From Nanobdellota archaeon (lineage in GTDB: Archaea > Nanobdellota > Nanobdellia > Pacearchaeales > GW2011-AR1): a stretch of DNA of 64,000 nt. This document shows positions 1 through 64,000 of this stretch, piece after piece; position 1 is the first letter of the stretch; each line of letters opens with the position of its first letter. The stretch is taken from positions 24,765-88,764 of the forward strand of contig JAUWPB010000001.1 of the NCBI GenBank assembly GCA_030611805.1, in the 5' to 3' direction. The notes under the pieces are model-generated. The model saw nothing but the letters and a program-made list of their open reading frames with translations. It made no database searches and had not been told where the DNA came from. The translations under genes were made by a program, and so were the position numbers.

Positions 1-426
1 CTCTGTTATAAATCTCCATGCAACTGGCAGATTTTTTAATTTGCCAGACGACATAAAATAATTAAAATATAAACCGCTTACAATATTTTTATCACAATTT
101 AATAATTCTTCTATGATATTTCTTGGGGGAATCACATCACAATCCATCATAAGCAAGTAATCATAATTATTTTCTAAAGCATATTCAATTATTTTATTTC
201 TACTGCTTATTAATCTCCTCATTTTATTTTTCTCAGAAACCTCATCTTTTAGGACCTGAATTCCTTTATCTTTTAGTTCATTAAAGTAATCATCTCCCTC
301 AGAATTATCTATCATCAAAAGATCATAATTAGAATAAGTCAAGTTATTTATTCTATCAAAAAATTTGTCCTGACAATATTTCATTCCTTTGTATGTTGGT
401 GACGCTACTAACACTTTAGGGTTCAT
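1..426 (-). CDS. Glycosyltransferase family 2-like protein, N-terminal part (gene continues beyond window start)
   Basis: Minus-strand ORF starting at rc-ATG 424-426: MNPKVLVASPTYKGMKYCQDKFFDRINNLTYSNYDLLMIDNSEGDDY...DYLLMMDCDVIPP; DXD-like motif typical of GT-A fold; not in ORF track because it runs off the edge. Confidence 0.45.
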   Translation of the reverse strand, partial: MNPKVLVASPTYKGMKYCQDKFFDRINNLTYSNYDLLMIDNSEGDDYFNELKDKGIQVLKDEVSEKNKMRRLISSRNKIIEYALENNYDYLLMMDCDVIPPRNIIEELLNCDKNIVSGLYFNYFMSSGKLKNLPVAWRFITE

Positions 427-502
427 AAAAAGGTAAAAATTAAATGGTATAAAAAACCTTTTATAGTATAAAAAAAGTTATAATCTATAAGGAAAAACTC
501 AA

Positions 503-1078
503 ATGAGAAAGATAATTTCAAAACAAAAACAAGGAAAAAGAAAGCAAATGATTGTTGGAATAGTTTTAATATTTGTCATGTTTGGGAGTATTTTTGGAGT
601 TATAGTTGGGTCGTTTGGAAAAAAAGATGGTGAACAAAAAGTAAATTATAATGGGTTTGATTTTGTAAAGCAAAGTGATTTTTGGTTTACCGGCAAAGGA
701 AATTTAAATTTTGTTTTTAAATATAATCCGACCGAGGTTGAGAGAATTGATTCTGAGTTAAAGTATATGGAAGATTATTATGGAAAACCGCTTTATATTT
801 TTTCAGAATACAGGGAAGCAGAAATAGAGATTTACAGGAATCTTGACCAGATTGCGCAGAGGATACAACCTGCTTGTTTTGAGCAAGAAGATGATGCAGA
901 AAAATGCGAAGAAAACTGGCCTGTTAAAACCTGCGAAGATAATTTTATTATAATTAAAGAAAGCAACATTACTAAAATAATTCAAAATAAAAGTTGTGTA
1001 TTTATACAAGGTGGGCAAGGAAATTTGACAAAAATCACTGATGCGTTTTTATTTAAGATGTTAGGTATAGCACAATAA
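503..1078 (+). CDS. Hypothetical membrane-anchored protein (N-terminal TM helix, Cys-containing ectodomain)
   Basis: ORF track; single N-terminal hydrophobic helix IVGIVLIFVMFGSIFGVIVG after basic N-terminus. Confidence 0.4.
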   Translation: MRKIISKQKQGKRKQMIVGIVLIFVMFGSIFGVIVGSFGKKDGEQKVNYNGFDFVKQSDFWFTGKGNLNFVFKYNPTEVERIDSELKYMEDYYGKPLYIFSEYREAEIEIYRNLDQIAQRIQPACFEQEDDAEKCEENWPVKTCEDNFIIIKESNITKIIQNKSCVFIQGGQGNLTKITDAFLFKMLGIAQ

Positions 1079-1109
1079 ATCTTAAAAAGGTAAAAATAAG
1101 AAATTAAAT

Positions 1110-1754
1110 ATGGAAAAAGACAAAGAATTAACATCTAAAAAAGACGTTTGTGAAGACGTCTCCTCAGCAACTAAGAAAGAGATTGAAGAGCAAAATAAAA
1201 TGTTAAGAAATATTTTTATTGGAATTGGAATATTTATATTTGTTATTCTATTGGTTGCTTTTTTTATTAATTCTGTAAGACATTTTGAATATAAAGACGT
1301 AAAATTTAAGATTGTTGAAGAGGGAGAGATTATTTTTTATAATACTGCTTTTCCAATGTTTCATTCAATGACTGGTGAACATATTGCAGATTATAATTTT
1401 TACATTAGGAATGACCCGCGAAAATTAGAGAAAGTTCCTTTTAATGGGGAACTTGTTTTATTAGATAATTTAGTAGTTAATATGACAGGGGATTTTCATT
1501 GTGATGGGAACGGCATTATTGCTATTGCAAATTTAGTAAAGCTTTATGAAATTATTGGAACAAATGTTATGAAAGATGAAAACGCAACTTGTGATTCTCA
1601 AGGAAGATATATGTTTATCCAGATACAAGAAGGGGATGAAACAAGCATAGAACAATTTGGACCAGCATGCTATAACATAAATGTTAATAATTGTGAAATT
1701 TTGGAAGCCACAGAAAGATTTATGACTGAAACTTTTGTCAATATTAATAATTAA
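1110..1754 (+). CDS. Hypothetical membrane-anchored protein (same architecture as preceding gene)
   Basis: ORF track; N-terminal TM helix IFIGIGIFIFVILLVAFFI, extracytoplasmic Cys-containing domain. Confidence 0.4.
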   Translation: MEKDKELTSKKDVCEDVSSATKKEIEEQNKMLRNIFIGIGIFIFVILLVAFFINSVRHFEYKDVKFKIVEEGEIIFYNTAFPMFHSMTGEHIADYNFYIRNDPRKLEKVPFNGELVLLDNLVVNMTGDFHCDGNGIIAIANLVKLYEIIGTNVMKDENATCDSQGRYMFIQIQEGDETSIEQFGPACYNINVNNCEILEATERFMTETFVNINN

Positions 1755-2382
1755 TCTTTGACTTCCTTCTTTTTTTTACTAATAAATAAATAAGTATTGC
1801 TATTAATGAAAATAATAAAAGAACCGCGGTTATAAGATTCATATTCCCGTTTATCCATTCAAAATTATTTCCAAAAAAGTATCCTATACAGATTAAAATA
1901 ATTGCCCACAATCCTGCGCCTAAACCAGTAAACAGGCAGAATTTAAAGAGATTCATCCTTGAGAATCCCGCCGGAACAGAAATAAACTGCCTGACTCCGA
2001 TGATAAGCCTTCCAATAAAAGTTGTTATCTCTCCGTGTTTTTTGAAATAATCGTCAGATTTCTTAAGTTTTTTCTTGTTTATAAAAAGAACTTTTCCATA
2101 TTTTGAAATTAATAAATCAATAGTTGTTCTTCCTAAAAATAATGCTAAAAAATAATTAATTAAAGCCCCAAGCAAGCTTCCAAACAACCCTGCAAGAAAA
2201 ACTAATATAAATGTCATCTCTCCTTTTGCAACCAAGACCCCTGCAGGAATTAGAATAACCTCGCTGGGAAAAGGAAAAAAAGAACTTTCAATAGTCATGC
2301 CAATAAAAATTCCTATGTAACCTAATTCTTTTATAATTAACAATAAATCCCCTATAAGCTGGTAAAATAATTCTCCTAACAT
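1744..2382 (-). CDS. DedA/SNARE-associated (TVP38/TMEM64) family membrane protein
   Basis: Motifs GYIGIFIGMTIESSFFPFPSEVILIPAG and GRLIIGVRQFISVPAGFSRM typical of the DedA family. Confidence 0.7.
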   Translation of the reverse strand: MLGELFYQLIGDLLLIIKELGYIGIFIGMTIESSFFPFPSEVILIPAGVLVAKGEMTFILVFLAGLFGSLLGALINYFLALFLGRTTIDLLISKYGKVLFINKKKLKKSDDYFKKHGEITTFIGRLIIGVRQFISVPAGFSRMNLFKFCLFTGLGAGLWAIILICIGYFFGNNFEWINGNMNLITAVLLLFSLIAILIYLLVKKRRKSKINY

Positions 2383-2972
2383 TTTAAATTGGATTTTTTA
2401 TAAAGAAATTTTATATCTGTGTAAAAAGGAATTTGTTTTATTTTAAATAATTTTACTTCTGCAAACCATATTCCAACTACAAGAACAATACTTCCCACAT
2501 ACCAGAAAATTTCATGAGCTAAAGCAAACCATGAAATTCCATAAAAAAAGATCATTGTTAAAATAATTATTCTCAAAATATTTACAATTAAAAAAGAACC
2601 AAAAGCAAAAAGAATCATTTTAATTCTCTTTTTAATATTGATGTCCGGGACAGAGAGATTTAAAATCAGCAGTAAATAATAAGCAGAACCTGCAACACAT
2701 GCATTAATCATCTGGATTAAAAAATGATTTTTTAAAATAACCAGATCTCCTATAACTAAAGTCTGAAAAAATATTTTAAGTAAAAAAGCAGTTAAATAAA
2801 TAGTTATTGGAGAAAAAATAAAATAAAAAATCCAGAGCCCTGAAAACGAAACTAATATTAAAATCAGGTACCTTATTGCGAGATGGAATAATTCTTTATG
2901 TGATTTTTTCATAATTAAAGCAGCAGAAATGTATTTAAATAATTTAATGTTTGTTAATTTATGAAAAAACAA
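2376..2972 (-). CDS. Exosortase/archaeosortase-family protein (short form)
   Basis: Polytopic membrane protein with catalytic-type Cys in INACVAGSAYY and Arg in VNILRIIIL (C...N-x-x-R spacing of EpsH/ArtA family). Confidence 0.5.
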   Translation of the reverse strand: MFFHKLTNIKLFKYISAALIMKKSHKELFHLAIRYLILILVSFSGLWIFYFIFSPITIYLTAFLLKIFFQTLVIGDLVILKNHFLIQMINACVAGSAYYLLLILNLSVPDINIKKRIKMILFAFGSFLIVNILRIIILTMIFFYGISWFALAHEIFWYVGSIVLVVGIWFAEVKLFKIKQIPFYTDIKFLYKKSNLKC

Positions 2973-3578
2973 AAACTAATTGTTATAAGCATGTTATTTG
3001 TGATTTCAATCTTCATAAGTTTATATTTTGATTCTCAGATTGTTAAAGGAGTTTCTTTGCTGAGAAATAATTTTCTTAATGAATGTTTTATGGGAATAAC
3101 TTTTGTGAGTTCAGGAATAATAATTTTCTTTTTTTTGACAAGTTTATTTTTATGGCAAGGGCACAAAAGAAAATGGATATTGCCTTTATGGTTTACTCTT
3201 GGTCTGTCAGTAATTGTTAGTTTTTTATTAAAATTTTCTGTGCAAAGACCAAGACCTTTCCAGTTAGGAATTGTTTTTATCATGCCTGTGCTGGAAAAGA
3301 GCAGTCATTTAATCTGGAATTTTTCTTTTCCTTCATTTCAGGCAATGCTGGCTTTTTGTGCTGTTCCTATTTTATCAAAAGAATTTCCTAAATTCAAATA
3401 TGTCTGGATTGTTTTTGCTTCATTCATGGCATTCTCGAGGGTTTATTTTGGACTGCATTTTCTAAGTGATGTGATTGCCGGAGGTTTGATAGGGTATTTG
3501 TTAGGATGGTTTGTAGTTAAAACCGAAAAAGAAAATAAATTTTGGGGAAGGATTTGGAAAAAGGTTTTTAGAAAGTGA
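2961..3578 (+). CDS. PAP2 (type 2 phosphatidic acid phosphatase) family membrane protein
   Basis: KFSVQRPRP (KxxxxxxRP), SFPSFQA (PSGH-like, His replaced by Gln), SRVYFGLHFLSD (SRxxxxxHxxxD). Confidence 0.6.
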   Translation: MKKQKLIVISMLFVISIFISLYFDSQIVKGVSLLRNNFLNECFMGITFVSSGIIIFFFLTSLFLWQGHKRKWILPLWFTLGLSVIVSFLLKFSVQRPRPFQLGIVFIMPVLEKSSHLIWNFSFPSFQAMLAFCAVPILSKEFPKFKYVWIVFASFMAFSRVYFGLHFLSDVIAGGLIGYLLGWFVVKTEKENKFWGRIWKKVFRK

Positions 3579-3657
3579 TTATTATTTCAAATTATAAACC
3601 AATGTTAATTTATCCACTGCAAAGGAAAAGGGTAATTTAATTTAAAAAGTGTTTTGT

Positions 3658-4695
3658 TTAGCCATTTGTTATACCAAAATCCTTCAAATTTTGTTTTAAT
3701 GAATTTATTAAAAATTTAAAGATTAAAGAATAATTTTCGTCATTTGCTTTTCTTACAGCTTGTAAATATTTTTGTCTCTGTCTATTGTAAATGTTAATCC
3801 AGGGGTAATCTCTTTTTGATAATAAAAAATTCATAATTAGTCTTGATACTCTTCCATTGCCATCTAAAAAAGGATGGATTGTTACTAATTTCATTGAGAC
3901 AACTGTTGCTAATTCAAACTGATGGAATTTATTTTTATTTTCTTTATACCAATAAATTAAATTCTTGACTAATTGAGGGACTTTTTCTGAGGAAGGGAAT
4001 TTTATATCAACTCCAAAAACTCTTATCGATGTTTCCCGATATTTTCCTGAGAATCTTCCTAAAATATTTTTTGTAATTATATTGTGCAATTTTAATATAA
4101 GTTCTTCATTTAAATCCCCTTTATAATCTTGTAAAAACTTTAATGCTTCAAAATGATTTTTTGCTTCGTAAATCTCCCTTAGAGTTGCTCCTTCAGGAAT
4201 AATCCCTTTATCAAGCACCATGGAAGTTTCCTGCAAAGACAAAGTGTTTCCTTCAATTGCATTACTATTATATGTTAGTTCTGTAAAAAATGTATTTTGA
4301 AATCTTTCATACTCTTCTTTTTTTAATTCTTTAATCTTTTTATTATAATTCTCTTTTAGATTCTCTATTTCTGCAACATCTTTGTTTTTTAAATATTCAT
4401 ATTTTTTATCCATTAATAGAAACTTTTCGAATTTCTTCTTTAAAATTGAAATCTTTCTCTTGCTAATCTCTCCACTTCCGATAAACTTTGATTTCTTTAT
4501 CCATTTCCCCCTCTCTCTTTTATTATGAATCAGATAATGTTTTTTCCCATTTACTTCCCTAACTTCGTGATAGACCATGAGACATTGGGTGGGCACATAT
4601 TTATAAATCTTTCTATTTGTGCCCATATATAAATTAGAGAAAGAAAATAAGTTTGGCGAGAGGATTTGGGGAAAAAGAACAAATACCGAAAACAA
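3658..4695 (-). CDS. Fic/DOC family protein (AMPylator-type motif)
   Basis: Canonical Fic motif HPFLDGNGRVSR; true start probably internal (MGTNRK... or later). Confidence 0.75.
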   Translation of the reverse strand: MFSVFVLFPQILSPNLFSFSNLYMGTNRKIYKYVPTQCLMVYHEVREVNGKKHYLIHNKRERGKWIKKSKFIGSGEISKRKISILKKKFEKFLLMDKKYEYLKNKDVAEIENLKENYNKKIKELKKEEYERFQNTFFTELTYNSNAIEGNTLSLQETSMVLDKGIIPEGATLREIYEAKNHFEALKFLQDYKGDLNEELILKLHNIITKNILGRFSGKYRETSIRVFGVDIKFPSSEKVPQLVKNLIYWYKENKNKFHQFELATVVSMKLVTIHPFLDGNGRVSRLIMNFLLSKRDYPWINIYNRQRQKYLQAVRKANDENYSLIFKFLINSLKQNLKDFGITNG

Positions 4696-4716
4696 TAAAA
4701 AGGAGCGAACACATCG

Positions 4717-4920
4717 TTGAATATGGAAAATGCATGCTTAAACCAGATAAATAATAATATAGAAATTTTGAAACAGATGGTATTTGAAATAAAAGAGAAC
4801 ATGGATTCAGGCATTATACTAAATTCAAATGATATTAAAGTATTGGAAGCATATGAAAAAGAAAAAAAAGAAGGAAGCCTGACATCTCATGAACATCTTA
4901 AAAAAGAATTAGGTTTATAA
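4717..4920 (+). CDS. Putative antitoxin of RelE/ParE-type toxin-antitoxin pair
   Basis: 67-aa acidic protein immediately upstream of RelE-like gene, stop/start overlap ATAATG at 4917-4922. Confidence 0.4.
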   Translation: MNMENACLNQINNNIEILKQMVFEIKENMDSGIILNSNDIKVLEAYEKEKKEGSLTSHEHLKKELGL

Positions 4921-5171
4921 TGTTCAGAGTAAAATATTCTAATCAAGCTAAAAAATTTCTTAAAAAAATAGATAAAGTTTTAGCTAAAAGAATTTTGGAT
5001 AAAATTGAAATACTCCAGAGAAACCCTTTTATCTCAGACTCTAAAAAGATGGGAGGAAAAAAATTATTCAAGACGCGAATAGGGAAATATAGAATTTTAT
5101 ATGAAATTGATTATGGGCTAAATATGATGGGTATTATAAAAATAGATAAGAGAAGCCGAGTTTATAGATAA
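4920..5171 (+). CDS. RelE/ParE-family toxin (type II TA)
   Basis: 83 aa, KYSNQAKKFLKKIDK...GKYRILYEIDYGLNMMGIIKIDKRSRVY resembles RelE/StbE plasmid stabilisation toxins. Confidence 0.6.
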   Translation: MFRVKYSNQAKKFLKKIDKVLAKRILDKIEILQRNPFISDSKKMGGKKLFKTRIGKYRILYEIDYGLNMMGIIKIDKRSRVYR

Positions 5172-5227
5172 TTTAAATTAAAGTTTAGTTGGAAAAAGGT
5201 TTTTAGAAAGTGATTAGTTAAAAAAAA

Positions 5228-5464
5228 TCATGCTGAAACTTTATATGGACAAACTCCATTCTCTCTAATTTCAAATTCCTGCTGAGCCAAATTACAATAA
5301 ATAGGTCCTTTTCTATGTCTACAAAAAACCTTAGAGAGCCCATTTTCATAGATAGTTACAATTATTGATTCTTCTTTATCTTTAGTTAATAAATGTTCCC
5401 CCCTTCTATCTATCCCTTTACACTTTAACTTAAATGCTCCAATTACTTTTTCTGTTAATACCAT
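5228..5464 (-). CDS. Hypothetical small Cys-containing protein
   Basis: ORF track; 4-nt gap to upstream 84-aa gene, possible two-gene module. Confidence 0.3.
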   Translation of the reverse strand: MVLTEKVIGAFKLKCKGIDRRGEHLLTKDKEESIIVTIYENGLSKVFCRHRKGPIYCNLAQQEFEIRENGVCPYKVSA

Positions 5465-5468
5465 TTTA

Positions 5469-5723
5469 TTATTTCAAATTATAAACCAACATTAATCTAT
5501 CAATGCAATTTTTAAAAAGAGGTTGATTTTTCAGCCCTTCGACTTCTTCTACTTTGGCAATCAAATCCCGGATTTCTCCCTGAGCATTATTTAATCCCCC
5601 TTCAACACCATGATTTCTTGCCTGAATAAATGCTCCAGCCCCATCTTCATATAATTGAAGAGAATGATATAATGTGCAAACAGTGGTTACGAAATCTTTT
5701 TGGGGGTGAATTTTCTCACTCAT
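5469..5723 (-). CDS. Hypothetical small protein
   Basis: ORF track; compact pair with 5228..5464. Confidence 0.3.
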   Translation of the reverse strand: MSEKIHPQKDFVTTVCTLYHSLQLYEDGAGAFIQARNHGVEGGLNNAQGEIRDLIAKVEEVEGLKNQPLFKNCIDRLMLVYNLK

Positions 5724-5724
5724 C

Positions 5725-7743
5725 TTATTGTTTAGAAACTCTCATAGCTACAACTATTATAATTAGTATTAAAAGTATGTTCAATGCTCCGATTGCCCAC
5801 AAGTACCAGTTTCCTTCAGAGATTACATTGCCTGTGATGCCTGCGAATCCATCTGATGCTATTGATTCTATTGAAACTGAAACAGGTTGTTTAATTTCTT
5901 CTCCGCCAGCTGGTGTTACTAAAATATTAAATGATTTTTCTCCTGAAGCTTCCTTGTCTACATTAAATATGATTAAAACTTCTTTTGATTCTCCTGCACC
6001 CAGGATAAATATGCTTGGTTCAATTGTCGGTGAAGATGCCCAGTCTGAATATTCTTCTGCGTTTACTTCATAAGTAACTAACGAACTTCCTGTGTTTGTG
6101 ACTGTTGTTGTAATTACTAATTCTTCTCCTGCTTGTCCGCCAGATTCTAAACTTGCAGAAACCATAGTAGTTTGTTCAACTAAACAACCGCCTTCTACTT
6201 TAAGATAAACATGAAAAATTGCTTCGTCATCTTCTGAATTCTCATAGACATCATTAGATAAAAGATCCTCGTCATCATACACAGTAAACTTAACGGCATA
6301 CCATGCTTCATCCATGTCTTCGGGAATATTAAAAGTAAATTCTATTTTTTCGTTATCCAAAGCACTTATATCTTCTACATCTATTATCTTATTAATTTTT
6401 AAATCACTATTATAAACCAAAATATAAAGTTCGTCTTCATCTATTTTATCATCACCAATATTCCAAGCATCAAATGAGATTGTTACTTCTGCTCCACATT
6501 GAACAATTTCCGGGAATTTAAAGTCATCCAATATAATAAAGTTTTCATCTGTTCTTATTTCTATTTCTTTTGAATCTGAAGCACATGTTTTTTCTCCGTC
6601 AGTTCCTTCTGGTGCCTCATTATCATCTATTTTACCTGTAGCTTTAATATATAATTCATAATTATTATTATCTTTGTTTAAGTCATCTGGGTCTATTTTG
6701 AAATTAATTAAAATTGTTTGCTCATCATCTTCTCCTCTTTTTTCAAGGTCAAAATCATTAGTATCAATAGACATGTCGTCTTCGTCCATTACACAAGTTC
6801 CTTCTTTTACATCAAGCAAGCATATCTGAATTTCAATATCCTCAATTTCCCAAATTCCTTCATTTTCAACTTCTATTTCAATTTCAATTTCATCAAGAGG
6901 ATACCAGTATTCTTCATCGTCTCCAAATCCTTCTTTAACATTAATATCTTTTATTTCAATATCTAACTCCCCAGGGTTTTGACAATCTTCACAAAATGGA
7001 TTTTCAAAACTAACTATTCCTGTAGAAGAAGTGCCATCACTTGCAGTTGCTGTAATTGTAACTTGATTTTCTCCAACTTTTAAATCATCTAAATCAGTTG
7101 TCCTTGTAACTTCAACATCTTGTGTTGCTCCTGCAGCTAAAGTGAAAGGTCCAGAAGGATTAAAAGAAACATCAAAATCTCCTGATTGAGTTAATGTAAT
7201 ATCTGATAAAGGAGTATTCCCCTCATTTTTTATTGTAATAGTTGTTGAATTTTCCCATTCAGGAATTGTTGAGGGAGAGACTGAGAGTTCATATGAATCT
7301 AAAATTGAGACTGAGAAAGCAAGAGTTTCATTAGTTGCAATCGCAGTATCTCCTACATTAATATTTCCTGTAATCGTCCCTGTTTGATATTTATCAAAAG
7401 AAATTGTAGCAGTAATAACTTCTGTTGTTGGTTCTTCTGGAGCTCCTAAAGCAATATAAAAATCATCAAAAGAGAAAGTTAATCCTGTGTGTGAAGAAGT
7501 AAAATTAAATAAATCCCAATATAAATCTCCTGCTATACCAACATTAGTTAAATCAAAAACAATATCAAACGAACCTGCATCGTGAGTAGTATTTTCAGGA
7601 ATAGTATATTCTGTGATGGGGTCTAAATCAACAGCACTAACTGCATTTATAAGAATTACGAAAATTAAAACACCTAAACCGAACAAACTGAATATTTTGG
7701 ATTTCATTTGTGTCATTTCGGAGTTGCGATGGTTTATAAGCAT
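5725..7743 (-). CDS. Large acidic secreted cell-surface protein with C-terminal TM helix + basic tail (possible sortase-type anchoring signal)
   Basis: N-terminal signal peptide (SKIFSLFGLGVLIFVILINAVSAVD), very D/E-rich repeats, C-terminus WYLWAIGALNILLILIIIVVAMRVSKQ. Confidence 0.5.
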   Translation of the reverse strand: MLINHRNSEMTQMKSKIFSLFGLGVLIFVILINAVSAVDLDPITEYTIPENTTHDAGSFDIVFDLTNVGIAGDLYWDLFNFTSSHTGLTFSFDDFYIALGAPEEPTTEVITATISFDKYQTGTITGNINVGDTAIATNETLAFSVSILDSYELSVSPSTIPEWENSTTITIKNEGNTPLSDITLTQSGDFDVSFNPSGPFTLAAGATQDVEVTRTTDLDDLKVGENQVTITATASDGTSSTGIVSFENPFCEDCQNPGELDIEIKDINVKEGFGDDEEYWYPLDEIEIEIEVENEGIWEIEDIEIQICLLDVKEGTCVMDEDDMSIDTNDFDLEKRGEDDEQTILINFKIDPDDLNKDNNNYELYIKATGKIDDNEAPEGTDGEKTCASDSKEIEIRTDENFIILDDFKFPEIVQCGAEVTISFDAWNIGDDKIDEDELYILVYNSDLKINKIIDVEDISALDNEKIEFTFNIPEDMDEAWYAVKFTVYDDEDLLSNDVYENSEDDEAIFHVYLKVEGGCLVEQTTMVSASLESGGQAGEELVITTTVTNTGSSLVTYEVNAEEYSDWASSPTIEPSIFILGAGESKEVLIIFNVDKEASGEKSFNILVTPAGGEEIKQPVSVSIESIASDGFAGITGNVISEGNWYLWAIGALNILLILIIIVVAMRVSKQ

Positions 7744-7785
7744 TTCTATTCTGAAAAAGATAGTTTAAATTAAGAATTTTTAGAA

Positions 7786-8667
7786 TTATTCTTTGCCCTC
7801 TCTTAATCTCATTAGTTCTTTCTCGTCTTCTATAATTTTCTTTTTAGCTTGTTTAATTTTATCCTGATTTTTTATTTTCCTTATATCTTCCTGAGCTTCT
7901 TTTATCTTTTCTTCTGCGTCTTCTATAATTTCTTTATTATCTTTAATCTTTTCTTTTTTCTCAGCCCCAAAGTCATTTAATTTTTGCCCTTTGTTAAAAT
8001 TTTTTTCTAAAATTTTTCGGGGTACGCCTGTGGTGTTAATCCCTTCTTTTGTGTCTAATTTTTTTCTCATTGTTTTTATAGCAAAGAACCCGATTAATAA
8101 AACAAGTATGCCTATAGTATAATAAATTGTTTTCTTTGTAAAAAACCCTTTGTCTCCAAAAATTGCAGAACCAGCAAGTTGAACATAAGTTTGTTGAGAA
8201 GTTGTGGAAACAACTTCGCTCGCCTCTTCAGATTCCATAAAAACTTCTGATTCATTTTCATCAGATGTTATGTTCCCTATTGTTTCATTTAGTGATTCTT
8301 CTGAAACATTTTCTACAGGTGTTTCAATAAACTCAAACCATGCCGGAGCTAATTCAAGGTAAACTGGTGTTCCAACAATAAAATTCTCTGTGTATTTTTT
8401 AAAAACAATTTTTTCCCCATCTTTTTTAACAAATAAAATTAAACCAAATTTAGCTTTATCAGAAGAATAAACAAAAGTGATGTCGCCATATTCATCAGAA
8501 TTATTTTTAAAACTTTCCAAAACTGATGAACTGGAAGCAGCGTATAAAATAGTGAGTTGCACTTCATGGTCTGGCAGTGTTTTAACTTTGATCTCAGTAT
8601 CAACTGCACTTACAATCTGCATTAATAAGAAGAATGTAACCAAACAAAAAACTAATTTTTTCACCAT
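7786..8667 (-). CDS. Secreted/membrane protein with signal peptide, single TM and K/E-rich cytoplasmic coiled tail
   Basis: MVKKLVFCLVTFFLLMQIVSAVD signal; TM IYYTIGILVLLIGFFAI; C-terminal KEKIKDNKEIIEDAEEKIKEAQEDIRKIK. Confidence 0.4.
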   Translation of the reverse strand: MVKKLVFCLVTFFLLMQIVSAVDTEIKVKTLPDHEVQLTILYAASSSSVLESFKNNSDEYGDITFVYSSDKAKFGLILFVKKDGEKIVFKKYTENFIVGTPVYLELAPAWFEFIETPVENVSEESLNETIGNITSDENESEVFMESEEASEVVSTTSQQTYVQLAGSAIFGDKGFFTKKTIYYTIGILVLLIGFFAIKTMRKKLDTKEGINTTGVPRKILEKNFNKGQKLNDFGAEKKEKIKDNKEIIEDAEEKIKEAQEDIRKIKNQDKIKQAKKKIIEDEKELMRLREGKE

Positions 8668-8777
8668 CTTTACTTTTTATAAATATTAAGAATTTATAAA
8701 CTTTTTTGTGTTGAAAGATAATAATAAATAGGGTTGCAAAACATTTATATAATTTAAAATCCTGTTTATTTAAGAAA

Positions 8778-9170
8778 ATGGTGATTAAATCTAAGGAAAA
8801 TTCTATGGGGGCGTGGGCATTTTTAGCAGGAGTCATACTTGCAGTAATGATAGGGGCAAGTGCATCTTCTTTTCTTTCAATTGATTCTATTATGAAATAC
8901 AGCACTCAGATTTATGCGATATTAGTTTTGCTTGGATTGTTTGTTGGATTTTCTATTAAAGTAGCAGGAAAAGATGCCCAAACATTCTTAATCACCGGAG
9001 CTATTTTAGTTATTGTCAGCAGATTTGGTATGGAAAGTGTTACTGGTTCATTAATCGGAATCGGAATCGGCGATGTGGTTTCATCAACATTTGCTGCATT
9101 GTTAGCATTATTTGTGCCTGCAACAATAATTGTAGCATTAAAATCAGTATTCTCAATTACTAAAATTTAA
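8778..9170 (+). CDS. Hypothetical polytopic membrane protein
   Basis: ORF track; 3-4 predicted TM helices. Confidence 0.35.
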   Translation: MVIKSKENSMGAWAFLAGVILAVMIGASASSFLSIDSIMKYSTQIYAILVLLGLFVGFSIKVAGKDAQTFLITGAILVIVSRFGMESVTGSLIGIGIGDVVSSTFAALLALFVPATIIVALKSVFSITKI

Positions 9171-9185
9171 TTTATCTTAACAAGA

Positions 9186-9584
9186 TTACTTGGAGTTTGA
9201 TTTTAATTTTTTTATTATATCTTCCTTGTTTTTTACTCTAATAATGTTCTTCTCATAATCTTTTGGAAATACTTTTGTTTTTTTAATTGGTTTTAATTTC
9301 TCTTCTGAAGCATATTGCCCTCTATGTCCTTTAATTGGGTTTTTTACCTCAACTTCATAAACATAACTTTCTTTTGGTTTTAAGTTTCCTAAAATTACTA
9401 ATTTATTTTTAGATACTCCAAAAGCAGTTTCTCCTTTTAGTGTTTTTCCAATTGCATATAGTGAAGAATGAAGAAATGTCTTAGTTAGAAAAACTCCTTT
9501 TATGTTTTCAAATTCGTTCATTCCTTTTGCTTGTTGAGGTTTTAATAAATCAAGCTTGTGTGGTGAACCATGATATAGTTTCAT
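9186..9584 (-). CDS. Hypothetical protein
   Basis: ORF track only. Confidence 0.3.
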   Translation of the reverse strand: MKLYHGSPHKLDLLKPQQAKGMNEFENIKGVFLTKTFLHSSLYAIGKTLKGETAFGVSKNKLVILGNLKPKESYVYEVEVKNPIKGHRGQYASEEKLKPIKKTKVFPKDYEKNIIRVKNKEDIIKKLKSNSK

Positions 9585-9606
9585 AATTAAAACAAAGGTT
9601 ACTCAC

Positions 9607-10257
9607 TTAAATATTTGTCGTAATCTTTGTGTGGATATTATCACATTCTACTTTGTCTATATTAATTATTCTATTATTATTCATATCCATTCTTGGACAT
9701 GCTGTGTTTACCCAAGAGTCTAATCCAAAGTTTTCAAACTCATTTACATTAATATTATTGCTAAGAAATAAATAGGATTTTTTAGTTTTTATTTTTTTCA
9801 CGAAATCTAAAGCCCTTTTCAAATTTTGCTGACCGGGTTTTGTTGAAACCAGAATTCCAACTTTATTTGCATTAAGAAATTTCACATAAGATGCTTTTTG
9901 TTTTTTTTCAAAGTTTTCAATATCCATTTTAGATATTTTTGTCAGTTGATTATTCTCTAATATATAAACAGGAAATTTTGTTTGAATTGCTAAAGAGATT
10001 GCGTGGAATCTGCCAGACCCGATTAATAGTATGGCTTGCGTGTTTTTTGGAAAATTAGGTCTAGAACAACCTAACACTTGGATAAATTTGGTTATCTTCT
10101 TTTCTTTGATTAGTATATTTTTTATTTCAAAAGCAATATCCTGATATTGAATAGAGTAAGTGATTGCAATTTTTTCAGGAAGTTTTTTAGAAAGAGAAAA
10201 AATTTTAGGTTTGTTTACTTTTGATTTTATTTTTGCCGGTAGGAATAAAGTTTTCAT
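9607..10257 (-). CDS. dph2: Dph2-like 2-(3-amino-3-carboxypropyl)histidine synthase homolog lacking the N-terminal domain
   Basis: QVLGCSRPNF...ILLIGSGRFHAISLAI...KVGILVSTKPGQ...VNTACPRMD match domains 2-3 of archaeal Dph2 (QVLGCN...LFIGSGIFHPLGLAV...VVVACPRVP); no equivalent of domain 1. Confidence 0.55.
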   Translation of the reverse strand: MKTLFLPAKIKSKVNKPKIFSLSKKLPEKIAITYSIQYQDIAFEIKNILIKEKKITKFIQVLGCSRPNFPKNTQAILLIGSGRFHAISLAIQTKFPVYILENNQLTKISKMDIENFEKKQKASYVKFLNANKVGILVSTKPGQQNLKRALDFVKKIKTKKSYLFLSNNINVNEFENFGLDSWVNTACPRMDMNNNRIINIDKVECDNIHTKITTNI

Positions 10258-10290
10258 ATTAGACTGCTAAAGATTTATAAGTTATAAAAC

Positions 10291-10836
10291 TTGTTAAAAT
10301 CAAAAATGAAAATAAGTAGAAAATATTTTTTGGAGGAGAATTTTGAACATTTAATAGAAAGTAATGCTGGTTATGCTCTCTTAATTTTTCAAGGAGCTAA
10401 AGGAAAGCAAGATTTGAGAGAACTATTTCAAATTATAAAAAACCAACCGAATAATAAGAGTATTTGGATTGAAAATCCAAAAAAGGAATATCATTTTTTG
10501 AAAATAATTTCAAAAGAAATTGGAATAAAAAATCTCTCTTCCACAAATTTAACTTATAATTATGTTATGGCTAAATTAGCAGATACTAAAATAAAAACCA
10601 ATTTATTTATTCCCTCACTGGAAAAAATATTCTACAACTTTGATAAACAATCCTATTCATTAAAAAAAGCCAGATTTAATGCCCGACTCCGTGCCTCATG
10701 GTACCACCATGATGGTTTATTGCACATTTGTGCCTCTGTTGAAAATGAAAATTCTGAAGAATATAAATCTACTCTGGGAAACCCTGATTTTCCTTTTTAT
10801 GTAAATAATTTTTGTGTAAAGGAAATCACAGATTGA
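10291..10836 (+). CDS. Hypothetical protein
   Basis: ORF track only. Confidence 0.3.
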   Translation: MLKSKMKISRKYFLEENFEHLIESNAGYALLIFQGAKGKQDLRELFQIIKNQPNNKSIWIENPKKEYHFLKIISKEIGIKNLSSTNLTYNYVMAKLADTKIKTNLFIPSLEKIFYNFDKQSYSLKKARFNARLRASWYHHDGLLHICASVENENSEEYKSTLGNPDFPFYVNNFCVKEITD

Positions 10837-10892
10837 TTGAAATAAAGTAAGATTAGGAGTTTTAAAGTTTTAGTTAAAAGAGATTCCGTTGA

Positions 10893-11189
10893 CTAATCTT
10901 TCAAAAGTGCATCTATTGCAGTAATACGAGAAGCTTCATCTTCCTTGAAAACTTCAATTATCTTTGTTGCCTGAAGAAACTTATATTGATTATTTCCAGC
11001 TTCATATGCATTAAGAAGCCTTTGTCTTCCAGGAAAAGAGTAACTATGTAATGTTTCTCTAAATATATCTGCATGAGTTTCAAAATTAAAGGGAATTTCT
11101 CCTGCTCTTAATATTGCTAAATCTTTTCTATAAATTTCTGCTATGACATCCCTATTTTCCTCAACAAGATCTTCGGAATTTTTAACCAT
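10893..11189 (-). CDS. Hypothetical protein
   Basis: ORF track only. Confidence 0.3.
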   Translation of the reverse strand: MVKNSEDLVEENRDVIAEIYRKDLAILRAGEIPFNFETHADIFRETLHSYSFPGRQRLLNAYEAGNNQYKFLQATKIIEVFKEDEASRITAIDALLKD

Positions 11190-11301
11190 AGCTTTTCCAA
11201 AAATAGTTAATTTAAAAAGATTATTGTTATTTTATTTCCTATAATTAATTGTATACTTTAAAATCAATTAAATATAATTTTTACTATTAGAAAAATAAAA
11301 T

Positions 11302-11694
11302 TCATTCCCATCTATCTTTTTTTTCTTGCTTTGGTTTTGTAGTTGCTTTACTAATTTTTGCAAAACTAGGTGTCACAATAACTGTGTTTTCACCAAAGCC
11401 AGCAATACTTCCTTCAAGAGCATCTGTTGTTTTTTTGATTTTTGAGATTGCTCTTTTTAATTCAATAGAATCTTTTTTCCTTAGTATTTTTATATCAATT
11501 ATGGCAATAGTATAACCCTCTCTTAAAGCATGAAGAATTTCAGTGACATCTTCGTAATCTTTTAGCACAAAGAGTTTCACAAGAACCTTGTTTTCTTTTT
11601 CATCTTTTCCCAAATCAATCTCTAAATATTCATCCTCGGCAAAATCATTGCCCATTGGATTTGAAAAAACTTTTTTTATTTTATTGAAAATCAT
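11302..11694 (-). CDS. sepF: Cell division protein SepF homolog
   Basis: KLFVLKDYEDVTEILHALREGYTIAIIDIKILRKKD...GENTVIVTPSFAKI resembles archaeal SepF (DUF552); FtsZ encoded 5.5 kb away. Confidence 0.6.
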   Translation of the reverse strand: MIFNKIKKVFSNPMGNDFAEDEYLEIDLGKDEKENKVLVKLFVLKDYEDVTEILHALREGYTIAIIDIKILRKKDSIELKRAISKIKKTTDALEGSIAGFGENTVIVTPSFAKISKATTKPKQEKKDRWE

Positions 11695-11821
11695 GATAAA
11701 TTGAACTTGTTAAGATTTATAAAGATTTCGGGGGTTTTTTGTATATATTTTTGAGAATAGGATTTAATTATTCAAATATATAGCAGAGGATAATAAAAGA
11801 TATAAAGAAGATATTTAGTTT

Positions 11822-12235
11822 TTGTATATTGATATTATCAGTTTAAAATTATTGCCTTTTAAAAATTCAGAAGATAGAGAAAGTGAGGGGGAATATTTCG
11901 GTGACAGTGGGATAGCTTTGGGATTTTGTGGGGGAGTGCATCCTCTTCGTGTTACAGGACTAGAAAGAGGAGCAGCCATTTATGAACTTGTGTTATTTAA
12001 AAAAATAATTCCTTTTACAATTGAAACTTATTGGGATGAAATTAAAGAGGGAAGATTTCAGAAATTGTTATGGAAAGATGAAAATGGGAAAAAATATCGT
12101 ACATTGTCTACTCTAACAAGACACCTAACACTTAAAGGTTTTAAGGATTTTTATGATAACTCCACCAGTGTAGAAGATTTTATAAAAAAAGGAGAAGGTT
12201 TGTCTAAATTTTTTGGATACTACATTTATTTTTGA
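11822..12235 (+). CDS. Hypothetical protein
   Basis: ORF track only. Confidence 0.3.
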   Translation: MYIDIISLKLLPFKNSEDRESEGEYFGDSGIALGFCGGVHPLRVTGLERGAAIYELVLFKKIIPFTIETYWDEIKEGRFQKLLWKDENGKKYRTLSTLTRHLTLKGFKDFYDNSTSVEDFIKKGEGLSKFFGYYIYF

Positions 12236-12247
12236 TTACAAATAAAA

Positions 12248-12571
12248 TTACTTCTTCATAGCTTTCATTATTTCTTCACGAAGTTTTTCTAACTGCTCTG
12301 CTAAAGAAGTTTCCTGCTTTTCAATTGTCTTTATTCTCAATGAAAGAAGTTTGTCTTTATTTGAAAGTTCTTCCTGCATTTTTGATTTGTCTGTTTTAAT
12401 CATTAACTGCCCGATAATTTTGAAAACTTCATCTCCTGAACTTTCTATTTCTTTTAATGCAGACTGAGTTTCAGATAATTCCATTTGAAAAGCTTGTTTT
12501 TGAAGAAGTAAATTCTGAAGATTTTGCTCAAGAAATTGTATTTCCTGTATTTTTTGATTTTGGTCTGCCAT
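12248..12571 (-). CDS. pfdB: Prefoldin beta subunit
   Basis: 107-aa coiled-coil protein, heptad-rich, position downstream of RpoP/L37ae as in archaeal exosome superoperon. Confidence 0.55.
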   Translation of the reverse strand: MADQNQKIQEIQFLEQNLQNLLLQKQAFQMELSETQSALKEIESSGDEVFKIIGQLMIKTDKSKMQEELSNKDKLLSLRIKTIEKQETSLAEQLEKLREEIMKAMKK

Positions 12572-12572
12572 A

Positions 12573-12710
12573 TTAATCTGAGCTTACCTTTTTTACTTTT
12601 GTTCTTGGTTTGAAAAAAATCTTGCTTCCACAAGCAGGGCAAACAAATCTTTTTTCAAGAATTTTATTTGTTATTTTTTTTCCACATTTAAAACATTTAT
12701 AAGTTGTCAT
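12573..12710 (-). CDS. rpoP: DNA-directed RNA polymerase subunit P (RpoP/Rpb12 homolog)
   Basis: Hand-translated 45 aa MTTYKCFKCGKKITNKILEKRFVCPACGSKIFFKPRTKVKKVSSD with two CxxC zinc-ribbon pairs; missed by ORF track (<60 aa). Confidence 0.65.
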   Translation of the reverse strand: MTTYKCFKCGKKITNKILEKRFVCPACGSKIFFKPRTKVKKVSSD

Positions 12711-12871
12711 TTTAAACCATTAATCCTCATATTTGTATATTGTATAATTTTAGCAACTTTTTCCTCGCATGATGAAACATAATAAGGATTGCTAAATCTT
12801 TTAATTTTTTTATTAGATGAATCTAATATTTCTCTTACTTTTTTTTGTTGATAATTTAATTGTTCATTCAT
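12707..12871 (-). CDS. Small hypothetical protein (54 aa) translationally coupled to rpoP
   Basis: MNEQLNYQQKKVREILDSSNKKIKRFSNPYYVSSCEEKVAKIIQYTNMRINGLK; its TGA overlaps rpoP ATG (ATGA). Confidence 0.35.
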   Translation of the reverse strand: MNEQLNYQQKKVREILDSSNKKIKRFSNPYYVSSCEEKVAKIIQYTNMRINGLK

Positions 12872-12901
12872 TTTATTATTTATTTTACTTATTTTATAAA
12901 T

Positions 12902-13123
12902 TTATTCATCTAAATAATATGTATCTGATGCAAATTTTTTATTGCATTTTGAACATTGCCAGATTCCTTTTGAGAGCCTTTTGACACCAAGTTTTTCGCA
13001 GAACGGGCATTTTTGCTTTACTCTTTGTCTTGTTTCTACTTTAACTAATTTTGTTCTTACTCTCTTTCCATATCTTGCTCCAAATCTTCCTGCTGATTTT
13101 GTTTTTTTTAATTTTGTTGGCAT
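12902..13123 (-). CDS. rpl37ae: Ribosomal protein L37Ae (eL43)
   Basis: C4 zinc ribbon CPFC...CSKC; RFGARYGKRVR motif. Confidence 0.8.
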   Translation of the reverse strand: MPTKLKKTKSAGRFGARYGKRVRTKLVKVETRQRVKQKCPFCEKLGVKRLSKGIWQCSKCNKKFASDTYYLDE

Positions 13124-13215
13124 GCGAGGACACCCACGGTTTCCTTCGAGTAACTTTCCCTCTTGTTGCAGTTGGGCGATTTTTTTTCACCCCTCGACGA
13201 AAATCGCACACAGAA
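13124..13215 (-). promoter_or_regulatory. GC-rich structured leader upstream of rpl37ae (hairpin GCGATTTT...AAAATCGC)
   Basis: Local GC content far above surroundings; perfect 8-bp stem gcgatttt/aaaatcgc and further pairing; no C/D or H/ACA boxes seen. Confidence 0.25.
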
Positions 13216-13298
13216 AGTTAAACGAATGATTTAATATATATTATATGTGAAAATTAGGTTTTAAAATGTTTTGCTTTGATTTTTCTGTACTTGGAATT

Positions 13299-13475
13299 TT
13301 ATCTCTTTTCATCAGCTCTTTTAGTAATAGCTAATAATCGCTCTTGGTTTATCTTCTCAAGAAGACAATCTTTCTTCGCAGAATCAAGATATCCTCTAGC
13401 TTGTTCAGGAGACAAATCTCTTGCTAGGATTCTATACCCTAAATTCTCATCTCCGTATATTCTTTTTTCTATCAT
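13299..13475 (-). CDS. Small hypothetical protein (58 aa)
   Basis: Hand-translated MIEKRIYGDENLGYRILARDLSPEQARGYLDSAKKDCLLEKINQERLLAITKRADEKR; charged, non-repetitive, looks more plausible than track ORF 13276..13506 on + strand. Confidence 0.25.
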   Translation of the reverse strand: MIEKRIYGDENLGYRILARDLSPEQARGYLDSAKKDCLLEKINQERLLAITKRADEKR

Positions 13476-13516
13476 CTTAATATTAAATTATAAAATCAGT
13501 TTTTAAAGTTTTGTGG

Positions 13517-13535
13517 ATGGGGTCGCCAGGATTTG
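13517..13535. repeat. 19-nt direct repeat of tRNA-Pro 3' end (atggggtcgccaggatttg)
   Basis: Identical to 13610..13628; degenerate T-arm beside it. Confidence 0.7.
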
Positions 13536-13610
13536 GCGTCGGAAATAAATTCCTCACTACATTTCGAACTTTGTTCAAAACATAAACCCGAGGGTTCAAA
13601 TCTAATTTTA

Positions 13611-13684
13611 TGGGGTCGCCAGGATTTGAACCTGGGTCTCGAAGTCCCAAACCTCGGATACTAACCAAGCTATACTACGACCCC
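13611..13684 (-). tRNA. tRNA-Pro (anticodon UGG)
   Basis: Cloverleaf folded by hand: acceptor GGGGTCG/CGACCCC, anticodon stem CGAGG/CTTCG loop TTTGGGA, T-arm CCAGG-TTCAAAT-CCTGG, discriminator A. Confidence 0.85.
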
Positions 13685-13716
13685 TGTTAAAATGAACAAT
13701 TATTTTATTTATAAAA

Positions 13717-14415
13717 CTATTTTTTCTTTCCCTCATCCTTTTTCTCTTCTTTATTCTCTTCTTTATTCTCTTCTGCTTCCTTAGCTTCCTCTTCTTTCTT
13801 TTCAACTTCAGCTTCTTTTTCTTTTTCTTCCTGCTTAATTAGTTTCTCTTGCTCGCTTTTTATTTCTGAGAAATATTCACTTAATTCTGCTTTTTTTTCT
13901 TCAGAAGTTTCTGTTTTCTCTTCTTGAATTTCTTTGTCATATTTTCCCGAATCAATCTCCTGCTCAACTTCAAAAGCAGGTTTACTCTCAACTAAAATTC
14001 CCAAACTAACACAACTTCCGACAACTGTTTTTACGGCCGTCTTTAAATCTTTACAAAGCAGATTTGGCAATTTGGTCTTTGCTACAGAGATTATTTGTTC
14101 TATAGAAGCATTTGCTACTTTTGTTTTAAGCTGCATCCCTGAACCTTTTTCAACACCTAATTCTTTCTTCAATAACTCTGAAACAGGAGGAGAAAACACT
14201 TTAATATCAAATTCTTTTGTTGACGTATCAATATCCAACTCCACAGGAACTTTTAACCCCTTGAAATCTTTTGTTGCTTCATTTACTTTTTGAATAACCT
14301 GACTAATGTTAATTCCTATTGGACCTAATTTTTGACTAAGAGCTGGTCCTGGTTTCATGCTTCCGCCTTCAACTAAAAGTTTAATTATCATCTTCTTCCT
14401 CCTCGTCTTGTTCAC
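13717..14415 (-). CDS. rpl11: Ribosomal protein L11 (uL11) with long K/E-rich C-terminal extension
   Basis: IIKLLVEGGSMKPGPALSQKLGPIGINISQVIQKVNEATKDFKG; probable start at internal MIIKL; 70-aa acidic/lysine tail. Confidence 0.85.
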   Translation of the reverse strand: MNKTRRKKMIIKLLVEGGSMKPGPALSQKLGPIGINISQVIQKVNEATKDFKGLKVPVELDIDTSTKEFDIKVFSPPVSELLKKELGVEKGSGMQLKTKVANASIEQIISVAKTKLPNLLCKDLKTAVKTVVGSCVSLGILVESKPAFEVEQEIDSGKYDKEIQEEKTETSEEKKAELSEYFSEIKSEQEKLIKQEEKEKEAEVEKKEEEAKEAEENKEENKEEKKDEGKKK

Positions 14416-14845
14416 GCCTTATAACTTTAACATTGTCCAACTTAACTGTAACTGGTAATGGAACCACTGCTCCCAATAAACTTACAACAACTTCTTCTTT
14501 TTGTTTGTCTATTCTTACAACTTTTGCTTTTTCTTTTTTAAAAGGTTCTGCAATCATTTCAACAATATCTCCGTTTTTTATTGAAATAGAAGTGGCTGAA
14601 GGTTCAATCATGTTTTTGACTTCCTCATAGCCGATTGTTTTTCCAATAATTCCTTTCACATAAGGCAGATTAAATACAGCTTCTTCTGCAGATTCCCTGT
14701 TTTCTGCTTCTAAAAGAATATATCCTCTTAAACCATGAGGCCTTGAGACTGAAAACACATTGAGGTTCTTTTTTTCAATTCTATCGCTAATCATATCTAC
14801 TGCTCTTTCTTCCTTATTTGTTGTGACCTTGATAATAAAAATCAT
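14381..14845 (-). CDS. spt5: Transcription elongation factor Spt5 (NusG homolog)
   Basis: NGN domain + KOW (GDIVEMIAEPFKKEKAKVVRIDKQKEEVVVSLL); conserved position between secE and rpl11. Confidence 0.85.
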   Translation of the reverse strand: MIFIIKVTTNKEERAVDMISDRIEKKNLNVFSVSRPHGLRGYILLEAENRESAEEAVFNLPYVKGIIGKTIGYEEVKNMIEPSATSISIKNGDIVEMIAEPFKKEKAKVVRIDKQKEEVVVSLLGAVVPLPVTVKLDNVKVIRREQDEEEEDDN

Positions 14846-14936
14846 TTTGTTCCATCTATCCTTTAATTGAAAATTATTAAAGAATAATAATATTGATTAA
14901 GAAAAGGGGTTTATAAAATTTGTGATAAAATAATTT

Positions 14937-15113
14937 CTAAATAAACATCTTCATAATTATTGAGATTAAAAATCCAAGAACGCCCAGTATTAAAATTCCA
15001 ATTGCAGAAACTTTTGTGATTGTCTCGAATTCTTTTCTCGTGGGTTTTTTCAAAACATGCCATACTCTTTTGCATTTCATAAAAAAAGATTTTGTTGGTG
15101 TCCAAAGTTCCAT
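14937..15113 (-). CDS. secE: Preprotein translocase subunit SecE (Sec61 gamma)
   Basis: Hand-translated MELWTPTKSFFMKCKRVWHVLKKPTRKEFETITKVSAIGILILGVLGFLISIIMKMFI (alternative start at 15080); matches archaeal SecE RVW.VLKKPT...AKVT.LGI; track ORF 14911..15105 is a different frame. Confidence 0.65.
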   Translation of the reverse strand: MELWTPTKSFFMKCKRVWHVLKKPTRKEFETITKVSAIGILILGVLGFLISIIMKMFI

Positions 15114-15433
15114 GGAAGAAAGAAGACGTGGGGGTTTTTAAAATATTCGGGAAAGGTTTATTTTATTAATTAATTTATCAACTATTCTCTTACTATCACC
15201 ACAATTTCAATTTTCGCAGTTCTAGAATTGCTACTAATTGTCAAAGTTGAATTTTACTGGCTCTTTTTAGAGCTCCAATAAAAGAGCGTGTGGCCCAGCC
15301 ACTTATTAAAGTTAGCTAGGAATATTATAAAGAAAAATTTATTTTTATATTTAACTATTTAAAATTTTGATGGCTTTTTCATATTTTTTATTGATTTCTG
15401 CTATCTGTTTTTCTCTTTCTTTTTGCAAATTAT

Positions 15434-16165
15434 TCAGAGATAATCTTCTAAAATTTTCGGCGCGACGCCTACGGCGTCCAAAACAACCACCCGACCATTG
15501 TCACTGGAATCAGCAAGACTGCCAAACCTGGAATTCAGGTAGTCATTCCTGTTCAAGTAAACCCTCGACAACCCATTCTCTTTTGTGTAAAGAGTTTTTG
15601 TCTGGTTTCCTAATTGAATTGTATTATTTTGATGAGCAAATCTTTTATCATTAATTATTTTTGTATCTTGTCCAATTTTCAAAAGTAAACCATATTTATT
15701 TTTAGAATTATTATCTTTAACTAATTCTAATCCAGAAATTCTTAAGGGATTTTCAGAAGAAAATTCATATTTTTCTTCTTGAACTTGTTTTACTAAATTT
15801 TCTAAAATATATTTGTTAGCATCGTAAGTTGGTATCCCTGTTCTTAAAATTATCTCTCGAACATCTGTGTAAAAAGAGTTATCAAAAAAATTATTTGTAT
15901 CAACAGAAGAATAAATTCTTTCAGTATCTTCTAATAAAATTACTTTTTGGGATTCTGGAAGAGATAAATTTGCTTCATTGTTAAATAAAAAGTTAGAACC
16001 TCGTCCATTTTCACAATCAATTCCATTCATTATTTTTTTGCAAGCTAAACTATTTTCTCCAAATTTTTCTCTTGTTTTTGCTTTTGTTTCTTGATAAATT
16101 TCACTTCCAGCAATAAAATATCTGTCCATTGGAACTTTAACTTTTGGTATTAGTATTTCTTTCAT
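15434..16165 (-). CDS. Hypothetical protein
   Basis: ORF track; 3' end includes GC-rich hairpin gacgcc-tac-ggcgtc. Confidence 0.35.
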   Translation of the reverse strand: MKEILIPKVKVPMDRYFIAGSEIYQETKAKTREKFGENSLACKKIMNGIDCENGRGSNFLFNNEANLSLPESQKVILLEDTERIYSSVDTNNFFDNSFYTDVREIILRTGIPTYDANKYILENLVKQVQEEKYEFSSENPLRISGLELVKDNNSKNKYGLLLKIGQDTKIINDKRFAHQNNTIQLGNQTKTLYTKENGLSRVYLNRNDYLNSRFGSLADSSDNGRVVVLDAVGVAPKILEDYL

Positions 16166-16334
16166 GCCAGTTCTAAAAATGTTTAATTTATAAATCTTTC
16201 TATTCTGTCACCTTTCAAAAATAGTTACATTACTTAACAAACCCAACTCTCTTCAATAACTCATTCCCAATTATCCTCCCTAAAACTCCTTTTCTTGCTT
16301 TTTCAATACCTTAGCACCTGTTATATTGGTTAAA

Positions 16335-16646
16335 TTAAGGTCCAAAGCGGTGCCCGATTTTTCCAGTTGAAACTTCATAATGTCTAAGATTTGGTTCTCC
16401 ATCTTTGCTTACTCCCTGAAAAATATATGGTAAAATAATCTCTCCATTCTTTCTATCAAGTGTGAGTTCTAAAATAGTCTCAGGTTTATTATTTCTAGAA
16501 GATGTCGTTGTAACCATTCCCTCAAGGGAATCAAGAGAATTATTAGAGTGAAAGAAATGACCAAAACCATAAGGCAATTCACGATAATTTTTTATTGGTT
16601 TACCTTTATTGTTAATGAGAACTCTGTTGATTATTTCATATTTCAT
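16335..16646 (-). CDS. Hypothetical small protein (ftsZ-downstream cluster)
   Basis: ORF track; tightly spaced with next two ORFs. Confidence 0.3.
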   Translation of the reverse strand: MKYEIINRVLINNKGKPIKNYRELPYGFGHFFHSNNSLDSLEGMVTTTSSRNNKPETILELTLDRKNGEIILPYIFQGVSKDGEPNLRHYEVSTGKIGHRFGP

Positions 16647-16658
16647 TTTATTTAAAAT

Positions 16659-16961
16659 TTACTTTTCTATCTTAATCTTAAAATATTCTCCCCAATTACA
16701 ATTAATTTCAAGATTTCCTGCTGAATTTAATAAAGGACGCCCAATTATATAACAGTAATGATTTGTTAATGCATTTTGTTCAGTTTCTATAGATTTAATG
16801 CACATCAAACTATTTGGATTGTATTCCCTTCCTCCTGAAATTGGGTGATTAAAAAAAACTTTTTCCGGCAAAACTCTAAGATAAGAACAATCAAAAGGAT
16901 TTTCTAATCCAATAGATTTAAGATATTCTGCAAATTGTTTTTGATCCATAAATTCTTTCAT
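16659..16961 (-). CDS. Hypothetical small protein (ftsZ-downstream cluster)
   Basis: ORF track. Confidence 0.3.
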   Translation of the reverse strand: MKEFMDQKQFAEYLKSIGLENPFDCSYLRVLPEKVFFNHPISGGREYNPNSLMCIKSIETEQNALTNHYCYIIGRPLLNSAGNLEINCNWGEYFKIKIEK

Positions 16962-16974
16962 TTTATTTAAAAAA

Positions 16975-17268
16975 CTAAACCCTCAATTCCTTTTGTTTAA
17001 CACTTTCAAGAGTTTTGTTAGAAGGGAGAGTAACAATATCTCTCAAATTTCTTCTTTGTTTCTGATTCAAAACTCTTTGTGCCCTCTCTGTAAAAATTAA
17101 TGTAGCTTTGGAAATTGTTTGGTTAAGTGGTTCTGTAAATATCTTAAAAACATCAACAAAATTATTATAGTTTCTATGTGATGCATATTGCCCTTTAGGG
17201 TCTTTGACAATCAGCCCCTCTTGAGAATTAAAATCTATTTTATATTCCATCTTATTCAAAAAACTCAA
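16975..17268 (-). CDS. Hypothetical small protein overlapping ftsZ stop
   Basis: ORF track; start overlaps last 17 nt of ftsZ. Confidence 0.3.
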   Translation of the reverse strand: MSFLNKMEYKIDFNSQEGLIVKDPKGQYASHRNYNNFVDVFKIFTEPLNQTISKATLIFTERAQRVLNQKQRRNLRDIVTLPSNKTLESVKQKELRV

Positions 17269-18358
17269 TCCCTAATTCCTCCTCAATTTCTTGGTGTTTT
17301 ATACTTTCAATGGTTTCTCCATGTCCAAGAATTTGGGAACTTTTTACTCCGGTTAATATAAGTAAAACCCTTATTGATTTTTCCATGTCTTCTGAAATTT
17401 GAGCTCCCCAAATTAGTTTTGCGTCAGGGCTTAATTTGTTTCCAACTGTTTCTATAATTGATTTGCATTCGTCCAAGCTCATTTCAGGACCCCCAATAAT
17501 ATTTACTAAAGCGCCAGTTGTATTTGAAATATCAACATCTAAAAGAGGGTTTTGGATTGCTTTTTCTACGGCTTCAATTGCTCTGTTTTCACTATCTGAT
17601 TCTCCCATGCCTATCAATGAAACTCCTCCATCAACCATTATTGTTTTGATGTCGGCAAAATCAAGGTTCACCAAACCAGAGGTAGTTACAAGTTCTGTTA
17701 TTCCTTTAACGGCGTTTGTTAGTATCTCGTCGGAAATTTTAAAGGCAGTATGTAAAGGCAAGTCTGGTGCCAGTTCAAGAAGCTTGTCATTTGGTATCAC
17801 AATTAAAGTATCCACAACTGATTCTAATCTTTCTAACCCGTCCATTGCATTCTCTATTCTTTTTCTTCCTTCAATTGTGAAAGGCAAGGTTACAATTCCG
17901 ATGGTTAAAGCCCCTTGTTTTTTTGCCAAACTTGCAATTACCGGGGCTGCTCCTGTACCTGTTCCCCCTCCTAAACCGCAAGTTATGAAAATCATGTCGC
18001 TTCCTGAAATTTTTTTCTTTATTTCAGAACTAGATTCTTTTGCTGATTCTTGTCCTATTTTAGGATTACTTCCTGAACCTAATCCCTGAGTCAATTCTTT
18101 TCCAATAAGAATTTTTTGATCTACATTTGCATATAATAAATCCTGGGCATCTGTATTCACTGCAATAAGCTCTCCGCCCCTGATTCCAATTTCTTTCATT
18201 CTGCTTAGAGAATTTCCTCCGCCTCCACCAACCCCAATTACCTTAATTTTAGTTGATTGTTTTTTCAAAAGTTCTTCCAATTCTCTGTCAATTTCCCTTA
18301 CTTCTTCAGACAAAACAGATACAGGCCTCTCATTATTTTGATTATAAATCTCTTCCAT
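17252..18358 (-). CDS. ftsZ: Cell division GTPase FtsZ
   Basis: Tubulin signature GGGTGTGAAPVIA and GVGGGGGN; T7 loop region NLDFADIKT. Confidence 0.9.
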   Translation of the reverse strand: MEEIYNQNNERPVSVLSEEVREIDRELEELLKKQSTKIKVIGVGGGGGNSLSRMKEIGIRGGELIAVNTDAQDLLYANVDQKILIGKELTQGLGSGSNPKIGQESAKESSSEIKKKISGSDMIFITCGLGGGTGTGAAPVIASLAKKQGALTIGIVTLPFTIEGRKRIENAMDGLERLESVVDTLIVIPNDKLLELAPDLPLHTAFKISDEILTNAVKGITELVTTSGLVNLDFADIKTIMVDGGVSLIGMGESDSENRAIEAVEKAIQNPLLDVDISNTTGALVNIIGGPEMSLDECKSIIETVGNKLSPDAKLIWGAQISEDMEKSIRVLLILTGVKSSQILGHGETIESIKHQEIEEELGIEFFE

Positions 18359-18389
18359 GTCTAAAATAATTAATTATTGTTTATAAGAA

Positions 18390-19139
18390 TTATTGTGGTG
18401 TTTTAGTGCTTTCTTTCTCAACTTCTTCAACCACTTTCCCGACTTCTTCACTAACTTTTTTCTTCACTTCTTTTTTCACTTTTTCAATCGCTTCTCCAAC
18501 CTCTTTTTTATTCTCACCAATCTCTTTAATCTCTAAATCTAATTCAAAAACTTCTTTAAATTTATCCTTAAACATCTCAACAAATTGAATCATTTGTTTT
18601 TCAACTTCTATAATTAATTTTTTATTTTTTATTTCAAATTTGAAATCTTTTCTAAATAAAAATTCATTGAATGCTTTTATTTTTTCGTTTAAATTATTTA
18701 TTTTTCTTAAAACTTTTAAATCATACAAGACGGTTTTTCCTGCGACAGGATTGTTAAAGTCAACCATTACTCTTCCTCCTGAAACTGTAAGTATTTTTGC
18801 CATTCTGCCATCAAAATTAAACATAAGTCTCTGAACAGGATTTATTTTTTGCTCTCTGAAAACTTTCATCGGAATCATCTGCACAAGTTTTGAGTCTCTG
18901 TTTCCAAAAGCATCTTCTGGTTGAAGTTCTATTTTATATTCTCCAACATCCTTGCCAATCAAAAAATTATCTATTCCCTTAAGAAACATGTTCTGACCTA
19001 AACAAAAAACAAAAGGTTTTGGGATTGTATCGGGGTTTATCTTCGCTAAATCTTTTTTAATATTTGAATCAAAAACTTCTCCGTCTTTGACTTTTCCTGT
19101 AAATTCAATTTCAATGAAGTCTTTTTCTTTTAGTGGCAT
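18390..19139 (-). CDS. FKBP-type peptidyl-prolyl cis-trans isomerase (archaeal long type with IF insert and K/E-rich tail)
   Basis: GKVKDGEVFDSN...FVFCLGQNMFLKGIDNFLIGKDVGE...GKTVLYDLKVL. Confidence 0.75.
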   Translation of the reverse strand: MPLKEKDFIEIEFTGKVKDGEVFDSNIKKDLAKINPDTIPKPFVFCLGQNMFLKGIDNFLIGKDVGEYKIELQPEDAFGNRDSKLVQMIPMKVFREQKINPVQRLMFNFDGRMAKILTVSGGRVMVDFNNPVAGKTVLYDLKVLRKINNLNEKIKAFNEFLFRKDFKFEIKNKKLIIEVEKQMIQFVEMFKDKFKEVFELDLEIKEIGENKKEVGEAIEKVKKEVKKKVSEEVGKVVEEVEKESTKTPQ

Positions 19140-19226
19140 CTTCCAAGAATATAAAGATAGTTTAAAAGTTTAATCATTGTGATTTAGAATATAAATCCTT
19201 AAAAAATATTAAATAAATAAAATAAA

Positions 19227-19526
19227 ATGCCTTTATTAAAAAAAATTTCATTTGATTCCCGAGGAAGGTTTATAGGTATTGTAGAAAAAGGAGAAACTAT
19301 TCTCTTGGGAGTGCCAACTACTCATTTAAGGTCGTTCTATTCAGATGCAATAAAAACAAAGGAGATGAATAAAAATCGGGAAAAAGATATTAGAAATGCC
19401 CAGAAAAATTTGGTTTCTTCTGCAAGGCAAGACCAAAGATTATATTACCAAATCCCAAAAAAACCAACAGAAACTAATATGTATTATATAAGATTTGCGT
19501 ATAACACTTTCCAAGAAAGAAAATAA
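19227..19526 (+). CDS. Hypothetical protein
   Basis: ORF track only. Confidence 0.3.
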   Translation: MPLLKKISFDSRGRFIGIVEKGETILLGVPTTHLRSFYSDAIKTKEMNKNREKDIRNAQKNLVSSARQDQRLYYQIPKKPTETNMYYIRFAYNTFQERK

Positions 19527-19577
19527 CTTTATTTTCTAATTAAAAACTTTTATAAATGTATTTTTTTTGAATAAGTT

Positions 19578-19964
19578 ATGGTTTTAAAAATAATCAATGC
19601 AACAGAGGCAAGAGTTGGTACAAATATCCTTCTTGATGGTAAGCCCTATACTATTAAAAAAATTGACATAAGCAAAACAGGTAAGCACGGGCATGCAAAG
19701 TGCAGGATAGAGGCTGTAGGAATAATCAATAAACAAAAAAAAGTTTTTGTTATTCCAGGACATGACCGGCTTGAAATCCCTTTGATAGATAAAAAAAAGG
19801 GTCAGGTTCTTTCAGTTGAGGAAAAGGTTAGTGTCATGGATTTGGAAAGTTTTGAAACAATAGAAATTGATTGCCCGGAAGAAATAAAATCAGAACTTGA
19901 AGAAAATTCTAATGTTGAATACTGGGATATTGAAGGTGTGAAAATAATCAAGAGGAAACTATAA
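19578..19964 (+). CDS. eif5a: Translation initiation factor 5A (aIF5A)
   Basis: Hypusination loop SKTGKHGHAKCRIEAVGI. Confidence 0.85.
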   Translation: MVLKIINATEARVGTNILLDGKPYTIKKIDISKTGKHGHAKCRIEAVGIINKQKKVFVIPGHDRLEIPLIDKKKGQVLSVEEKVSVMDLESFETIEIDCPEEIKSELEENSNVEYWDIEGVKIIKRKL

Positions 19965-20362
19965 TCCTAAAGTATAACAAAGTTTTAAAAAAAAGCTTTT
20001 AGTATATTAATGCAGGAGTTGTGAAAGAGAGGTTTATCATATAATTCTGAATAAAAATGATATCGGAGAAGGCAAAATTGAAAAAGTTTTATCTAATCTT
20101 CTAAGAAAGGTAATGCGAGAAGGTGCAAAAATTCCAGTTCATTTAAAAAAATTTTTACCAGAAAGCCCGTGTATAGAAAGGTATATTGTAGTAACAAATG
20201 GGGATGGAAATGTTAAATGTAAAGTAGTAAACAAAACATATTTAATAGGGGGCATCGTTTAGTAGAAATAAGTTCTCAAAAATATTCTAATCTGGAGAAG
20301 GATTTGCAAACACAAGGGCTTTGTTAAATAAGTCCTAATTTAAGCCTACTTTTTTAACAGAA

Positions 20363-20926
20363 TTATCTTATGATTTCTTCTTCTCTGAAAATATGGTCTA
20401 AAATATTATACATTAAATGAAAAGAATTTATAATTAGGACAATATTTCTTGAAGAATTCAATGTTTTATTCCCATGAACAAGATTGCTTCTCACCCTATA
20501 AAGAACTTCAATAATTTCTAATAAATTGCTTTTATCATTAATCCTTATGGAAGGTCTTGTTTTTGGTGCAGGAGTCATATCTATTAATGGTTGATTTTCC
20601 AACTCTTTAAATAAAGCTTCTATCCAAACATTACAAGAATCTTTGAATGTTAAAAATAAATCTTGGTAAGTTGAACAAAAAAATTCTCTTTGTTTCCATA
20701 TTCTTGATTCAGTTGGACTCATCAAACCTATCATGGCTTCAAATGGAACCATAACTGAAACAAGACCTACTGCTTTATCATATGCTTCTGGATTAGGATT
20801 TTTCCCTAAACCTTTTTTTAAATTCTGTTTCGCAGACGCTTCAGACATAAATAATTTTATAAGTTCTATCATGTCATTCTCCAAATAAATATTATTTCTT
20901 ATAATTGTCATCTTCCTCCACACCAC
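20363..20926 (-). CDS. HEPN-like protein (Rx4-6H motif), last gene of RM-linked operon
   Basis: YRVRSNLVHG near C-terminus fits R-x4-6-H HEPN signature; overlaps upstream nuclease gene by 19 nt. Confidence 0.35.
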   Translation of the reverse strand: MVWRKMTIIRNNIYLENDMIELIKLFMSEASAKQNLKKGLGKNPNPEAYDKAVGLVSVMVPFEAMIGLMSPTESRIWKQREFFCSTYQDLFLTFKDSCNVWIEALFKELENQPLIDMTPAPKTRPSIRINDKSNLLEIIEVLYRVRSNLVHGNKTLNSSRNIVLIINSFHLMYNILDHIFREEEIIR

Positions 20927-21555
20927 TCACAACTATCTTTAGGACAATCAGAGTTTAATAATTTAATTGCTTTTTTCCATACTTTCTCTGCACTTTCCAC
21001 ATCAACTTTCATCTTAACTAACTCAGTATCAAAGATAACTTCTCCAGTTGCCATAACTTCTTTGGGAATGTAAAACAATAGGAAAAAATAATCTTCTGTT
21101 TTGTATCCGTTCTTTCTTAAAAGAAAATTGTAAATATTTTGTTGTTGTCTGTAATGTTCTGCTGTGTCCTCTTTTAGTGGATAGCCTCGTGTCTTGTAGT
21201 CCAATACAATCAACTTTTTTCCTTTTACAAGGATATTATCAACTGCTCCGTGTAGTTCGTTTCCATCTTTATCTGTAAAAGAAACACCTTTGAAATTGCT
21301 TTGCCAGATTTTTAATTTTTCTTTATCTGTAAATAATTTCATTCCTTTGCATTCCCCATTCTCGCAAATTTCAGGAGGCAATTTTCCTTGTTCCATAAAT
21401 TTATTAAAATGAACTTTTAGAATTTTATCCATTCCATTTGGAAGGCTTGGGAATATTCCTGCTGGTCGTTTCCAAACTTTATGCTGTGCTAACCAAAAAC
21501 AACGAGGACATTCTTTCATTAGATTTAATGTTGAGGGCGATAGTTTGAATGTCAT
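20908..21555 (-). CDS. Cas4/RecB-like PD-(D/E)xK nuclease with Fe-S cysteine cluster
   Basis: N-terminal CPRC, catalytic GAVDNILV...IVLDYKTRG (D...D-x-K), QQQNIYNF (QxxxY), C-terminal CPKDSCEWC. Confidence 0.5.
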   Translation of the reverse strand: MTFKLSPSTLNLMKECPRCFWLAQHKVWKRPAGIFPSLPNGMDKILKVHFNKFMEQGKLPPEICENGECKGMKLFTDKEKLKIWQSNFKGVSFTDKDGNELHGAVDNILVKGKKLIVLDYKTRGYPLKEDTAEHYRQQQNIYNFLLRKNGYKTEDYFFLLFYIPKEVMATGEVIFDTELVKMKVDVESAEKVWKKAIKLLNSDCPKDSCEWCGGR

Positions 21556-21556
21556 T

Positions 21557-22801
21557 TTAATTGAAAATTATTTCTTTTTGCAATAAATTTTCTATTTTCA
21601 TTGAAGAATTATTTAAGTTTTGATTATACTCTTCTAACTTTTCATAATCTTTGACAATTTCTTTAATGTTGTTATTCAATTTTATTATAGAGATTTTAAT
21701 TATATCTAAAATTTTTGTTAATGGAAGAACAGACAAATCTGAACTTGAAACATATTTTAAAAATATTGGTTCTAAATAATACTTTAAAAACATCAAATAA
21801 ATTTTTTCATCTTCTTCTGAATTTATATTCAGTTCTTTTTTTATTTCATCCTTTAATAATAGAAGCATAGCATTAGTATTTGTTGCATAATTTCCTATTG
21901 GAAGATATTCTAATTTTCCAGCGTCCCCCCTCGTGATTATATGTAACCCCTGCTTCATTTTTACCGCATGTATTTTTTCTTCAAAAGGAACTATTCCATG
22001 AATATTTCTAAATGAACCTGATAAAACATTAATTTTTTCTTTTGAATTTACTAATCCTTGGCTTCTCTTATATATTCCCTCTTCACTTAATGCATCATTT
22101 CTACTGACATATTTTAAAAAATATGAAAGCATCTTTTCAGATTCAAATTGGTTATCAAACTCAAAAGATTTCTCCTTTATTTTTTTTATAACTTCAATTT
22201 TTTTCCTTAAGTTATTTTTTAGATGATATACTCTTTCATATAATTCTAATTGTTTTTTCTGTATTTTTATCTCTGGAACCTCTAAATCTACTTCATTAAT
22301 GATTTTTAACGGAATGGTGGATAACCCTTCTCGATTCACTAAATTACTAAATAATGGATTAAATCTCATATAAAACCATTTTAAATCTAAACCATCAAAA
22401 TTAGAATATTTTAATTTTATTTTAGAATCTTCTTGTTTAAAGAATGTAAAAATTGAGGTAGTTAAGCTAAACAAGGGGTATTTTTCAGAACTTCTATAAG
22501 ATAATTTTCCCGCATTACCACATCTAATCATAGTTATACATCCTTCTTTATTTATGAAATATCTTATTTTATTCTTCTCAATATAATGATTTTTTTCTTT
22601 AATATCTTCTGGAGTTAGAAAATTTGGGACAAAACCAAATAATCCTTCTTTAGAATCTGACCCAGATAGGACAGAAATTTTCTCGAATTTTTCTAAATAT
22701 GGCAAAAATTTGTATGTTTCTCTTTCTGTTAATTCAGGCATATTTTTAGTATTGGCTCCTCGAAAAGGGGTAAACATATCTTTAAATTTGATAATTTCCA
22801 T
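21557..22801 (-). CDS. Restriction-modification specificity (S) subunit with two target-recognition domains (BcgI-B-like / HsdS-like)
   Basis: Duplicated TRD-associated motifs ITMIRCGNAGKLSY and IITRGDAGKLEYLP with intervening coiled-coil spacers. Confidence 0.6.
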   Translation of the reverse strand: MEIIKFKDMFTPFRGANTKNMPELTERETYKFLPYLEKFEKISVLSGSDSKEGLFGFVPNFLTPEDIKEKNHYIEKNKIRYFINKEGCITMIRCGNAGKLSYRSSEKYPLFSLTTSIFTFFKQEDSKIKLKYSNFDGLDLKWFYMRFNPLFSNLVNREGLSTIPLKIINEVDLEVPEIKIQKKQLELYERVYHLKNNLRKKIEVIKKIKEKSFEFDNQFESEKMLSYFLKYVSRNDALSEEGIYKRSQGLVNSKEKINVLSGSFRNIHGIVPFEEKIHAVKMKQGLHIITRGDAGKLEYLPIGNYATNTNAMLLLLKDEIKKELNINSEEDEKIYLMFLKYYLEPIFLKYVSSSDLSVLPLTKILDIIKISIIKLNNNIKEIVKDYEKLEEYNQNLNNSSMKIENLLQKEIIFN

Positions 22802-22802
22802 T

Positions 22803-24884
22803 TTAAGACCCTATTATTTTTTTTAATTCTTCTTCTAATTCTTTTTTGGTGATATATCTTGGTTCGTATGGTCTTAACCAATACTCTGGTAACAAGTTGA
22901 AATAATTTTCTTTAAATAAATTCTTAATTGGAAGAAACATTACTTTCTTCATCTTTACTTCTTCCCCCTTTTCCGTAATCCATGTTACAAATTTTCCATC
23001 ATCATCGTGACCTAACCATCCTCCTTCTAATATTCCTTCTTTCTCTTCACCTTTTGTATTAACCCAACCAGAAATTTCATCATGCAACCAACCATTCCTA
23101 TTATTTCTTAATTTAGTTGGAAATCTTTTATCGGAATTAGCTAACCCATCATTGTCAATAATGTAAATCCAAATCGGATTTTTTTGTTTCTTTGTTTCAT
23201 TTTCACTTCTTTTAGTAAAAAATAAAGCATAAGTTTTTTCTTTAGTATATGGTGCAAAAGCAAATTTTGGTAGAGAAACGATTGCATTAATTTCACATCT
23301 TCCTAAAAGCCATTTTCTAAGAACTCCAAAAGTTGGATTTTCTAAAACACCATCTGGAAGAATTATACATGCTTTACCCCCAATTTTTAATAAATCTAAT
23401 ACCTTACAAAGAAATGCTATTTCTGTTCTATTTGAACTAATTGCATCTGTATTTGCTTTTATTGTTCCATTACCATATGGGGGATTAGTAATAATGTAAT
23501 CGTATTTTTCATTCTTCCATTTTTGTTTTGGTCTCAAGGTATTATCAACAAACATATTAGTATGTCCATCTCCCACAAGAAACATATTCAATTTAGTTCT
23601 TTGGATGTTCTCCTCTCTGACATCTACACCATAAAAACATTCCTTAGAAAGAAATTTTATTGCATCCTTATCTAAAGTTTTACTTACTTCATAATTATTT
23701 TTTAATACTTTAAAACTCTCAGTCAAGAATCCACCTGTTCCACAAGCCAAGTCAAGAATTTTAAATCTCCTATCTTTATTATAAACGATTTCCCCTTTTA
23801 ATAATAGTTTAGAAAATATGTGTGTGTAATGTCTCCTTGTAAAATACTCTCCAAAATCTTTTTTCTCTTTACTTGAGGCGAACATTTCATAAACTGCACC
23901 AAATAAATCAAAACCAGTTCCATGTAAGGGACCCATAGAAGTTATAACATCATATATTTGTTTAACATCAACTTTATCAATTAAAGGATTTTTTCCTGCT
24001 TCTCCAGAGATGTTAACCTTAACAGTTTCCATTAAATCTTTAAATTCGGTGAAGTTAGTTTCTCTCTCAAGTCTTCCAATATACTCAGACAAATTTGCTA
24101 CAATCTTACTTTCATTTTCATCGGAACACTCTGTCCAATAAATCTTAGTTCTATCTTTTTTTGTTTCTATTTGTTCTTTCTCTTCAAAAAATTTGAGTGA
24201 AACAAACCCAATTGTAAAATCAATCTTTTCTTGATTATTCTTGAAATTAATATTCCTATAAATGGTTGCTAATTCCCATAATTTCTTATTAAAAATGGCT
24301 TCAGAAATAGCCGATAGTGAATCAACATTGGTTCTTATGTTATCAAGAAATTTATCTTTATCTAATCTATTTTTAATTAAACGAAATATATCTATTGTTT
24401 GAAATTCTCTTATTGGATTATTATTTAACTTTATTTCTTTCCCTGTTGTAGAATTATAGAAGATGGTTGTTTTACAATTTGTAACAATAAAATAAGGTAG
24501 TTTTAATTTTTTAGATTTTCTCTCTCCTTGGTTTATTGCATCTTTCCATTCCGTATCTCCTACTGAACAGTTATCCTTTACTTCAGAATAAGCAACCAAA
24601 TTTTCTACGAATTGTTTTTGATTATTAGTTTCTTGGTCAAATTCAAATTCTGAAATTAATAGGTCTGGTCTCTTAAAGTCTGTGTACTCTGAAAAGGTTG
24701 TGTCATTGACTATTTGTCTTAAAGGAATACTTAACTGCCCAACTAAAATATCATGGATTAATCTTGTTACTGTTAAGGCTTCTCTCCTTGTCTTCTTTAC
24801 CATATTATAATTAGAATCATTAAGGGTATTTAAATTGCGTGGTTTCATATTTTTACTTTTAGGAGGTAACAAAAATCCTTTCAT
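22803..24884 (-). CDS. Type IIB/IIG restriction-modification enzyme (N-terminal PD-ExK endonuclease fused to gamma-class N6-adenine methyltransferase)
   Basis: PDLLI...SEVKD nuclease motif; motif I ILDLACGTGGFL; motif IV ITNPPYGNG. Confidence 0.7.
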   Translation of the reverse strand: MKGFLLPPKSKNMKPRNLNTLNDSNYNMVKKTRREALTVTRLIHDILVGQLSIPLRQIVNDTTFSEYTDFKRPDLLISEFEFDQETNNQKQFVENLVAYSEVKDNCSVGDTEWKDAINQGERKSKKLKLPYFIVTNCKTTIFYNSTTGKEIKLNNNPIREFQTIDIFRLIKNRLDKDKFLDNIRTNVDSLSAISEAIFNKKLWELATIYRNINFKNNQEKIDFTIGFVSLKFFEEKEQIETKKDRTKIYWTECSDENESKIVANLSEYIGRLERETNFTEFKDLMETVKVNISGEAGKNPLIDKVDVKQIYDVITSMGPLHGTGFDLFGAVYEMFASSKEKKDFGEYFTRRHYTHIFSKLLLKGEIVYNKDRRFKILDLACGTGGFLTESFKVLKNNYEVSKTLDKDAIKFLSKECFYGVDVREENIQRTKLNMFLVGDGHTNMFVDNTLRPKQKWKNEKYDYIITNPPYGNGTIKANTDAISSNRTEIAFLCKVLDLLKIGGKACIILPDGVLENPTFGVLRKWLLGRCEINAIVSLPKFAFAPYTKEKTYALFFTKRSENETKKQKNPIWIYIIDNDGLANSDKRFPTKLRNNRNGWLHDEISGWVNTKGEEKEGILEGGWLGHDDDGKFVTWITEKGEEVKMKKVMFLPIKNLFKENYFNLLPEYWLRPYEPRYITKKELEEELKKIIGS

Positions 24885-26128
24885 TCTTCCACTTCCTTTT
24901 CTATAATAAACTCTCCTCTAATACCCAACTCATTCACTTCTTGAATCACAACACAAATATTATGGCAGAGAACTTTCAAAAGTAATTCATTGATTTGTGC
25001 TTGTTTAATTTTGCTACGAAGATTATCTTTAAATTTAGTTTTAATCATATGAAAAACAGTTTCTACATTACTTCTTTTATGATAATATTTTTTAAAATCT
25101 TCATTCTTATACATAAAATAATAATACATTTTTTTCCAAATTGGTGAACCTCCTGCTTTACCAGTTACATTTTTCTTGAATGGAATGTAGGGAACAGCAC
25201 CTACATTGCTGATAAGCTCTAAGTTCTTTTTTGAACTATAAGCTTTGTCACAACAAACATCACCCATCTTAAATTGCTTAGCTGTTTCATTGACAAGTTT
25301 AGTTAGTTGAGGACTATCATTTTCGTGACCATCTGTAATTTCTGCACTTGTAATAATGTTTGTTTTATTTCCACAAATAATATGGGCTTTCATCCATAAT
25401 CTGTATTTATTTTTTTTACCCCATTTATAATCAAAATATCTTGCAAATCTACAAGTTGAAAAACCAGAGCTATCTGCAGAGAAAGAAGATTCAACAGAAC
25501 TTAGAGGAGAAGAACTAAGTTTAATCAATTCTTTCAAAATTTTTGTTAGTTCTTTTTTTTGCATAAAATTGCTAATGGTGGGATAAGTGCAAACATTCTC
25601 AACTAAACCCATTTCTTTAGCAATTTTCATATCTGACATAAATCTTCTTAATGAAAAAGTAGAATAAACTTTTAATGCAGATGCAAAAACCATTTCTGAA
25701 AAGGGTAATGTTGGTCTACCAAATTTATATTCTGGTTGTTCAATATTTTTACATAATTCTTTTAAAAGTTTTAAGAAAAATAGCTTTTCATTTGTTTGGG
25801 CATTATCATAAGCTTTCCATTTCTGAGAATATCCTATTCTTACTCTCTTTGTTTGAGATATATTTCCCTCTATGTCTATCGTTCTTTGAATAAATAATTC
25901 TACAGCTATTATGTGTTTGCATCTTCCGTGTCGTATCCTACAATCCAGACAATTACATTGTGGTTTATGTCCATTAAAATAAACCTCATAAAAACCTTTA
26001 CCAGATTGAGAAGGAACTCTCCATTTATCTTCAAGCTTTTTTATTTTTAAGTCTTTGGATATTAATTCTCCTCGTTTGTATCGTGTCAATTTCTTCCAGT
26101 TTGTTTTCATAGTATATTCAGGTACCAC
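24881..26128 (-). CDS. SWIM zinc-finger + DDE transposase (IS4/IS5/ISH3-type, DDE_Tnp_1) translationally coupled to the RM gene
   Basis: N-terminal CNCLDCRIRHGRCKH (CxCx_nCxH); DDE region with DVCCDKAYSS and Y-x2-R-x3-E-x6-K signature YHKRSNVETVFHMIK; stop TGA overlaps ATG of RM gene (ATGA). Confidence 0.7.
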   Translation of the reverse strand: MVPEYTMKTNWKKLTRYKRGELISKDLKIKKLEDKWRVPSQSGKGFYEVYFNGHKPQCNCLDCRIRHGRCKHIIAVELFIQRTIDIEGNISQTKRVRIGYSQKWKAYDNAQTNEKLFFLKLLKELCKNIEQPEYKFGRPTLPFSEMVFASALKVYSTFSLRRFMSDMKIAKEMGLVENVCTYPTISNFMQKKELTKILKELIKLSSSPLSSVESSFSADSSGFSTCRFARYFDYKWGKKNKYRLWMKAHIICGNKTNIITSAEITDGHENDSPQLTKLVNETAKQFKMGDVCCDKAYSSKKNLELISNVGAVPYIPFKKNVTGKAGGSPIWKKMYYYFMYKNEDFKKYYHKRSNVETVFHMIKTKFKDNLRSKIKQAQINELLLKVLCHNICVVIQEVNELGIRGEFIIEKEVEE

Positions 26129-26227
26129 CTGTTTATATATCTTTCGGTACCTTAAAGAGAATAGAAAAGCTTATAAATTAACCAGAAGTTATCTAAATAG
26201 ATAAGATATAGATAACATTCAGTTAAA

Positions 26228-26413
26228 ATGGAAAAAAAAGAAAATATCAATGTGAAGCTCACAATCGAACAAAAAGAAATATTAACAAGCTTAATTGGAC
26301 CTATGGGTAGTAGTGAGCCAGAGGTTTTAAGAAGTATTTTTTTAGCATGGTTATCTGAACAAAGGATACTTTCAGAAATAATTAAAAAAAAGATAATTAA
26401 CAAAAATGGATGA
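26228..26413 (+). CDS. Ribbon-helix-helix (CopG-like) small regulator
   Basis: 61 aa; beta-strand NINVKLTIEQ followed by two short helices; first gene of 4-gene overlapping operon. Confidence 0.4.
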   Translation: MEKKENINVKLTIEQKEILTSLIGPMGSSEPEVLRSIFLAWLSEQRILSEIIKKKIINKNG

Positions 26414-26960
26414 AGCTGAACTTGTAGAAAGAAATATGATTTTGTTACTTGGAGCAAAAGAAAGAGCTATCCCTTCTGACCTCCATCTACAAAAGGAGAT
26501 TTTCCTCCTTTCAAATTTTAAAGAAGGAATTTCAGATATTTTCAATTTTCAAAAACATTATCTTGGTCCTTATTCTCAAGTTTTAGATGAATCTCTAAAA
26601 AATCCTGCATATTTTCCAAAAGCATTTGATTTTGATTACAACAAAATTTCATTATCTAAAGATGGTAAAAAAGAATTTTCAAATATGATTAAAAAATTTT
26701 CAAAAGAAAAAAACTTTCAAATTCTTTTTTATTCGCTTAAACTTTTAAGAGATTTATATGATAAACTTACTAAAGAGGAATTAATGTTTCTTATCTATGA
26801 AACATATCCAACATATACAGAATTTTCACAAGTATCTAATAAATTGACTAAAAATGAATTTACACGAAGCAAATTATTAAATAGTATCCTTTCTAAAGGA
26901 TTAATTACCCAAGAAAGATACGAGGAATTAAAAAATGCAAAAAGAAAAATTAATACCTGA
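26406..26960 (+). CDS. Panacea-domain (DUF4065, SocA/GepA-like) antitoxin-type protein
   Basis: LHLQKEIFLLSNF...FNFQKHYLGPYSQVLDESL resembles DUF4065 core (kLqKllYf...f.aw.yGPv...ly). Confidence 0.5.
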   Translation: MDEAELVERNMILLLGAKERAIPSDLHLQKEIFLLSNFKEGISDIFNFQKHYLGPYSQVLDESLKNPAYFPKAFDFDYNKISLSKDGKKEFSNMIKKFSKEKNFQILFYSLKLLRDLYDKLTKEELMFLIYETYPTYTEFSQVSNKLTKNEFTRSKLLNSILSKGLITQERYEELKNAKRKINT

Positions 26961-27459
26961 CACCTCTTTTTTTTCATTCTTCTTGTATAACACTCAAGAA
27001 CAAGAATCTTTAAAGAAAATTTTAAAAGAGTTTTATGTAGAAGTATGCCCCAAGGTTCATAAAGAAATTAATAATTATGTTCCTGAAGATATTGAAAAAG
27101 AATTACATTTTTTCAACGATGAATTAGACTTTTCTGGATTGCTGAAACCACTTTTTTCAGAAGAACAAATAGAAAAAGGAGAACATGGGGTGATTGTATT
27201 AGCTTATTTTAATTATAATCTTGGAATTAAAGAATTTATAATCGTCCTCGATGACAAAGGAGCAAGAAGTTTTATGAAAAATAATTTTTCATATCTTGAA
27301 ATTCTTACTAAATGGACTGCAGAATTTATAAAATATTGTTATCCCAAAATATTTAATAAAGAACAAATATTAGATTTGTTAGATAAAATGGATAAATCAA
27401 CCTTTGCTATTGATAAGGATTCACTAAATAAAATCATTCAGGAAATCCAAAATGAGTGA
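26935..27459 (+). CDS. PIN-domain nuclease (candidate toxin)
   Basis: Acidic quartet placement: LIPDTSFF (D), EHGVIVLAY (E), IIVLDDKGARSF (D-D). Confidence 0.5.
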   Translation: MQKEKLIPDTSFFSFFLYNTQEQESLKKILKEFYVEVCPKVHKEINNYVPEDIEKELHFFNDELDFSGLLKPLFSEEQIEKGEHGVIVLAYFNYNLGIKEFIIVLDDKGARSFMKNNFSYLEILTKWTAEFIKYCYPKIFNKEQILDLLDKMDKSTFAIDKDSLNKIIQEIQNE

Positions 27460-28621
27460 TATTAATATTATTGAAACCATCCAAGATAAAAACTCTTTTT
27501 TTAATATAAAAAGATTCTCCCTTAAAAATCTTGGAAAAGATTTTTCTATCAAAACAATGGATATAAATAATATAACTAAAAAAATTTTTGAGGACAGTAA
27601 GATAATAAAAAATAAAAATATTATATTTGAGAAGAGTAAAATAATAAAAGATTTTAAAAATATAAAAGGGGTTATGGATGAAAGTAATGACTCTAAAATA
27701 AATGATTTTTTTGGTAGGAAAGCTTGGTTAGATGATAAATTTACATTATTCCATGCAACATTGAAATTTAATCCTTATAATTATATAAAAAAAGTTGATG
27801 AAATAAGTGGTTTCTTAAATTATTATTATTCTCATTCTAAATATCTCGTTTTGATTCCTAATGTTTTAAAACATTTCACTCCATATGATGAAGAAGGGAG
27901 GGCATCAAAGACAAAGACAGAAGTTATTTCTATAAATCATTACATAAAGTTAATAGATGAATTATATGAATTTTTTGAACAGATGAATAATAAACCCATC
28001 TTTGTCCCACTCTCACTAAAATTATCAATGAATGAATTAACAGAATTAGTGAGACACTATCTAAAAAAAGAAAGATTTTATTTTTGGATAGATTTTGAAT
28101 CTGCACCTGCTAATTTATCTAATGCTACTCTTGGGGGTAAGATTGGTCAGATTAATCGTTTATTAAGAAATTCTAAACAATTTGATAAAATGATTCTCCT
28201 CGCCACAAATATCAAGAGAGAAATAATCTCCAATTCCAAAGATAATAAAAGCCCTGCCTCTGATATTTTAACCACATTATGTGGTGCTAACATTGTTGGT
28301 GTTGATAGAGACCCTGCAAGGATGTTTAAAATAAAGGAAGGAGAAAAACAAAAGATTATAGAACATAAATCAAGACTTTTTAATGAGCAAACATATTATT
28401 ATAATATAAGGAAAGAACAGAAACCAAACAAGCCTCTTAATGTTACTATAAATTCAGTTAAACTATCAACTGAATTTGATAATCAAAAAAAGAATTTCTT
28501 AAAAGAATCTGGAATTTCAGATTACTTAAAAACAAAAGATATGCTAAAAAATTATTTGGGGGGAAAGATATTAAGGTCTCTACAACCAAGTATAAAAGAG
28601 TTCCAAAAAAAACTTTTCTAA
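27452..28621 (+). CDS. Hypothetical 389-aa protein, last gene of RHH-Panacea-PIN operon
   Basis: ORF track; start overlaps PIN gene stop; no recognisable motif by eye. Confidence 0.4.
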   Translation: MSDINIIETIQDKNSFFNIKRFSLKNLGKDFSIKTMDINNITKKIFEDSKIIKNKNIIFEKSKIIKDFKNIKGVMDESNDSKINDFFGRKAWLDDKFTLFHATLKFNPYNYIKKVDEISGFLNYYYSHSKYLVLIPNVLKHFTPYDEEGRASKTKTEVISINHYIKLIDELYEFFEQMNNKPIFVPLSLKLSMNELTELVRHYLKKERFYFWIDFESAPANLSNATLGGKIGQINRLLRNSKQFDKMILLATNIKREIISNSKDNKSPASDILTTLCGANIVGVDRDPARMFKIKEGEKQKIIEHKSRLFNEQTYYYNIRKEQKPNKPLNVTINSVKLSTEFDNQKKNFLKESGISDYLKTKDMLKNYLGGKILRSLQPSIKEFQKKLF

Positions 28622-28622
28622 A

Positions 28623-28781
28623 TTATCCTTTTGTCAAATAAATTTTATCCTTCTCTGCTTCAGCTTTAAGTTGCTTACCTTCTAATTTTGATTTCTCCAC
28701 AGCTTCCTTAGGCAAAGTCACAATATATTTGTAATACTTAGTATCCTTCACCTTTTTTGACAATACCTTAATAATCTTCAT
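28623..28781 (-). CDS. AbrB/MazE/SpoVT-like swapped-hairpin DNA-binding protein (52 aa)
   Basis: Hand-translated MKIIKVLSKKVKDTKYYKYIVTLPKEAVEKSKLEGKQLKAEAEKDKIYLTKG; pattern ...ItLPKe..ekl.l.eG..l..e.e.dkiyL.k; convergent with 389-aa gene. Confidence 0.4.
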   Translation of the reverse strand: MKIIKVLSKKVKDTKYYKYIVTLPKEAVEKSKLEGKQLKAEAEKDKIYLTKG

Positions 28782-29213
28782 AAAATAATAAGGTACCGAT
28801 TATTTATAAAGCTTATGGTACCTGAAGGAAGAAATATAAGTAATGAAAAACATATGTTAAAATGAGAAAATCAATATCAAAAAGTTTTGGAAGAGCTAAG
28901 TTTAAGGTAGGAATAAGTAAAACATTAAGCCCATATGCTATGGTAAGACTTAAGATTTCTAAAAATACTTCTGCTTCTGCCGATACAGGATTTAAAGGAA
29001 ATAGAATAAGAGTTAGTGCATGGAAAGATAATCTCAAGGCTACATTAGAACATAATAAAACTACAAAACAGACTAAAATAAAAGTTGATAATAAAAAAGC
29101 ACACTATTAGACTTTTTTAACAAGAGCTACTTATTTAACAAAGCCAAACACAAGAAAAACCTTAAAAACCTTCTTTTTCTTGGATTAATTAATAAGGAAT
29201 ATTAAAAAATAAA

Positions 29214-29375
29214 ATGGCTAAAATTCCAGAAGCGCAAAACAGATTGTTTAAGAATATTTTTGTCTGCAAAAAATGCCAGAGCAAGATTAGAGCAGACCCT
29301 CAAAAGATTCTCAAAGGCAAAGTGAAATGCAGGAAATGTAAGAAAAAAGCATTTAGACCTTTGAAAAAGAAATAG
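29214..29375 (+). CDS. rpl40e: Ribosomal protein L40e
   Basis: Hand-translated MAKIPEAQNRLFKNIFVCKKCQSKIRADPQKILKGKVKCRKCKKKAFRPLKKK (FPEA..R.F...C..C...C.KC...RP pattern); missed by track. Confidence 0.7.
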   Translation: MAKIPEAQNRLFKNIFVCKKCQSKIRADPQKILKGKVKCRKCKKKAFRPLKKK

Positions 29376-29409
29376 TTTTTTAAACAATCCTTTTCAATAA
29401 TTAATAGAA

Positions 29410-30891
29410 GTGATTAAAATGAATTTAAGTTTTTTTACCCCCTATGTAATTTTTGACCTGGCTCTTTTAATTATATTGCTTGTGTTATTAATTTTGTTTC
29501 TTAAGAGAAATAAATCTAATTTAAAACAAGAAGGAATTTTCTATTTGTATAAAACCAGCTGGGGCATAAAACTTATTAATATAATTGGTAATAAATACAA
29601 AAGAACTCTGAAATTTTTGAGTTATGTTTCTATTGTTTTAGGTTATTTTTTAATGGCAGGAATTTTATATTTAATCGGGAATACTTTTTGGAGTTATCTG
29701 ACAAGACCGGAAATGGTGGAATTGATTAGGGCGCCGCCTTTAGCCCCGCTGATTCCTTATTTTCCTGCAATATTTGGGTTGAGTGATTTTTTCCCTCCAC
29801 TATATGCTGTTTATTTTATTGTAGCTATTTTAATTGTTGCAACTGTCCATGAATTTTCACATGGAATTTTTGCCAAAAGATATGGGGTAAAAATAAAATC
29901 AACTGGTTTTGCTTTTTTAAAATATTTCCCAGTTATTTTGGGAGCATTTGTGGAACAAGATGAAAAAGACATGACAAAAAGAAAAAAATTTGAGCAGATG
30001 TCAATTTTATCTGCAGGGGTTTTTGCAAATGTTTTGATTGGGATTATATTTTTTATCATTTTAATTGGGTATTTTAATTTTGCTTTTACAGCTTCGGGAT
30101 TTGTCCCAAATAGTTATGCTTATTCGCTTGTTGAAATTTCCACAATAACTTTTGTTAATGGTCTTGCTTTGGAAAAACCCTCTTATAATACTTTGATTGC
30201 ATCAGTAGAAAATTTAAAAGAAAATGAAACAGACTTCATTAAAATTAAAACTGATGAGAAAGAATATTTGGCCACAAAAGTTTTTTTAGGAGTTCAAAAT
30301 CAGAGTAAAAACTATATTGCTCTTTATGAAGATGCTCCTGCAATAAATGCAGGGTTAGAGGGATTTATAGTCGGGATAAACAATGTTAAAATAACAGATG
30401 TGGAAAGTTTAAGCAATGAGTTAAATAAATATTCTCCCGGAGAGAAAATTATTGTCAGAACAAGAGATGACGGGCATTTTGAAGAATATGGAATCATCTT
30501 GGGAGAAAATCCTTCTGATAAAAATTTGCCATATATTGGCATATCTTTTGTAAAAGAGCGAAATTTTATTTTAAAAGAAAGTGCTCATTTTTTCACATCA
30601 CTTAAATCTAAGAATTTATATTTTAAAGAGAATACTTATTATCAGGCAAAATTTGGATTTTCTGAATTTGGTTATTATTTGATTTGGTGGATTGTTTTAA
30701 TTAACATTTTAGTTGCTTTATTCAACATGTTGCCGTTGGGAATGCTGGACGGAGGAAGGTTTTTTTATCTGAGTATTTGGAAAATTACCGGCTCTGAAAA
30801 ATTTGCTAAAAAATCTTTTTCATTTTTGACTTATTTAATTTTATTTGGATTTGTAGCACTTATGGTTAAATGGGCTTTGAGCTTTTTTTAA
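29410..30891 (+). CDS. Site-2 protease (M50 family) with PDZ domain
   Basis: HEFSHG zinc motif in TM helix, LDGG motif near C-terminus, internal PDZ-like region. Confidence 0.7.
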   Translation: MIKMNLSFFTPYVIFDLALLIILLVLLILFLKRNKSNLKQEGIFYLYKTSWGIKLINIIGNKYKRTLKFLSYVSIVLGYFLMAGILYLIGNTFWSYLTRPEMVELIRAPPLAPLIPYFPAIFGLSDFFPPLYAVYFIVAILIVATVHEFSHGIFAKRYGVKIKSTGFAFLKYFPVILGAFVEQDEKDMTKRKKFEQMSILSAGVFANVLIGIIFFIILIGYFNFAFTASGFVPNSYAYSLVEISTITFVNGLALEKPSYNTLIASVENLKENETDFIKIKTDEKEYLATKVFLGVQNQSKNYIALYEDAPAINAGLEGFIVGINNVKITDVESLSNELNKYSPGEKIIVRTRDDGHFEEYGIILGENPSDKNLPYIGISFVKERNFILKESAHFFTSLKSKNLYFKENTYYQAKFGFSEFGYYLIWWIVLINILVALFNMLPLGMLDGGRFFYLSIWKITGSEKFAKKSFSFLTYLILFGFVALMVKWALSFF

Positions 30892-30955
30892 ATTAGAAAA
30901 AGAAGTAATTTTGACATGGAGCAAACTTTAAAACCCTTCTCTTATTTTTATTTTT

Positions 30956-31951
30956 ATGATACCTGAAAAAATAAAAAAAATTTTAAGTAAACAACATTAT
31001 GAAATTACTGGGGAGCATTCGGCGGTTCAGATTTGCAGATGGACAAAAAAATCTCTCCGAAACGAGGGAGTTTGTTACAAAGAGCAGTTTTATGGAATTA
31101 AAGCTCACTTATGCTGTCAAATGACTCCTGCTGTAATGTGGTGTCCGAATAAATGTGTGCATTGTTGGAGAGCTATTGAGTTAACTATCGGACATGAGTT
31201 AAAAGAAAATATTGACTCTCCTAAAAAAATTATTGATGGATGTATTAAAGCGCAGAGGAAATTATTAATTGGTTTTAAGATTGACAAAAAAAGCAAGAAA
31301 AAGCAATTAAGTAAAGCAGACCAGAAAAAATATGAAGAAGCTCAGGAACCAATGCAGTTTGCGATTTCATTATCTGGTGAGCCGACAATCTATCCTTTAA
31401 TTGGAGATTTAATTGCAGAGCTTAGAAAGAGAGGTAAAACAAGTTTTCTTGTGACAAACGGGCTTTATCCAGAGAAGATAAAAGAAATTGCTGAAAAAAA
31501 TCAGCTTCCTACTCATCTTTATGTTTCTGTTAATACTTCAAATAAAAAACTTTATGATAAATTTCACAGGAGTTCTAAGGAAGATGCTTGGGAAAAGTTG
31601 AATGAAACTTTGGGATTAATGGGAAATCTCAAATGCAGGACTGTTTTTAGAATGAATCTTGTTAGGGATTTGAATATGAATGATGAGCATGTTAAAGAAT
31701 ATGCAGAGTTGATTAAAAAATCTTCGCCAATGTTTATTGAGATAAAAGGATTTATGAGTGTTGGTTTTGCAAGGCAGAGATTGGGTTATGATAGAATGCC
31801 TACGCATGAAGAGATGCGAGAGTTTTCTGAAAAGTTAGTTGGAGAATTAAAAAAACAAGGATATAAAATTCTTGATGAGAAAATTGAAAGCAGGGTTTTG
31901 GTTTTGGGTAAGGATAAAAAAGAGTTGAAAATTAAAGAAGGGGAGATTTAA
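30956..31951 (+). CDS. taw1: tRNA 4-demethylwyosine synthase Taw1 (TYW1 homolog, radical SAM)
   Basis: GEHSAVQICRWTKKSLRNEGVCYKEQFYGIKAHLCCQMTP...CPNKCVHCWR. Confidence 0.7.
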   Translation: MIPEKIKKILSKQHYEITGEHSAVQICRWTKKSLRNEGVCYKEQFYGIKAHLCCQMTPAVMWCPNKCVHCWRAIELTIGHELKENIDSPKKIIDGCIKAQRKLLIGFKIDKKSKKKQLSKADQKKYEEAQEPMQFAISLSGEPTIYPLIGDLIAELRKRGKTSFLVTNGLYPEKIKEIAEKNQLPTHLYVSVNTSNKKLYDKFHRSSKEDAWEKLNETLGLMGNLKCRTVFRMNLVRDLNMNDEHVKEYAELIKKSSPMFIEIKGFMSVGFARQRLGYDRMPTHEEMREFSEKLVGELKKQGYKILDEKIESRVLVLGKDKKELKIKEGEI

Positions 31952-32003
31952 TATTCTTGGCATAGTAATTGAAATTCTCTAAAACCCAGTATCATGAATA
32001 TCG

Positions 32004-32291
32004 CTATGCCAACAAAATTCCTTCTTCTTTAGATTTACTTCCCAAATCTTCTGCAGATTTCAATTTGCCGAAATAACCAATATCTTGTAAATCTTTTCTG
32101 TATTTTTGCTCCATTTCTCTAACGCAATCTATAGAATCTTTTAATCCAATTCCTAAATTTAATCTTGCGTTTTTCATTAATTCTACTTTATTAGGAATTG
32201 CTCTTTCTTTTAAATATTCAGTTTCAACAAAATCATAAAGTAAATCTGCTCCTGCTTCTATATCTTCTTGCATAGTTTTTTCGGATAACAT
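32004..32291 (-). CDS. Hypothetical protein
   Basis: ORF track only. Confidence 0.3.
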   Translation of the reverse strand: MLSEKTMQEDIEAGADLLYDFVETEYLKERAIPNKVELMKNARLNLGIGLKDSIDCVREMEQKYRKDLQDIGYFGKLKSAEDLGSKSKEEGILLA

Positions 32292-32333
32292 TTTCTAATC
32301 TAATAAAGTTTATTTTTAAATATTTATGTAAAA

Positions 32334-32723
32334 TTGGGAAAAACCATTTCTCTCCTAAACATATTTAAATTAGATACATCATATTATAATATGGCTCCAA
32401 CATATGCTCGACCTAAAACTGTTCCTTTGACTAAAGAAGAAATTAAAGGCAAGTATGAAGAGATTAAAGAAGAACTGCAAGAAGTTTTGGACTGGCAAAA
32501 AGAAGAGGAAAGTAAAATTAATAATCTGGAGTTTTCGCCTCAAAAAAGAGGGGCGGCAAAAAGAGCTTTGAAAAAAGCTGCGTGGAGGATTGATACTGTT
32601 CAGGGCCAAATAATTTATTGGAGTTGTAGATTAAAAGGCGAGAGTCATTTTAAAGCAAATATTGAGAAGAATGAATATTGGGCGAAGTGTAAGGAGAAAA
32701 AGATTGAAATTAACCTAAGGTAA
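32334..32723 (+). CDS. Hypothetical protein
   Basis: ORF track only. Confidence 0.3.
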   Translation: MGKTISLLNIFKLDTSYYNMAPTYARPKTVPLTKEEIKGKYEEIKEELQEVLDWQKEEESKINNLEFSPQKRGAAKRALKKAAWRIDTVQGQIIYWSCRLKGESHFKANIEKNEYWAKCKEKKIEINLR

Positions 32724-32759
32724 ATTGCTTATTGGAAGTTTAAGTAGAAAAAAATTATA

Positions 32760-33016
32760 AATTTCTATTGGTACCTTGCTTATTTCTGAGTCCTTTTCAG
32801 AAGAAGGTGGCACCTCCCCATTATGTAAAATACATTCTTCTAATTGGTTCTTTCTCAATTTTTCTCTTACTAAATCAACACATTCTGGCCAAAAATCTTT
32901 TGCACTTCTTGGGGTAGGAGTACTACCAGAATAAATAAATTTCCCATTAAGCTCTAATAGATACCATGACCTGTTCCATTGCCATAAGTATAAACATACA
33001 AATCCAAATGGTCTTT
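32760..33016 (-). pseudogene. Possible frameshifted gene fragment
   Basis: Two adjacent reading frames (MGEENSEKDHLDLYVYTYGNGTGHGIY* and ...LLELNGKFIYSGSTPTPRSAKDFWPECVDLVREKLRKNQLEECILHNGEVPP...) with no start in the longer frame. Confidence 0.2.
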
Positions 33017-33038
33017 TTCTGAATTTTCTTCTCCCATT

Positions 33039-33389
33039 TTACAAATCAATAACCCCTTCTTTTGTTAATGCTGCAAACCTGATTCCAACTGGGAGATTAA
33101 TTAAAGAAGAAATTAAAGCCATGTGTTGTTTGCCGTCGCCAGATGCAAGACTTAATGCAACTTCTGTTCCGTTAAATTTTCCTTTAAGTTTTATTGAAAA
33201 TTCATCTTTTAATTCTTTTAATTTTTTGTCTAAATCAACTTTGATAAATTCAAATTCTTTTTCATGCTTGAAACTTTCTGCAAAATCTCCTCCAAGAAGA
33301 ATCACTTTATCCCATTCTCCGTGTTTCATTAATCCAGAGACCTGTGCCCAGGTTCCTTTTCCTGTTGAGAGTAGTGCTACTAATTCCAT
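33039..33389 (-). CDS. Hypothetical protein
   Basis: ORF track only. Confidence 0.3.
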   Translation of the reverse strand: MELVALLSTGKGTWAQVSGLMKHGEWDKVILLGGDFAESFKHEKEFEFIKVDLDKKLKELKDEFSIKLKGKFNGTEVALSLASGDGKQHMALISSLINLPVGIRFAALTKEGVIDL

Positions 33390-33536
33390 ATCGGGATAAA
33401 ATTAATTTTGTTTTTAAGGATTATTGTGGTAAGAAAGTTTTATAAATGATTAATTTTTTGTAATCTTACCGTAGAACTACATCGTTGCAGAATAGTTTCT
33501 AGGTCTGTAGCGCATAATGTAGGAGGCATTAATAGA

Positions 33537-34169
33537 ATGACTGAACTTAAAGAACAATTGAAAGAAGCCTTATCTGAATTAAGAAAAGGCAAAGAAAGAA
33601 AATTTGACCAGACTGTAGACTTAATTGTGAATCTTCAAAAATTTGAGATTAAAAAAAGTCAAGTTAATTTATTTGTGAGTGTTCCGCATAAAATTAAGGA
33701 TAAAAAAATAGCAGGATTTTTAGAGTCAAAAAATAAAGATGTTGAGACAATTACTAAAGAAGAATTTAAAAAATATTCTGATAAAAAAGAGTCGAAAAAA
33801 CTTGTCAAAAAGTTTGATTTTTTTATTGCTCAGGCGAGTTTGATGCCAAAAGTTGCTACGACTTTTGGGAGGGTTTTAGGACCGGTTGGAAAAATGCCTT
33901 CTCCTCAATTAGGAATTTTATTTGATGTGAATGAAAAAGCAATAAAAGAATTAAAACAAAAAATAAACAATAGTGTAAAAATTAAAGCTAAAGAATCCAG
34001 TATAAAACTTGCGGTCGGAAAACAGAGCATGAAAGATGAAGACATTATAGAAAATATTCTTACTATTTATGATTCTATTTTAAAAGCATTGCCAAAAGAG
34101 AAAGACAATATAAAAAACATTGAAGTAAAATTCACAATGACTAAACCGGAGAAGATAGGAGTAAGATAA
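33537..34169 (+). CDS. rpl1: Ribosomal protein L1 (uL1)
   Basis: ELKEQLKEALSELRKGKERKFDQTVDLIVNL...; SD-like GGAGG 10 nt upstream. Confidence 0.85.
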   Translation: MTELKEQLKEALSELRKGKERKFDQTVDLIVNLQKFEIKKSQVNLFVSVPHKIKDKKIAGFLESKNKDVETITKEEFKKYSDKKESKKLVKKFDFFIAQASLMPKVATTFGRVLGPVGKMPSPQLGILFDVNEKAIKELKQKINNSVKIKAKESSIKLAVGKQSMKDEDIIENILTIYDSILKALPKEKDNIKNIEVKFTMTKPEKIGVR

Positions 34170-34170
34170 G

Positions 34171-34416
34171 ATGGAACAAGATCTACGGATTCATTTGGGG
34201 TATATGGATGCTTATCTAAATAATATTGGAGGTCTTGAATATACAAAGGATAATCAAAAAATGGCAAATGATTTAATTAAAAAATATTGTGCAGAAAGAG
34301 ATGGGCTTAAGGGAAGAATAAATTCAGAATTAATTGTACAAATGGATATTCAAATGCATGAGGCAATGGGGGAATGGAACAAAATGCCTGTCTCATTAGG
34401 AGGGCGTTATCGCTAA
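34171..34416 (+). CDS. Small hypothetical ORF between rpl1 and rpl10
   Basis: ORF track; ATG 1 nt after rpl1 stop; overlaps rpl10 start region; coding status uncertain. Confidence 0.25.
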   Translation: MEQDLRIHLGYMDAYLNNIGGLEYTKDNQKMANDLIKKYCAERDGLKGRINSELIVQMDIQMHEAMGEWNKMPVSLGGRYR

Positions 34417-34421
34417 TTAAA

Positions 34422-35360
34422 ATGAAACGAGAAACTCCGATACCAAAGTATAAATTAGATACAGTTAAAGAATTAGCAGAGCTTGTGAAAAATAAAAAAA
34501 CCATCCTGATTGCATCTATAAAAGACCTTCCAGCTTCGCAGTTTCAGGAAATTGGAAAAAAATTAAGAGGCAAGGCAATAGTTAAAGTTCCTAAAAAGAA
34601 TTTAATATTCAGAGCATTAGATTCTTCAGAGAATGAGGCAGTTAAAAAACTCAAAGAGCATGTTAAAGAGAGTGTTGCGATTTTGTTTTCAGATTTGGAT
34701 TGTTTTGAGCTTGCCGGAGAATTAATCAGAAGCAAAAGTCCTGCTAAAGCAAAAGCCGGGCAGGAAGCTCCGGAAGATATTGAAATTCAGGCAGGTCCAA
34801 CTGATTTAGTTCCTGGTCCGGCAATAAGTGAACTTGGAGCCCTTGGAATCCAGATTCAAATAGAAAAAGGCAAGATTCATATTAAAAATCCAAAAGTTAT
34901 TGCCAAAAAAGGTGAGAAAATTTCCGCAGGTGCAGCAAACATTATGAATAAATTAGACATAAAACCTTTTTCAATTGGGTTTGTTCCTTTGTCGGCATTT
35001 GATGTTAAAGAAGGAAAATTATATTTAGACATCAAGATAGACAGGGAGAAAACTTTAGAAGAGTTGAAAACAAGTTTTGGGAAGGCATTGGCTCTTGCTG
35101 TTGAAATTGGGTACACAACTAAAGATACAATTAACTTTTTAATTAGCAAGGCAGGAAGTCATGAAAAAGTTTTAGAGAAATTAGAAGATGAAGAAAAAGT
35201 GGAAGAAGTAAAACCAGATGAGAGTGAGGACAAAAAAGAAACAAAACCTGAAGAAAGTGAAGTGAAAAGTAATGAAGAAAAAGAAGAAATTAAAGAAACT
35301 AAAAAAGATGGAGAAGAGGATACTCAACCAGAGAATAAATCTGAGGAGGAAAATAAATAA
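34422..35360 (+). CDS. rpl10: Ribosomal protein L10 / acidic ribosomal protein P0
   Basis: [41 protein letters not shown]...; acidic K/E-rich tail; track start 34374 probably too far upstream. Confidence 0.8.
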
Positions 35361-35361
35361 A

Positions 35362-35658
35362 ATGGAATACACATACGCAGCACTCTTGTTGCATAAACTT
35401 GAAAAAGAAGTTAATGAAGGAAACATAAAAAGTGTTGTTGCAGCTGCTGGTGCAGAAGTTGATGAATCAAAAGTCAAATCTCTTGTTGCCAGTTTAAAGG
35501 GCGTTGATATAGCAAAAGAATTAGAAAGTGCTAGTTTGGTTGCTGCTGCTCCTGCTGGAGGTGCTTCTGAAGCCCCTGCAGAAAAAAAGGAAGAAGCAAA
35601 ACCAAAAGAAGAAAAGAAAGAAGCTGCAGCAGAAGGACTTAGTGCACTATTTGGATAA
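35362..35658 (+). CDS. rpl12: Ribosomal stalk protein L12 / P1
   Basis: [30 protein letters not shown]...[10 protein letters not shown]; track ORF extended upstream spuriously. Confidence 0.8.
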
Positions 35659-35784
35659 TTATTAAATTTTTAATGTGCTAAGTCTTAACTTTTTCTAGAT
35701 GTGGCTGGAGATAGTTTTAAAAATGTTTAATTTCTAAAAATATAAGAGGTGTGGTGCCTCAGAGCCTAATTCTGGGAAATTAAA

Positions 35785-36471
35785 ATGAAAAATCCATCAA
35801 TCATTTATCCTTTATGGGACGAAAGAGCTAAACCCGGGAGAGATGCAACTAGAATTATTGGAGAATCTACAGGATTGGGAAACATAGTTAGAGGAATAAA
35901 GTTAAGAAAAACCTTGCTTTACTTTGTTTTGGGGAAAGAGAAAAATATTTCTGAAGATTTTTTGAGGGAATTTAAAAAAAGTTCTTCTCAGGAATTATGT
36001 TTAGAAGGATATTCTCTAAAAAAGAATGCAAGAGTATTTAGGAACGCTTTTCTTAAGGAAAAAGGGCGAAGAATATATAGAGATGCCCCATATCAATTTA
36101 TACTAAAAAAAGACAAAAAATTTATTTCTAATATTGGTTTTATTCCCTTTAGAAAATTTATTTTGATCCAACAAATACAAGGAGTATATAAGAGTAAAAA
36201 AGCATTGGCTCCAATTAAGTGGAGTAAAATGTTAGTGAGAATTGTGACAAACTGGGCAGAAGAGTTTGGTATAGAAAATGTATGCATCCTTCCCTCCTCA
36301 AGAAATAGATGGGATAGAGTTAATGGGCAGACTGAACGTAGGAAATTAATTTATGATGTGACTGCAAAAAGAGAGGGTTTTAGATACGATCCGAGATTAA
36401 AAGTATATGTAAAGAATCTTCAACAAACTTCAGTTGATAATTATGGCCTCCAAGCACTTATTAAAAAATAA
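35785..36471 (+). CDS. Hypothetical protein
   Basis: ORF track only. Confidence 0.3.
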   Translation: MKNPSIIYPLWDERAKPGRDATRIIGESTGLGNIVRGIKLRKTLLYFVLGKEKNISEDFLREFKKSSSQELCLEGYSLKKNARVFRNAFLKEKGRRIYRDAPYQFILKKDKKFISNIGFIPFRKFILIQQIQGVYKSKKALAPIKWSKMLVRIVTNWAEEFGIENVCILPSSRNRWDRVNGQTERRKLIYDVTAKREGFRYDPRLKVYVKNLQQTSVDNYGLQALIKK

Positions 36472-36517
36472 TTCCAAAAATTTATAACCCTCAAACTTTT
36501 TCTCTCCACATCTTAAA

Positions 36518-38443
36518 ATGTGGTCTCTTTATCAAAACAACAAATTCCTTGAACCATTAAAATTTTCTAATGGAAAATCTCAGGCAGATATTGTTGGAGA
36601 AGTTTTAGATGCCATAAAAGAAGGACACAAAATTATTTTTATTCATGGAATTTGCGGGACTGGTAAAAGTTGCGTGGCTTTGAACATCGCAAGAAAACTT
36701 GGAAAGACCTCAATTGTTGTTCCGGGGAAAAATCTTCAAAACCAGTACAAAAAAGATTATGAAGAGGATAAATATATTTTAAAAGATAACAAAGAAAAAT
36801 TAAAAATCAGCGTCATAACCGGAAGAAATAATCACAAGTGCAGATTTTTAGAAGAGAATAAAAATGCCATCCCAAAAATAATGAAAGAAGTTGATTCAAA
36901 GCTTCATGATATTTTTTCAGGAAGAAGAGAAGAAATAAAAGAAAAAATTGGAGATGATATTTCTGCAGATAATCATAACATCCCCTGTAAAATAGAAATA
37001 AAAGAAAAAAATTTGAGAAAAATTAAACAATATTTAAAGCAAAATAAAAAAGTTAATTTAAATAATTTCACAGATATAAAAGATATTAAAAGAATGTCTA
37101 TTGCTCCTGTATGTCCTTATTGGAGTCCGGTGATTCCAGAAAAATATGAATTAAAGCTTAATGCCAAACAAAGAACTTACACCGGATTAAACAACACAAA
37201 GTTTATTTTTTATCAAAGAAAAGCAGGATGCAAGTTTTATGAACAATTTAATTCTTTTATTGATTCTGATGTGATTGTATTTAATTCTTTAAAATATAAA
37301 TTAGAATCTGCGCTTAATAGAAAACCCTCGACAGAGGTTGAAATAATTGATGAGTGTGATGAGTTTTTGGATAGTTTTGCAAATCAAAGAAACATTAATC
37401 TTGACCGGCTTCAGAATTCATTAATTCATGTTTTAAGTTCTGATGAAAAAGTGGGAGGCACAGTAAAGGAAATCAGTGGTGTATTAAAACAAATAAAAAG
37501 AAATAAGAGGATTAGCAATGCCATTGCATCTCAGGAGATAATCCCTTTAAGAGAAACAGGGATTTATGATTTGTTCAGGATTTTTTTGAATTCTTCAGAG
37601 TTTCTTGATGAAGTTGATGATGAAAGTTATCTCTTTAATATAGAAGAAACAGCGAGGATGTTTGAGGACTTTTTTGATGAAAGTTATCTGACATTTCATA
37701 AAAAGGAGAACAATGTTATAGCAAGTATTGTTACAACAGATTTAGCAAAAAGATTCAAAGAGATGGTTGATAAAAATAAAATTGTTGTTTTAATGTCCGG
37801 GACAATTCATGCAGAGAATGTTTTAAGAGATGTTTTTGGCCTGGATGATTTTAAAGTAATTGAAGCAGAAACACAGCATCAGGGAAAAATTGAAATCCAG
37901 AGAACTGGTTTGGAAATGGATTGCAAGTATTCAAATTTTTCTAATGGAAAATTTACAAGAGAAGACTATCTTAAAGCTTTGAACAAATGTGTTGAAATAG
38001 CAAAAAAACCAGTATTAATTCATATAAATGCCTTTGCTGACTTGCCATCTGAACAAGAACTTGAAGAATTTGAGATTAAGAATTTAATTAGCAGAGAGGA
38101 AATAAGAGAGAACCAAATAAAAGACAAAAAAGGTAGATTGATTGAAGAATTTAAAAAAGGGCAAACAGATGTTCTTTTTTCAACCCGGTGTGCGAGAGGA
38201 ATTGATTTTCCAGGAGAAGAATGCAACAGTATTATTTTTACAAAATATCCAAATCCAAATGTGCAGGATTCTTTTTGGAAAATTTTAGCTAAAACAAAAC
38301 CTCAGCATTACTGGGCTTTTTACAAGGACAAGGCAAAAAGAGAATTGTGGCAAAAAGTTTATCGGGGATTAAGATTTAAAGAAGACCATGTTTATTTATT
38401 AAGTCCTGATTTAAGAGTGCTTGAAAAGTTTGAAAAAATATGA
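36518..38443 (+). CDS. XPD/Rad3-family (DEAD_2) ATP-dependent DNA helicase with Fe-S cysteines
   Basis: N-terminal LEPLKF..GKSQADIVGEVLDAIKEGHKIIFIHGICGTGKS (XPD-like motif I), IIDECDEF (motif II), Cys at CRFLEE/PCKIEI/CPYWSP/GCKFYE. Confidence 0.55.
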   Translation: MWSLYQNNKFLEPLKFSNGKSQADIVGEVLDAIKEGHKIIFIHGICGTGKSCVALNIARKLGKTSIVVPGKNLQNQYKKDYEEDKYILKDNKEKLKISVITGRNNHKCRFLEENKNAIPKIMKEVDSKLHDIFSGRREEIKEKIGDDISADNHNIPCKIEIKEKNLRKIKQYLKQNKKVNLNNFTDIKDIKRMSIAPVCPYWSPVIPEKYELKLNAKQRTYTGLNNTKFIFYQRKAGCKFYEQFNSFIDSDVIVFNSLKYKLESALNRKPSTEVEIIDECDEFLDSFANQRNINLDRLQNSLIHVLSSDEKVGGTVKEISGVLKQIKRNKRISNAIASQEIIPLRETGIYDLFRIFLNSSEFLDEVDDESYLFNIEETARMFEDFFDESYLTFHKKENNVIASIVTTDLAKRFKEMVDKNKIVVLMSGTIHAENVLRDVFGLDDFKVIEAETQHQGKIEIQRTGLEMDCKYSNFSNGKFTREDYLKALNKCVEIAKKPVLIHINAFADLPSEQELEEFEIKNLISREEIRENQIKDKKGRLIEEFKKGQTDVLFSTRCARGIDFPGEECNSIIFTKYPNPNVQDSFWKILAKTKPQHYWAFYKDKAKRELWQKVYRGLRFKEDHVYLLSPDLRVLEKFEKI

Positions 38444-38486
38444 GGTTATTGCAAACTTTTTTATAACTACAATTCGATAAAGATAT

Positions 38487-39074
38487 ATGGAATACAAAAA
38501 TAAAAGAATATTAATTATTGGAATTTCGTTGTTTTTATTATTGGTATTCTATCTTTTTAAAAATCTTTCAACAAGCCTTAGAATTCTTTCATTTATCTTT
38601 GGACTTATTATTTTTTACCTTACAGATCATATGTTTGAAATTGACTTTAAATTAAGACACTATTACTACATCATTATAATTTTAGCTTTTGGATTTCTTT
38701 TTTCTCCATTGTATTTTCTTTCTTCTGTTTATGATAAAATTCTTCATTTGATTATGCCAATTTTAGGGTGTCTTTTAATTTTTCATATTGTTGATAAGAA
38801 AAAGTTAAGCATGCAATGGAAATTATTGATCACTTTTATGTTTATTATTTCATTTCTAGCGTTTCAAGAAATTGGAGAATACTTAGTGGATATTCTTTGG
38901 GATTTAAAACTTCAAGGAGTTTATATTAGAGATATTAGAGGGATAGAAAAACTGAATTTGGTGATGACTCAAATAGATGATACTATGATTGATTTAATCC
39001 TTGGCATAATTGGGGCGTTATCTTTTATTGCAGGGAAATCAATTAGTTATTTTTATAAGAAAAAGAGAAATTAA
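38487..39074 (+). CDS. Hypothetical polytopic membrane protein
   Basis: ORF track; multiple hydrophobic helices. Confidence 0.3.
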   Translation: MEYKNKRILIIGISLFLLLVFYLFKNLSTSLRILSFIFGLIIFYLTDHMFEIDFKLRHYYYIIIILAFGFLFSPLYFLSSVYDKILHLIMPILGCLLIFHIVDKKKLSMQWKLLITFMFIISFLAFQEIGEYLVDILWDLKLQGVYIRDIRGIEKLNLVMTQIDDTMIDLILGIIGALSFIAGKSISYFYKKKRN

Positions 39075-39126
39075 ACTTATAAGAGAATCAACATAAATTT
39101 AAAAATAAAAACTTCTTTGGAGAATA

Positions 39127-39606
39127 ATGATAACAACAATACATTTGCTTATTGGAGCGTTAATAGGGAAATCCTTCAAAAGTATATGGTTGATAATTAT
39201 TCTTGCTTTAGTTTCTCATTATATTCTTGATTTTATCCCCCACACTTCTCCACATGAAGTTGAGGGTTATCTTCATGGAGGTCTTAATGGAGTATCTAAT
39301 AGAGATTTAATTCTCAAAAGTATTGAACCGATTTTGGGTTTAATTTTAGTTGGCTATTTTATCTACTTGAATAAAGAGAAGGCATTGCTTATGGCGGTTG
39401 GAGCATTCTTTGCATGGTGCCCAGACTTAATTGTATATTTTGCTTGGTTAGATACACGATGGAATTTGTTAGATAAAATTGTCCCCAGACATGGAAATTT
39501 CCTTTATAATGAAGCCAAATCTTTAATAGTTGGTATCTTAACTCAGGCCATAGTTTTCATTACCACATTAATTTTTTTGATTCTCCCTCGAAAAGGAATA
39601 AACTAA
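39127..39606 (+). CDS. Hypothetical polytopic membrane protein
   Basis: ORF track; multiple hydrophobic helices. Confidence 0.3.
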   Translation: MITTIHLLIGALIGKSFKSIWLIIILALVSHYILDFIPHTSPHEVEGYLHGGLNGVSNRDLILKSIEPILGLILVGYFIYLNKEKALLMAVGAFFAWCPDLIVYFAWLDTRWNLLDKIVPRHGNFLYNEAKSLIVGILTQAIVFITTLIFLILPRKGIN

Positions 39607-39703
39607 AACCCAAAACAATCTCTATGAGATAACAAGCTTTTGTATTTCCATAATAAATTTGCTTTATTAGAATTACTATTAAAACCTAAATCTCTGTTTT
39701 CAT

Positions 39704-40036
39704 TTGCTTTTTTTATTACTTCGCATAAATTATTTTCGTTTCAAAGATTACTTAGGCCCTACTTCAGAAGAACAATTAGATATATTCGGCAGTTTGCCTA
39801 GGGAAAGAACAAAAATTCTCTATAAAGATAAAAAAGTATTGGAAGAATATGAAATTGAGGCGAAAGTTAAATTAAGAGAAGGACTTGTTGCTCAGGAAGT
39901 TTTAAAAGAAGCAGAAAGAAATTATGATTTAATTGTAATGGGTAGAAAAGGACAAAGAAGTTCTACATTTGGCCACAATTTAATTCCAATTGTTCAACAA
40001 TCTACAATCCCGGTTTTAGTCATTAAATCAAAATAA
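39704..40036 (+). CDS. Universal stress protein (UspA) family, C-terminal portion only (possibly truncated)
   Basis: DLIVMGRKGQRSSTFGHNLIPIVQQSTIPVLVIK matches USP C-terminal ATP-binding/beta-strand region; N-terminal half absent. Confidence 0.45.
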   Translation: MLFLLLRINYFRFKDYLGPTSEEQLDIFGSLPRERTKILYKDKKVLEEYEIEAKVKLREGLVAQEVLKEAERNYDLIVMGRKGQRSSTFGHNLIPIVQQSTIPVLVIKSK

Positions 40037-40051
40037 TTTAAAAATTACCAA

Positions 40052-40510
40052 ATGGAAGAAGAATTAATTATTAATAACTCAAGAAAATTATATTTGCCAA
40101 TCTATTTAATGATGATTATTTTAATTGCTATTATAGGTTTCATAAAATTTTACGATTTATCTTTAAATAATTTGGCTTTTACAGGAGCAGGCGTGTTTAT
40201 TATTTTAAGAATATGCATAACTGAAATTCATAGAAAGTTTGAATCTTATAAAATCACCCCGCATTATTTAATAGACTCCAAGGGCATAATTACTAAGAAG
40301 ACAAAAAAAAATTTTAATTAGTTACATAGTTGATATTGATTTAAAACAATCTTTTTGGCAGGTGTTGCTCAGGTATGGAAGTGTTGAGATTCATGCTGCT
40401 TCTGGTGCGAATACTATAAGAGTTAAAAATATTAACAGGCCAGATAAATTTATAGATATTTTAGAAGAAACAGTAAGTAGAAGAGCAAATCAGATTCATA
40501 AAAACGAATA
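40052..40510 (+). pseudogene. bPH_2 (DUF304, YdbT-like) membrane-flanked PH-domain protein interrupted by a frameshift in an A9 homopolymer
   Basis: ORF 40052..40321 (2 TM helices) stops after aagacaaaaaaaaatttt; removing one A joins it in-frame to ...VDIDLKQSFWQVLLRYGSVEIHAASGANTIRVKNINRPDKFIDILEETVSRRANQIHKNE ending at 40510. Confidence 0.5.
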
Positions 40511-40633
40511 AGTAATGAAGAAGGCTCCATAAACTTTTATTAGAAATTATGCATTCAACTAACTAAATCTTTTTAATTTAAATTTCCAAAATAAGGATAA
40601 ATATTTGGGTTTTAGTCCAGCACAGGGCTTTCA

Positions 40634-40724
40634 GCCCCATATACGCCCCCACCCCGAATCGAACGGGGATGGCCCGAAGGCCCCAGATCTCAAGTCTGGT
40701 GCAATACCATTATGCGATGGAGGC
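40634..40724 (-). tRNA. tRNA-Ser (anticodon UGA), type II with long variable arm
   Basis: Hand-folded: acceptor GCCTCCA/TGGGGGC, anticodon stem CCAGA/TCTGG loop CTTGAGA, variable arm GGCC-TTCG-GGCC, T-arm CCCCG-TTCGATT-CGGGG. Confidence 0.8.
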
Positions 40725-40771
40725 ATTAATATTAGAATAAATTGAGAAGTTTTAAAGCTTACTATTTAAAT

Positions 40772-41062
40772 TCAAAACCCAAAAACCCTTTTTAAAAAAG
40801 ATTTTTTAATTATTATTGGATTATCATTTTCATCAATAATTTCATATTTTATCACTGGCTTTTCTTTAAGTATTGGGGCTTTTTCAGCAAGTTCTTTGTT
40901 TACTATTTCAAGTGCTCTTTCAATTGCTGCTTTTGAATATCCCTGATTGATAAGAGCCCATTTAAGAGAATCAGAAGTATAACCTTTTTTCAAATTTTTC
41001 TTAAAATAATTCGCAAGCTTTCTTTTGTATGTTTCTGCCATAAATTTATGGAGAAAAATCAA
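40772..41062 (-). CDS. Hypothetical protein
   Basis: ORF track only. Confidence 0.3.
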   Translation of the reverse strand: MIFLHKFMAETYKRKLANYFKKNLKKGYTSDSLKWALINQGYSKAAIERALEIVNKELAEKAPILKEKPVIKYEIIDENDNPIIIKKSFLKRVFGF

Positions 41063-41083
41063 GTTTAAAAATTTAGTTGTGAT

Positions 41084-41416
41084 TTATTTTATTATATGCT
41101 CATTTGCCTTTTGGAAAGGTGGCGAATTAATCAGGATTGCTTTAAATGTGCCAACAAACTTATATTCTGTATTTGCAGGAATTAAAATTAAATCCCCGGA
41201 TTTTCCTTTAATAGTTTCATTAATGGTTATTTTCCCCTCTAAAATATAATATACTCTATCACTACTTGTTTTTGTCATCTCCTTATGATTTTTACCTTCA
41301 CTTGTTGCTACACTTAACTTTTGACTATGTTCACTTGTTATAAAATTCTTAACTGAATAAGTATTAGAAATTTTCCTAATAATTCTGTTTTCTTTTTTGA
41401 ATAATTTTATTTCCAT
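41084..41416 (-). CDS. Cupin-domain protein
   Basis: YYILEGKITINETIKGKSGDLILIPANTEYKF typical cupin beta-barrel motif. Confidence 0.5.
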   Translation of the reverse strand: MEIKLFKKENRIIRKISNTYSVKNFITSEHSQKLSVATSEGKNHKEMTKTSSDRVYYILEGKITINETIKGKSGDLILIPANTEYKFVGTFKAILINSPPFQKANEHIIK

Positions 41417-41422
41417 TTTATT

Positions 41423-42901
41423 TTACATCTTCACAGGTTTTTCTTTTTCATAAAACTCAACTGCATGTTTAAGTCTTGTCCTTGATTCTGAATAAATTGT
41501 CAGAAGTTTTTCGCGTTTTTTTACTTTATCTCCTACATGAAAATAAAGATAAAGCCCAGAAAATTTATCCACAGGGCAGCCGGCAATTCTTGCCAAAGAA
41601 TTTATTTTTTTATTATCTATCTCATAAATCTTTCCTGACTTTTTTGATAAAATATTTTTTTTAAATTTCGCTGGTGCAATATCTTTTAATTGTCCATTTT
41701 GGGCTTTAATAATTTGTTTGAATTTTTTAAATGCTTTTCCTGAATAAAGGATTTCTTTTGCCATTTCAATCCCTTTACCTTTTTTTGCTTTGCTGGTCAT
41801 TTCTAAAAGTTCTCCTGCTAAAAATAAAGATTTTTTTTCTAAATCTTTGGGGCTTTTTTCTTTAAGATCTAAAACTTTGAGCACATCAACCAATTCTAAT
41901 GCCGGACCAATCCCATTCCCTATTGGCTGACTTCCATCAGTCAAAACAACCTTTAATTTTTTATGAAAATATTTCCCAAGCTTTTCAAATTTTCTCTTTA
42001 ACCCCTGTGCTTTTGATTTATTTATTTTTGCGGTCTCCCCGCAAGGGATATCTATAAGAATATATTTGCTTCCCACAGCAAGTTTTTTTGACATTATCGA
42101 CGCCAATAACTGAGCTTCAGGATCTATTTTCAGTATTTTTTCAATTTTGATTATTTTTGAATCTGCCGGGACCATGCCCAAAGCCCCGCCCCAAACCATA
42201 CAAGCATCTGTTTTTTTAACAATCTTTTTCAATTCTTTTATAGAAAATTCTATGTCTGCAATTGTTTCTATAACATCTACTGTTCCTGCTGCACTAGTGA
42301 TTGCTTTTGAAGAAGTTTTTGGCATCATTAAACCAGCAGTAGCGCAAATTGAAACTATTATGGGCGTGGTCCTATTTCCTGCAACCCCTCCAATTGAATG
42401 CTTATCAATTATAGGTTTATGATTTAATGTAAGCTTATTTCCTGACTTCAATATTGCCTTTATCAAATAAATAGTTTCTTTCATAGTCATATGTTGTTCA
42501 TACATTGCTGAGATAAAAAGTGCGATTTCTGGTTCAGATAAAGAATTATTTACAATATCTTTAATAATTTCATTTATTTCTTTTTCAGACAGTGCTTTTT
42601 TATTTAATTTTTTCTTTATGAAAACCATGCTTTTCGGAGTTGGCGCAAGTTCCACGTCTACTTTTTGTCCAATCTTTAAATTTAATATTTTTTTAAGTTC
42701 TGACGAAACTGCGATTTCATTTTCCCCAACTAACCCTTTGATAGTATCAATGATTGTGGAAAGTTCTTTTGGTGGGTTTGAAAGTGTTTTAATAGAAACC
42801 CTATCCTTAGTATGAACTCCCATTTTACTTGCTGTTTTTTCATTGAACATCGCTACTGGTAATCCGGCAGACCATGTCAAAAGTTTAATTTTTAATTCCA
42901 T
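41423..42901 (-). CDS. AMP phosphorylase / thymidine phosphorylase family (glycosyltransferase family 3) with AMPpase-type N-terminal extension
   Basis: HSIGGVAGNRTTPIIVSICATAGLMMPKTSSKAITSAAGTVDVIE; 492 aa with ~80-aa N-terminal domain. Confidence 0.7.
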   Translation of the reverse strand: MELKIKLLTWSAGLPVAMFNEKTASKMGVHTKDRVSIKTLSNPPKELSTIIDTIKGLVGENEIAVSSELKKILNLKIGQKVDVELAPTPKSMVFIKKKLNKKALSEKEINEIIKDIVNNSLSEPEIALFISAMYEQHMTMKETIYLIKAILKSGNKLTLNHKPIIDKHSIGGVAGNRTTPIIVSICATAGLMMPKTSSKAITSAAGTVDVIETIADIEFSIKELKKIVKKTDACMVWGGALGMVPADSKIIKIEKILKIDPEAQLLASIMSKKLAVGSKYILIDIPCGETAKINKSKAQGLKRKFEKLGKYFHKKLKVVLTDGSQPIGNGIGPALELVDVLKVLDLKEKSPKDLEKKSLFLAGELLEMTSKAKKGKGIEMAKEILYSGKAFKKFKQIIKAQNGQLKDIAPAKFKKNILSKKSGKIYEIDNKKINSLARIAGCPVDKFSGLYLYFHVGDKVKKREKLLTIYSESRTRLKHAVEFYEKEKPVKM

Positions 42902-42943
42902 TGTTTTATATGAGGAAATAATTTTTATATTTATCCAGATAAA

Positions 42944-43978
42944 TTATGGATGTTGTTGCATAAAAATCCCAGGAGATTTCCTGTTCCTATAAATTTCAAG
43001 TATTATAAGGAGGTAGGCTAAAATTAAAGGCCCGAGGATAAATCCTAAAATACCAAAGAGAAATAGTCCTCCAATCATTCCAACAAGAATCAGTGAAGAA
43101 TGTATTTTTGTCCTTTTTGAAACAATTACTGGTCTTATAAAATTATCAATTGACGAGGAAACTAAACCAAATATTGCAACCCCCACAGCAGGAAAAGTAT
43201 TCCCTGCAATAAAAAGATAAATTATAACAGGAATCCATATAAGTGTTGTTCCAATAATCGGAAAAATCCCTGCTAAAGATGCGAGTAGTGTAAGGATTAA
43301 AGCATTGGGAACTTTAAAAATAAAAAATCCAACCCCAACAACAAGGCCTTGGAGCAGCCCTATAACAACCTGCCCATAGATGACCGAAGAGGTTATCCCT
43401 TTTGAAGATTCAAATAACTTTGTTTCAACATCTTTAGAAAAAGGCAACAAGCTTTTTATATAAGTTATAAGCTGTTCCTTATCTCTAAGCACAAAGAAAA
43501 ATGTAAAAAATACCACCAAAAATTGCAAGAATAAACCAGGGAAATTAAGTATTAACTGTGAAAGGGAATTCATTAAAGAATTAGTCATTTTAGTAACAAA
43601 AGAATGGAGAATAGAACCGATCTCTGCTGAAAATTCTTCTGAAGCAAATAACGACGGGAAAATGTTTTGAAGTGGCGCTACAAAATCTATTTGTTGAGAA
43701 GCAGTATAAATCTTAATGGATTGTTTTATAAGAATAGGGGTTAAAAACCAGAGAGGCAAAATTATCAGCAGGATTAAAAAAAAACAGATTAAAGTAGCTG
43801 AAAGATTTTTTGAATTTGTAAATTTGTGAAGTAGATTATATAGGGGATTAAAAATAAACGCTAAGATAACTCCAACGATTATTGATAATAAAATTGGTTT
43901 TAACAAAAGGAAAGATAAAACTATGAGTATGGCCAAAATAACTGTGGTTGTAATTTTCCTTAAATAAATGTCTTCCAT
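42944..43978 (-). CDS. AI-2E family transporter (PerM/UPF0118)
   Basis: 8-TM topology, size and TM-helix pattern by eye. Confidence 0.55.
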   Translation of the reverse strand: MEDIYLRKITTTVILAILIVLSFLLLKPILLSIIVGVILAFIFNPLYNLLHKFTNSKNLSATLICFFLILLIILPLWFLTPILIKQSIKIYTASQQIDFVAPLQNIFPSLFASEEFSAEIGSILHSFVTKMTNSLMNSLSQLILNFPGLFLQFLVVFFTFFFVLRDKEQLITYIKSLLPFSKDVETKLFESSKGITSSVIYGQVVIGLLQGLVVGVGFFIFKVPNALILTLLASLAGIFPIIGTTLIWIPVIIYLFIAGNTFPAVGVAIFGLVSSSIDNFIRPVIVSKRTKIHSSLILVGMIGGLFLFGILGFILGPLILAYLLIILEIYRNRKSPGIFMQQHP

Positions 43979-44118
43979 TTGTTACTGATAATAGGTAGTT
44001 TAAATTTATAAAGGTTTGTGGGTTGTAAAAAGTTTGTAGGGAATTGTAAAAGTTTTCTACTTAAAAATTTTGTAATTTAATACAAAAGATTTAAAAGTAA
44101 AATTAAATAATAAAAGAT

Positions 44119-44814
44119 ATGAATTTCATAAAAAAGATTTTTGATGGAAAAATTGATGAAGGGGTGCATTTACAATTTCAAAAATTTAGCAAAGGAGAAT
44201 TTCTGAATCGGGCGGTGATTGAGGCAAGGAAAACCGGGAAGGGTTATTCAATTAAAACTTCGGCTGAGTTTGTTAATGGATTGGTCAGGATTGTTGCTGA
44301 GAAGTTGGGCGAAGAGCGTGCAAGAGTTACAGGTGCGGTTGTTTCTACAAGTGATTTAACAGGGGAGCTGGAGTTTCATGACAAGAAACAGTTTCAGGGT
44401 GTTAAGAGATATTTGATTGATAAAGAAATGTCTGGAAAAGAGATAATTGAATTGCTGGATAAATTTCCAAAAACATTTTTTGCATTGAGTTTTGAGGGAG
44501 GAGATAGTATTTTGAAAACAAAACCAAAAGCCCCTAAATCTGCAAAAGCAAAAAGTAAAGATAAAAAAGCAAAACCAGATTTTTGCAGATTGAAAACAAC
44601 TGACAAGGAATTAGTAAATAGTTTTGTTTTTGAGAAGCCGGATTTTAAGAAAGCAGAGATAACTCATACTTTTTTTATTGACAAAATAATTCCTCCAGAG
44701 GGAGAGAGTGATTTTGTAAAGATTCGTGAAATGGCAAAAAGAAGCGGCAAGATTGTTAGAGAAGCTTTGATTGACGAGGTTGAGATGAAGAAAGAATTTG
44801 AGTTTGAGGCATAG
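44119..44814 (+). CDS. Hypothetical protein
   Basis: ORF track only. Confidence 0.3.
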   Translation: MNFIKKIFDGKIDEGVHLQFQKFSKGEFLNRAVIEARKTGKGYSIKTSAEFVNGLVRIVAEKLGEERARVTGAVVSTSDLTGELEFHDKKQFQGVKRYLIDKEMSGKEIIELLDKFPKTFFALSFEGGDSILKTKPKAPKSAKAKSKDKKAKPDFCRLKTTDKELVNSFVFEKPDFKKAEITHTFFIDKIIPPEGESDFVKIREMAKRSGKIVREALIDEVEMKKEFEFEA

Positions 44815-44823
44815 GAAGATTTT
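44804..44823. repeat. 20-nt direct repeat TTGAGGCATAGGAAGATTTT (copy 1)
   Basis: Identical copy at 45136..45155. Confidence 0.8.
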
Positions 44824-44848
44824 TAAATAAACTTTCTTCAGGGAGAAT

Positions 44849-45139
44849 ATGAAATTAGGTTATTTTATCCCAAAAATAGAGTCATTTGTGCCAATTGTAT
44901 CTGGAAGGAACATGGCTCAAGCAATGATTCAAAATCCTACTCAAAGAGATTTAGAAGCTTACGGAAAGGACTTAGGGGCGGTTTCAAGAAATGTTTGTCA
45001 AATTCAAGAAGCAAAAAGAGTTGCATTATCAGGGTTTTGTGCACTTGCTATAAATCCTTTAATTGGAGCAGGAGTGTGGGCAGCATATAGTTACGGCATG
45101 GATTTAATTACAAAGTATATAGAAAAAGATAGAACTTGA
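44849..45139 (+). CDS. Hypothetical small protein flanked by 20-nt direct repeats
   Basis: ORF track. Confidence 0.3.
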   Translation: MKLGYFIPKIESFVPIVSGRNMAQAMIQNPTQRDLEAYGKDLGAVSRNVCQIQEAKRVALSGFCALAINPLIGAGVWAAYSYGMDLITKYIEKDRT

Positions 45140-45155
45140 GGCATAGGAAGATTTT
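45136..45155. repeat. 20-nt direct repeat TTGAGGCATAGGAAGATTTT (copy 2)
   Basis: Identical to 44804..44823. Confidence 0.8.
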
Positions 45156-45407
45156 TCTTATAAACTATATTGAAGAATAGTAATAACCAATTGAACATGT
45201 TTTTTTCTGCATTAACTCCTTCTATTAATTCTACTAAATCATACATTCCTTTTGCATAAGAAAGATTAATCTTTTCATGTCTTGTCAACACTTATTTTCT
45301 GGTAAAGAACTCTCTCAAAACACTCACCGAATGTTTTATAAATCAACTTTTTCTCCTTATTTTATTCCAGGGATTAAATAAAATGTTATCCGCAACAATA
45401 TTGAGAA

Positions 45408-46346
45408 ATGCCTACAAGAAAATCACCACGAAAAGGAAGTTTGCAGTTTTGGCCGAGAAAGCGGGCCACTAAATTTTTGCCTAGAGTGAACTGGGATGCG
45501 ATTGATTCTGGAAAAAACCTCAAGGGATTTATTTGTTACAAAGCAGGCATGGCTTCAGGATATGTAAAAGACAATACTCCTGATTCTATGACTAAGGGGA
45601 AGAAAATCATTATTCCTTTGACAATTCTTGAATGCCCTCCTTTAAAGATATTCTCTGTCAGATTTTATAAAAACGGCAAGGTTAGTAAAGATGTGCTGAC
45701 AGAAAATCTGGACAAAGAACTGAAAAGAAAACTAAAGCTTCCGAAAAAAAGCAAGGGAAAAATTGAGGATGTCAAAGATTATGATGATGTTAAAGTTATA
45801 GGCTATTCTATTGTTAAAAAAACCGGGTTGAAAAAGAAACCAGATTTGATTGAGATTGGACTTGCTGGAAGTGTTGAAGAAAAAATTAATTTTATTAAAG
45901 AAAATTTAAGCAAGGAAATTTCTGTTCTGGATGTTTTTGAAAAAGGTCAGCTTGTTGATTTAAGGGGTTTGACAAAAGGAAAGGGTTTTTCAGGACCTGT
46001 AAAAAGATTTGGAATTAAGCTGAAATTCCACAAGTCAGAAAAAGGTCGTAGAAGACCGGGAAGCCTGGGACCATGGCATCCTGCAAGAGTTATTTTCAGA
46101 GTTCCTATGGCAGGACAGCTTGGGATGTTTACAAGAGTTATTTATAATAATAAAATAATTGACATCGGAAAATCATCTGATAAGGAATTACAAAATATTA
46201 AAAATTATGGGAATATTAAAACAGATTATATTCTTGTGAGAGGCTCTATTCAGGGTTCTGCAAAAAGGCAATTAATTATCACGCATCCCTTAAGACAAAC
46301 TAAAAAACAAATTAAAAAAGATTATGAATTATTGGAGATAAGATAA
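45408..46346 (+). CDS. rpl3: Ribosomal protein L3
   Basis: PRKGSLQFWPRKRA... Confidence 0.9.
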   Translation: MPTRKSPRKGSLQFWPRKRATKFLPRVNWDAIDSGKNLKGFICYKAGMASGYVKDNTPDSMTKGKKIIIPLTILECPPLKIFSVRFYKNGKVSKDVLTENLDKELKRKLKLPKKSKGKIEDVKDYDDVKVIGYSIVKKTGLKKKPDLIEIGLAGSVEEKINFIKENLSKEISVLDVFEKGQLVDLRGLTKGKGFSGPVKRFGIKLKFHKSEKGRRRPGSLGPWHPARVIFRVPMAGQLGMFTRVIYNNKIIDIGKSSDKELQNIKNYGNIKTDYILVRGSIQGSAKRQLIITHPLRQTKKQIKKDYELLEIR

Positions 46347-46681
46347 TGAAATATCAAGTTAATAAAAAAACGCTAGATGAAGGAATTCATGAACAAATAA
46401 AAATGGAAATTAATAATTTAGAAAGTAATTTAATAAAACATGTTAATTTTGTGAAAGGCCACATAAGAATAGAAAATGAGATAGAACTTGGAAAAGGCAA
46501 AGAAATAAAAGAATTAGCTATTAAAAATTTTCCACATCATGTAATTGGGATTGGAAATCGTCTTGCATGTTTAGAGAGTTTTGGTTATTTTTTGGATGTA
46601 AAAGAAGTATTCAAATATCAAAAAGTGGTTTCAGAGATAATAAATAATTGCTTGGAGGACCTTAAAAATTATCAGCTATAA
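46346..46681 (+). CDS. Hypothetical protein intercalated between rpl3 and rpl4
   Basis: ORF track; stop/start overlaps with both neighbours. Confidence 0.4.
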   Translation: MKYQVNKKTLDEGIHEQIKMEINNLESNLIKHVNFVKGHIRIENEIELGKGKEIKELAIKNFPHHVIGIGNRLACLESFGYFLDVKEVFKYQKVVSEIINNCLEDLKNYQL

Positions 46682-46682
46682 A

Positions 46683-47525
46683 ATGAAAGCAAATATATTA
46701 ACAATTGAAGGGAAAAAGAAAACTGCAATTGATTTGCCTAAATGTTTTTCTGCTGAGATTAGGGAAGATATTGTTGCGAAGGTTTTAGAAGCTAAAAAAA
46801 CAAAACAGCCTTATGCACCGTCGCCTGTGGCAGGAAAGCAACATTCAGCAAGTGGAAAAATAAAACACAGGAGACATGTTTGGAAAACTCATTATGGCCA
46901 GGGGATTTCAAGAATTCCAAGAAAAATAATTTCAAAAAAAGGGAGCAGATTTAATTGGATAGGTGCTGAAGTTTCTTCAACTCGTGGAGGGAGAAGAGCC
47001 CACCCTCCAAAAATTCTTTCAATGATTAATACTAAAAGAATAAATAAAAAGGAATTGAAAACTGCTTTAATTTCTGCAATAAGTGCAACAGCGAATGAAA
47101 AAGAGATGATTAAAAGATATGAAAGACTGAAAAATAAAAAGATAGATAATCTTCCATTAATTGTTGAACCAAAATTAGTTTCTCTGAAAACAAAAGATTT
47201 GATTTCAAGTTTGAAAAAAATTCTTGGCAAGGATTTGTTTGAATTGGCTTTGCAGAAAAAATCAGTTAGAGCAGGGAAGGGAAAATTAAGAGGAAGGAAA
47301 TACAAATCAAATGCAGGATTATTATTAGTCACCGGGAAAGATGAAAAATTAAAAACAAATGCTTTTGAAGTTGTTGAAGTTAAATTTTTAGGAGTTGCTG
47401 ATTTGGCGAGAGGAGGAGTTGGGAGATTGACTATTTATACTGAAGGTGCAATTAGAGAACTTGTAAACAAGTTCGATAGTTCGTCTAAAAGCCAAACTAA
47501 AGAATCTGGAGAAAAATTAAAATGA
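46683..47525 (+). CDS. rpl4: Ribosomal protein L4
   Basis: Archaeal/eukaryal L4 (L1e) N-terminal region. Confidence 0.85.
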   Translation: MKANILTIEGKKKTAIDLPKCFSAEIREDIVAKVLEAKKTKQPYAPSPVAGKQHSASGKIKHRRHVWKTHYGQGISRIPRKIISKKGSRFNWIGAEVSSTRGGRRAHPPKILSMINTKRINKKELKTALISAISATANEKEMIKRYERLKNKKIDNLPLIVEPKLVSLKTKDLISSLKKILGKDLFELALQKKSVRAGKGKLRGRKYKSNAGLLLVTGKDEKLKTNAFEVVEVKFLGVADLARGGVGRLTIYTEGAIRELVNKFDSSSKSQTKESGEKLK

Positions 47526-48175
47526 TAGTATTAGACATGGAATCAAGTGGATTGGATACAGGAAAATGCGGAATCTGGCAAATAGGTGCAATAGAATTAG
47601 AAAATCCTGAAAACCAGTTTTTAGAGGAAGCGCGAATTGATGATGAAGACCAAGTAGAAGAAGGAGCATTAAAGGTTACAGGAAAAACAGAAGAAGAATT
47701 AAGAGACAAAAATAAACAATCACAAAAACAGTTGATTTTAAATTTTATGGAATGGGCAAAAACTTGTAAAACAAAATTAATTGTAGGGCACAATGTAGGG
47801 TGGGATTTTTTCTTTATGAGAAATAAATGTTGCAAATATAATGTGGTAACTGAATTTATGGAGGTAGTAGGTCATAATGTAATAGATACTTATTCTGTTG
47901 CACAAATAAAATATTTAAAAATAAATGGAAATTTTGCATTTAAAGAAAATGGTCTAGGGAAAATGGGTCTTAAAAGAGTATTAAAATTATGTGGATTAAA
48001 AGATAATAGAATGCATTTAAATGATAAGGAAGAGGTAGATAATGAAGGAACTCCTCACAACGCACTTGAAGATGCTAAACTTACAGCAGAATGTTTTTCA
48101 AGATTAATATATGGGAAAAATCTTTTTCCAGAATATGCTGAATATGAAATACCAGAGGAGTTGAAAAAAGAATGA
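47522..48175 (+). CDS. DEDDh 3'-5' exonuclease (DnaQ-like) embedded in r-protein operon
   Basis: Exo I VLDMESSGLD, Exo II GHNVGWDFFFM, Exo III HNALEDAKLTAECF. Confidence 0.7.
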   Translation: MIVLDMESSGLDTGKCGIWQIGAIELENPENQFLEEARIDDEDQVEEGALKVTGKTEEELRDKNKQSQKQLILNFMEWAKTCKTKLIVGHNVGWDFFFMRNKCCKYNVVTEFMEVVGHNVIDTYSVAQIKYLKINGNFAFKENGLGKMGLKRVLKLCGLKDNRMHLNDKEEVDNEGTPHNALEDAKLTAECFSRLIYGKNLFPEYAEYEIPEELKKE

Positions 48176-48293
48176 AAGCAAATCATAGATTTTCATTCAT
48201 CCAAACACAAAGAAAGGTGTTACAGAGAAAGGGATCATTCCCTATAGGGGCGTCAGCATCTTTGATGCAAGTAAATATCGGGGGTTATTTTTA

Positions 48294-48530
48294 ATGAAAC
48301 CAATAGTAACTGAAAAAGCTGTTATGATGATTGAAGCACAGAATATTTTGACATTTGAAACAGGAAAAGATAAAACAAAAACTGAAATAAAAAAAGAAAT
48401 TGAAGAATTGTTTGACGTGAAAGTTGAAAAAGTGAGGAGTTTGATTAGAAGAAATAAAAAATGTGTTTATGTTAAATTAAATAAAAAATTTCCAGCTATT
48501 GATGTGGCGACGAAGCTGGGGTTAATGTAA
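48294..48530 (+). CDS. rpl23: Ribosomal protein L23
   Basis: Size, position before rpl2, sequence pattern. Confidence 0.8.
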   Translation: MKPIVTEKAVMMIEAQNILTFETGKDKTKTEIKKEIEELFDVKVEKVRSLIRRNKKCVYVKLNKKFPAIDVATKLGLM

Positions 48531-48531
48531 A

Positions 48532-49230
48532 ATGGGAAAAAGAATAATTCAACAGCGAAGAGGAAGGGGAACTCACACTTATAAAGTTCGGAGAAAGGCA
48601 TTTAGATTCAAGCTTCAGTATCCACCAAGACTTTCCGGAGAAGGAAGTGTGATTAAACTTTTTAATTCAGCAGGACATAGTGCTCCTTTGGCAAAAATAA
48701 AATATAGTGACGGAACTTTTTTTGTGCCTGCGTTTAAAGGCATGGTTGAAGGACAGAAAATAAGTTTTGAAGATGCAAAAATAAATAAAGGAAATATTAT
48801 GAAATTGAAAGACATTCCAGTAAAAACTAAAATTTATAATATTGAATCAAGACCAGGGGATGGGGGGATGTTCATAAAGAGTGCTGGAAATTCTGCAGTT
48901 ATTAATAAAATTATTGGGAAAGATGTTTTTGTTTTAATGCCCTCAAAAAAAGAAAAAAAGTTTAATCAAAATTGCCGGGCAATTATTGGCATAGCTGCTG
49001 GAGCAGGCAGACTTGATAAACCTGTTATTAAAGCCGGGAAAAAGCATCATATTAAAAAGTCAAAAAGTAAATTATGGCCAAGGACATCTGCAGTAAAGAT
49101 GAATGTAATAGACCATCCTTTTGGTTCAGGAAGGGCGAAGAATGTGAAGAGCAAAATTGCCAAGAGAAATGCGCCTCCTGGAAGAAAAGTTGGATTAATA
49201 AGGCCTAGAAGAACAGGTAAAAAGAAATAA
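48532..49230 (+). CDS. rpl2: Ribosomal protein L2
   Basis: RRGRGTHTYKVRRK...GAGRLDKPVIKAG. Confidence 0.9.
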   Translation: MGKRIIQQRRGRGTHTYKVRRKAFRFKLQYPPRLSGEGSVIKLFNSAGHSAPLAKIKYSDGTFFVPAFKGMVEGQKISFEDAKINKGNIMKLKDIPVKTKIYNIESRPGDGGMFIKSAGNSAVINKIIGKDVFVLMPSKKEKKFNQNCRAIIGIAAGAGRLDKPVIKAGKKHHIKKSKSKLWPRTSAVKMNVIDHPFGSGRAKNVKSKIAKRNAPPGRKVGLIRPRRTGKKK

Positions 49231-49231
49231 A

Positions 49232-49627
49232 ATGGAAATACAAAAAAAACAATTTGCATACAAAGGCAAGGCAATTGAAGAATTAAAATCTTTAGATGTA
49301 AGAGAATTTGCAAAGTTAGTCAGGTCAAGGCAGAGAAGAACTATTTTGAGGAATTTCCAAAAGGTTGAGGATTTTATTAATCGGAGCAAGATAAAAATTG
49401 AAAGAAAAAAACCAATAAAAACTCATCAAAGAGATTTGGTTGTTGTTCCGGAGATGGTTGGATGGAAAATATTCATTTATAATGGAAATAAATTTGTTCC
49501 TGTGGAAGTTACAGGAGAAATGCTTGGACATAAATTTGGAGAGTTTGCCCCGACAAGAGCAAGGGTAAAGCATGGAAAAACCGGGGTAGGTGCAACTAAA
49601 GGAACTAAACACAAGGCTAAAAAATGA
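49232..49627 (+). CDS. rps19: Ribosomal protein S19
   Basis: NGNKFVPVEVTGEMLGHKFGEFAPTR. Confidence 0.9.
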   Translation: MEIQKKQFAYKGKAIEELKSLDVREFAKLVRSRQRRTILRNFQKVEDFINRSKIKIERKKPIKTHQRDLVVVPEMVGWKIFIYNGNKFVPVEVTGEMLGHKFGEFAPTRARVKHGKTGVGATKGTKHKAKK

Positions 49628-49968
49628 TAACTAATAAAATAACTGGGAAAAAATATGAAAAAGGTATTGGATTTTGTAGAGAAGAAAATATGCCAACTGC
49701 CCAAGAGATTATTTCCTGCTCTCCTTCTAAAATAACCACAATTCATTTTGGTGGTCAAAACATAACATATGAAGAATTAATTGAAAAAAATATTCTTCCT
49801 TATTTTGAAAAAGAAGCGATTAATTCTTGCGTTGTTTTTCCTCTTCAAACACCTTTTCCTATATGTGAACCCGCATCAACACAAGAATTAGAGATTATCA
49901 AAAGGAATCTCTCAAATAAAGGATTAGATGTTTTACTATATGATAAAACATTTGCAATTAGATTATAA
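49624..49968 (+). CDS. Hypothetical Cys-rich protein intercalated between rps19 and rpl22
   Basis: ORF track; overlaps rps19 stop. Confidence 0.4.
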   Translation: MITNKITGKKYEKGIGFCREENMPTAQEIISCSPSKITTIHFGGQNITYEELIEKNILPYFEKEAINSCVVFPLQTPFPICEPASTQELEIIKRNLSNKGLDVLLYDKTFAIRL

Positions 49969-49969
49969 A

Positions 49970-50728
49970 ATGGGAATTAATACAGAAAAACCAATGACAA
50001 AACAAGAATCAAAAAAACAAGGAGTAGTTGGTGCTATAAAACAAAAAATTGATTTGGCTAAAGTACCTGTTGAAAAGAAAACAGATGAAAAAAAAGATAA
50101 GCAATTAACTACTGGGAAAGTCTCTGAACCAAAAGATGAAGTAAAACCTGATTATAAAAACTTGGCACCCAAGGGTGTACACCACCGAGTAGGTCCAGAG
50201 GAAGGAGGTGCGAGTACCTCTTCGCCAAGTAGGTCTGAAAGAAGCCCTTCTGTAAAAGAAGATATAAACATAGAGGACAAAAAAAAGAAACCAATACAAA
50301 AAAAACCTGTTGTTAAAAAAACCGAGGCTGTTGTAAATGCAAGGAGTCTTCCAATCTCAACAAAATATTCTATGGCGATTTGCAGATTTATTAAAAACAA
50401 GAAAATTGGGAAAGCAATAGTTGATTTAGGACAAGTTATTACGAAGAAAAAAGCAGTACCAATGAAAGGCGAGATTCCTCATAAAAAAGGCAGAGGAATG
50501 ATGTCAGGAAGATATCCTAAAAAAGCTTCAGAGCATTTTATTGAAATATTGAAAAGCCTGCAAGCAAACGCTAATGCTAATGAAATAGAGAATCCGAGAA
50601 TTGTTGAAGCTGTTGCAAATCTTGCCTCAAGACCTTATGGGAGATTTGGAAGAATAAGGAAAAAGCGAACTCATGTTAAGTTAGTTGCTAAAAATAAATT
50701 AAATAAAGAAAAGGAGAATAGAAAATGA
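49970..50728 (+). CDS. rpl22: Ribosomal protein L22 with ~120-aa low-complexity N-terminal extension
   Basis: C-terminal ARSLPISTKYSMAICRFIKNKKIGKAIVDL...; start chosen at MGINTEK (track start 49928 overlaps upstream gene). Confidence 0.8.
   Translation: MGINTEKPMTKQESKKQGVVGAIKQKIDLAKVPVEKKTDEKKDKQLTTGKVSEPKDEVKPDYKNLAPKGVHHRVGPEEGGASTSSPSRSERSPSVKEDINIEDKKKKPIQKKPVVKKTEAVVNARSLPISTKYSMAICRFIKNKKIGKAIVDLGQVITKKKAVPMKGEIPHKKGRGMMSGRYPKKASEHFIEILKSLQANANANEIENPRIVEAVANLASRPYGRFGRIRKKRTHVKLVAKNKLNKEKENRK
50165..50180 (+). repeat. GC-rich 16-nt element GCACCCAAGGGTGTAC inside rpl22 (copy 1)
   Basis: Identical 16-mer at 51656..51671 inside rps3; both translate to APKGV. Confidence 0.7.
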
Positions 50729-51027
50729 GTTTAATTAATGTTAAAACAAAAATATATTGTAATTTTAAAATTGATGGGTATGTTGCTTGCTTAGAATATA
50801 CTGCCAATGAATCTCAAAAAGAAATTGGATTATTGGTTCCAAAAGAATTAAGGAGAAAAGACCAAGCTACTTCAAATGCTCTTAAATATTTATTCACTCA
50901 AAAAAAAGAAAGTCCTTTTATTGTAAATATAGGGGAACTAGAAGAAATTCTTTCTCCAAATTTTGTAGAAGATATTAAAAAATCAAATTTACCTAAAAAA
51001 ATTAAACAAAATATTCAAGGAATTTAA
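50725..51027 (+). CDS. Hypothetical protein intercalated between rpl22 and rps3
   Basis: ORF track; overlapping stops/starts. Confidence 0.4.
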   Translation: MSLINVKTKIYCNFKIDGYVACLEYTANESQKEIGLLVPKELRRKDQATSNALKYLFTQKKESPFIVNIGELEEILSPNFVEDIKKSNLPKKIKQNIQGI

Positions 51028-51028
51028 T

Positions 51029-51751
51029 ATGGAAGAGAAAAAAACAGTTCAGTTTAAGAAAGAAGAATTTGCGATTAAGGAATCTATAAAAAATGCACTT
51101 GGAAAGGGAAAAGTGAGCAAGGTTATTATAGAGTATACGCCGGTGGGAGAAAAAATAATTATCTCTACTCATAAGCCAGGGTTGGTAATTGGAAGAAAGG
51201 GTGTGAAAATCGGGGAACTAACTCAAATGTTAAGAACTGAATTTAAACTTGAAAATCCTCATATTGAAATAGATGAAATAATGCAACCAGAACTTGACGC
51301 CCAGATAATGGCAGATGAAATTGCTCTTTCGTTGGAAAGATTCGGGCCTTTGAGGTTTAAGGTTACTGCATACAGAACATTGCAAAAAATAATCAAGGCA
51401 GGGGCTTTGGGAGTTGAAATAAGATTAAATGGGAAACTTCCGAGTGCAAGAGCAAGGTCGTGGAGATTTGCACAAGGATATTTAAAGAAAACAGGGGACA
51501 GTGCAAAGGTTGTTGACAGGGCGCAATCAAGAGCACAGACAAAACCAGGAACTGTGGGAGTGAAAGTGAGTATCTTGTCTCCAGATGTTGAATTAAAAGA
51601 TAGAATCAAGATTGACGACGAACTTATAAAAAAATTAAAGGAAAATTCAGAAGTTGCACCCAAGGGTGTACCCCCAAGTACTGGATTAGGGGGCAAAGAA
51701 AAACCAAAAACCAAAAAAGTAATTAAAAAAGTAAAGAAGGATAAAAATTAA
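51029..51751 (+). CDS. rps3: Ribosomal protein S3
   Basis: KH domain IIISTHKPGLVIGRKGVKIGEL. Confidence 0.9.
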   Translation: MEEKKTVQFKKEEFAIKESIKNALGKGKVSKVIIEYTPVGEKIIISTHKPGLVIGRKGVKIGELTQMLRTEFKLENPHIEIDEIMQPELDAQIMADEIALSLERFGPLRFKVTAYRTLQKIIKAGALGVEIRLNGKLPSARARSWRFAQGYLKKTGDSAKVVDRAQSRAQTKPGTVGVKVSILSPDVELKDRIKIDDELIKKLKENSEVAPKGVPPSTGLGGKEKPKTKKVIKKVKKDKN

Positions 51752-51752
51752 A

Positions 51753-51962
51753 ATGGCAACTTTAAAATTCAAAGACATACAAAAATTAAGCAAACAAGAA
51801 AGAGAAAAGAAATTTAAGGAATTGAAAATGGAATTGATTAAATCAAAAGTTAAATCCTCAAAAACAGGGAGTTCAAAGATTAAGGAAATTAAAAAAATAA
51901 TTGCCAGAATACTCACGCTCAAAAAACACAATGGAAATATGTCCAAAATGTGGCTTGCCTGA
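51753..51962 (+). CDS. rpl29: Ribosomal protein L29
   Basis: MATLKFKDIQKLSKQEREKKFKELKMELIK. Confidence 0.8.
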   Translation: MATLKFKDIQKLSKQEREKKFKELKMELIKSKVKSSKTGSSKIKEIKKIIARILTLKKHNGNMSKMWLA

Positions 51963-52230
51963 GCAAGCATGTGTATGTGAACAGATTGTTAAAAGTTCGC
52001 AAAGAGTAAAGATAACGACAGACAGAAAGCGATATGGGAAAATCGTGACTGTTGTTACAGGATTCGAGAGTGGAATCAATGTGAAGAAAATCGCAAAGGC
52101 TCTGAAAAACGAGTTGGCCTGCGGTGGGACTTACAAGGGTAACATGATTGAACTCCAAGGAGACCACAGAAAGAAGATAAAAGAACTGCTGGTCAAGTTG
52201 GGGTTTGAGGAAGAATCAATCTCTGAATAA
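51901..52230 (+). CDS. eif1: Translation initiation factor aIF1 (SUI1)
   Basis: CPKCGLPEQACVCEQ...RKRYGKIVTVVTGFE...ELQGDHRKKIKELL; likely start at internal MEICPK (51931). Confidence 0.8.
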   Translation: MPEYSRSKNTMEICPKCGLPEQACVCEQIVKSSQRVKITTDRKRYGKIVTVVTGFESGINVKKIAKALKNELACGGTYKGNMIELQGDHRKKIKELLVKLGFEEESISE

Positions 52231-52260
52231 ACAAAAAGCATACACAAACAAAAAAATAAA

Positions 52261-52623
52261 ATGGAAAAAAAGAAAACAACAGAAGGAAAAATAGAGAAAA
52301 AATCAGAAGTAGTTGGAAATGTCTGCGATGACAGAAATTGCCATATCCATGGGAACTTAAAAACCAGAGGAAGAGTCTTTGAAGGAGAAGTTATCAGAAA
52401 GTTCCATAAGAGAATTACAATTGAATTTGAAAGAATGACTTATGTAAGAAAATATGAAAGATATAAAAAATCAAAAACAAAAATTCATGCACGGCTTCCT
52501 GTTTGTATGGAAGATGAAATCCATATTGGTGATTTAATAAAAGTGCAGGAATGCAGACCTTTGAGCAAGATAATTCATTTTGTGGTTATTGAGAAAATTA
52601 AATCAGGAGAAAATGGGAAATGA
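52261..52623 (+). CDS. rps17: Ribosomal protein S17
   Basis: Size/position and OB-fold pattern. Confidence 0.85.
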   Translation: MEKKKTTEGKIEKKSEVVGNVCDDRNCHIHGNLKTRGRVFEGEVIRKFHKRITIEFERMTYVRKYERYKKSKTKIHARLPVCMEDEIHIGDLIKVQECRPLSKIIHFVVIEKIKSGENGK

Positions 52624-53021
52624 AAGCAATATCAGCAAGAGCAACAAGAGGATTGAATTTGGGTGCAAAGATGATTGCGTCTGATAATAGCGGAGCAAAG
52701 ATTGTGAGATTGGTTTCAGTAAAAAGAGGGAAAGGGAGAAAGGGGAAGCAAGGATGTGCTAAGATTGCTGACTGGGTAAAGGTAAGTGTTAGAAAAGGTA
52801 TTCCTGACATGAAAGGGAAAGTTTTTGATGCTGTTTTAATAAGGCAAAAAAAATCTTACAGAAGATTAAACGGAGAGAGAATTGCTTTTGAAGATAATGC
52901 TGTGGCAATTTTAAAAGATGATAAAGGAAATCCAAAAGCAACTCAAATTAAAGGACCAATTGCAAGGGAGGTATTAGAGCGATGGCCGAGTGTGGCAAAA
53001 ATCGCTAGTATTGTTGTTTAA
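52620..53021 (+). CDS. rpl14: Ribosomal protein L14
   Basis: MKAISARATRGLNLGAKMIASDNSGAKIVRLVSV. Confidence 0.9.
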   Translation: MKAISARATRGLNLGAKMIASDNSGAKIVRLVSVKRGKGRKGKQGCAKIADWVKVSVRKGIPDMKGKVFDAVLIRQKKSYRRLNGERIAFEDNAVAILKDDKGNPKATQIKGPIAREVLERWPSVAKIASIVV

Positions 53022-53022
53022 A

Positions 53023-53514
53023 ATGAAAAAAGAATTTAGTAAACACTGGAAATCAAGCAAACAACCTCGGAAGCAGAGGAAATACAGAGCTAAAGCTCCG
53101 TTGCATATTAAAAGAAAATTTGTGGGAATTAATTTGTCAAAAGAATTGAGAAAGAAATATGGAAAGAGAAATATGGTTGTAAAAAAAGGCGATGTTGTGA
53201 AAGTTATGAGGGGCAAATTTAAAGGCAAGCAGGGGAAAATCACAGAAGTAAAATTAAAGATTTCAAAAGTCGCAATAGAAGGAATTCAGGTTAAGAAGAT
53301 GGATGGTTCAAAAGTTAATGTGAGGTTGCAACCTTCAAATTTGCAAATTATTGAATTAAATTTAGAAGATGGAAAAAGAATGAAGAAAGAAAGAAAAACA
53401 ACAGAAAAAAAAGAAGATAAAATAAAAGTTGAAGATAAAAAGATTGAAAAGGAAAAAATGCAAACACCTAAAAAGATAGATTCAAAGAAATTAAATAAGG
53501 AGAAGAAAAAATGA
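53023..53514 (+). CDS. rpl24: Ribosomal protein L24 with K/E-rich C-terminal extension
   Basis: KOW motif VKKGDVVKVMRGKFKGKQGKITEV; start at MKKEFSK right after rpl14 stop. Confidence 0.85.
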   Translation: MKKEFSKHWKSSKQPRKQRKYRAKAPLHIKRKFVGINLSKELRKKYGKRNMVVKKGDVVKVMRGKFKGKQGKITEVKLKISKVAIEGIQVKKMDGSKVNVRLQPSNLQIIELNLEDGKRMKKERKTTEKKEDKIKVEDKKIEKEKMQTPKKIDSKKLNKEKKK

Positions 53515-53777
53515 GAATAGAAGATAAAACAAGGGATTATTTAAAACCCATATTGGATGGAAATAAATATGTAGAAACAGGAATGCTACTAATGATCCCC
53601 CAAATAGGAGAAGTTGCCATAACATCCCAATTGAAAAAGGGATTCAATGGGCATGATTGCCAGAGGGAATATTTCACATTCAAAAAAGATTTGATTTGGG
53701 GAAAAGTAACGAGGATCAACGGAAAATATTTTATAAAAACCACTAAGGGAGGCAACAATTTAAAATGGCACACTTAA
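53511..53777 (+). CDS. Hypothetical protein intercalated between rpl24 and rps4e
   Basis: ORF track; overlapping junctions. Confidence 0.4.
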   Translation: MRIEDKTRDYLKPILDGNKYVETGMLLMIPQIGEVAITSQLKKGFNGHDCQREYFTFKKDLIWGKVTRINGKYFIKTTKGGNNLKWHT

Positions 53778-54415
53778 AACGACACAAAGTTCCAAAGAGT
53801 TGGCCAATACCTCGGAAAGGCACAACATATGTAGTCAGACCTAACTTCAATATAAATAAAGGTATTCCGGTTTTAATTATTTTAAGAGATATTTTAAAAG
53901 TCGCCCAAATCAGAAAAGAAGTGAAAAAAGCAATTCACGCAAAACATATTTTGCTCAACAACAAGGTAGTCAGGGACGAAAAAAATAATGCTCTTTTGTT
54001 TGATACAATAGAAATTATTCCTTCTAAAAAATATTATAGAATTAATTTGTCTAATAAAGGAAAATTCAAAGTTCAGGAAATAAAACAATCTGAAGTGGAT
54101 AAAAAAATATCAAAAGTTATTGATAAAAAAACTTTGAAAGGTAAAAAAACACAGTTAAATTTAAGTGATGGAAGAAATTTTCTGTCAGATATTAAATGCA
54201 AGGTTAATGATTCTGTTTTAATTGATTTTAAAAAAAGTAAAATAGAAAAATGTCTACCGTTAAAAGAAGGGGCAAAGGTAATGGTCTTTGCAGGGAAACA
54301 TTCCGGGGAAACAGGGATTATTAGAAATATAAAACCCCAAAGAAAAATGGCGGGATTAAATATTGGCGAAAAAGAACTCAATGTTTTAATTAAACAATTA
54401 ATGGTGGTTGAATAA
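53765..54415 (+). CDS. rps4e: Ribosomal protein S4e
   Basis: MAHLKRHKVPKSWPIPRKGTTYVVRP. Confidence 0.9.
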   Translation: MAHLKRHKVPKSWPIPRKGTTYVVRPNFNINKGIPVLIILRDILKVAQIRKEVKKAIHAKHILLNNKVVRDEKNNALLFDTIEIIPSKKYYRINLSNKGKFKVQEIKQSEVDKKISKVIDKKTLKGKKTQLNLSDGRNFLSDIKCKVNDSVLIDFKKSKIEKCLPLKEGAKVMVFAGKHSGETGIIRNIKPQRKMAGLNIGEKELNVLIKQLMVVE

Positions 54416-54870
54416 TGGAAAAAGGAACAATTGAAGAAAAAGTATTAAATGAAATGAACAGGGCATTTAAAGAACATTCTCATTATAGCATTGAAAAAAA
54501 TGGAGAACTCAGTATTTTTGGTCCAGAAAAAATATCTCCTGAAGAATTTTATCAGCGAAAAAGAGATATGCAATTAAGTAAACCTTTGGAAGAAATTTCA
54601 GAGAGAGATGTAATAATTAGTGAACACAAAGGAAACCAACAGAAAGAATATGTTATACAAAAAGGAGAGGAAACTAATTTAATAAAAGCTTGTATTGATA
54701 CTCTTGCAAAAGAAAAAAACAAATTAAATGAAGATTGCATTGCCTTAAAAACATATTTTATTGTTAAAGGGGGAAAAGAAATAATTTGTGATACTCTTCT
54801 GTCATTTCCTAAAGAGGATTTTCAATATCAGCATATTTATAAAAAGTTAAAGGGATGTGGAGCAATATAA
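54415..54870 (+). CDS. Hypothetical protein intercalated between rps4e and rpl5
   Basis: ORF track; ATG overlaps rps4e stop. Confidence 0.4.
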   Translation: MEKGTIEEKVLNEMNRAFKEHSHYSIEKNGELSIFGPEKISPEEFYQRKRDMQLSKPLEEISERDVIISEHKGNQQKEYVIQKGEETNLIKACIDTLAKEKNKLNEDCIALKTYFIVKGGKEIICDTLLSFPKEDFQYQHIYKKLKGCGAI

Positions 54871-54872
54871 AA

Positions 54873-55376
54873 ATGTCTAAAGAAAATATAATGCGTGAAA
54901 TAAAAATTGAAAAGGTTGTTTTAAGTACAGGCGGGACTGGAGAGGATTTGGAAAAAGGAGTTAAGCTTCTTAAAATTCTTACTGGGAAAAAACCTGCAAA
55001 AATGAAGTCCAAGAAAAGGATTCCTTCCTGGAGTGTTCGACCAAATTTAGAAGTTGGCACAGTTGTGACTATTAGAAAAAATCCGGAAGAACTTTTGAAA
55101 AGAATGTTAATCACAATAGATAATGTTCTAAAGAAAAAACAAATAAGTGAAAATAATTTTTCTTTTGGTATAAAAGAATATATAGAAATTCCCGGAGTAG
55201 AATATCAAAGAGATATTGGGATAATGGGCTTTGATGTTACAGTTGTTTTTAAAAGGACCGGGAGAAGGGTTAAGTTAAGGAAAATAAAAAAAGGAAAAAT
55301 CCCAAAAAAACATATGATTAGCAAAGATGAAATAATTAAATTCATGGAAGAAAAATTCCAGACGAGGTTTGAATAA
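54873..55376 (+). CDS. rpl5: Ribosomal protein L5
   Basis: Typical uL5 sequence; start at MSKENIM after upstream stop. Confidence 0.85.
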   Translation: MSKENIMREIKIEKVVLSTGGTGEDLEKGVKLLKILTGKKPAKMKSKKRIPSWSVRPNLEVGTVVTIRKNPEELLKRMLITIDNVLKKKQISENNFSFGIKEYIEIPGVEYQRDIGIMGFDVTVVFKRTGRRVKLRKIKKGKIPKKHMISKDEIIKFMEEKFQTRFE

Positions 55377-55606
55377 TGACAGCAAGTGATTGGAGAAAAA
55401 TATTAAAACAACTTGAAAATAAGCCACAATTAAAGGCAAAGTTTTTGAAACACTGCAAGCCAAAAGAGAGAAAGATTGGAATCGCTGTAAAGAAATGCGA
55501 GAGGTGTGGAAGATTCGGGGCTCACATAAAATCATACGGATTAAATTTATGCCGACACTGCTTTAGGGGAATCGCAGAAGAAATCGGATTTCAAAAATAT
55601 AGTTAA
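55376..55606 (+). CDS. rps14: Ribosomal protein S14 (zinc-binding type, S29e-like)
   Basis: CERCGRFGAHIKSYGLNLCRHCFR. Confidence 0.85.
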   Translation: MTASDWRKILKQLENKPQLKAKFLKHCKPKERKIGIAVKKCERCGRFGAHIKSYGLNLCRHCFRGIAEEIGFQKYS

Positions 55607-55607
55607 A

Positions 55608-55772
55608 ATGGAAAATGAAATTTTGTACACAGGAGATTGCCCAAATCCAGGGGATTTTGAGAAAGTTCAGGAAAACTTAGCAAGGCTTATTAAAATGCAA
55701 GACGAATTTTATGAACAGAAAAAGAAACAACCTCTTCAACCAATTAAATATTATGAAAGGGGTTTAAACTAA
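55608..55772 (+). CDS. Small hypothetical ORF (54 aa) between rps14 and rps8
   Basis: Hand-translated MENEILYTGDCPNPGDFEKVQENLARLIKMQDEFYEQKKKQPLQPIKYYERGLN; 1-nt spacers on both sides. Confidence 0.35.
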   Translation: MENEILYTGDCPNPGDFEKVQENLARLIKMQDEFYEQKKKQPLQPIKYYERGLN

Positions 55773-55773
55773 A

Positions 55774-56025
55774 ATGGAAATAACAAATATGGATAAAAAA
55801 TTACAACAAGAATATCAGAGAGCATATACAGAAGATCTTAGAAGATGTCTTTTATTTACAAGAACGCGTGTTCCTATAGAAGAAGTTAGTACAGACACAA
55901 TGAAAGCTAATATACAATGTGCAAGAGAATCTTATGAAAAAATACCTGATAAACAAGCAGTTTCACTTTTATTAGGGGATTTAAATCAACTTGAAAGAAA
56001 ATATGGTGCGGAGGCTACAAAATGA
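55774..56025 (+). CDS. Hypothetical protein between rps14 and rps8
   Basis: ORF track; stop overlaps rps8 start. Confidence 0.4.
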   Translation: MEITNMDKKLQQEYQRAYTEDLRRCLLFTRTRVPIEEVSTDTMKANIQCARESYEKIPDKQAVSLLLGDLNQLERKYGAEATK

Positions 56026-56402
56026 GTCAAGACATAGTTGCTGATGCTTTGAATATGATAAGAAATGCCAAGAAAGCGAGAAAAGAAATTGTAAAGATAA
56101 ATCGGATTTCAAATTTGTTGATTGAGATTTTAAAGATAATGAAACAAGAAGGTGCAATAAAGAAATATAAAATTAACAGCAAGGAAAAATATGTTGAGAT
56201 TACAATCGGCGAGTTGTCAGAATGCAAGGCGATAAAACCGCGGTTTAGTGTTGATAAAACCCAGATTGAAAAATACCGAAGAAGATATCTGCCTGCGAGA
56301 AATTTAGGGACTATGATTATTTCAACTAACAAAGGTTTGACAACTCATGAAGAAACTCAAAAAGAACAAACAGGGGGATGCTTGATTGCATATTTTTATT
56401 AA
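56022..56402 (+). CDS. rps8: Ribosomal protein S8
   Basis: MSQDIVADALNMIRNAKKARKEIV. Confidence 0.9.
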   Translation: MSQDIVADALNMIRNAKKARKEIVKINRISNLLIEILKIMKQEGAIKKYKINSKEKYVEITIGELSECKAIKPRFSVDKTQIEKYRRRYLPARNLGTMIISTNKGLTTHEETQKEQTGGCLIAYFY

Positions 56403-56403
56403 A

Positions 56404-56754
56404 ATGGAACAAACAATACACCCTCACGAAATGATGGCAGACTTTGTAAATAAATATGAATCCCGAATAAAACCTGTGCTTCAAAAAGGAAAAAATATTA
56501 ATGATTTGATTGGCTTAATATTTGAACAAGATTTAAGATATAAAGAAATGGGAAGTTTAACAATTCAACCAAACCCAAAAGCTCAGGCTCATTATCGTCT
56601 CGCGATTAATTTTCTTGGACAATTAACAATGAAAACGCTGACTCAAGATCTTTTTAAATTTGGAATTGAAAGGGTAGAAGCACAAGTTAAAAAGTTAAAC
56701 ACAATATTGCATGAAGATTCACATTATAAATTATATCGAGAGGAATCAAGATGA
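56404..56754 (+). CDS. Hypothetical protein intercalated between rps8 and rpl6
   Basis: ORF track (start moved to MEQTIHP after rps8 stop). Confidence 0.4.
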   Translation: MEQTIHPHEMMADFVNKYESRIKPVLQKGKNINDLIGLIFEQDLRYKEMGSLTIQPNPKAQAHYRLAINFLGQLTMKTLTQDLFKFGIERVEAQVKKLNTILHEDSHYKLYREESR

Positions 56755-57293
56755 AAAAAGAATTATTTCAAACAATTGAAATTCCAGAAGGAGTGGAAGC
56801 AAGTATAGACTGGGGTAGTGTAACTGTGAAAGGTAAAGAAGGGGAAAATAAAAGAACATTTAATCTTGGGAAATTAGATTTTGAGAAAAAAGAAAACAAA
56901 ATAATTATTGGAAATAAAAAGGCAACAAAAACTGAAAAGAAAATGATGAACACAATTGCGTCTCATATAAATAATATGATTAAAGGTGTGCAGGAAAAAT
57001 TTGAATACAAATTGAAAGTATGTTTTAGCCATTTTCCTATGAATGTTAAAATAGAAGGCAATGAAGCGGTAATAAAGAATTTTTTAGGAGAAAAAATCCC
57101 AAGAAAAGTGAGAATTCCTGAAGGCACTGAAGTTGTAATTGATAAGGATATTATCACTGTCAAATCTACTGATAAAGAATTAGGGGGACAGGCTGCAGCA
57201 AATTTTGAAACAGCTACGAGAATTATTGGCAAAGACAGAAGGGTTTTCCAGGACGGGATTTATATTACAAGTAAATGTGGGAGGGAAATTTAA
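56751..57293 (+). CDS. rpl6: Ribosomal protein L6
   Basis: Two-domain uL6 pattern. Confidence 0.85.
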   Translation: MKKELFQTIEIPEGVEASIDWGSVTVKGKEGENKRTFNLGKLDFEKKENKIIIGNKKATKTEKKMMNTIASHINNMIKGVQEKFEYKLKVCFSHFPMNVKIEGNEAVIKNFLGEKIPRKVRIPEGTEVVIDKDIITVKSTDKELGGQAAANFETATRIIGKDRRVFQDGIYITSKCGREI

Positions 57294-57294
57294 A

Positions 57295-57729
57295 ATGGTT
57301 AAATTTTTAAGAAGAAGCTGGGACAGATATTCAAAACTTGGAAAAGGAAGAAAGAAAAAACAGGTTTGGAGAAAGCCAAGAGGCAGAGATAATAAAATGA
57401 GAGAAAAAAGAAAAGGATATCCTGTAGTAGTGAGCATAGGATATAAAAAACCTGGAAAGAAGATTGATGAGAAAAAATTAATTATTATGAATGTTAGAGA
57501 TTTGAACAAAGTTAAAGAAAATAAAATTGTAATAATTGGGAAAGTTGGAACAAAGAAAAAAATAGAAATAGTTAAAAAAGCAAATGAAAAGAAAATTAAA
57601 ATTCATAATTTAAATGTTAAAAAATTTTTGAAGGAGTTAGAGAAGAAAGAAAAGAAAACAAAGGAGAAAGAAAACAAAAAACCAGAAAAGAAACCTGATA
57701 AAACTAAAAGCAAGGAGGAGAAAAAATGA
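57295..57729 (+). CDS. rpl32e: Ribosomal protein L32e with K-rich C-terminal extension
   Basis: MVKFLRRSWDRYSKLGKGRKKKQVWRKPRGRDNKMR; track start 57205 overlaps rpl6. Confidence 0.85.
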   Translation: MVKFLRRSWDRYSKLGKGRKKKQVWRKPRGRDNKMREKRKGYPVVVSIGYKKPGKKIDEKKLIIMNVRDLNKVKENKIVIIGKVGTKKKIEIVKKANEKKIKIHNLNVKKFLKELEKKEKKTKEKENKKPEKKPDKTKSKEEKK

Positions 57730-58133
57730 ACCTACGCAAGAAAAAAGAATTAGCTGTAAGGACTTTAAAAGTTGGAAAAGAAAGAATTGTTTTTTTGCAG
57801 TCAAGGTTAGAGGAAATAAAAGAAGCAATTACTAAACAAGATATTCGGGACTTGAAAAAAGAAGGAGGAATAATTGTAAAAGAAATTAAGGGAAGAAAAA
57901 AGATTAAGAAGGTGGGTAAAAAAAGAGGTCCTGGGAAAATAAGAAAAAAAGTTAATAAAAGAAAACAAGAATATGTTAAAATGACCAGAAAATTAAGGAA
58001 ATACACTGGTGAAATGAAAAAGCAAGGAAAATTATCTAAAGAAAATGTTGAAGATATTAAAAAGAAAATAAGAAACAGAATTTTTAGAAGCAAGGCACAT
58101 TTGAAAACTTATATTGGAGGATTGAAAAAATGA
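57726..58133 (+). CDS. rpl19e: Ribosomal protein L19e
   Basis: MNLRKKKELAVRTLKVGKERIVF. Confidence 0.85.
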   Translation: MNLRKKKELAVRTLKVGKERIVFLQSRLEEIKEAITKQDIRDLKKEGGIIVKEIKGRKKIKKVGKKRGPGKIRKKVNKRKQEYVKMTRKLRKYTGEMKKQGKLSKENVEDIKKKIRNRIFRSKAHLKTYIGGLKK

Positions 58134-58426
58134 AAATAGAAAATGAAATTAAATATATAGAAATCCGGAAAGACTGGGAAAAAGTAACCAGAGCTGATAA
58201 AGTGATTGCGAATGAGGGGCTTCAAGAAGGATTTTTCTTTGGAAAAAGATATCTCCCCCACTCTGGTACAAAGCTTATACAAAAAGAGTTCCCAATTTTA
58301 ATAAGAAGAGAAATAAATTCAATAATTGAGGATGTCGTTGGTGAAGCAATCATTGTCCATGATCAGGGAGTTTCAGGAGATTATGACAAATTAGATAAAT
58401 TTTTAAGAACGGAGTGTAATGCATAA
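58130..58426 (+). CDS. Hypothetical protein intercalated between rpl19e and rpl18
   Basis: ORF track; overlapping junction. Confidence 0.4.
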   Translation: MKIENEIKYIEIRKDWEKVTRADKVIANEGLQEGFFFGKRYLPHSGTKLIQKEFPILIRREINSIIEDVVGEAIIVHDQGVSGDYDKLDKFLRTECNA

Positions 58427-58428
58427 AA

Positions 58429-58923
58429 ATGAAAACATTAAAACGAAGAAGAAAAGAATGTAAAACAGATTACGGAAAAAGGATTAAATTGCTGAAAAGC
58501 GGGAAGCCAAGAATTGTTTTTAGAAGAACAAACAAGTATGTTATTGCACAATATGTAACAAGCAAAGAAGCGCAGGATAAAGTTGAAATAGGAATTAGTT
58601 CAAAAAACTTGTCAAAATATGGATGGTCAAAAGAATTTTCAGGGAGTTTAAAATCAACATCAGCATCATATCTTACAGGATTATTAATGGGTAAAAAAAT
58701 TATAAAACAAAAATTAAAAACCCCGATTGTTGATTTTGGGATGGCCAGAATATTGCATAAAACAAGGGTTTATGGTTTTTTGAAAGGATTAATCGACGCG
58801 GGAATTGATATAAAATGTAAAAAAGAAGCTTTTCCAGGTGAAGATAGAATAAAAGGAAAACACATGAAAAAAGATTTTTCAAAAATATTTGAAGAAATTA
58901 AATCTAAAATAGAAAAAGAATAA
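58429..58923 (+). CDS. rpl18: Ribosomal protein L18
   Basis: GKPRIVFRRTNKYVIAQYV. Confidence 0.85.
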   Translation: MKTLKRRRKECKTDYGKRIKLLKSGKPRIVFRRTNKYVIAQYVTSKEAQDKVEIGISSKNLSKYGWSKEFSGSLKSTSASYLTGLLMGKKIIKQKLKTPIVDFGMARILHKTRVYGFLKGLIDAGIDIKCKKEAFPGEDRIKGKHMKKDFSKIFEEIKSKIEKE

Positions 58924-59756
58924 TGGAAGAAAAAATAAATACAAGTTCGGGAAAAGATGAATATGCAGAAAAACCTGAAGAAGTTTTAGAAGAATCAGAA
59001 TTAAAAGAACTTGAAGAAATGAAAAAAGAAGTTGAAAAAAAGGTAAATGGAACAGATAAAGAAAGTTATAGGAATATGAGCCGGGCTGAAAGAGAGAAAA
59101 AAGCTCAGCAAGATGCAATATCTTCCTGGGAACCGAAAACAAAACTTGGGCAAGAAGTAAAAGATGGAAAAATAAAAAGTATTGATGAGATTTTAGACAG
59201 CAAAAGAAAAATTCTTGAAGCAGAAATTGTTGATTCGTTGATTGAGGTTAAATCTGAATTGAGCTCTATTGGTCAGTCAAAAGGAAAGTTTGGAGGCGGA
59301 AAAAGAAGAGCATGGAGACAAACGCAAAGAAAAACAAAAGAAGGAAATGTCCCAAGTTTTTCAACGCTTGCTATTGTTGGTGATGAAAATGGACATATTG
59401 GAATTGGCTCTGGAAAAGCTAAAGAAACTTTGCCAGCGAGAGACAAGGCCATAAGAAAAGCTAAATTAAATCTCATGAAAATAAAAAGAGCTTGTGCAGG
59501 ATTTGATTGCTCTTGTTCAGAATTACATTCAATCCCATTTAAAATAACCGGAAAATGCGGTAGTGTTAAAGTAACTTTAATCCCTGCACCACAAGGGACA
59601 GGGTTAGTTGTTGGAAGAGAATTAAGAAAGATATTAAAACTTGCAGGAATTAAAGATGTTTATAGCAGAACCTCGGGGAGAAAAAGGACTACTTTTAATT
59701 TAGTTAAATCTTGTATTGATGCTTTGAAGAAAACAAATGTGGAGGCAGAAAAATGA
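58923..59756 (+). CDS. rps5: Ribosomal protein S5 with acidic N-terminal extension
   Basis: GGGKRRAWRQTQRKTKEGNVPSFSTLAIVGDENGHIGIGSGKAKE. Confidence 0.9.
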   Translation: MEEKINTSSGKDEYAEKPEEVLEESELKELEEMKKEVEKKVNGTDKESYRNMSRAEREKKAQQDAISSWEPKTKLGQEVKDGKIKSIDEILDSKRKILEAEIVDSLIEVKSELSSIGQSKGKFGGGKRRAWRQTQRKTKEGNVPSFSTLAIVGDENGHIGIGSGKAKETLPARDKAIRKAKLNLMKIKRACAGFDCSCSELHSIPFKITGKCGSVKVTLIPAPQGTGLVVGRELRKILKLAGIKDVYSRTSGRKRTTFNLVKSCIDALKKTNVEAEK

Positions 59757-60046
59757 CAAGCATAGTTAAGTTAAAAGATGGAAGTAATTTAGTAACAGGA
59801 TTAGTATATATTCTAAAGGGAGAGAATAAACAAGTGGAAGCAATTTTCACAGATTGTAATAAAAAGAATCTTGAATTTTTAGAAAAGTCTCCACAAGGTT
59901 TTGTAAAATATTTAGTAAAAGAAAATTCAATAGAAATGGTCAATTCAAGAATAGGTGTTGGATACAGACGTCTAAAAGTGAAGGATAATTTAAAGGGGCA
60001 AAAAATACCTAAAGAACTAATAAAAAATTTGGAGGATTTTAAATGA
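59753..60046 (+). CDS. Hypothetical protein intercalated between rps5 and rpl30
   Basis: ORF track; overlapping junctions. Confidence 0.4.
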   Translation: MTSIVKLKDGSNLVTGLVYILKGENKQVEAIFTDCNKKNLEFLEKSPQGFVKYLVKENSIEMVNSRIGVGYRRLKVKDNLKGQKIPKELIKNLEDFK

Positions 60047-60468
60047 TAGCAATAATCAGAATTCATGGAATGGTGAAAATAAAAAAAAGACTAGAGGAAA
60101 CTTTGCAAAGATTGAGATTGAAGAGGAAGTATAGTTGTGTTGTTTTAGTTAAACCTAAGAAAGAGCAATTAGGGATGATAAAAAATATTAAGAATTTTGT
60201 GGCTTTTGGAGAAATTAACAAAGAAACTTTTGAGAAGTTAATTGAACAGCGTGGACAATTAATAAATAAGAAAAAGAAAATTAATTTTAAAGAAGTTGTT
60301 AAAGAATTAGAAAAAGGAAAGAAATATGAGGAATTAAACTTAAAACCATTTTTTAGATTGCATCCTCCTCGTAAAGGGATTGATAGTAAAAAACATTTTG
60401 GTGTTAGAAAAGGAGTCTTAGGAAATAACAAGGAAAAAATAAATGAATTAATTGGGAGGATGTTGTGA
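60043..60468 (+). CDS. rpl30: Ribosomal protein L30
   Basis: MIAIIRIHGMVKIKKRLEETLQRLRLKRK; C-terminus ...LIGRML. Confidence 0.85.
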   Translation: MIAIIRIHGMVKIKKRLEETLQRLRLKRKYSCVVLVKPKKEQLGMIKNIKNFVAFGEINKETFEKLIEQRGQLINKKKKINFKEVVKELEKGKKYEELNLKPFFRLHPPRKGIDSKKHFGVRKGVLGNNKEKINELIGRML

Positions 60469-60473
60469 GATGG
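60451..60473 (+). repeat. Repeated junction cassette GGGAGGATGTTGTGA-n-ATGG (copy 1; encodes G-R-M-L-stop + SD + ATG)
   Basis: Near-identical copies at 60682..60703 and 60969..60987. Confidence 0.7.
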
Positions 60474-60697
60474 TAGAAAAAAAATTAATAATAAAAGGAT
60501 TAGAATACTATACATCACATAGAGGTGGAACTGTTGTGGATACAGAAAATAGAAAAACAAGAACGATAGTTAAACAAGTTTATGACACAAGTTTTTTTGG
60601 AATAAGAAAAGTTTTAAGAGAATCAAAAATCATTACAGAGATAAGAGATAACGCAGAATATTCTGTTTATAATCAATTAATGGGGAGGATGTTGTGA
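60470..60697 (+). CDS. Hypothetical small protein 1 of 3 between rpl30 and rpl15 (C-terminus ...MGRML)
   Basis: ATG 1 nt after rpl30 TGA; track used upstream TTG. Confidence 0.4.
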   Translation: MVEKKLIIKGLEYYTSHRGGTVVDTENRKTRTIVKQVYDTSFFGIRKVLRESKIITEIRDNAEYSVYNQLMGRML

Positions 60698-60698
60698 A

Positions 60699-60983
60699 AT
60701 GGGAAAGGTTGAATTAAACAAAATGCAAGATTATAAAGTTGAATTATATCCTGGACAAGTTATATTGGAAGGGAAATACCTGAATCAATTAGAAGATACA
60801 CATGTTTTTGAACATGAAAAAAAAGGAGAAAAACATTACATATTAGTAGAAGGCCACTGGATGATTAAAGAAGAAGATATTATAACTCACAAAAATATTT
60901 CTTCTTTTCCAATCAAAGTTATTCCTGAAAAAAAGGCTTATCTGGTTAAAGGTTTACAGAAATTAATAGGGGGAATGTTGTAA
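60699..60983 (+). CDS. Hypothetical small protein 2 of 3 (C-terminus ...LIGGML)
   Basis: ORF track. Confidence 0.4.
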   Translation: MGKVELNKMQDYKVELYPGQVILEGKYLNQLEDTHVFEHEKKGEKHYILVEGHWMIKEEDIITHKNISSFPIKVIPEKKAYLVKGLQKLIGGML

Positions 60984-61198
60984 TGGGAAAAATAACTTAT
61001 CAAACAATAGTTGGAGGAGAAAAAATAGCAATTTTTAGAGAAGGAGGAATTGTAGAAATTGGGCATAAAGAAAAACTAACAGGAGAATGTAAGTTAGATA
61101 CATACCACAAAATTGCCGGAGGATACAAAAAGGTTCTTACTCAAACAGCTGAAGAAGGGAGTGTTTTGTATAGAGAATTAATGAGGATTTCAAAATGA
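60983..61198 (+). CDS. Hypothetical small protein 3 of 3
   Basis: ORF track; taATG overlap. Confidence 0.4.
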   Translation: MGKITYQTIVGGEKIAIFREGGIVEIGHKEKLTGECKLDTYHKIAGGYKKVLTQTAEEGSVLYRELMRISK

Positions 61199-61698
61199 TA
61201 AAAACACACAAACGAACAAAATCATCAAAAATGCATGGAAGAGGTAGAGGGACTCATGGTTATGGAGAAAGAAAGAAACATAAAAAATCAGGGCATAAAG
61301 GTGGAAAAGGAATGTCTGGAAGCGGGAAGAGAGCAGACCATAAAAAAACTCTTGTGTTAAAAAAATATGGACATAAGTATTTTGGAAAACAGGGAATAAC
61401 AAGCAGGGGAACAAAAAGAGATATTAGAAAAAGAATTAATCTTCAACAAATTGAATTAAATCTTGAAAAGTATGGGCAGAAAAAAAATGATGTGTGGGAA
61501 ATTAATTTAAAAAATTATAAAATTCTTGGAACTGGCGAGGTTAAAAATAAATTAATTATAAATGCTAAAGAAGCTTCTAAATCAGCGATTGAGAAAGTGA
61601 AAAAAGCTGGGGGCGAAATAATAATTAAGAAAGGGCACACAAAGGTTGAAAAAGTTAAAGATAATGCTAAAGAGGAGAAAGAGGTTATTAAAAAATAA
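61195..61698 (+). CDS. rpl15: Ribosomal protein L15
   Basis: KMHGRGRGTHGYGERKKHKKSGHKGGKG. Confidence 0.85.
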   Translation: MIKTHKRTKSSKMHGRGRGTHGYGERKKHKKSGHKGGKGMSGSGKRADHKKTLVLKKYGHKYFGKQGITSRGTKRDIRKRINLQQIELNLEKYGQKKNDVWEINLKNYKILGTGEVKNKLIINAKEASKSAIEKVKKAGGEIIIKKGHTKVEKVKDNAKEEKEVIKK

Positions 61699-61700
61699 TC

Positions 61701-63140
61701 ATGGACTTAAGAAAAATATTTGATTTTATCCCGGAAGTTAGAAAACCAGATGAGAAAAAACTCGGCTTTAATGTAAAATTAAAATGGACTTTGATTATTT
61801 TAGTTTCGTTTTTTGTCCTTGCTAATATTTCTCTTTTTGGTTTGTCGCATAATGCTCTTGAGAGATTTGAGTATCTGGCTATAATCCTTGGAACAGATTT
61901 TGGGAGTATTATTTCATTGGGTATCGGACCAATTGTAATGGCATCTATTATTTTGCAGTTGCTTACTGGCTCAGGGATATTAAATATTGATACTGCAACT
62001 GTGGAAGGGAAGCGGTTTTTTGGCGGGCTGCAAAAATTATTGGTTTTCTTTTTTATAGTTTTTGAGGCAATGGTTTATGTTTTAATGCAGGGGCTTCAGG
62101 CAATGCCGGGACTTGCCCCATTACTTATTTTTCAGTTAATACTCGGGGGTCTGGCAATTTTTTACATGAGTGAAGTCTGCGAAAAATGGGGCTTTGGCTC
62201 TGGTGTTAGTTTGTTTATAGGAGCAGGTGTTAGCTGGAGAATATTCACAAGTGCTCTTCAATTTGTAAACCAACAAGGACGGAATTGTTTACTTGATTTT
62301 AAAGGAACACCATGTTCTGGGAAAATTTTAGTTATGATTCAATCAATAATAAATAAATATCCAATAGAATTTGTATCTGCACTTGGAGCAATTTTAGCGA
62401 CTATCCTAATTTTCTTAATAGTTGTCTGGGCACAATCATTAAAAGTTGAACTCCCTTTATCGTATGGAAGAATCAGAGGGTATGGTGTTAAATGGCCTTT
62501 GTCTTTTTTTTATGCTTCTGTTATCCCGGTAATTTTGTGTGCTGCTTTAGTTGCCAATATCCAGCTCTTTGGAGGAATTATTGAAAATGCCGCAGCTCCG
62601 TGTTTTATAGAAGAAGGCGTCTGCACTGGCATGGCAAAATTTGCTTCACACCTGGGTTTTTTAGGGCATTTTGTTGAGGGGCAGCCGATTTCTGGTTTAG
62701 CCTTTTGGATGGGTTCAACTAATCTCTTAGAATTATTTATCAGAGGAGGATTTATGTTTAGGTATTTATTGCAAGGTTTCACACATATTTTATTTTTTGT
62801 ATTTTTCTGTACAATCTTCTCTATATTCTGGGTTAAAACTTCGGGCATGGATTCAAAAGCACAGGCACATAAGATTGTTTCATCTGGATTGCAGGTAGCT
62901 GGATTCAGACAAGATGAAAGAATTTTGGAGAGCATTCTTGACAGGTATATTATGCCGTTGACAGTTATGGGCGGAGCAGCAATAGGATTGCTCGCTGCAT
63001 CCACTGATTTGCTTGGGGCATTGGTTTCAGGAACAGCGATATTATTAGTAATCATGATTATGTTCCAGTTTTATCAAAACATTGCGCAACAACACCAGAT
63101 GGATATGGCTCCTGCGATGAAGAAATTTATGCAAGGATAA
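61701..63140 (+). CDS. secY: Preprotein translocase subunit SecY
   Basis: 10-TM protein, position after rpl15. Confidence 0.9.
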   Translation: MDLRKIFDFIPEVRKPDEKKLGFNVKLKWTLIILVSFFVLANISLFGLSHNALERFEYLAIILGTDFGSIISLGIGPIVMASIILQLLTGSGILNIDTATVEGKRFFGGLQKLLVFFFIVFEAMVYVLMQGLQAMPGLAPLLIFQLILGGLAIFYMSEVCEKWGFGSGVSLFIGAGVSWRIFTSALQFVNQQGRNCLLDFKGTPCSGKILVMIQSIINKYPIEFVSALGAILATILIFLIVVWAQSLKVELPLSYGRIRGYGVKWPLSFFYASVIPVILCAALVANIQLFGGIIENAAAPCFIEEGVCTGMAKFASHLGFLGHFVEGQPISGLAFWMGSTNLLELFIRGGFMFRYLLQGFTHILFFVFFCTIFSIFWVKTSGMDSKAQAHKIVSSGLQVAGFRQDERILESILDRYIMPLTVMGGAAIGLLAASTDLLGALVSGTAILLVIMIMFQFYQNIAQQHQMDMAPAMKKFMQG

Positions 63141-63213
63141 ACTTGCAAAATATAAAAATAAATTTTAACACAAGGGGGTTAAGATTTAAAAACCAAATTC
63201 CTATTATATTAAG

Positions 63214-63750
63214 ATGGACAAAAAGGCAAGTTTTAAACCAATTATTTATGTAATGATTGCTTCAATGGCGATTGCTTTTTTTTGGAATAGCATGCCTGTT
63301 ATAAAAAATACTGCGAATATGATTTTAGGTCCGACTGCAGGAGCTTTGCTTGATTGGAATCTGACTTATGGGATGATGATTCTTATTTTGATAATATCTT
63401 TATTTATGACTTTGCTTCAAAAATATGCAACAGATCAAAAAGAAATAAGAAGACTGAAAAAAGAACAAAAAGATTTGCAAAAAGACATGAAGGAATATAA
63501 AGACCATCCAGAGAAATTAATGGAGATGCAAAAGAGTTCTTTTCCTTTGATGATTGAGTTGATGAAACACAGCATGAGACCAATGATATTTACTGGTGTG
63601 CCTTTGATTTTATTTTTCAGATGGTTTATGGATTTTTTTACTGCCTTGGGAGACCCTAGATTTTTCGGTTTTTTAAGCTGGTTTTGGTTTTATTTAATTG
63701 GCTCAATGATTTTTAGTATAATTTTAAGAAAGATAATGAAGGTTGTTTGA
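63214..63750 (+). CDS. DUF106 (EMC3/TMCO1-like) archaeal Oxa1/YidC-superfamily membrane insertase candidate
   Basis: 3-TM topology with central charged coiled-coil KEIRRLKKEQKDLQKDMKEYKDHPEK; location downstream of secY as in many archaea. Confidence 0.45.
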   Translation: MDKKASFKPIIYVMIASMAIAFFWNSMPVIKNTANMILGPTAGALLDWNLTYGMMILILIISLFMTLLQKYATDQKEIRRLKKEQKDLQKDMKEYKDHPEKLMEMQKSSFPLMIELMKHSMRPMIFTGVPLILFFRWFMDFFTALGDPRFFGFLSWFWFYLIGSMIFSIILRKIMKVV

Positions 63751-63751
63751 T

Positions 63752-64000
63752 ATGAAAAACTCTATAAAAAAAGGTTTTGGATTTGGTCTGACTTCCGGCA
63801 TAATTACAACCTTGGGGCTTATTGTGGGTTTGCATTCCAGCACAAATTCAGTTCTTATTATAATTGGAGGGATTATTATAATTGCCGTCGCAGATTCGCT
63901 TTCAGATTCACTCGGCATTCATATTTCTGAAGAGTTTAATCACAAGAATTCGCAAAAAGAAATTTGGGAAGCCACTCTTTCTACATTGTTTTTCAAGTTT
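63752..64000 (+). CDS. VIT1/CCC1-like (DUF125) membrane protein, N-terminal part (continues beyond window)
   Basis: GFGFGLTSGIITTLGLIVGL...IIIIAVADSLSDSLGIHISEE resembles VIT family helix pattern. Confidence 0.35.
   Translation, partial: MKNSIKKGFGFGLTSGIITTLGLIVGLHSSTNSVLIIIGGIIIIAVADSLSDSLGIHISEEFNHKNSQKEIWEATLSTLFFKF

Follow-up and report, generated by a model that had tools for sequence, protein, structure and literature searches.

We analyzed a 64,000-nt window of a Nanobdellota archaeon genome (contig JAUWPB010000001.1, assembly GCA_030611805.1), and all coordinates given here are positions in this window. Within an S10-type ribosomal operon, the genes for L4 and L23 are separated by a 217-aa open reading frame, here called EXO, and the locus is organized as follows:

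45408..46346, + strand: rpl3 (L3), the first recognisable ribosomal protein gene of the operon (Pfam Ribosomal_L3, E=2.2e-60)
46346..46681, + strand: inserted 111-aa ORF between L3 and L4, lineage-specific and assigned to no family
46683..47525, + strand: rpl4 (L4; Pfam Ribosomal_L4, PF00573, E=1e-19)
47522..48175, + strand: EXO, a predicted DEDDh (DnaQ-like) 3'-5' exonuclease of 217 aa (PF00929 match)
47534..47557, + strand: Exo I motif DMESSGLD (residues 5-12), with catalytic D5 and E7, invariant in alignments A1 and A2
47786..47818, + strand: Exo II motif GHNVGWDFFFM (residues 89-99), with catalytic D95, invariant in A1 and A2
48056..48091, + strand: Exo III motif HNALEDAKLTAE (residues 179-190), with catalytic H179 and D184, which marks the DEDDh subclass
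48113..48172, + strand: C-terminal tail GKNLFPEYAEYEIPEELKKE, a subfamily hallmark (alignments A1 and A2; high-confidence model)
48176..48293, + strand: 118-nt spacer, mostly a strain-specific insertion and not a conserved element
48294..48530, + strand: rpl23 (L23; Pfam Ribosomal_L23, PF00276, E=1.8e-14)
48532..49230, + strand: rpl2 (L2), with which the operon continues (tblastn synteny across loci; the gene call in the relative L098 has Ribosomal_L2_C)

The reading frame, its three motif strings and its two flanking genes are exactly as the initial annotation had described them, and so is the overlap with rpl4: the TGA stop of L4 lies within the ATGA at which EXO begins (47522-47525). EXO is co-oriented with its neighbors and, judged by gene order, is an internal cistron of the S10-type operon here, with expression predicted. 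The operon has also been modified elsewhere. Compared with L098, L4 has gained or kept 45 extra nt at its C-terminus, and the 111-aa ORF between L3 and L4, which had no match in Pfam, NCBIfam, PADLOC or PHROG, is kept among relatives only in the closest one, L098. The L3/L4 gap is occupied in 16 out of 50 loci, mostly by unrelated ORFs, which shows that the operon tolerates insertions. The spacer downstream of EXO had also been singled out; its 118 nt and small hairpins are present, but they are not a conserved feature of the system. Of its length, 111 nt (48182..48292) are an insertion unique to the window, with the junction AATGAAA repeated on either side; this insertion is missing from the 99%-identical L098, where EXO overlaps L23 directly. 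No second copy of the insertion was found in the window or the related loci, an Rfam search with it gave no match, and the spacer folds only modestly better than shuffled sequences (z = -2.2; 7 of 200 shuffles fold equally well). On these grounds, we rejected a role of the spacer as regulatory RNA or terminator and its reading as a repeat element.

The identification of EXO as a DEDDh exonuclease is upheld by profile, alignment and fold. EXO matches RNase_T (PF00929) over the entire profile (1-164 of 164; E=1.3e-12, 49 bits against a gathering threshold of 24), as do 50 of 53 members of the wider family. All five catalytic residues (D5, E7, D95, H179, and D184) are invariant across 32 homologs with identities down to 50% (A1), as are G89 and N91 of Exo II; across the 53 distant members (A2), D5, E7, and D95 are invariant and H179 is conserved in at least 90%. 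The AlphaFold (AF2) model (pLDDT 95.7, pTM 0.91) adopts the RNase H-like alpha/beta DEDDh fold and has 201 matches in the PDB at E<=1e-3, the top ones of which are all DEDDh enzymes (probability 1.0, TM ~0.6-0.75). EXO is thus predicted to be a stand-alone DEDDh 3'->5' exonuclease with a single domain and an intact catalytic site. A comparison of the tail across A1, A2 and the sequences P0190, P0198, and P0253 places EXO in a distinct subfamily, marked by this conserved C-terminal element. Specifically, the tail is a family-specific motif that packs on the domain in the alignment and AF2 model, and it is found in distant bacterial relatives too, while a subclade of ~196 aa does not have it. 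We found 833 homologs in total. The gene is conserved and under purifying selection in Pacearchaeota-type DPANN archaea (dN/dS = 0.14), with a composition that matches that of its neighboring genes. In natural tandem EXO fusions one active site is dead, which suggests that EXO may act as a dimer; a single-sequence AlphaFold model of one such fusion (P0121) reached a pLDDT of only 34. Separately, in-frame stops occur in some EXO copies, for which we rejected stop-codon recoding because the stops use three different codons.

We then surveyed the genomic context of EXO in 97 related loci of Pacearchaeota-type DPANN archaea, 86 of which were classifiable. The order L4-EXO-L23 is conserved in 72 of the 97, usually with ATGA overlaps at both ends: L4 and EXO share an ATGA in 57 of 69 loci, and EXO lies within 10 nt of L23 in 57 of 68 (median about -4 to +2 nt). 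The arrangement had been called unfamiliar, which holds for the literature, where our search for the EXO subfamily or the L4-EXO-L23 order found nothing, but not for Pacearchaeota-type MAGs, where it is common. Neither of the two outcomes that the initial annotation had named as refuting it was observed, given the significant match to a DEDD exonuclease profile and the recurrence of the gene at this locus in other genomes. Altogether, ribosomal operons make up 76 of the 86 classifiable contexts, 72 of S10 type and 4 of RpoD/L18e type. In the latter, the order is S11-RpoD-tRNA-Leu-EXO-L18e-L13-S9, with EXO directly after the tRNA gene in 3/3 loci. Another home, found in 10 of the 97 loci as well as in L102 and L105 (at least 12 loci), lies between L1-L10-P1 and S3Ae, where EXO is the first gene of an overlapping two-gene operon with Gins51. 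Here, EXO overlaps Gins51 or lies within 10 nt of it in seven of nine measured loci, whereas the distance from the upstream apgM gene is always 41-448 nt. A BRE/TATA-like element centered at ~-26 from the EXO ATG is conserved in 13 loci, and the EXO-Gins51 operon is predicted to be promoter-driven and leaderless. The Gins51 gene is absent from the 64-kb window. In one further locus (L059), EXO sits between a RecJ/GAN gene (DHH, DHH_CID, DHHA1) and aIF2alpha, in the order S15, RecJ/GAN, EXO, aIF2alpha. Deeper-branching members stand alone with their own TATA-like promoter and varied neighbors (S-layer protein, PEP synthase, deoxyhypusine synthase, and transketolase).

These homes are interleaved on the EXO tree, which requires 7-10 context switches. 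The clade comprising the window, L098, L001, and L105 has mixed contexts and is monophyletic in 30/30 bootstraps, so we rejected two ancient paralogs, one per context. Moreover, no assembly with two EXO loci was found among 17 GTDB matches. The gene order and tree together indicate that it is the same EXO ortholog that alternates between the ribosomal protein and Gins51 homes. Because the closest outgroups sit on bacterial contigs, a bacterial source of the gene is probable; in one relative from bacteria, a PemK/MazF-type RNase domain is fused to it. A search of 2.9 million viral contigs yielded just two distant matches (25-31% identity), and a viral or mobile origin was rejected on this basis; the broad alignment A2 was too diverse for a viral pattern scan.

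The best profile matches of EXO are to DNA-acting, DnaQ-type families rather than to RNase T or oligoribonuclease (Orn). Specifically, it matches the phage 'DNA polymerase exonuclease subunit' family PHROG_192 at E=1.8e-23 and the NCBIfam DnaQ/PolC models at 1e-13 to 1e-10 (DnaQ 2.6e-13), compared with 0.008 for RNase T. When the EXO family profile was compared with the PDB, the PolC exonuclease (2p1j; 5e-19), a DnaQ domain (5e-17), Cap18 (1e-16), and Cas2-DEDDh (1e-15) scored well ahead of the RNA enzymes RNase T (9e-12) and Orn (2e-6), whose matches trail those of DnaQ-type enzymes by 7 to 13 orders of magnitude in E-value; Pol III epsilon, however, ranks below RNase T in this comparison. 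The single EXO sequence reaches PDB RNase T at E=0.8. EXO shares the DEDDh fold, the five catalytic residues and a stand-alone size of ~200 aa with DnaQ/PolC-type enzymes, yet it scores far under the trusted cutoffs of all their NCBIfam equivalogs (NF004316, 50.2 bits against 196; TIGR01406, 43.6 against 222.7), with the DnaQ equivalog match limited to its N-terminal two-thirds. Unlike Pol III epsilon, EXO has no Pol III alpha to bind in its archaeal host, its distinctive tail is unrelated to the alpha-binding tail, and its genomic partners are L4/L23 or Gins51 instead of a polymerase. The RNase T equivalog (TIGR01298) likewise gave 15.9 bits against a cutoff of 246.2. Among DEDDh enzymes, sequence similarity is a poor predictor of substrate, and fold comparison does not separate the two groups either (TM ~0.6 to RNA and DNA enzymes alike).

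The top sequence and structural relatives also include CRISPR-associated DEDDh trimmers, namely Cas2-DEDDh (8fy9/8fyc) and the S. thermophilus DnaQ domain (8h18/8h2f), with a Foldseek E of 2.6e-8 and a TMt of ~0.75. The PADLOC model for CRISPR-associated DEDDh (PDLC01247) matches EXO at E=2e-19 (68.6 bits, profile 1-138 of 139) and its 'Effector exonuclease' model at 7.6e-12, and Cap18 is another top PDB relative. EXO might thus be a defence-related DEDDh enzyme that trims CRISPR prespacers or serves CBASS as an effector like Cap18, or else a mobile or viral gene that landed in the operon, as its frequent changes of location would allow. We consider this highly improbable, and the genomic context largely refutes it: no cas or CBASS genes adjoin EXO in ~100 loci, no cas gene (and no cas1/cas2 module) lies in any inspected flank of the 86 classified loci, and the neighbors are ribosomal genes, Gins51 or apgM. 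Unlike the CRISPR trimmers, EXO is not fused to Cas2 and appears as a core housekeeping gene of ribosomal or GINS operons; its conservation, dN/dS, composition and near-absence from viral contigs speak against a mobile or viral gene.

From its position among ribosomal protein genes, the initial annotation had suggested that EXO acts in rRNA/tRNA 3' maturation. In that case, EXO would be a 3'->5' exoribonuclease that trims the 3' extensions of rRNA and/or tRNA precursors or degrades short RNA, made alongside ribosomal proteins because its substrates are components of the ribosome. We regard this as a serious candidate, although one we lean against. The conserved, doubly overlapping place between L4 and L23 fits it, as does the independent second ribosomal home directly after a tRNA gene, and genes for RNA processing, for example that of an RNase P subunit, belong to the S10-type operon in other archaea. 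RNase T is a top structural neighbor (among the top five) and shares superfamily and size with EXO, as do Orn and the Rv2179c-like exoribonucleases. The latter profile (PF16473) matches EXO just above threshold (28.1 bits against a gathering value of 27), a marginal match that overlaps the stronger RNase_T match, and it is matched by 49 of the 53 wider-family members (best 1.9e-10); the CAF1 profile is near threshold. The endoribonuclease-type PemK/MazF fusion in the bacterial relative points the same way. The position itself, however, does not show action on RNA, because the same gene adjoins Gins51, outside any ribosomal protein transcript, in other relatives, and once follows RecJ/GAN. Operon position is also weak evidence of function because this operon hosts many unrelated inserted ORFs, and in archaea, genes for replication are known to group with ribosomal ones (PMC2643942). 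The profile matches to RNase T and Orn are also clearly weaker than those to DnaQ-type families, and a role in RNA maturation is not specifically supported. In addition, neither of the two tRNA genes in the window encodes CCA, so that there is no need for an enzyme that, like RNase T, trims back to CCA, and we rejected EXO as such a trimmer. A role as exosome replacement was rejected too, given that Cluster-2 DPANN, the clade concerned, retain the exosome core Rrp4/41/42 (PMC7414124).

A further alternative is that EXO is a general 'nano-nuclease', which would break short RNA and DNA down to mononucleotides for salvage, with no specific partner and an address that reflects a need for constitutive expression. 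The proposal presumes, in line with the general metabolic picture of DPANN archaea, a host that is unable to make nucleotides. High expression from a ribosomal protein operon would suit a bulk turnover enzyme, and solitary deeper-branching copies with their own promoter, frequent relocation without loss, and detectable similarity to oligoribonucleases are all consistent with it, and the tandem EXO fusions hint at a dimer such as Orn forms; RNase T, too, is a homodimer, whose basic nucleotide-binding segment acts in trans. Against this stand the weakness of the Orn match (2e-6) relative to DnaQ-type enzymes and the repeated tight overlap with L4/L23 or Gins51, which exceeds what a free-standing gene needs. 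We therefore consider a salvage role improbable.

Our preferred reading, at a probability of roughly 0.4, is that EXO is an exonuclease for DNA 3' ends, linked to the replisome and coupled to growth, and we place it ahead of the trimming of RNA 3' ends. EXO would use the two-metal mechanism that is standard for DEDDh enzymes to take nucleotides off DNA 3' ends that are single-stranded or frayed, serving as a replication-fork accessory functionally linked to the GINS/CMG helicase, and the ribosomal-operon address would only couple its synthesis to growth rate. We prefer this reading because the profiles closest to EXO are those of proofreading and DNA-trimming enzymes of the DnaQ/PolC type, because the only small, specific operon of EXO is the leaderless, overlapping EXO-Gins51 pair, and because EXO follows a RecJ/GAN (Cdc45-like) gene in one lineage. 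Gins51 is a subunit of the CMG helicase, and the conserved operonic linkage in at least 12 loci suggests that EXO may interact with GINS. A related case is GAN itself, the GINS-associated nuclease and archaeal RecJ/Cdc45 homolog, which likewise has a genetic link to archaeal GINS and whose gene adjoins EXO in L059; its fold (DHH/DHHA1), however, is unrelated to that of EXO, and its polarity is 5'->3', opposite to the 3'->5' of EXO. Archaeal replication genes, including GINS, are also found co-oriented with ribosomal protein genes, as in the supercluster of PCNA-PriS-Gins15 with L44E-S27E-aIF2alpha-Nop10 (Berthon et al., 2008, PMC2643942). Like EXO, this supercluster combines a replication-linked gene with ribosomal and translation genes, and it includes aIF2alpha, which EXO directly precedes in L059. 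It differs from the EXO locus in that it involves neither an S10-type operon nor a DEDDh enzyme, and an L4/L23 insertion with two-sided overlaps is not described there (PMC2643942). A further precedent is the bacterial-type PolB that the DPANN clade of EXO already uses (PMC7544198).

Several observations weigh against a replisome-linked role. Ribosomal operons account for 76 of the 86 classifiable contexts, and translational coupling to L4 and L23 implies an abundance like that of ribosomal proteins, far above what proofreading would demand. We identified no polymerase partner, and the window and the locus sequences that we searched contain no polymerase genes. The Rv2179c-like matches across the wider family, the PemK/MazF fusion, the tRNA gene preceding EXO in the RpoD/L18e context, the rank of Pol III epsilon below RNase T, and the failure of fold and similarity to indicate substrate are further points on this side. 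Archaeal PolB and PolD, moreover, normally do their own proofreading. We also considered a more specific version, in which a bacterial-type DnaQ-like exonuclease was recruited via Gins51 to proofread or process 3' ends in trans as a subunit of an archaeal CMG replisome, in a DPANN clade whose PolB was replaced by a bacterial Pol II-type enzyme, and in which the move to the S10 operon hard-wired a coupling of replisome and ribosome supply. The text of the PolB study (PMC7544198) reports no inactivation of proofreading in group B7. We consider this specific version unlikely.

Currently annotated only as a '3'-5' exonuclease' or 'Pol III epsilon-like', EXO belongs to the core genes of a large uncultivated clade, where it is highly conserved but almost uncharacterised. 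Should it act at the replication fork, no earlier DnaQ-type exonuclease would have been tied to a CMG helicase of archaeal or eukaryote-like type, and reduced DPANN genomes would offer a clean case of a replisome that is a bacterial/archaeal chimera. Should RNA be its substrate, EXO would be a candidate for the 3' trimming exonuclease that archaeal rRNA maturation is still missing. The alternation between two precise genomic addresses offers a tractable case of operon remodelling by recombination, and it cautions against inferring function from membership in a ribosomal operon.

The exonuclease gene between the genes for ribosomal proteins L4 and L23, which we call EXO, occupies 47522..48175 (+) in the ORF listing of the window, starts with ATG and encodes 217 aa. 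The initial annotation described this ORF, three Exo motifs and an overlap with the rpl4 stop; we found all quoted motif strings (residues 5-12, 89-99 and 179-190), and inspection of the sequence confirmed that the EXO ATG and the TGA stop of L4 share ATGA. The profile comparison that it proposed also gave a significant match, with Pfam RNase_T (PF00929) aligning over its full model (49 bits where the gathering threshold is 24; E=1.3e-12). The flanking genes are L4 upstream (PF00573, E=1e-19) and L23 downstream (PF00276, E=1.8e-14), with L3 before L4 and L2, S19, L22 and S3 after L23, and the base composition of EXO equals that of the adjoining genes.

A search of 5.8 billion proteins returned 833 EXO relatives, the named ones called '3'-5' exonuclease' or 'DNA polymerase III epsilon subunit-like' and originating from Pacearchaeota, Nanoarchaeota and 'archaeon' MAGs. 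All 32 members examined down to 50% identity keep residues D5, E7, D95, H179 and D184 unchanged; among 53 remoter ones, at 29-53% identity, D5, E7 and D95 still never vary and conservation of H179 is 90% or more. The AlphaFold model from the family alignment (pLDDT 95.7, pTM 0.91) has top Foldseek matches in the PDB that are all DEDDh enzymes (TM ~0.6-0.75): the S. thermophilus DnaQ domain, the CBASS effector Cap18, RNase T, the PolC exonuclease, Cas2-DEDDh, a TREX1 homolog and ExoI. EXO and its closest relative differ by 14.5 synonymous and 9.5 non-synonymous changes, giving dN/dS 0.14. Together, the conserved residues, the structural matches and the low dN/dS support the prediction that EXO is a functional, constrained DEDDh exonuclease. 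Every tested feature of the DEDDh superfamily is present, and EXO falls short of the cutoff of every NCBIfam equivalog, DnaQ, PolC and RNase T among them; the most fitting label is a distinct subfamily within the superfamily. Unlike the CRISPR-associated DEDDh enzymes, EXO lacks their defining genomic context, and a defence or mobile function is highly improbable. In a profile search of 1.84 billion representatives the family grades smoothly, from 91 clusters at E<=1e-30 to 399 at <=1e-10 and 1,681 at <=1e-3, nearly all stand-alone proteins of ~200 aa. Two of the remoter members are encoded on bacterial contigs, adjoining bacterial L27, GyrA and GAD-domain AspRS, and have the C-terminal tail 'F-RL-[YF]GKNL-EF--F-[IV]P--L' in common with archaeal EXO, which marks the archaeal proteins as a probable offshoot of a largely bacterial subfamily. 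Such descent would parallel that of B7 PolB in the same clade, which is of bacterial origin (PMC7544198).

We mapped the window proteins by tblastn onto 17 loci from GTDB species representatives and 80 from metagenomes (numbers such as L098 denote related loci). The order L4-EXO-L23 recurs in 72 of the 97, these loci having been recruited by peptide patterns from close relatives and context percentages being skewed to the window's lineage. The stop of L4 and the start of EXO share ATGA in 57 of 69 loci, and L23 follows EXO within 10 nt in 57 of 68. The arrangement, first put down as unfamiliar, is not rare within the clade and is not confined to this genome; it is unfamiliar insofar as a literature search, whose limited reach leaves absence unproven, found no publication on the subfamily or on L4-EXO-L23. 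The 118-nt gap between EXO and L23 in the window is an outlier. Its length had been given correctly, but the spacer is strain-specific: in the closest relative, L098 (~99% nucleotide identity), EXO overlaps L23, and the window alone has a 111-nt insertion (48182..48292), with AATGAAA repeated at both junctions, that breaks the customary stop-start overlap and places a run of five G (GGGGG) ahead of the L23 start codon. No second copy of the insertion was found in the window or in any locus, Rfam gave no match for the insertion or the spacer, and the spacer's folding z-score is a modest -2.2. When window 44119..49627 is compared with L098 6643..12615, L3, a 111-aa ORF and two ORFs upstream are identical, and 24 substitutions are counted in EXO (dS 0.13) and 12 in L2 (dS 0.07), both beside indels. 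This mosaic, typical of recombinational import, suggests that operon segments were imported by recombination. Similarity to L098 stops at a tRNA-Ser gene (window 40643), past which L098 (1..3166) has genes for an integrase-like protein, an N6/N4 DNA methyltransferase and a TrbC/T4SS-pilin-like protein; these genes suggest an integrated element at tRNA-Ser in L098.

Other junctions of the ribosomal operon are also interrupted. Extra ORFs occur between L3 and L4 in 16 of 50 loci and between L23 and L2 in 14 of 56, and 43 of the 69 gap ORFs are singletons. The variable small ORFs are ~100-115 aa long, and three are found in the window, each lacking a match in Pfam, NCBIfam, PADLOC and PHROGs:

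46346..46681, variable small ORF between L3 and L4
49624..49968, variable small ORF of the ribosomal operon
50725..51027, variable small ORF of the ribosomal operon

L098 has two extra ORFs between L2 and S19 (11581..12218), a 620-nt cassette missing from the window. In this clade, variable small ORFs have a hot spot in the ribosomal operon, and because it so often hosts them, the position of EXO is weak evidence of function. The proposed step from operon position to rRNA or tRNA 3' maturation is thus a weak one, as the same gene also has other homes. Just 5' of L3, a 231-aa ORF (44119..44814, +) without a Pfam match recurs there in over 30 related loci, at 35-65% identity; it may be a first gene of the operon that is as yet uncharacterised. 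The L29-S17 position is occupied in many archaea by an RNase P protein subunit; none is apparent in this interval of the window (51753..52623), where the sole ORF (51901..52230) is, judged by eye, SUI1/aIF1-like.

The order apgM, EXO, Gins51 (PF22090, a CMG helicase subunit) is found in 10 of the 97 loci and in L102 and L105, the latter two reached by searching from Gins51. A true gap of 41-448 nt separates apgM from EXO in every case, and EXO overlaps Gins51 or ends within 10 nt of it in 7 of 9. Within the 70 nt upstream of EXO, a BRE/TATA-like element, 'atagcaaTTATTAAAAA', is conserved in 13 loci (L001, L005, L014, L038, L044, L045, L054, L058, L079, L082, L102, L104 and L105), centred ~26 nt 5' of the ATG. 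This element and the tight spacing predict that EXO is the first gene of a leaderless two-gene EXO-Gins51 transcript. EXO lies nearby in three of four independently sampled Gins51 loci, and the Gins51 site is flanked by L1-L10-P1 and S3Ae. The 116-aa gene preceding Gins51 in L103 and L104 has an ortholog in the window (33039..33389, -), divergent from L1; Gins51 was not found in the window, and the ~750 nt after this gene (32292..33038) hold no convincing ORF, so the site is rearranged in this genome.

EXO also lies inside the S13-S4-S11-RpoD/L18e-L13-S9 operon in L012, L070 and L042, and inverted in L036. In all three loci of this context with upstream sequence, tRNA-Leu is followed 11-25 nt later by EXO (L012 3893..4591; L036 1490..2201; L070 1021..1621), and since the spacing persists also where the two genes run opposite to L18e, they relocate as one unit. 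In L059, EXO stands between a RecJ/GAN-type protein (DHH, DHH_CID, DHHA1; a homolog of the GINS-associated nuclease) and aIF2alpha, and deeper-branching copies are solitary with varied neighbours. Separate paralog clades for each context are ruled out, as the contexts interleave on the EXO tree (NJ, ~215 columns). Fitch parsimony on 30 bootstrap trees gave 7-10 context switches, and the clade of the window, L098, L001 and L105, which contains both contexts, was recovered in 30 of 30. No assembly among the 17 GTDB hits has two EXO loci. Four otherwise well-conserved copies contain in-frame stops (L012, codon 106 TAG, at invariant Tyr106; L059, codon 132 TGA; L084, codon 142 TAA; and L068), three of the four outside the L4/L23 context; the three different stops argue against recoding, and decay or assembly error may explain them.

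In sequence, EXO most resembles DNA-acting DnaQ-type enzymes. EXO matched PHROG_192 'DNA polymerase exonuclease subunit' (E=1.8e-23), the PADLOC CRISPR-associated DEDDh model (2e-19), the DnaQ/PolC models of NCBIfam (E between 1e-13 and 1e-10, every score well under its trusted cutoff) and NCBIfam RNase T (0.008). Against the PDB, the family profile matched the exonuclease of PolC (5e-19), the DnaQ domain (5e-17), Cap18 (1e-16), Cas2-DEDDh (1e-15), RNase T (9e-12), Pol III epsilon (6e-10) and oligoribonuclease (2e-6). We infer, with a probability of roughly 0.4, that EXO is a DNA-acting, replisome-linked enzyme, a reading slightly preferred because the EXO-Gins51 operon is small, specific and apparently promoter-driven, because of the adjacency to GAN and because of the DnaQ-type affinity. 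The ribosomal-operon context is commonest by number but less specific, and is slightly outweighed. The co-orientation of PCNA-PriS-Gins15 genes with L44E-S27E-aIF2alpha-Nop10 in archaea (Berthon et al., PMC2643942) is thus a precedent for replication genes that accompany ribosomal ones. RNA 3' trimming is only a little less probable, given that ribosomal contexts form the majority, that an Rv2179c-like exoribonuclease model marginally fits EXO and also 49 of 53 wider members, and that one bacterial relative, P0271 (344 aa; L101 5001..6035), is fused to a PemK/MazF-type toxin domain. However, both tRNA genes in the window lack an encoded CCA and the exosome core is kept by the clade (PMC7414124), so nothing points to a particular requirement for RNase T-like activity. 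General oligonucleotide turnover is an unlikely role, and a small share of the probability goes to none of these readings. What the data establish is the class of enzyme, its intactness, its conservation and the gene arrangements; what EXO acts on is inferred throughout.

DEDDh enzymes hydrolyse the 3'-terminal phosphodiester by a two-metal mechanism; by analogy, EXO would cleave this bond with two metals and His179 as general base. The tandem fusions P0121 (399 aa) and P0165 (386 aa) each contain two exonuclease domains, one with an intact active site and one degenerate (P0121 domain 2: D5 to H, E7 to K, H179 to N; P0165 domain 1: E7 to K, D95 to S, His lost). The pairing of a dead with an intact site suggests that the family may act as a dimer in which a single catalytic centre is enough.

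Elsewhere in the window we observed a full-length match to RT-16 RNA (Rfam RF03019; 15161..15320, -; 68.8 bits against 50), which shortly precedes Spt5/NusG (14381..14845) and L11 (13717..14415). Its surroundings revealed no reverse transcriptase, and the adjoining 243-aa ORF (15434..16165) has no Pfam match. A gene cluster at 20908..26128 (-) may represent a restriction-modification module that is mobile: it comprises a PD-(D/E)XK nuclease-like gene, a 414-aa unknown, an Eco57I/MmeI-like N6 DNA methylase and a DDE transposase.

Overall, the enzyme class of EXO is ordinary; what is worth following is its fixed insertion in an S10-type operon, its repeated switching with the Gins51 operon, and a core function in a large uncultivated clade.

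Follow-up and report, generated by a model that had tools for sequence, protein, structure and literature searches.

Copies of the L30 3′ end recur in a variable array of small genes between ribosomal-protein genes L30 and L15 of DPANN archaea

Ribosomal-protein operons are held to be the most stable gene clusters of prokaryotes and are used to anchor phylogenies of uncultured lineages. Integrative elements whose targets are the 3′ ends of conserved genes, classically tRNA-gene att sites, bring a replacement copy with them, and free-standing selfish genes such as phage homing-endonuclease genes ("intronless homing") sit between essential genes. Integrons, which have IntI and attC hairpins, gather variable, small, promoter-less and mostly orphan ORFs at a fixed insertion point downstream of a strong promoter; a repeat marks the 3′ ends of their cassettes, and the cassettes are exchanged horizontally. 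In T4-type phages, short expression signals flank ORFans in PeSL cassettes, and recombination between copies of these signals inserts, deletes or replaces modules (Arbiol et al. 2010, PMC2839356; PMC4122927). At the level of translation, stop/start overlaps in archaea couple adjacent genes by termination-reinitiation (Huber et al. 2019, PMC6728339).

We analyzed a 64,000-nucleotide stretch of DNA (the window) in which three small genes, ORF1 to ORF3, separate the ribosomal-protein genes L30 and L15 of a DPANN archaeon, and in which a related sequence recurs at the gene junctions. The genes and junction copies are as follows.

60043..60468, forward strand: rpl30 (uL30), 141 aa, ending ..KINELIGRML-stop; PF00327, E=4.7e-7
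60442..60473, forward strand: junction copy 1 (the original), AATGAATTAATTGGGAGGATGTTGTGAGATGG; last 9 L30 codons, embedded GGAGG Shine-Dalgarno (SD), TGA, 1 nt, ORF1 ATG
60470..60697, forward strand: ORF1, a 75-aa orphan cassette; the C-terminus shared across its family, YNQLM(E/G/R)(E/G/R)ML-stop, mimics the L30 tail
60671..60702, forward strand: junction copy 2, AATCAATTAATGGGGAGGATGTTGTGAAATGG; ORF1 tail, TGA, 1 nt, ORF2 ATG
60699..60983, forward strand: ORF2, 94 aa; its family, small beta-rich proteins (LYP..HVF..HW..GIITH..SS), comprises 76 clusters
60960..60986, forward strand: junction copy 3, a hybrid in which ..CAGAAATTAATAG from ORF2 itself runs on into GGGGAATGTTGTAATGG; ORF2 stop and ORF3 start overlap as TAATG
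60983..61198, forward strand: ORF3, a 71-aa orphan cassette with homologues in L003 (73% identity) and L092 (65%; 77 aa)
61175..61205, forward strand: junction copy 4, a degenerate one, GAATTAATGAGGATTTCAAAATGATAAAAAC; ORF3 stop and L15 start overlap as ATGA
61195..61698, forward strand: rpl15 (uL15), 167 aa; PF00828, E=9e-13; the essential gene downstream, whose coupling must be preserved

The array resembles the cassette shuffling of integrons or PeSLs, but the element shared by its units would be translational. All of the integron traits named above recur here except IntI and the attC hairpin, neither of which was seen; the repeat instead consists of coding sequence with an SD, a stop and a start. 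Also unlike integrons, the array lies inside an essential archaeal ribosomal-protein operon, and most inserts lack the repeat. As in PeSL shuffling, indels and replacements between relatives begin and end in repeats (here AATTAAT...ATG) and gene content varies. PeSLs, however, are transcriptional (an early promoter plus a terminator stem-loop) and lie in hyperplastic regions of phages, whereas the coupling junction here lies in a cellular operon and doubles as coding sequence for the C-terminal end of the upstream protein. The present repeat has no stem-loop, and mini-circle intermediates are a feature of PeSLs. The locus matches 3′-end-targeting integrative elements in that the target 3′ end is duplicated, the target stays intact and the copy lies at the far end of the insert; it differs in that the target is a ribosomal protein gene, the inserts measure 215-330 bp with no integrase found, and the duplicated end forms the inserted ORF's C-terminus and the SD for the next gene. 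Like selfish homing genes, the inserts are small, patchy, placed precisely between conserved core genes and younger than their flanks. Unlike them, ORF1-3 contain no nuclease or other recognisable domain (Pfam, with no match at all for ORF1 and ORF3), and nothing indicates cleavage and repair. No account of ORFs inserted into the ribosomal operons of DPANN archaea turned up in a literature search.

The first-pass annotation of this DNA had reported three similar strings (60451-60473, 60682-60703 and 60969-60987) that end the upstream proteins in GRML, GRML and GGML, each followed by a stop, and supply the following cistron with an SD, a stop and a start. The strings, the encoded C-termini and this role were all confirmed, the first upstream gene being L30 (PF00327). 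The consensus of the repeat, about 30 nt long, is AAT-N-AATTAAT-N-GGGAGGATGTTGTGA-N-ATGG and is present at the L30/ORF1 and ORF1/ORF2 junctions; ORF2/ORF3 has a weaker copy and ORF3/L15 a degenerate fourth one. Within the 64-kb window, the 14-mer GGAGGATGTTGTGA has exact matches only at 60455 and 60684, and the third site (60970) shows 3 mismatches to it. In a repeat search, the match between copies 1 and 2 extended over 47 nt with 79% identity (60442-60488 vs 60671-60717), and blastn of the window against itself aligned the L30 tail with the ORF1 tail (E=1.7e-6) and the ORF2 tail (E=0.003).

We compared these junctions with the background of all 37 gene-end junctions of the operon, which give 666 pairs scored over 36 positions (mean identity 15.3/36, sd 2.8). 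The L30/ORF1 pair, copies 1 and 2, reached 29/36, the top of all pairs, and the positions in common include AATNAATTAAT and ATGTTGTGA, both without an SD role. This agreement lies far beyond a generic SD-ATG context. The L30/ORF2 pair (23/36) was no higher than the best generic pairs; copy 3 is borderline by itself and is established only through comparison with relatives. Copy 4, which is not significant alone (tail score 11), was identified by aligning its repeat part, GAATTAATGAGGATTTCAAAATGA (61175-61198), to the uninterrupted L30/L15 junction of L013, GAATTAATGGAGAGGATGTTATAAGATGATTAAAAC. Three independent assemblies carry the array at 99.9-100% identity, which excludes an artefact of assembly.

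The repeated sequence consists of the rpl30 3′ end (its last ~9 codons, embedded SD and stop) together with the next cistron's start codon. The proposed modular insertion-site cassette therefore stands as a re-used junction but not as a free-standing element, since it is the universally conserved end of L30. The tail IN(E/D/K)L(I/V)xRML-stop is kept at both the protein and the DNA level in 69/69 related DPANN loci, and in 67 of these the next ATG lies -4 to +2 nt from the L30 stop, whichever gene comes next. The Arg codon of RML is AGG in 61/69 loci, compared with 18% elsewhere in L30, indicating that the SD constrains this codon. At the four junctions of the window, the stop and start codons read TGAgATG, TGAaATG, TAATG and ATGA, each with GGAGG or GGGGGA 9-10 nt upstream. 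These junctions show the feature set of translationally coupled pairs: co-directional genes, an overlap or a gap of a few nucleotides, and an SD inside the upstream ORF. From these sequence features we infer that the L30 3′ end is probably a translational-coupling junction between L30 and L15 in these archaea, with the embedded SD presumably used for it. The intragenic SD in the last codons and the stop-to-start distances, which run from -4 to +1 nt across the four junctions, agree with termination-reinitiation as described by Huber et al. (2019, PMC6728339). That work covers the coupling mechanism, which is predicted here, and not the duplication and re-use of the junction as a gene-insertion module that we propose for the present locus.

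ORF1, ORF2 and ORF3 are all conserved open frames. The ORF1 frame has 0 stops and is open in all genomes (homologues 67-99% identical), compared with 6-10 stops in its other frames. Its conserved block takes in the tail, the stop and the next ATG regardless of the downstream gene, and only in ORF1 is the L30-like tail an integral, family-wide 3′ end. ORF2 is predicted by AF2 with a pLDDT of 79.5 and shows a dN/dS of 0.24-0.44 against more distant homologues; its family also sits at other ribosomal-gene junctions. ORF2 usually ends in ..LIENDKN-stop, overlapping the L15 start, and has the GGML tail in the window genome only, where ORF3 comes next. For ORF1 and ORF3, a dN/dS of 0.6-1 makes a protein-level function doubtful. 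Searches of the window with blastn and tblastn for paralogues or a source of the ORFs matched only the tail repeats.

We next consider the L30/L15 site across related DPANN genomes, where it is the main insertion hot spot of the ribosomal-protein operon for small promoter-less orphan genes. Inserts longer than 150 nt occur at L30/L15 in 44/73 loci (60%) and at ten other junctions in 2-23%, and the 52 L30/L15 inserts fall into 37 families. Close relatives differ in their cassette sets, which are drawn from y120, a109, b109, ORF1, ORF2, ORF3 and DUF523, and give seven architectures of a variable promoter-less array at one site.

Window: L30-ORF1-ORF2-ORF3-L15
L004: L30-ORF1-ORF2-L15
L086 and L087: L30-ORF2-L15
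L003: L30-a109-ORF1-ORF3-L15
L001: L30-a109-b109-ORF1-ORF2-L15
L092: L30-y120-ORF1-ORF3-L15
L091: y120-b109-ORF1-DUF523

This comparison of orthologous operons, which the first-pass annotation had proposed, thus revealed varying small-gene content. We also scored each insert for mimicry of the L30 tail. Across 1596 control windows the highest score was 14, and against this background the ORF1 family (26/20/17/14) and the window's ORF2 (16) show significant mimicry. It is not a general trait of L30/L15 inserts: 35/37 families have no L30-like tail and score no higher than controls, showing that the tail is not required for insertion.

In some genome pairs, the cassettes are 91-94% identical while the flanking L30 and L15 genes are only ~70-77% identical, with pS of 0.08-0.36 for cassettes vs 0.45-0.75 for flanks. 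Between L001 and L087, ORF2 is 94% identical at the nucleotide level (pS 0.08), compared with 72.5% for L30 (pS 0.64) and 72.4% for L15 (pS 0.49). ORF1 of L001 and L003 has a pS of 0.09 against 0.67 and 0.47 in the flanks, and a109 shows 91% identity. Cassettes so much less diverged than their flanks point to horizontal exchange. Insert families without the tail (fam3, 9 and 10) are saturated to the same degree as the flanks, and between the window and its closest relative, L092, cassette divergence is similar to that of the flanks. The unit joints coincide with the repeat, and breakpoints map to AATTAAT...ATG. In four relatives, ORF2 runs after AATTAATAG into AAAATGATAAAAAC, the L15 start, whereas the window's ORF2, past AATTAATAG, takes on the sequence found before ORF3 in L003 and L092, the breakpoint falling directly after AAATTAATAG. 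Other inserts come with independent duplications of junction ends: the L30 tail and the L15 start in L065, the L30 start in L001, L009 and L022, and the ORF1 start before b109. The idea of a re-used junction is thus borne out by relatives with different subsets and orders of small genes, by units younger than their flanks and by joints at the repeat. Homology at the joints is only 7-15 nt, and donor and recipient L30 tails show several differences right beside the cassette start, features for which classical homologous recombination does not obviously account. ORF2-family C-termini (..LNELGEEIQ-stop) resemble the L30 tail even at unrelated loci, so part of the AATTAAT similarity may be convergent or coincidental.

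On balance, we favor the view that the junction copies are portable translational-coupling and recombination modules from which a variable cassette array is built by general short-homology recombination with no dedicated integrase. In the window's sub-lineage, inserted units would bring along copies of the L30/L15 coupling junction: in every genome ORF1 would itself end in such a copy, ORF2 would have gained one in the window genome when ORF3 was placed behind it, and ORF3 would end in a decayed one. Such copies could keep each inserted cistron and L15 coupled, as the SD 9-10 nt upstream and the stop/start distance of -4 to +1 nt suggest. They may also act as short homologies (core AATTAAT...ATG) for joining, intergenome exchange and shuffling, a role to which the breakpoints and the divergence pattern point, and such recombination or conversion would be what made copies 1 and 2 nearly identical in the window. 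Rather than a dedicated integrase, the likeliest machinery would be general recombination at short homologies, with selection retaining the products in which coupling is intact.

Site-specific integration of the integron or att type, in which a recombinase encoded elsewhere uses the L30 tail and circular tail-bearing cassettes integrate, regenerate the site and leave a distal copy, would explain a fixed and re-used site, specific to L30/L15, with a promoter-less orphan array whose cassettes each end in a target copy. It would also fit the cassette edges, which are sharp at the ATG and the tail although the flanks have diverged, and the L30-tail core AATTAATT, which is palindromic. We nevertheless regard it as unlikely. 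A Pfam scan of 20 mid-size window ORFs gave neither a tyrosine nor a serine recombinase, and none was seen beside any array; the flanks of the window's array hold r-protein genes, SecY and an EMC3/YidC-like gene, with no adjacent IntI-type recombinase, and the sole mobile-element gene among the scanned ORFs is an IS4-type DDE transposase at 24881-26110, 35 kb away. Cassette ends showed no attC-like or TIR-like inverted repeats, and junction RNA and DNA folded no better than shuffles (z -1.7 to +1.3), while Rfam gave no match at E<=1 in 58800-62000. Most L30/L15 insert families lack the tail copy. Scans of IMG/VR viral contigs with ORF1 and ORF2, and of JGI metagenome contigs with ORF1, gave no confirmed match. 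A transposon or IS with a target-site duplication was rejected too, the units being without TIRs and encoding only a 71-94 aa orphan, with a duplicated segment of ~25-30 nt and variable extent.

We give the remaining alternatives less credence still. The ORF1 tail, GGAGGAGATGTTG (EEML) or else EGML or REML in relatives, is turned by three clustered changes in the window only into GRML, an exact match to the L30 tail that lies 229 nt upstream. Purely intragenomic gene conversion, with old and vertically inherited cassettes and neighboring junctions homogenised in the window genome, would account for this and for the flank-like divergence between the window and L092. It leaves unexplained the differing cassette sets of relatives, the low cassette pS and the ORF2 family at other ribosomal-gene junctions, and seems improbable on its own; as the local cause of the identity of copies 1 and 2, conversion may be part of the best explanation rather than its replacement. 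Convergence alone, with a strong SD and a tight stop/start arising separately at the 3′ end of every small gene because a coupled cistron follows, and with likeness to the L30 tail as a by-product of that selection, is more improbable again. GGAGG-N8-10-ATG with overlapping stop and start is the norm throughout the operon, the L30/ORF2 and ORF3 tails do not exceed generic pairs, and ORF2-family tails elsewhere end in ..LGE.I-stop, with TTAGGAGAA SD-like. The 29/36 agreement, which takes in positions without an SD role, has however largely refuted it already for copies 1-2, and the abrupt switch of the ORF2 tail, the clustered ORF1 substitutions and the control-level scores of 35 other families under the same selection also speak against it. 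The reading we find hardest to credit is tandem duplication in situ, with ORF1-3 as decayed partial copies of the rpl30 3′ half or of each other and only the tail kept by selection. The 215-290 nt spacing is compatible with partial L30 copies, ORF1 and L30 show a weak resemblance (FFGIRKVL / HFGVRKGVL), and real partial duplications of the L30 5′ end (its start) lie between S5 and L30 in L001, L009 and L022. Smith-Waterman comparisons with shuffles, though, gave z of at most 1.5 for all pairs of L30, ORF1, ORF2 and ORF3, and hhalign of the ORF families against an L30 profile gave probabilities of 0.1-2.4%. ORF2 belongs to a large independent family at other loci, and the cassettes are younger than the flanks, not older. 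The small genes had been proposed to be "inserted or duplicated"; they are separate inserted units and not paralogues of each other or of L30.

If short-homology joining at junction copies is correct, short translational signals can serve as recombination modules, accessory genes can profit from the strongest expression unit that a minimal cell has and leave essential stoichiometry undisturbed, and a defined set of small proteins can be tested, for example the ORF2 family recurring at different ribosomal-gene junctions. More tentatively, these archaea (Pacearchaeota-type) may possess an undescribed cassette system in which promoter-less orphan genes spread horizontally into ribosomal stop/start junctions, L30/L15 foremost, a copy of the L30 3′ end restoring coupling and giving a crossover point, integron-like without integrase or attC. 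In these reduced DPANN genomes, the operon serves as a landing pad: 60% of species-level genomes have lineage-specific orphans at one junction, and one sub-lineage has recently exchanged cassettes joined by copies of the coupling signal. In practice, concatenated ribosomal-protein contigs from DPANN MAGs include horizontally moving DNA.

The operon is an archaeal ribosomal-protein supercluster (L3...L30, L15, SecY) on the + strand at 45408-63140 of the window, where G+C is ~30%. Three small genes are tightly packed in its rpl30-rpl15 gap:

60043-60468, + strand, rpl30 (PF00327)
60470-60697, + strand, ORF1, 75 aa
60699-60983, + strand, ORF2, 94 aa
60983-61198, + strand, ORF3, 71 aa
61195-61698, + strand, rpl15 (PF00828)

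The first-pass annotation had described a coupling cassette of ~20 nt at the L30/ORF1, ORF1/ORF2 and ORF2/ORF3 junctions (copies 1-3), and its three quoted strings all lie exactly where it placed them. Within the 64 kb, GGAGGATGTTGTGA has just two occurrences, at 60455 and 60684; the third site departs from it at 3 positions, as do four unrelated sites. Extended, copies 1 and 2 read AAT(G/C)AATTAAT(T/G)GGGAGGATGTTGTGA(G/A)ATGG (blastn E=1.7e-6), and a degenerate copy 4 lies at the ORF3/L15 joint. The array was reproduced by three independent assemblies (99.9-100% identity). We compared all 666 pairs from the 37 gene-end junctions of the operon (mean 15.3/36 identical, sd 2.8). L30/ORF1 was the top pair, scoring 29, which argues against a generic SD-ATG context, whereas L30/ORF2, at 23, tied with generic junction pairs.

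Relatives were found via a SecY anchor (SecY identity 75-90%); all are DPANN MAGs labelled Pacearchaeota, Woesearchaeota or Nanoarchaeota. The junction repeat is the 3' end of rpl30. Across 69 related loci the L30 C-terminus reads IN(E/D/K)L(I/V)xRML-stop, with strongly conserved DNA (..ATAAATGAATTAATTGAGAGGATGTTGTAAaATG), and in 67 of them the following start codon lies at -4 to +2 nt of the L30 stop, irrespective of the next gene. RML uses AGG for its Arg in 61/69 loci, compared with just 18% of Arg codons elsewhere in L30, which indicates a constraint on the nucleotides themselves, in keeping with an embedded Shine-Dalgarno. In its layout, an intragenic SD with stop and start overlapping or 1 nt apart, the junction matches the termination-reinitiation coupling described for archaea (PMC6728339), and we infer that translation is coupled at the L30 junction.

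The L30/L15 boundary is the operon's insertion hot spot, with inserts >150 nt in 44 of 73 loci versus 2-23% at ten other junctions. By blastp, the 52 inserted ORFs group into 37 families, singletons for the most part. Within the window's sub-lineage, insert content (including the genes a109, b109, y120 and DUF523) varies genome by genome, in agreement with the reusable junction proposed in the first-pass annotation.

Gene order at the L30/L15 boundary in the window and related loci
Window: L30-ORF1-ORF2-ORF3-L15
L004: L30-ORF1-ORF2-L15
L086, L087-90: L30-ORF2-L15
L003: L30-a109-ORF1-ORF3-L15
L001: L30-a109-b109-ORF1-ORF2-L15
L092 (closest relative of the window): L30-y120-ORF1-ORF3-L15
L091: y120-b109-ORF1-DUF523

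A PF04463 (DUF523 / 2-thiouridine-desulfurase-like) protein occupies the L30/L15 slot of two distant loci (L010 4670-5083; L063 4941-5357) and follows ORF1 in L091 (975-1421). L034, L049 and L059 share a 39-67-nt L30/L15 insert (..ttcaaaaaattaaaaatttttagc..) just past the L30 stop.

The conserved block of ORF1 starts near codon 4 and takes in its tail, its stop and the ATG(G) that follows, whether ORF2, ORF3 or DUF523 comes next. This independence of the downstream gene indicates that the L30-like tail (YNQLM-EE/EG/RE/GR-ML-stop) is an integral 3' end of the ORF1 family; it scores 14-26 against the L30 tail (control maximum 14, 1596 windows). Relatives have GAGGAG (EE) in the ORF1 tail. The window differs from them by three changes in a cluster that give GGGAGG, matching both the L30 tail and the type of L30|ORF2 junction seen in L087, which indicates conversion or crossover between tail copies. 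The usual 3' end of ORF2 is ..CAGAAATTAATAGAAAATGATAAAAAC, which overlaps the start of L15. The window's ORF2 switches directly after AAATTAATAG to GGGGAATGTTGTAATGGGA, the tail-plus-start found ahead of ORF3 in L003 and L092, which makes copy 3 a recombinant joint at the AATTAAT core. With other inserts, junctions were duplicated independently: the L30 tail and L15 start in L065, the L30 start in L001/L009/L022, and the start of ORF1 ahead of b109.

In L065 (4900-5400), a distant lineage, second copies of the L30 tail (TTGGAGGATGCTTTAAGATG) and L15 start (ATGAAAACAACAAAA) enclose a stretch of ~96 nt with unusually high GC content together with a 107-aa ORF. The S5/L30 gaps of L001 (4827-4964), L009 and L022 hold 76-130-nt inserts, junction-spanning partial duplications that open with copies of the L30 start (MRIAVIRIK / MKIAV..) and the S5 tail. 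S5/L30 slot ORFs (window 59753-60046; L004 3850-4176; L087 5253-5579; L003 4919-5254) have apparently unrelated bodies, 97 aa in the window versus 108-111 aa in relatives, and similar tails (..KELIKNLEDFK-stop / ..KELKKYLGDFK-stop), which suggests that the body was replaced and the coupling tail kept.

When the same pairs of genomes are compared, the cassettes have diverged far less at synonymous sites than the core genes next to them. Between L001 and L087, ORF2 has 94% nucleotide identity (pS 0.08), compared with 72.5% for L30 (pS 0.64) and 72.4% for L15 (pS 0.49). Between L001 and L003, pS is 0.09 for ORF1 versus 0.67 for L30 and 0.47 for L15, and a109 is 91% identical (pS 0.22); y120 is 94% identical between L091 and L092. 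Insert families without the L30-like tail (fam3, fam9/DUF523, fam10) are as saturated as the flanks. The ORF1, ORF2, a109 and y120 cassettes are younger than their hosts, and this mismatch is direct evidence that they in particular have moved horizontally between diverged lineages.

ORF1-3 are real conserved frames: homologues share 48-99% identity, indels in alignments of the inserted ORFs are multiples of three, and in-frame stops number 0, versus 5-10 in other frames (P of no stop by composition, 5e-5 to 6e-4). The Pfam search of ORF1-3 returned no match. Compared with its more distant homologues, ORF2 is under purifying selection (dN/dS 0.24-0.44), and its family comprises 76 representative clusters sharing the motif LYP..G.YLG..H(V/I)F..HW..G(I/V)I(T/S)(H/Y)..SS. 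Its AF2 model (pLDDT 79.5) has a beta-sheet and C-terminal helices, with no confident match in the PDB comparison. Distant members (L093 4001-4288; L097 4001-4318; L098 4001-4306; L095 2832-3134) lie at other ribosomal-gene junctions (S5/L30, L23/L2, 2 nt upstream of S17e) and, in one case, among orphan genes close to a TrmB regulator; the family seems either to move from one such junction to another or to have a functional tie to them. For ORF1 and ORF3, dN/dS of 0.3-1.3, about 0.6-1 in summary, indicates weak constraint at the protein level, yet their frames are open in every genome and may be kept so mainly for ribosome passage to the next coupling junction.

The comparisons show that the L30 tail is conserved, that the boundary is a hot spot with variable content, that cassettes and flanks differ in divergence, and where the breakpoints lie; the coupling function, the recombination mechanism and the direction of events are inferred. 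The likeliest reading, slightly more probable than not, is that L30 coupling-junction copies are portable modules, which would maintain coupling of every inserted cistron and of the essential L15 and would supply short homologies where cassettes get joined and shuffled. Such a tail is absent from 35/37 insert families at L30/L15, and the joints have very short homology tracts. The C-termini of the ORF2 family look like the L30 tail at other loci too, and some of the similarity may therefore be convergent; purely SD-driven convergence is poorly supported. So is partial duplication of L30, since ORF1-3 show no paralogy with L30 or with each other (SW z<=1.5; hhalign probability <=2.4%), which also leaves the duplication option of the first-pass annotation unsupported. 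A site-specific recombinase acting in trans is improbable; none was found among 20 other ORFs of the window. Searches found no Rfam family for the junction region, no structured RNA or attC- or TIR-like inverted repeats at the junctions, and no cassettes in IMG/VR contigs. An IS4-type DDE transposase (PF01609; 24881-26110, - strand), 35 kb from the array, and a Fic/DOC protein (3658-4626, - strand) have no link to it.

The arrangement works like an integron array, but IntI and attC, which define integrons, were not found, and like PeSL-mediated module shuffling in T4-type phages, but without the defining promoter-terminator stem-loop (PMC2839356). We regard it as a form of cassette shuffling at repeated expression signals, a process already known, and our literature search found no description of it in DPANN ribosomal operons.

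At least nine more small ORFs that are not ribosomal (83-151 aa, none with a Pfam match; 46346-46681, 49624-49968, 50725-51027, 53511-53777, 54415-54870, 55774-56025, 56386-56754, 58130-58426, 59753-60046) are squeezed in between other ribosomal-protein genes of this operon, most of them with stop and start overlapping. In relatives their slots hold other ORFs, such as a 175-aa NTPase_I-T at L19e/L18 in L003. The rpl4/rpl23 gap contains a 217-aa DEDD/RNase_T-type exonuclease (47522-48175, + strand; PF00929, E=1e-12) overlapping the L4 stop, and rpl22 (49928-50728, + strand; 266 aa) has a ~120-aa low-complexity K/E/P-rich N-terminal extension.
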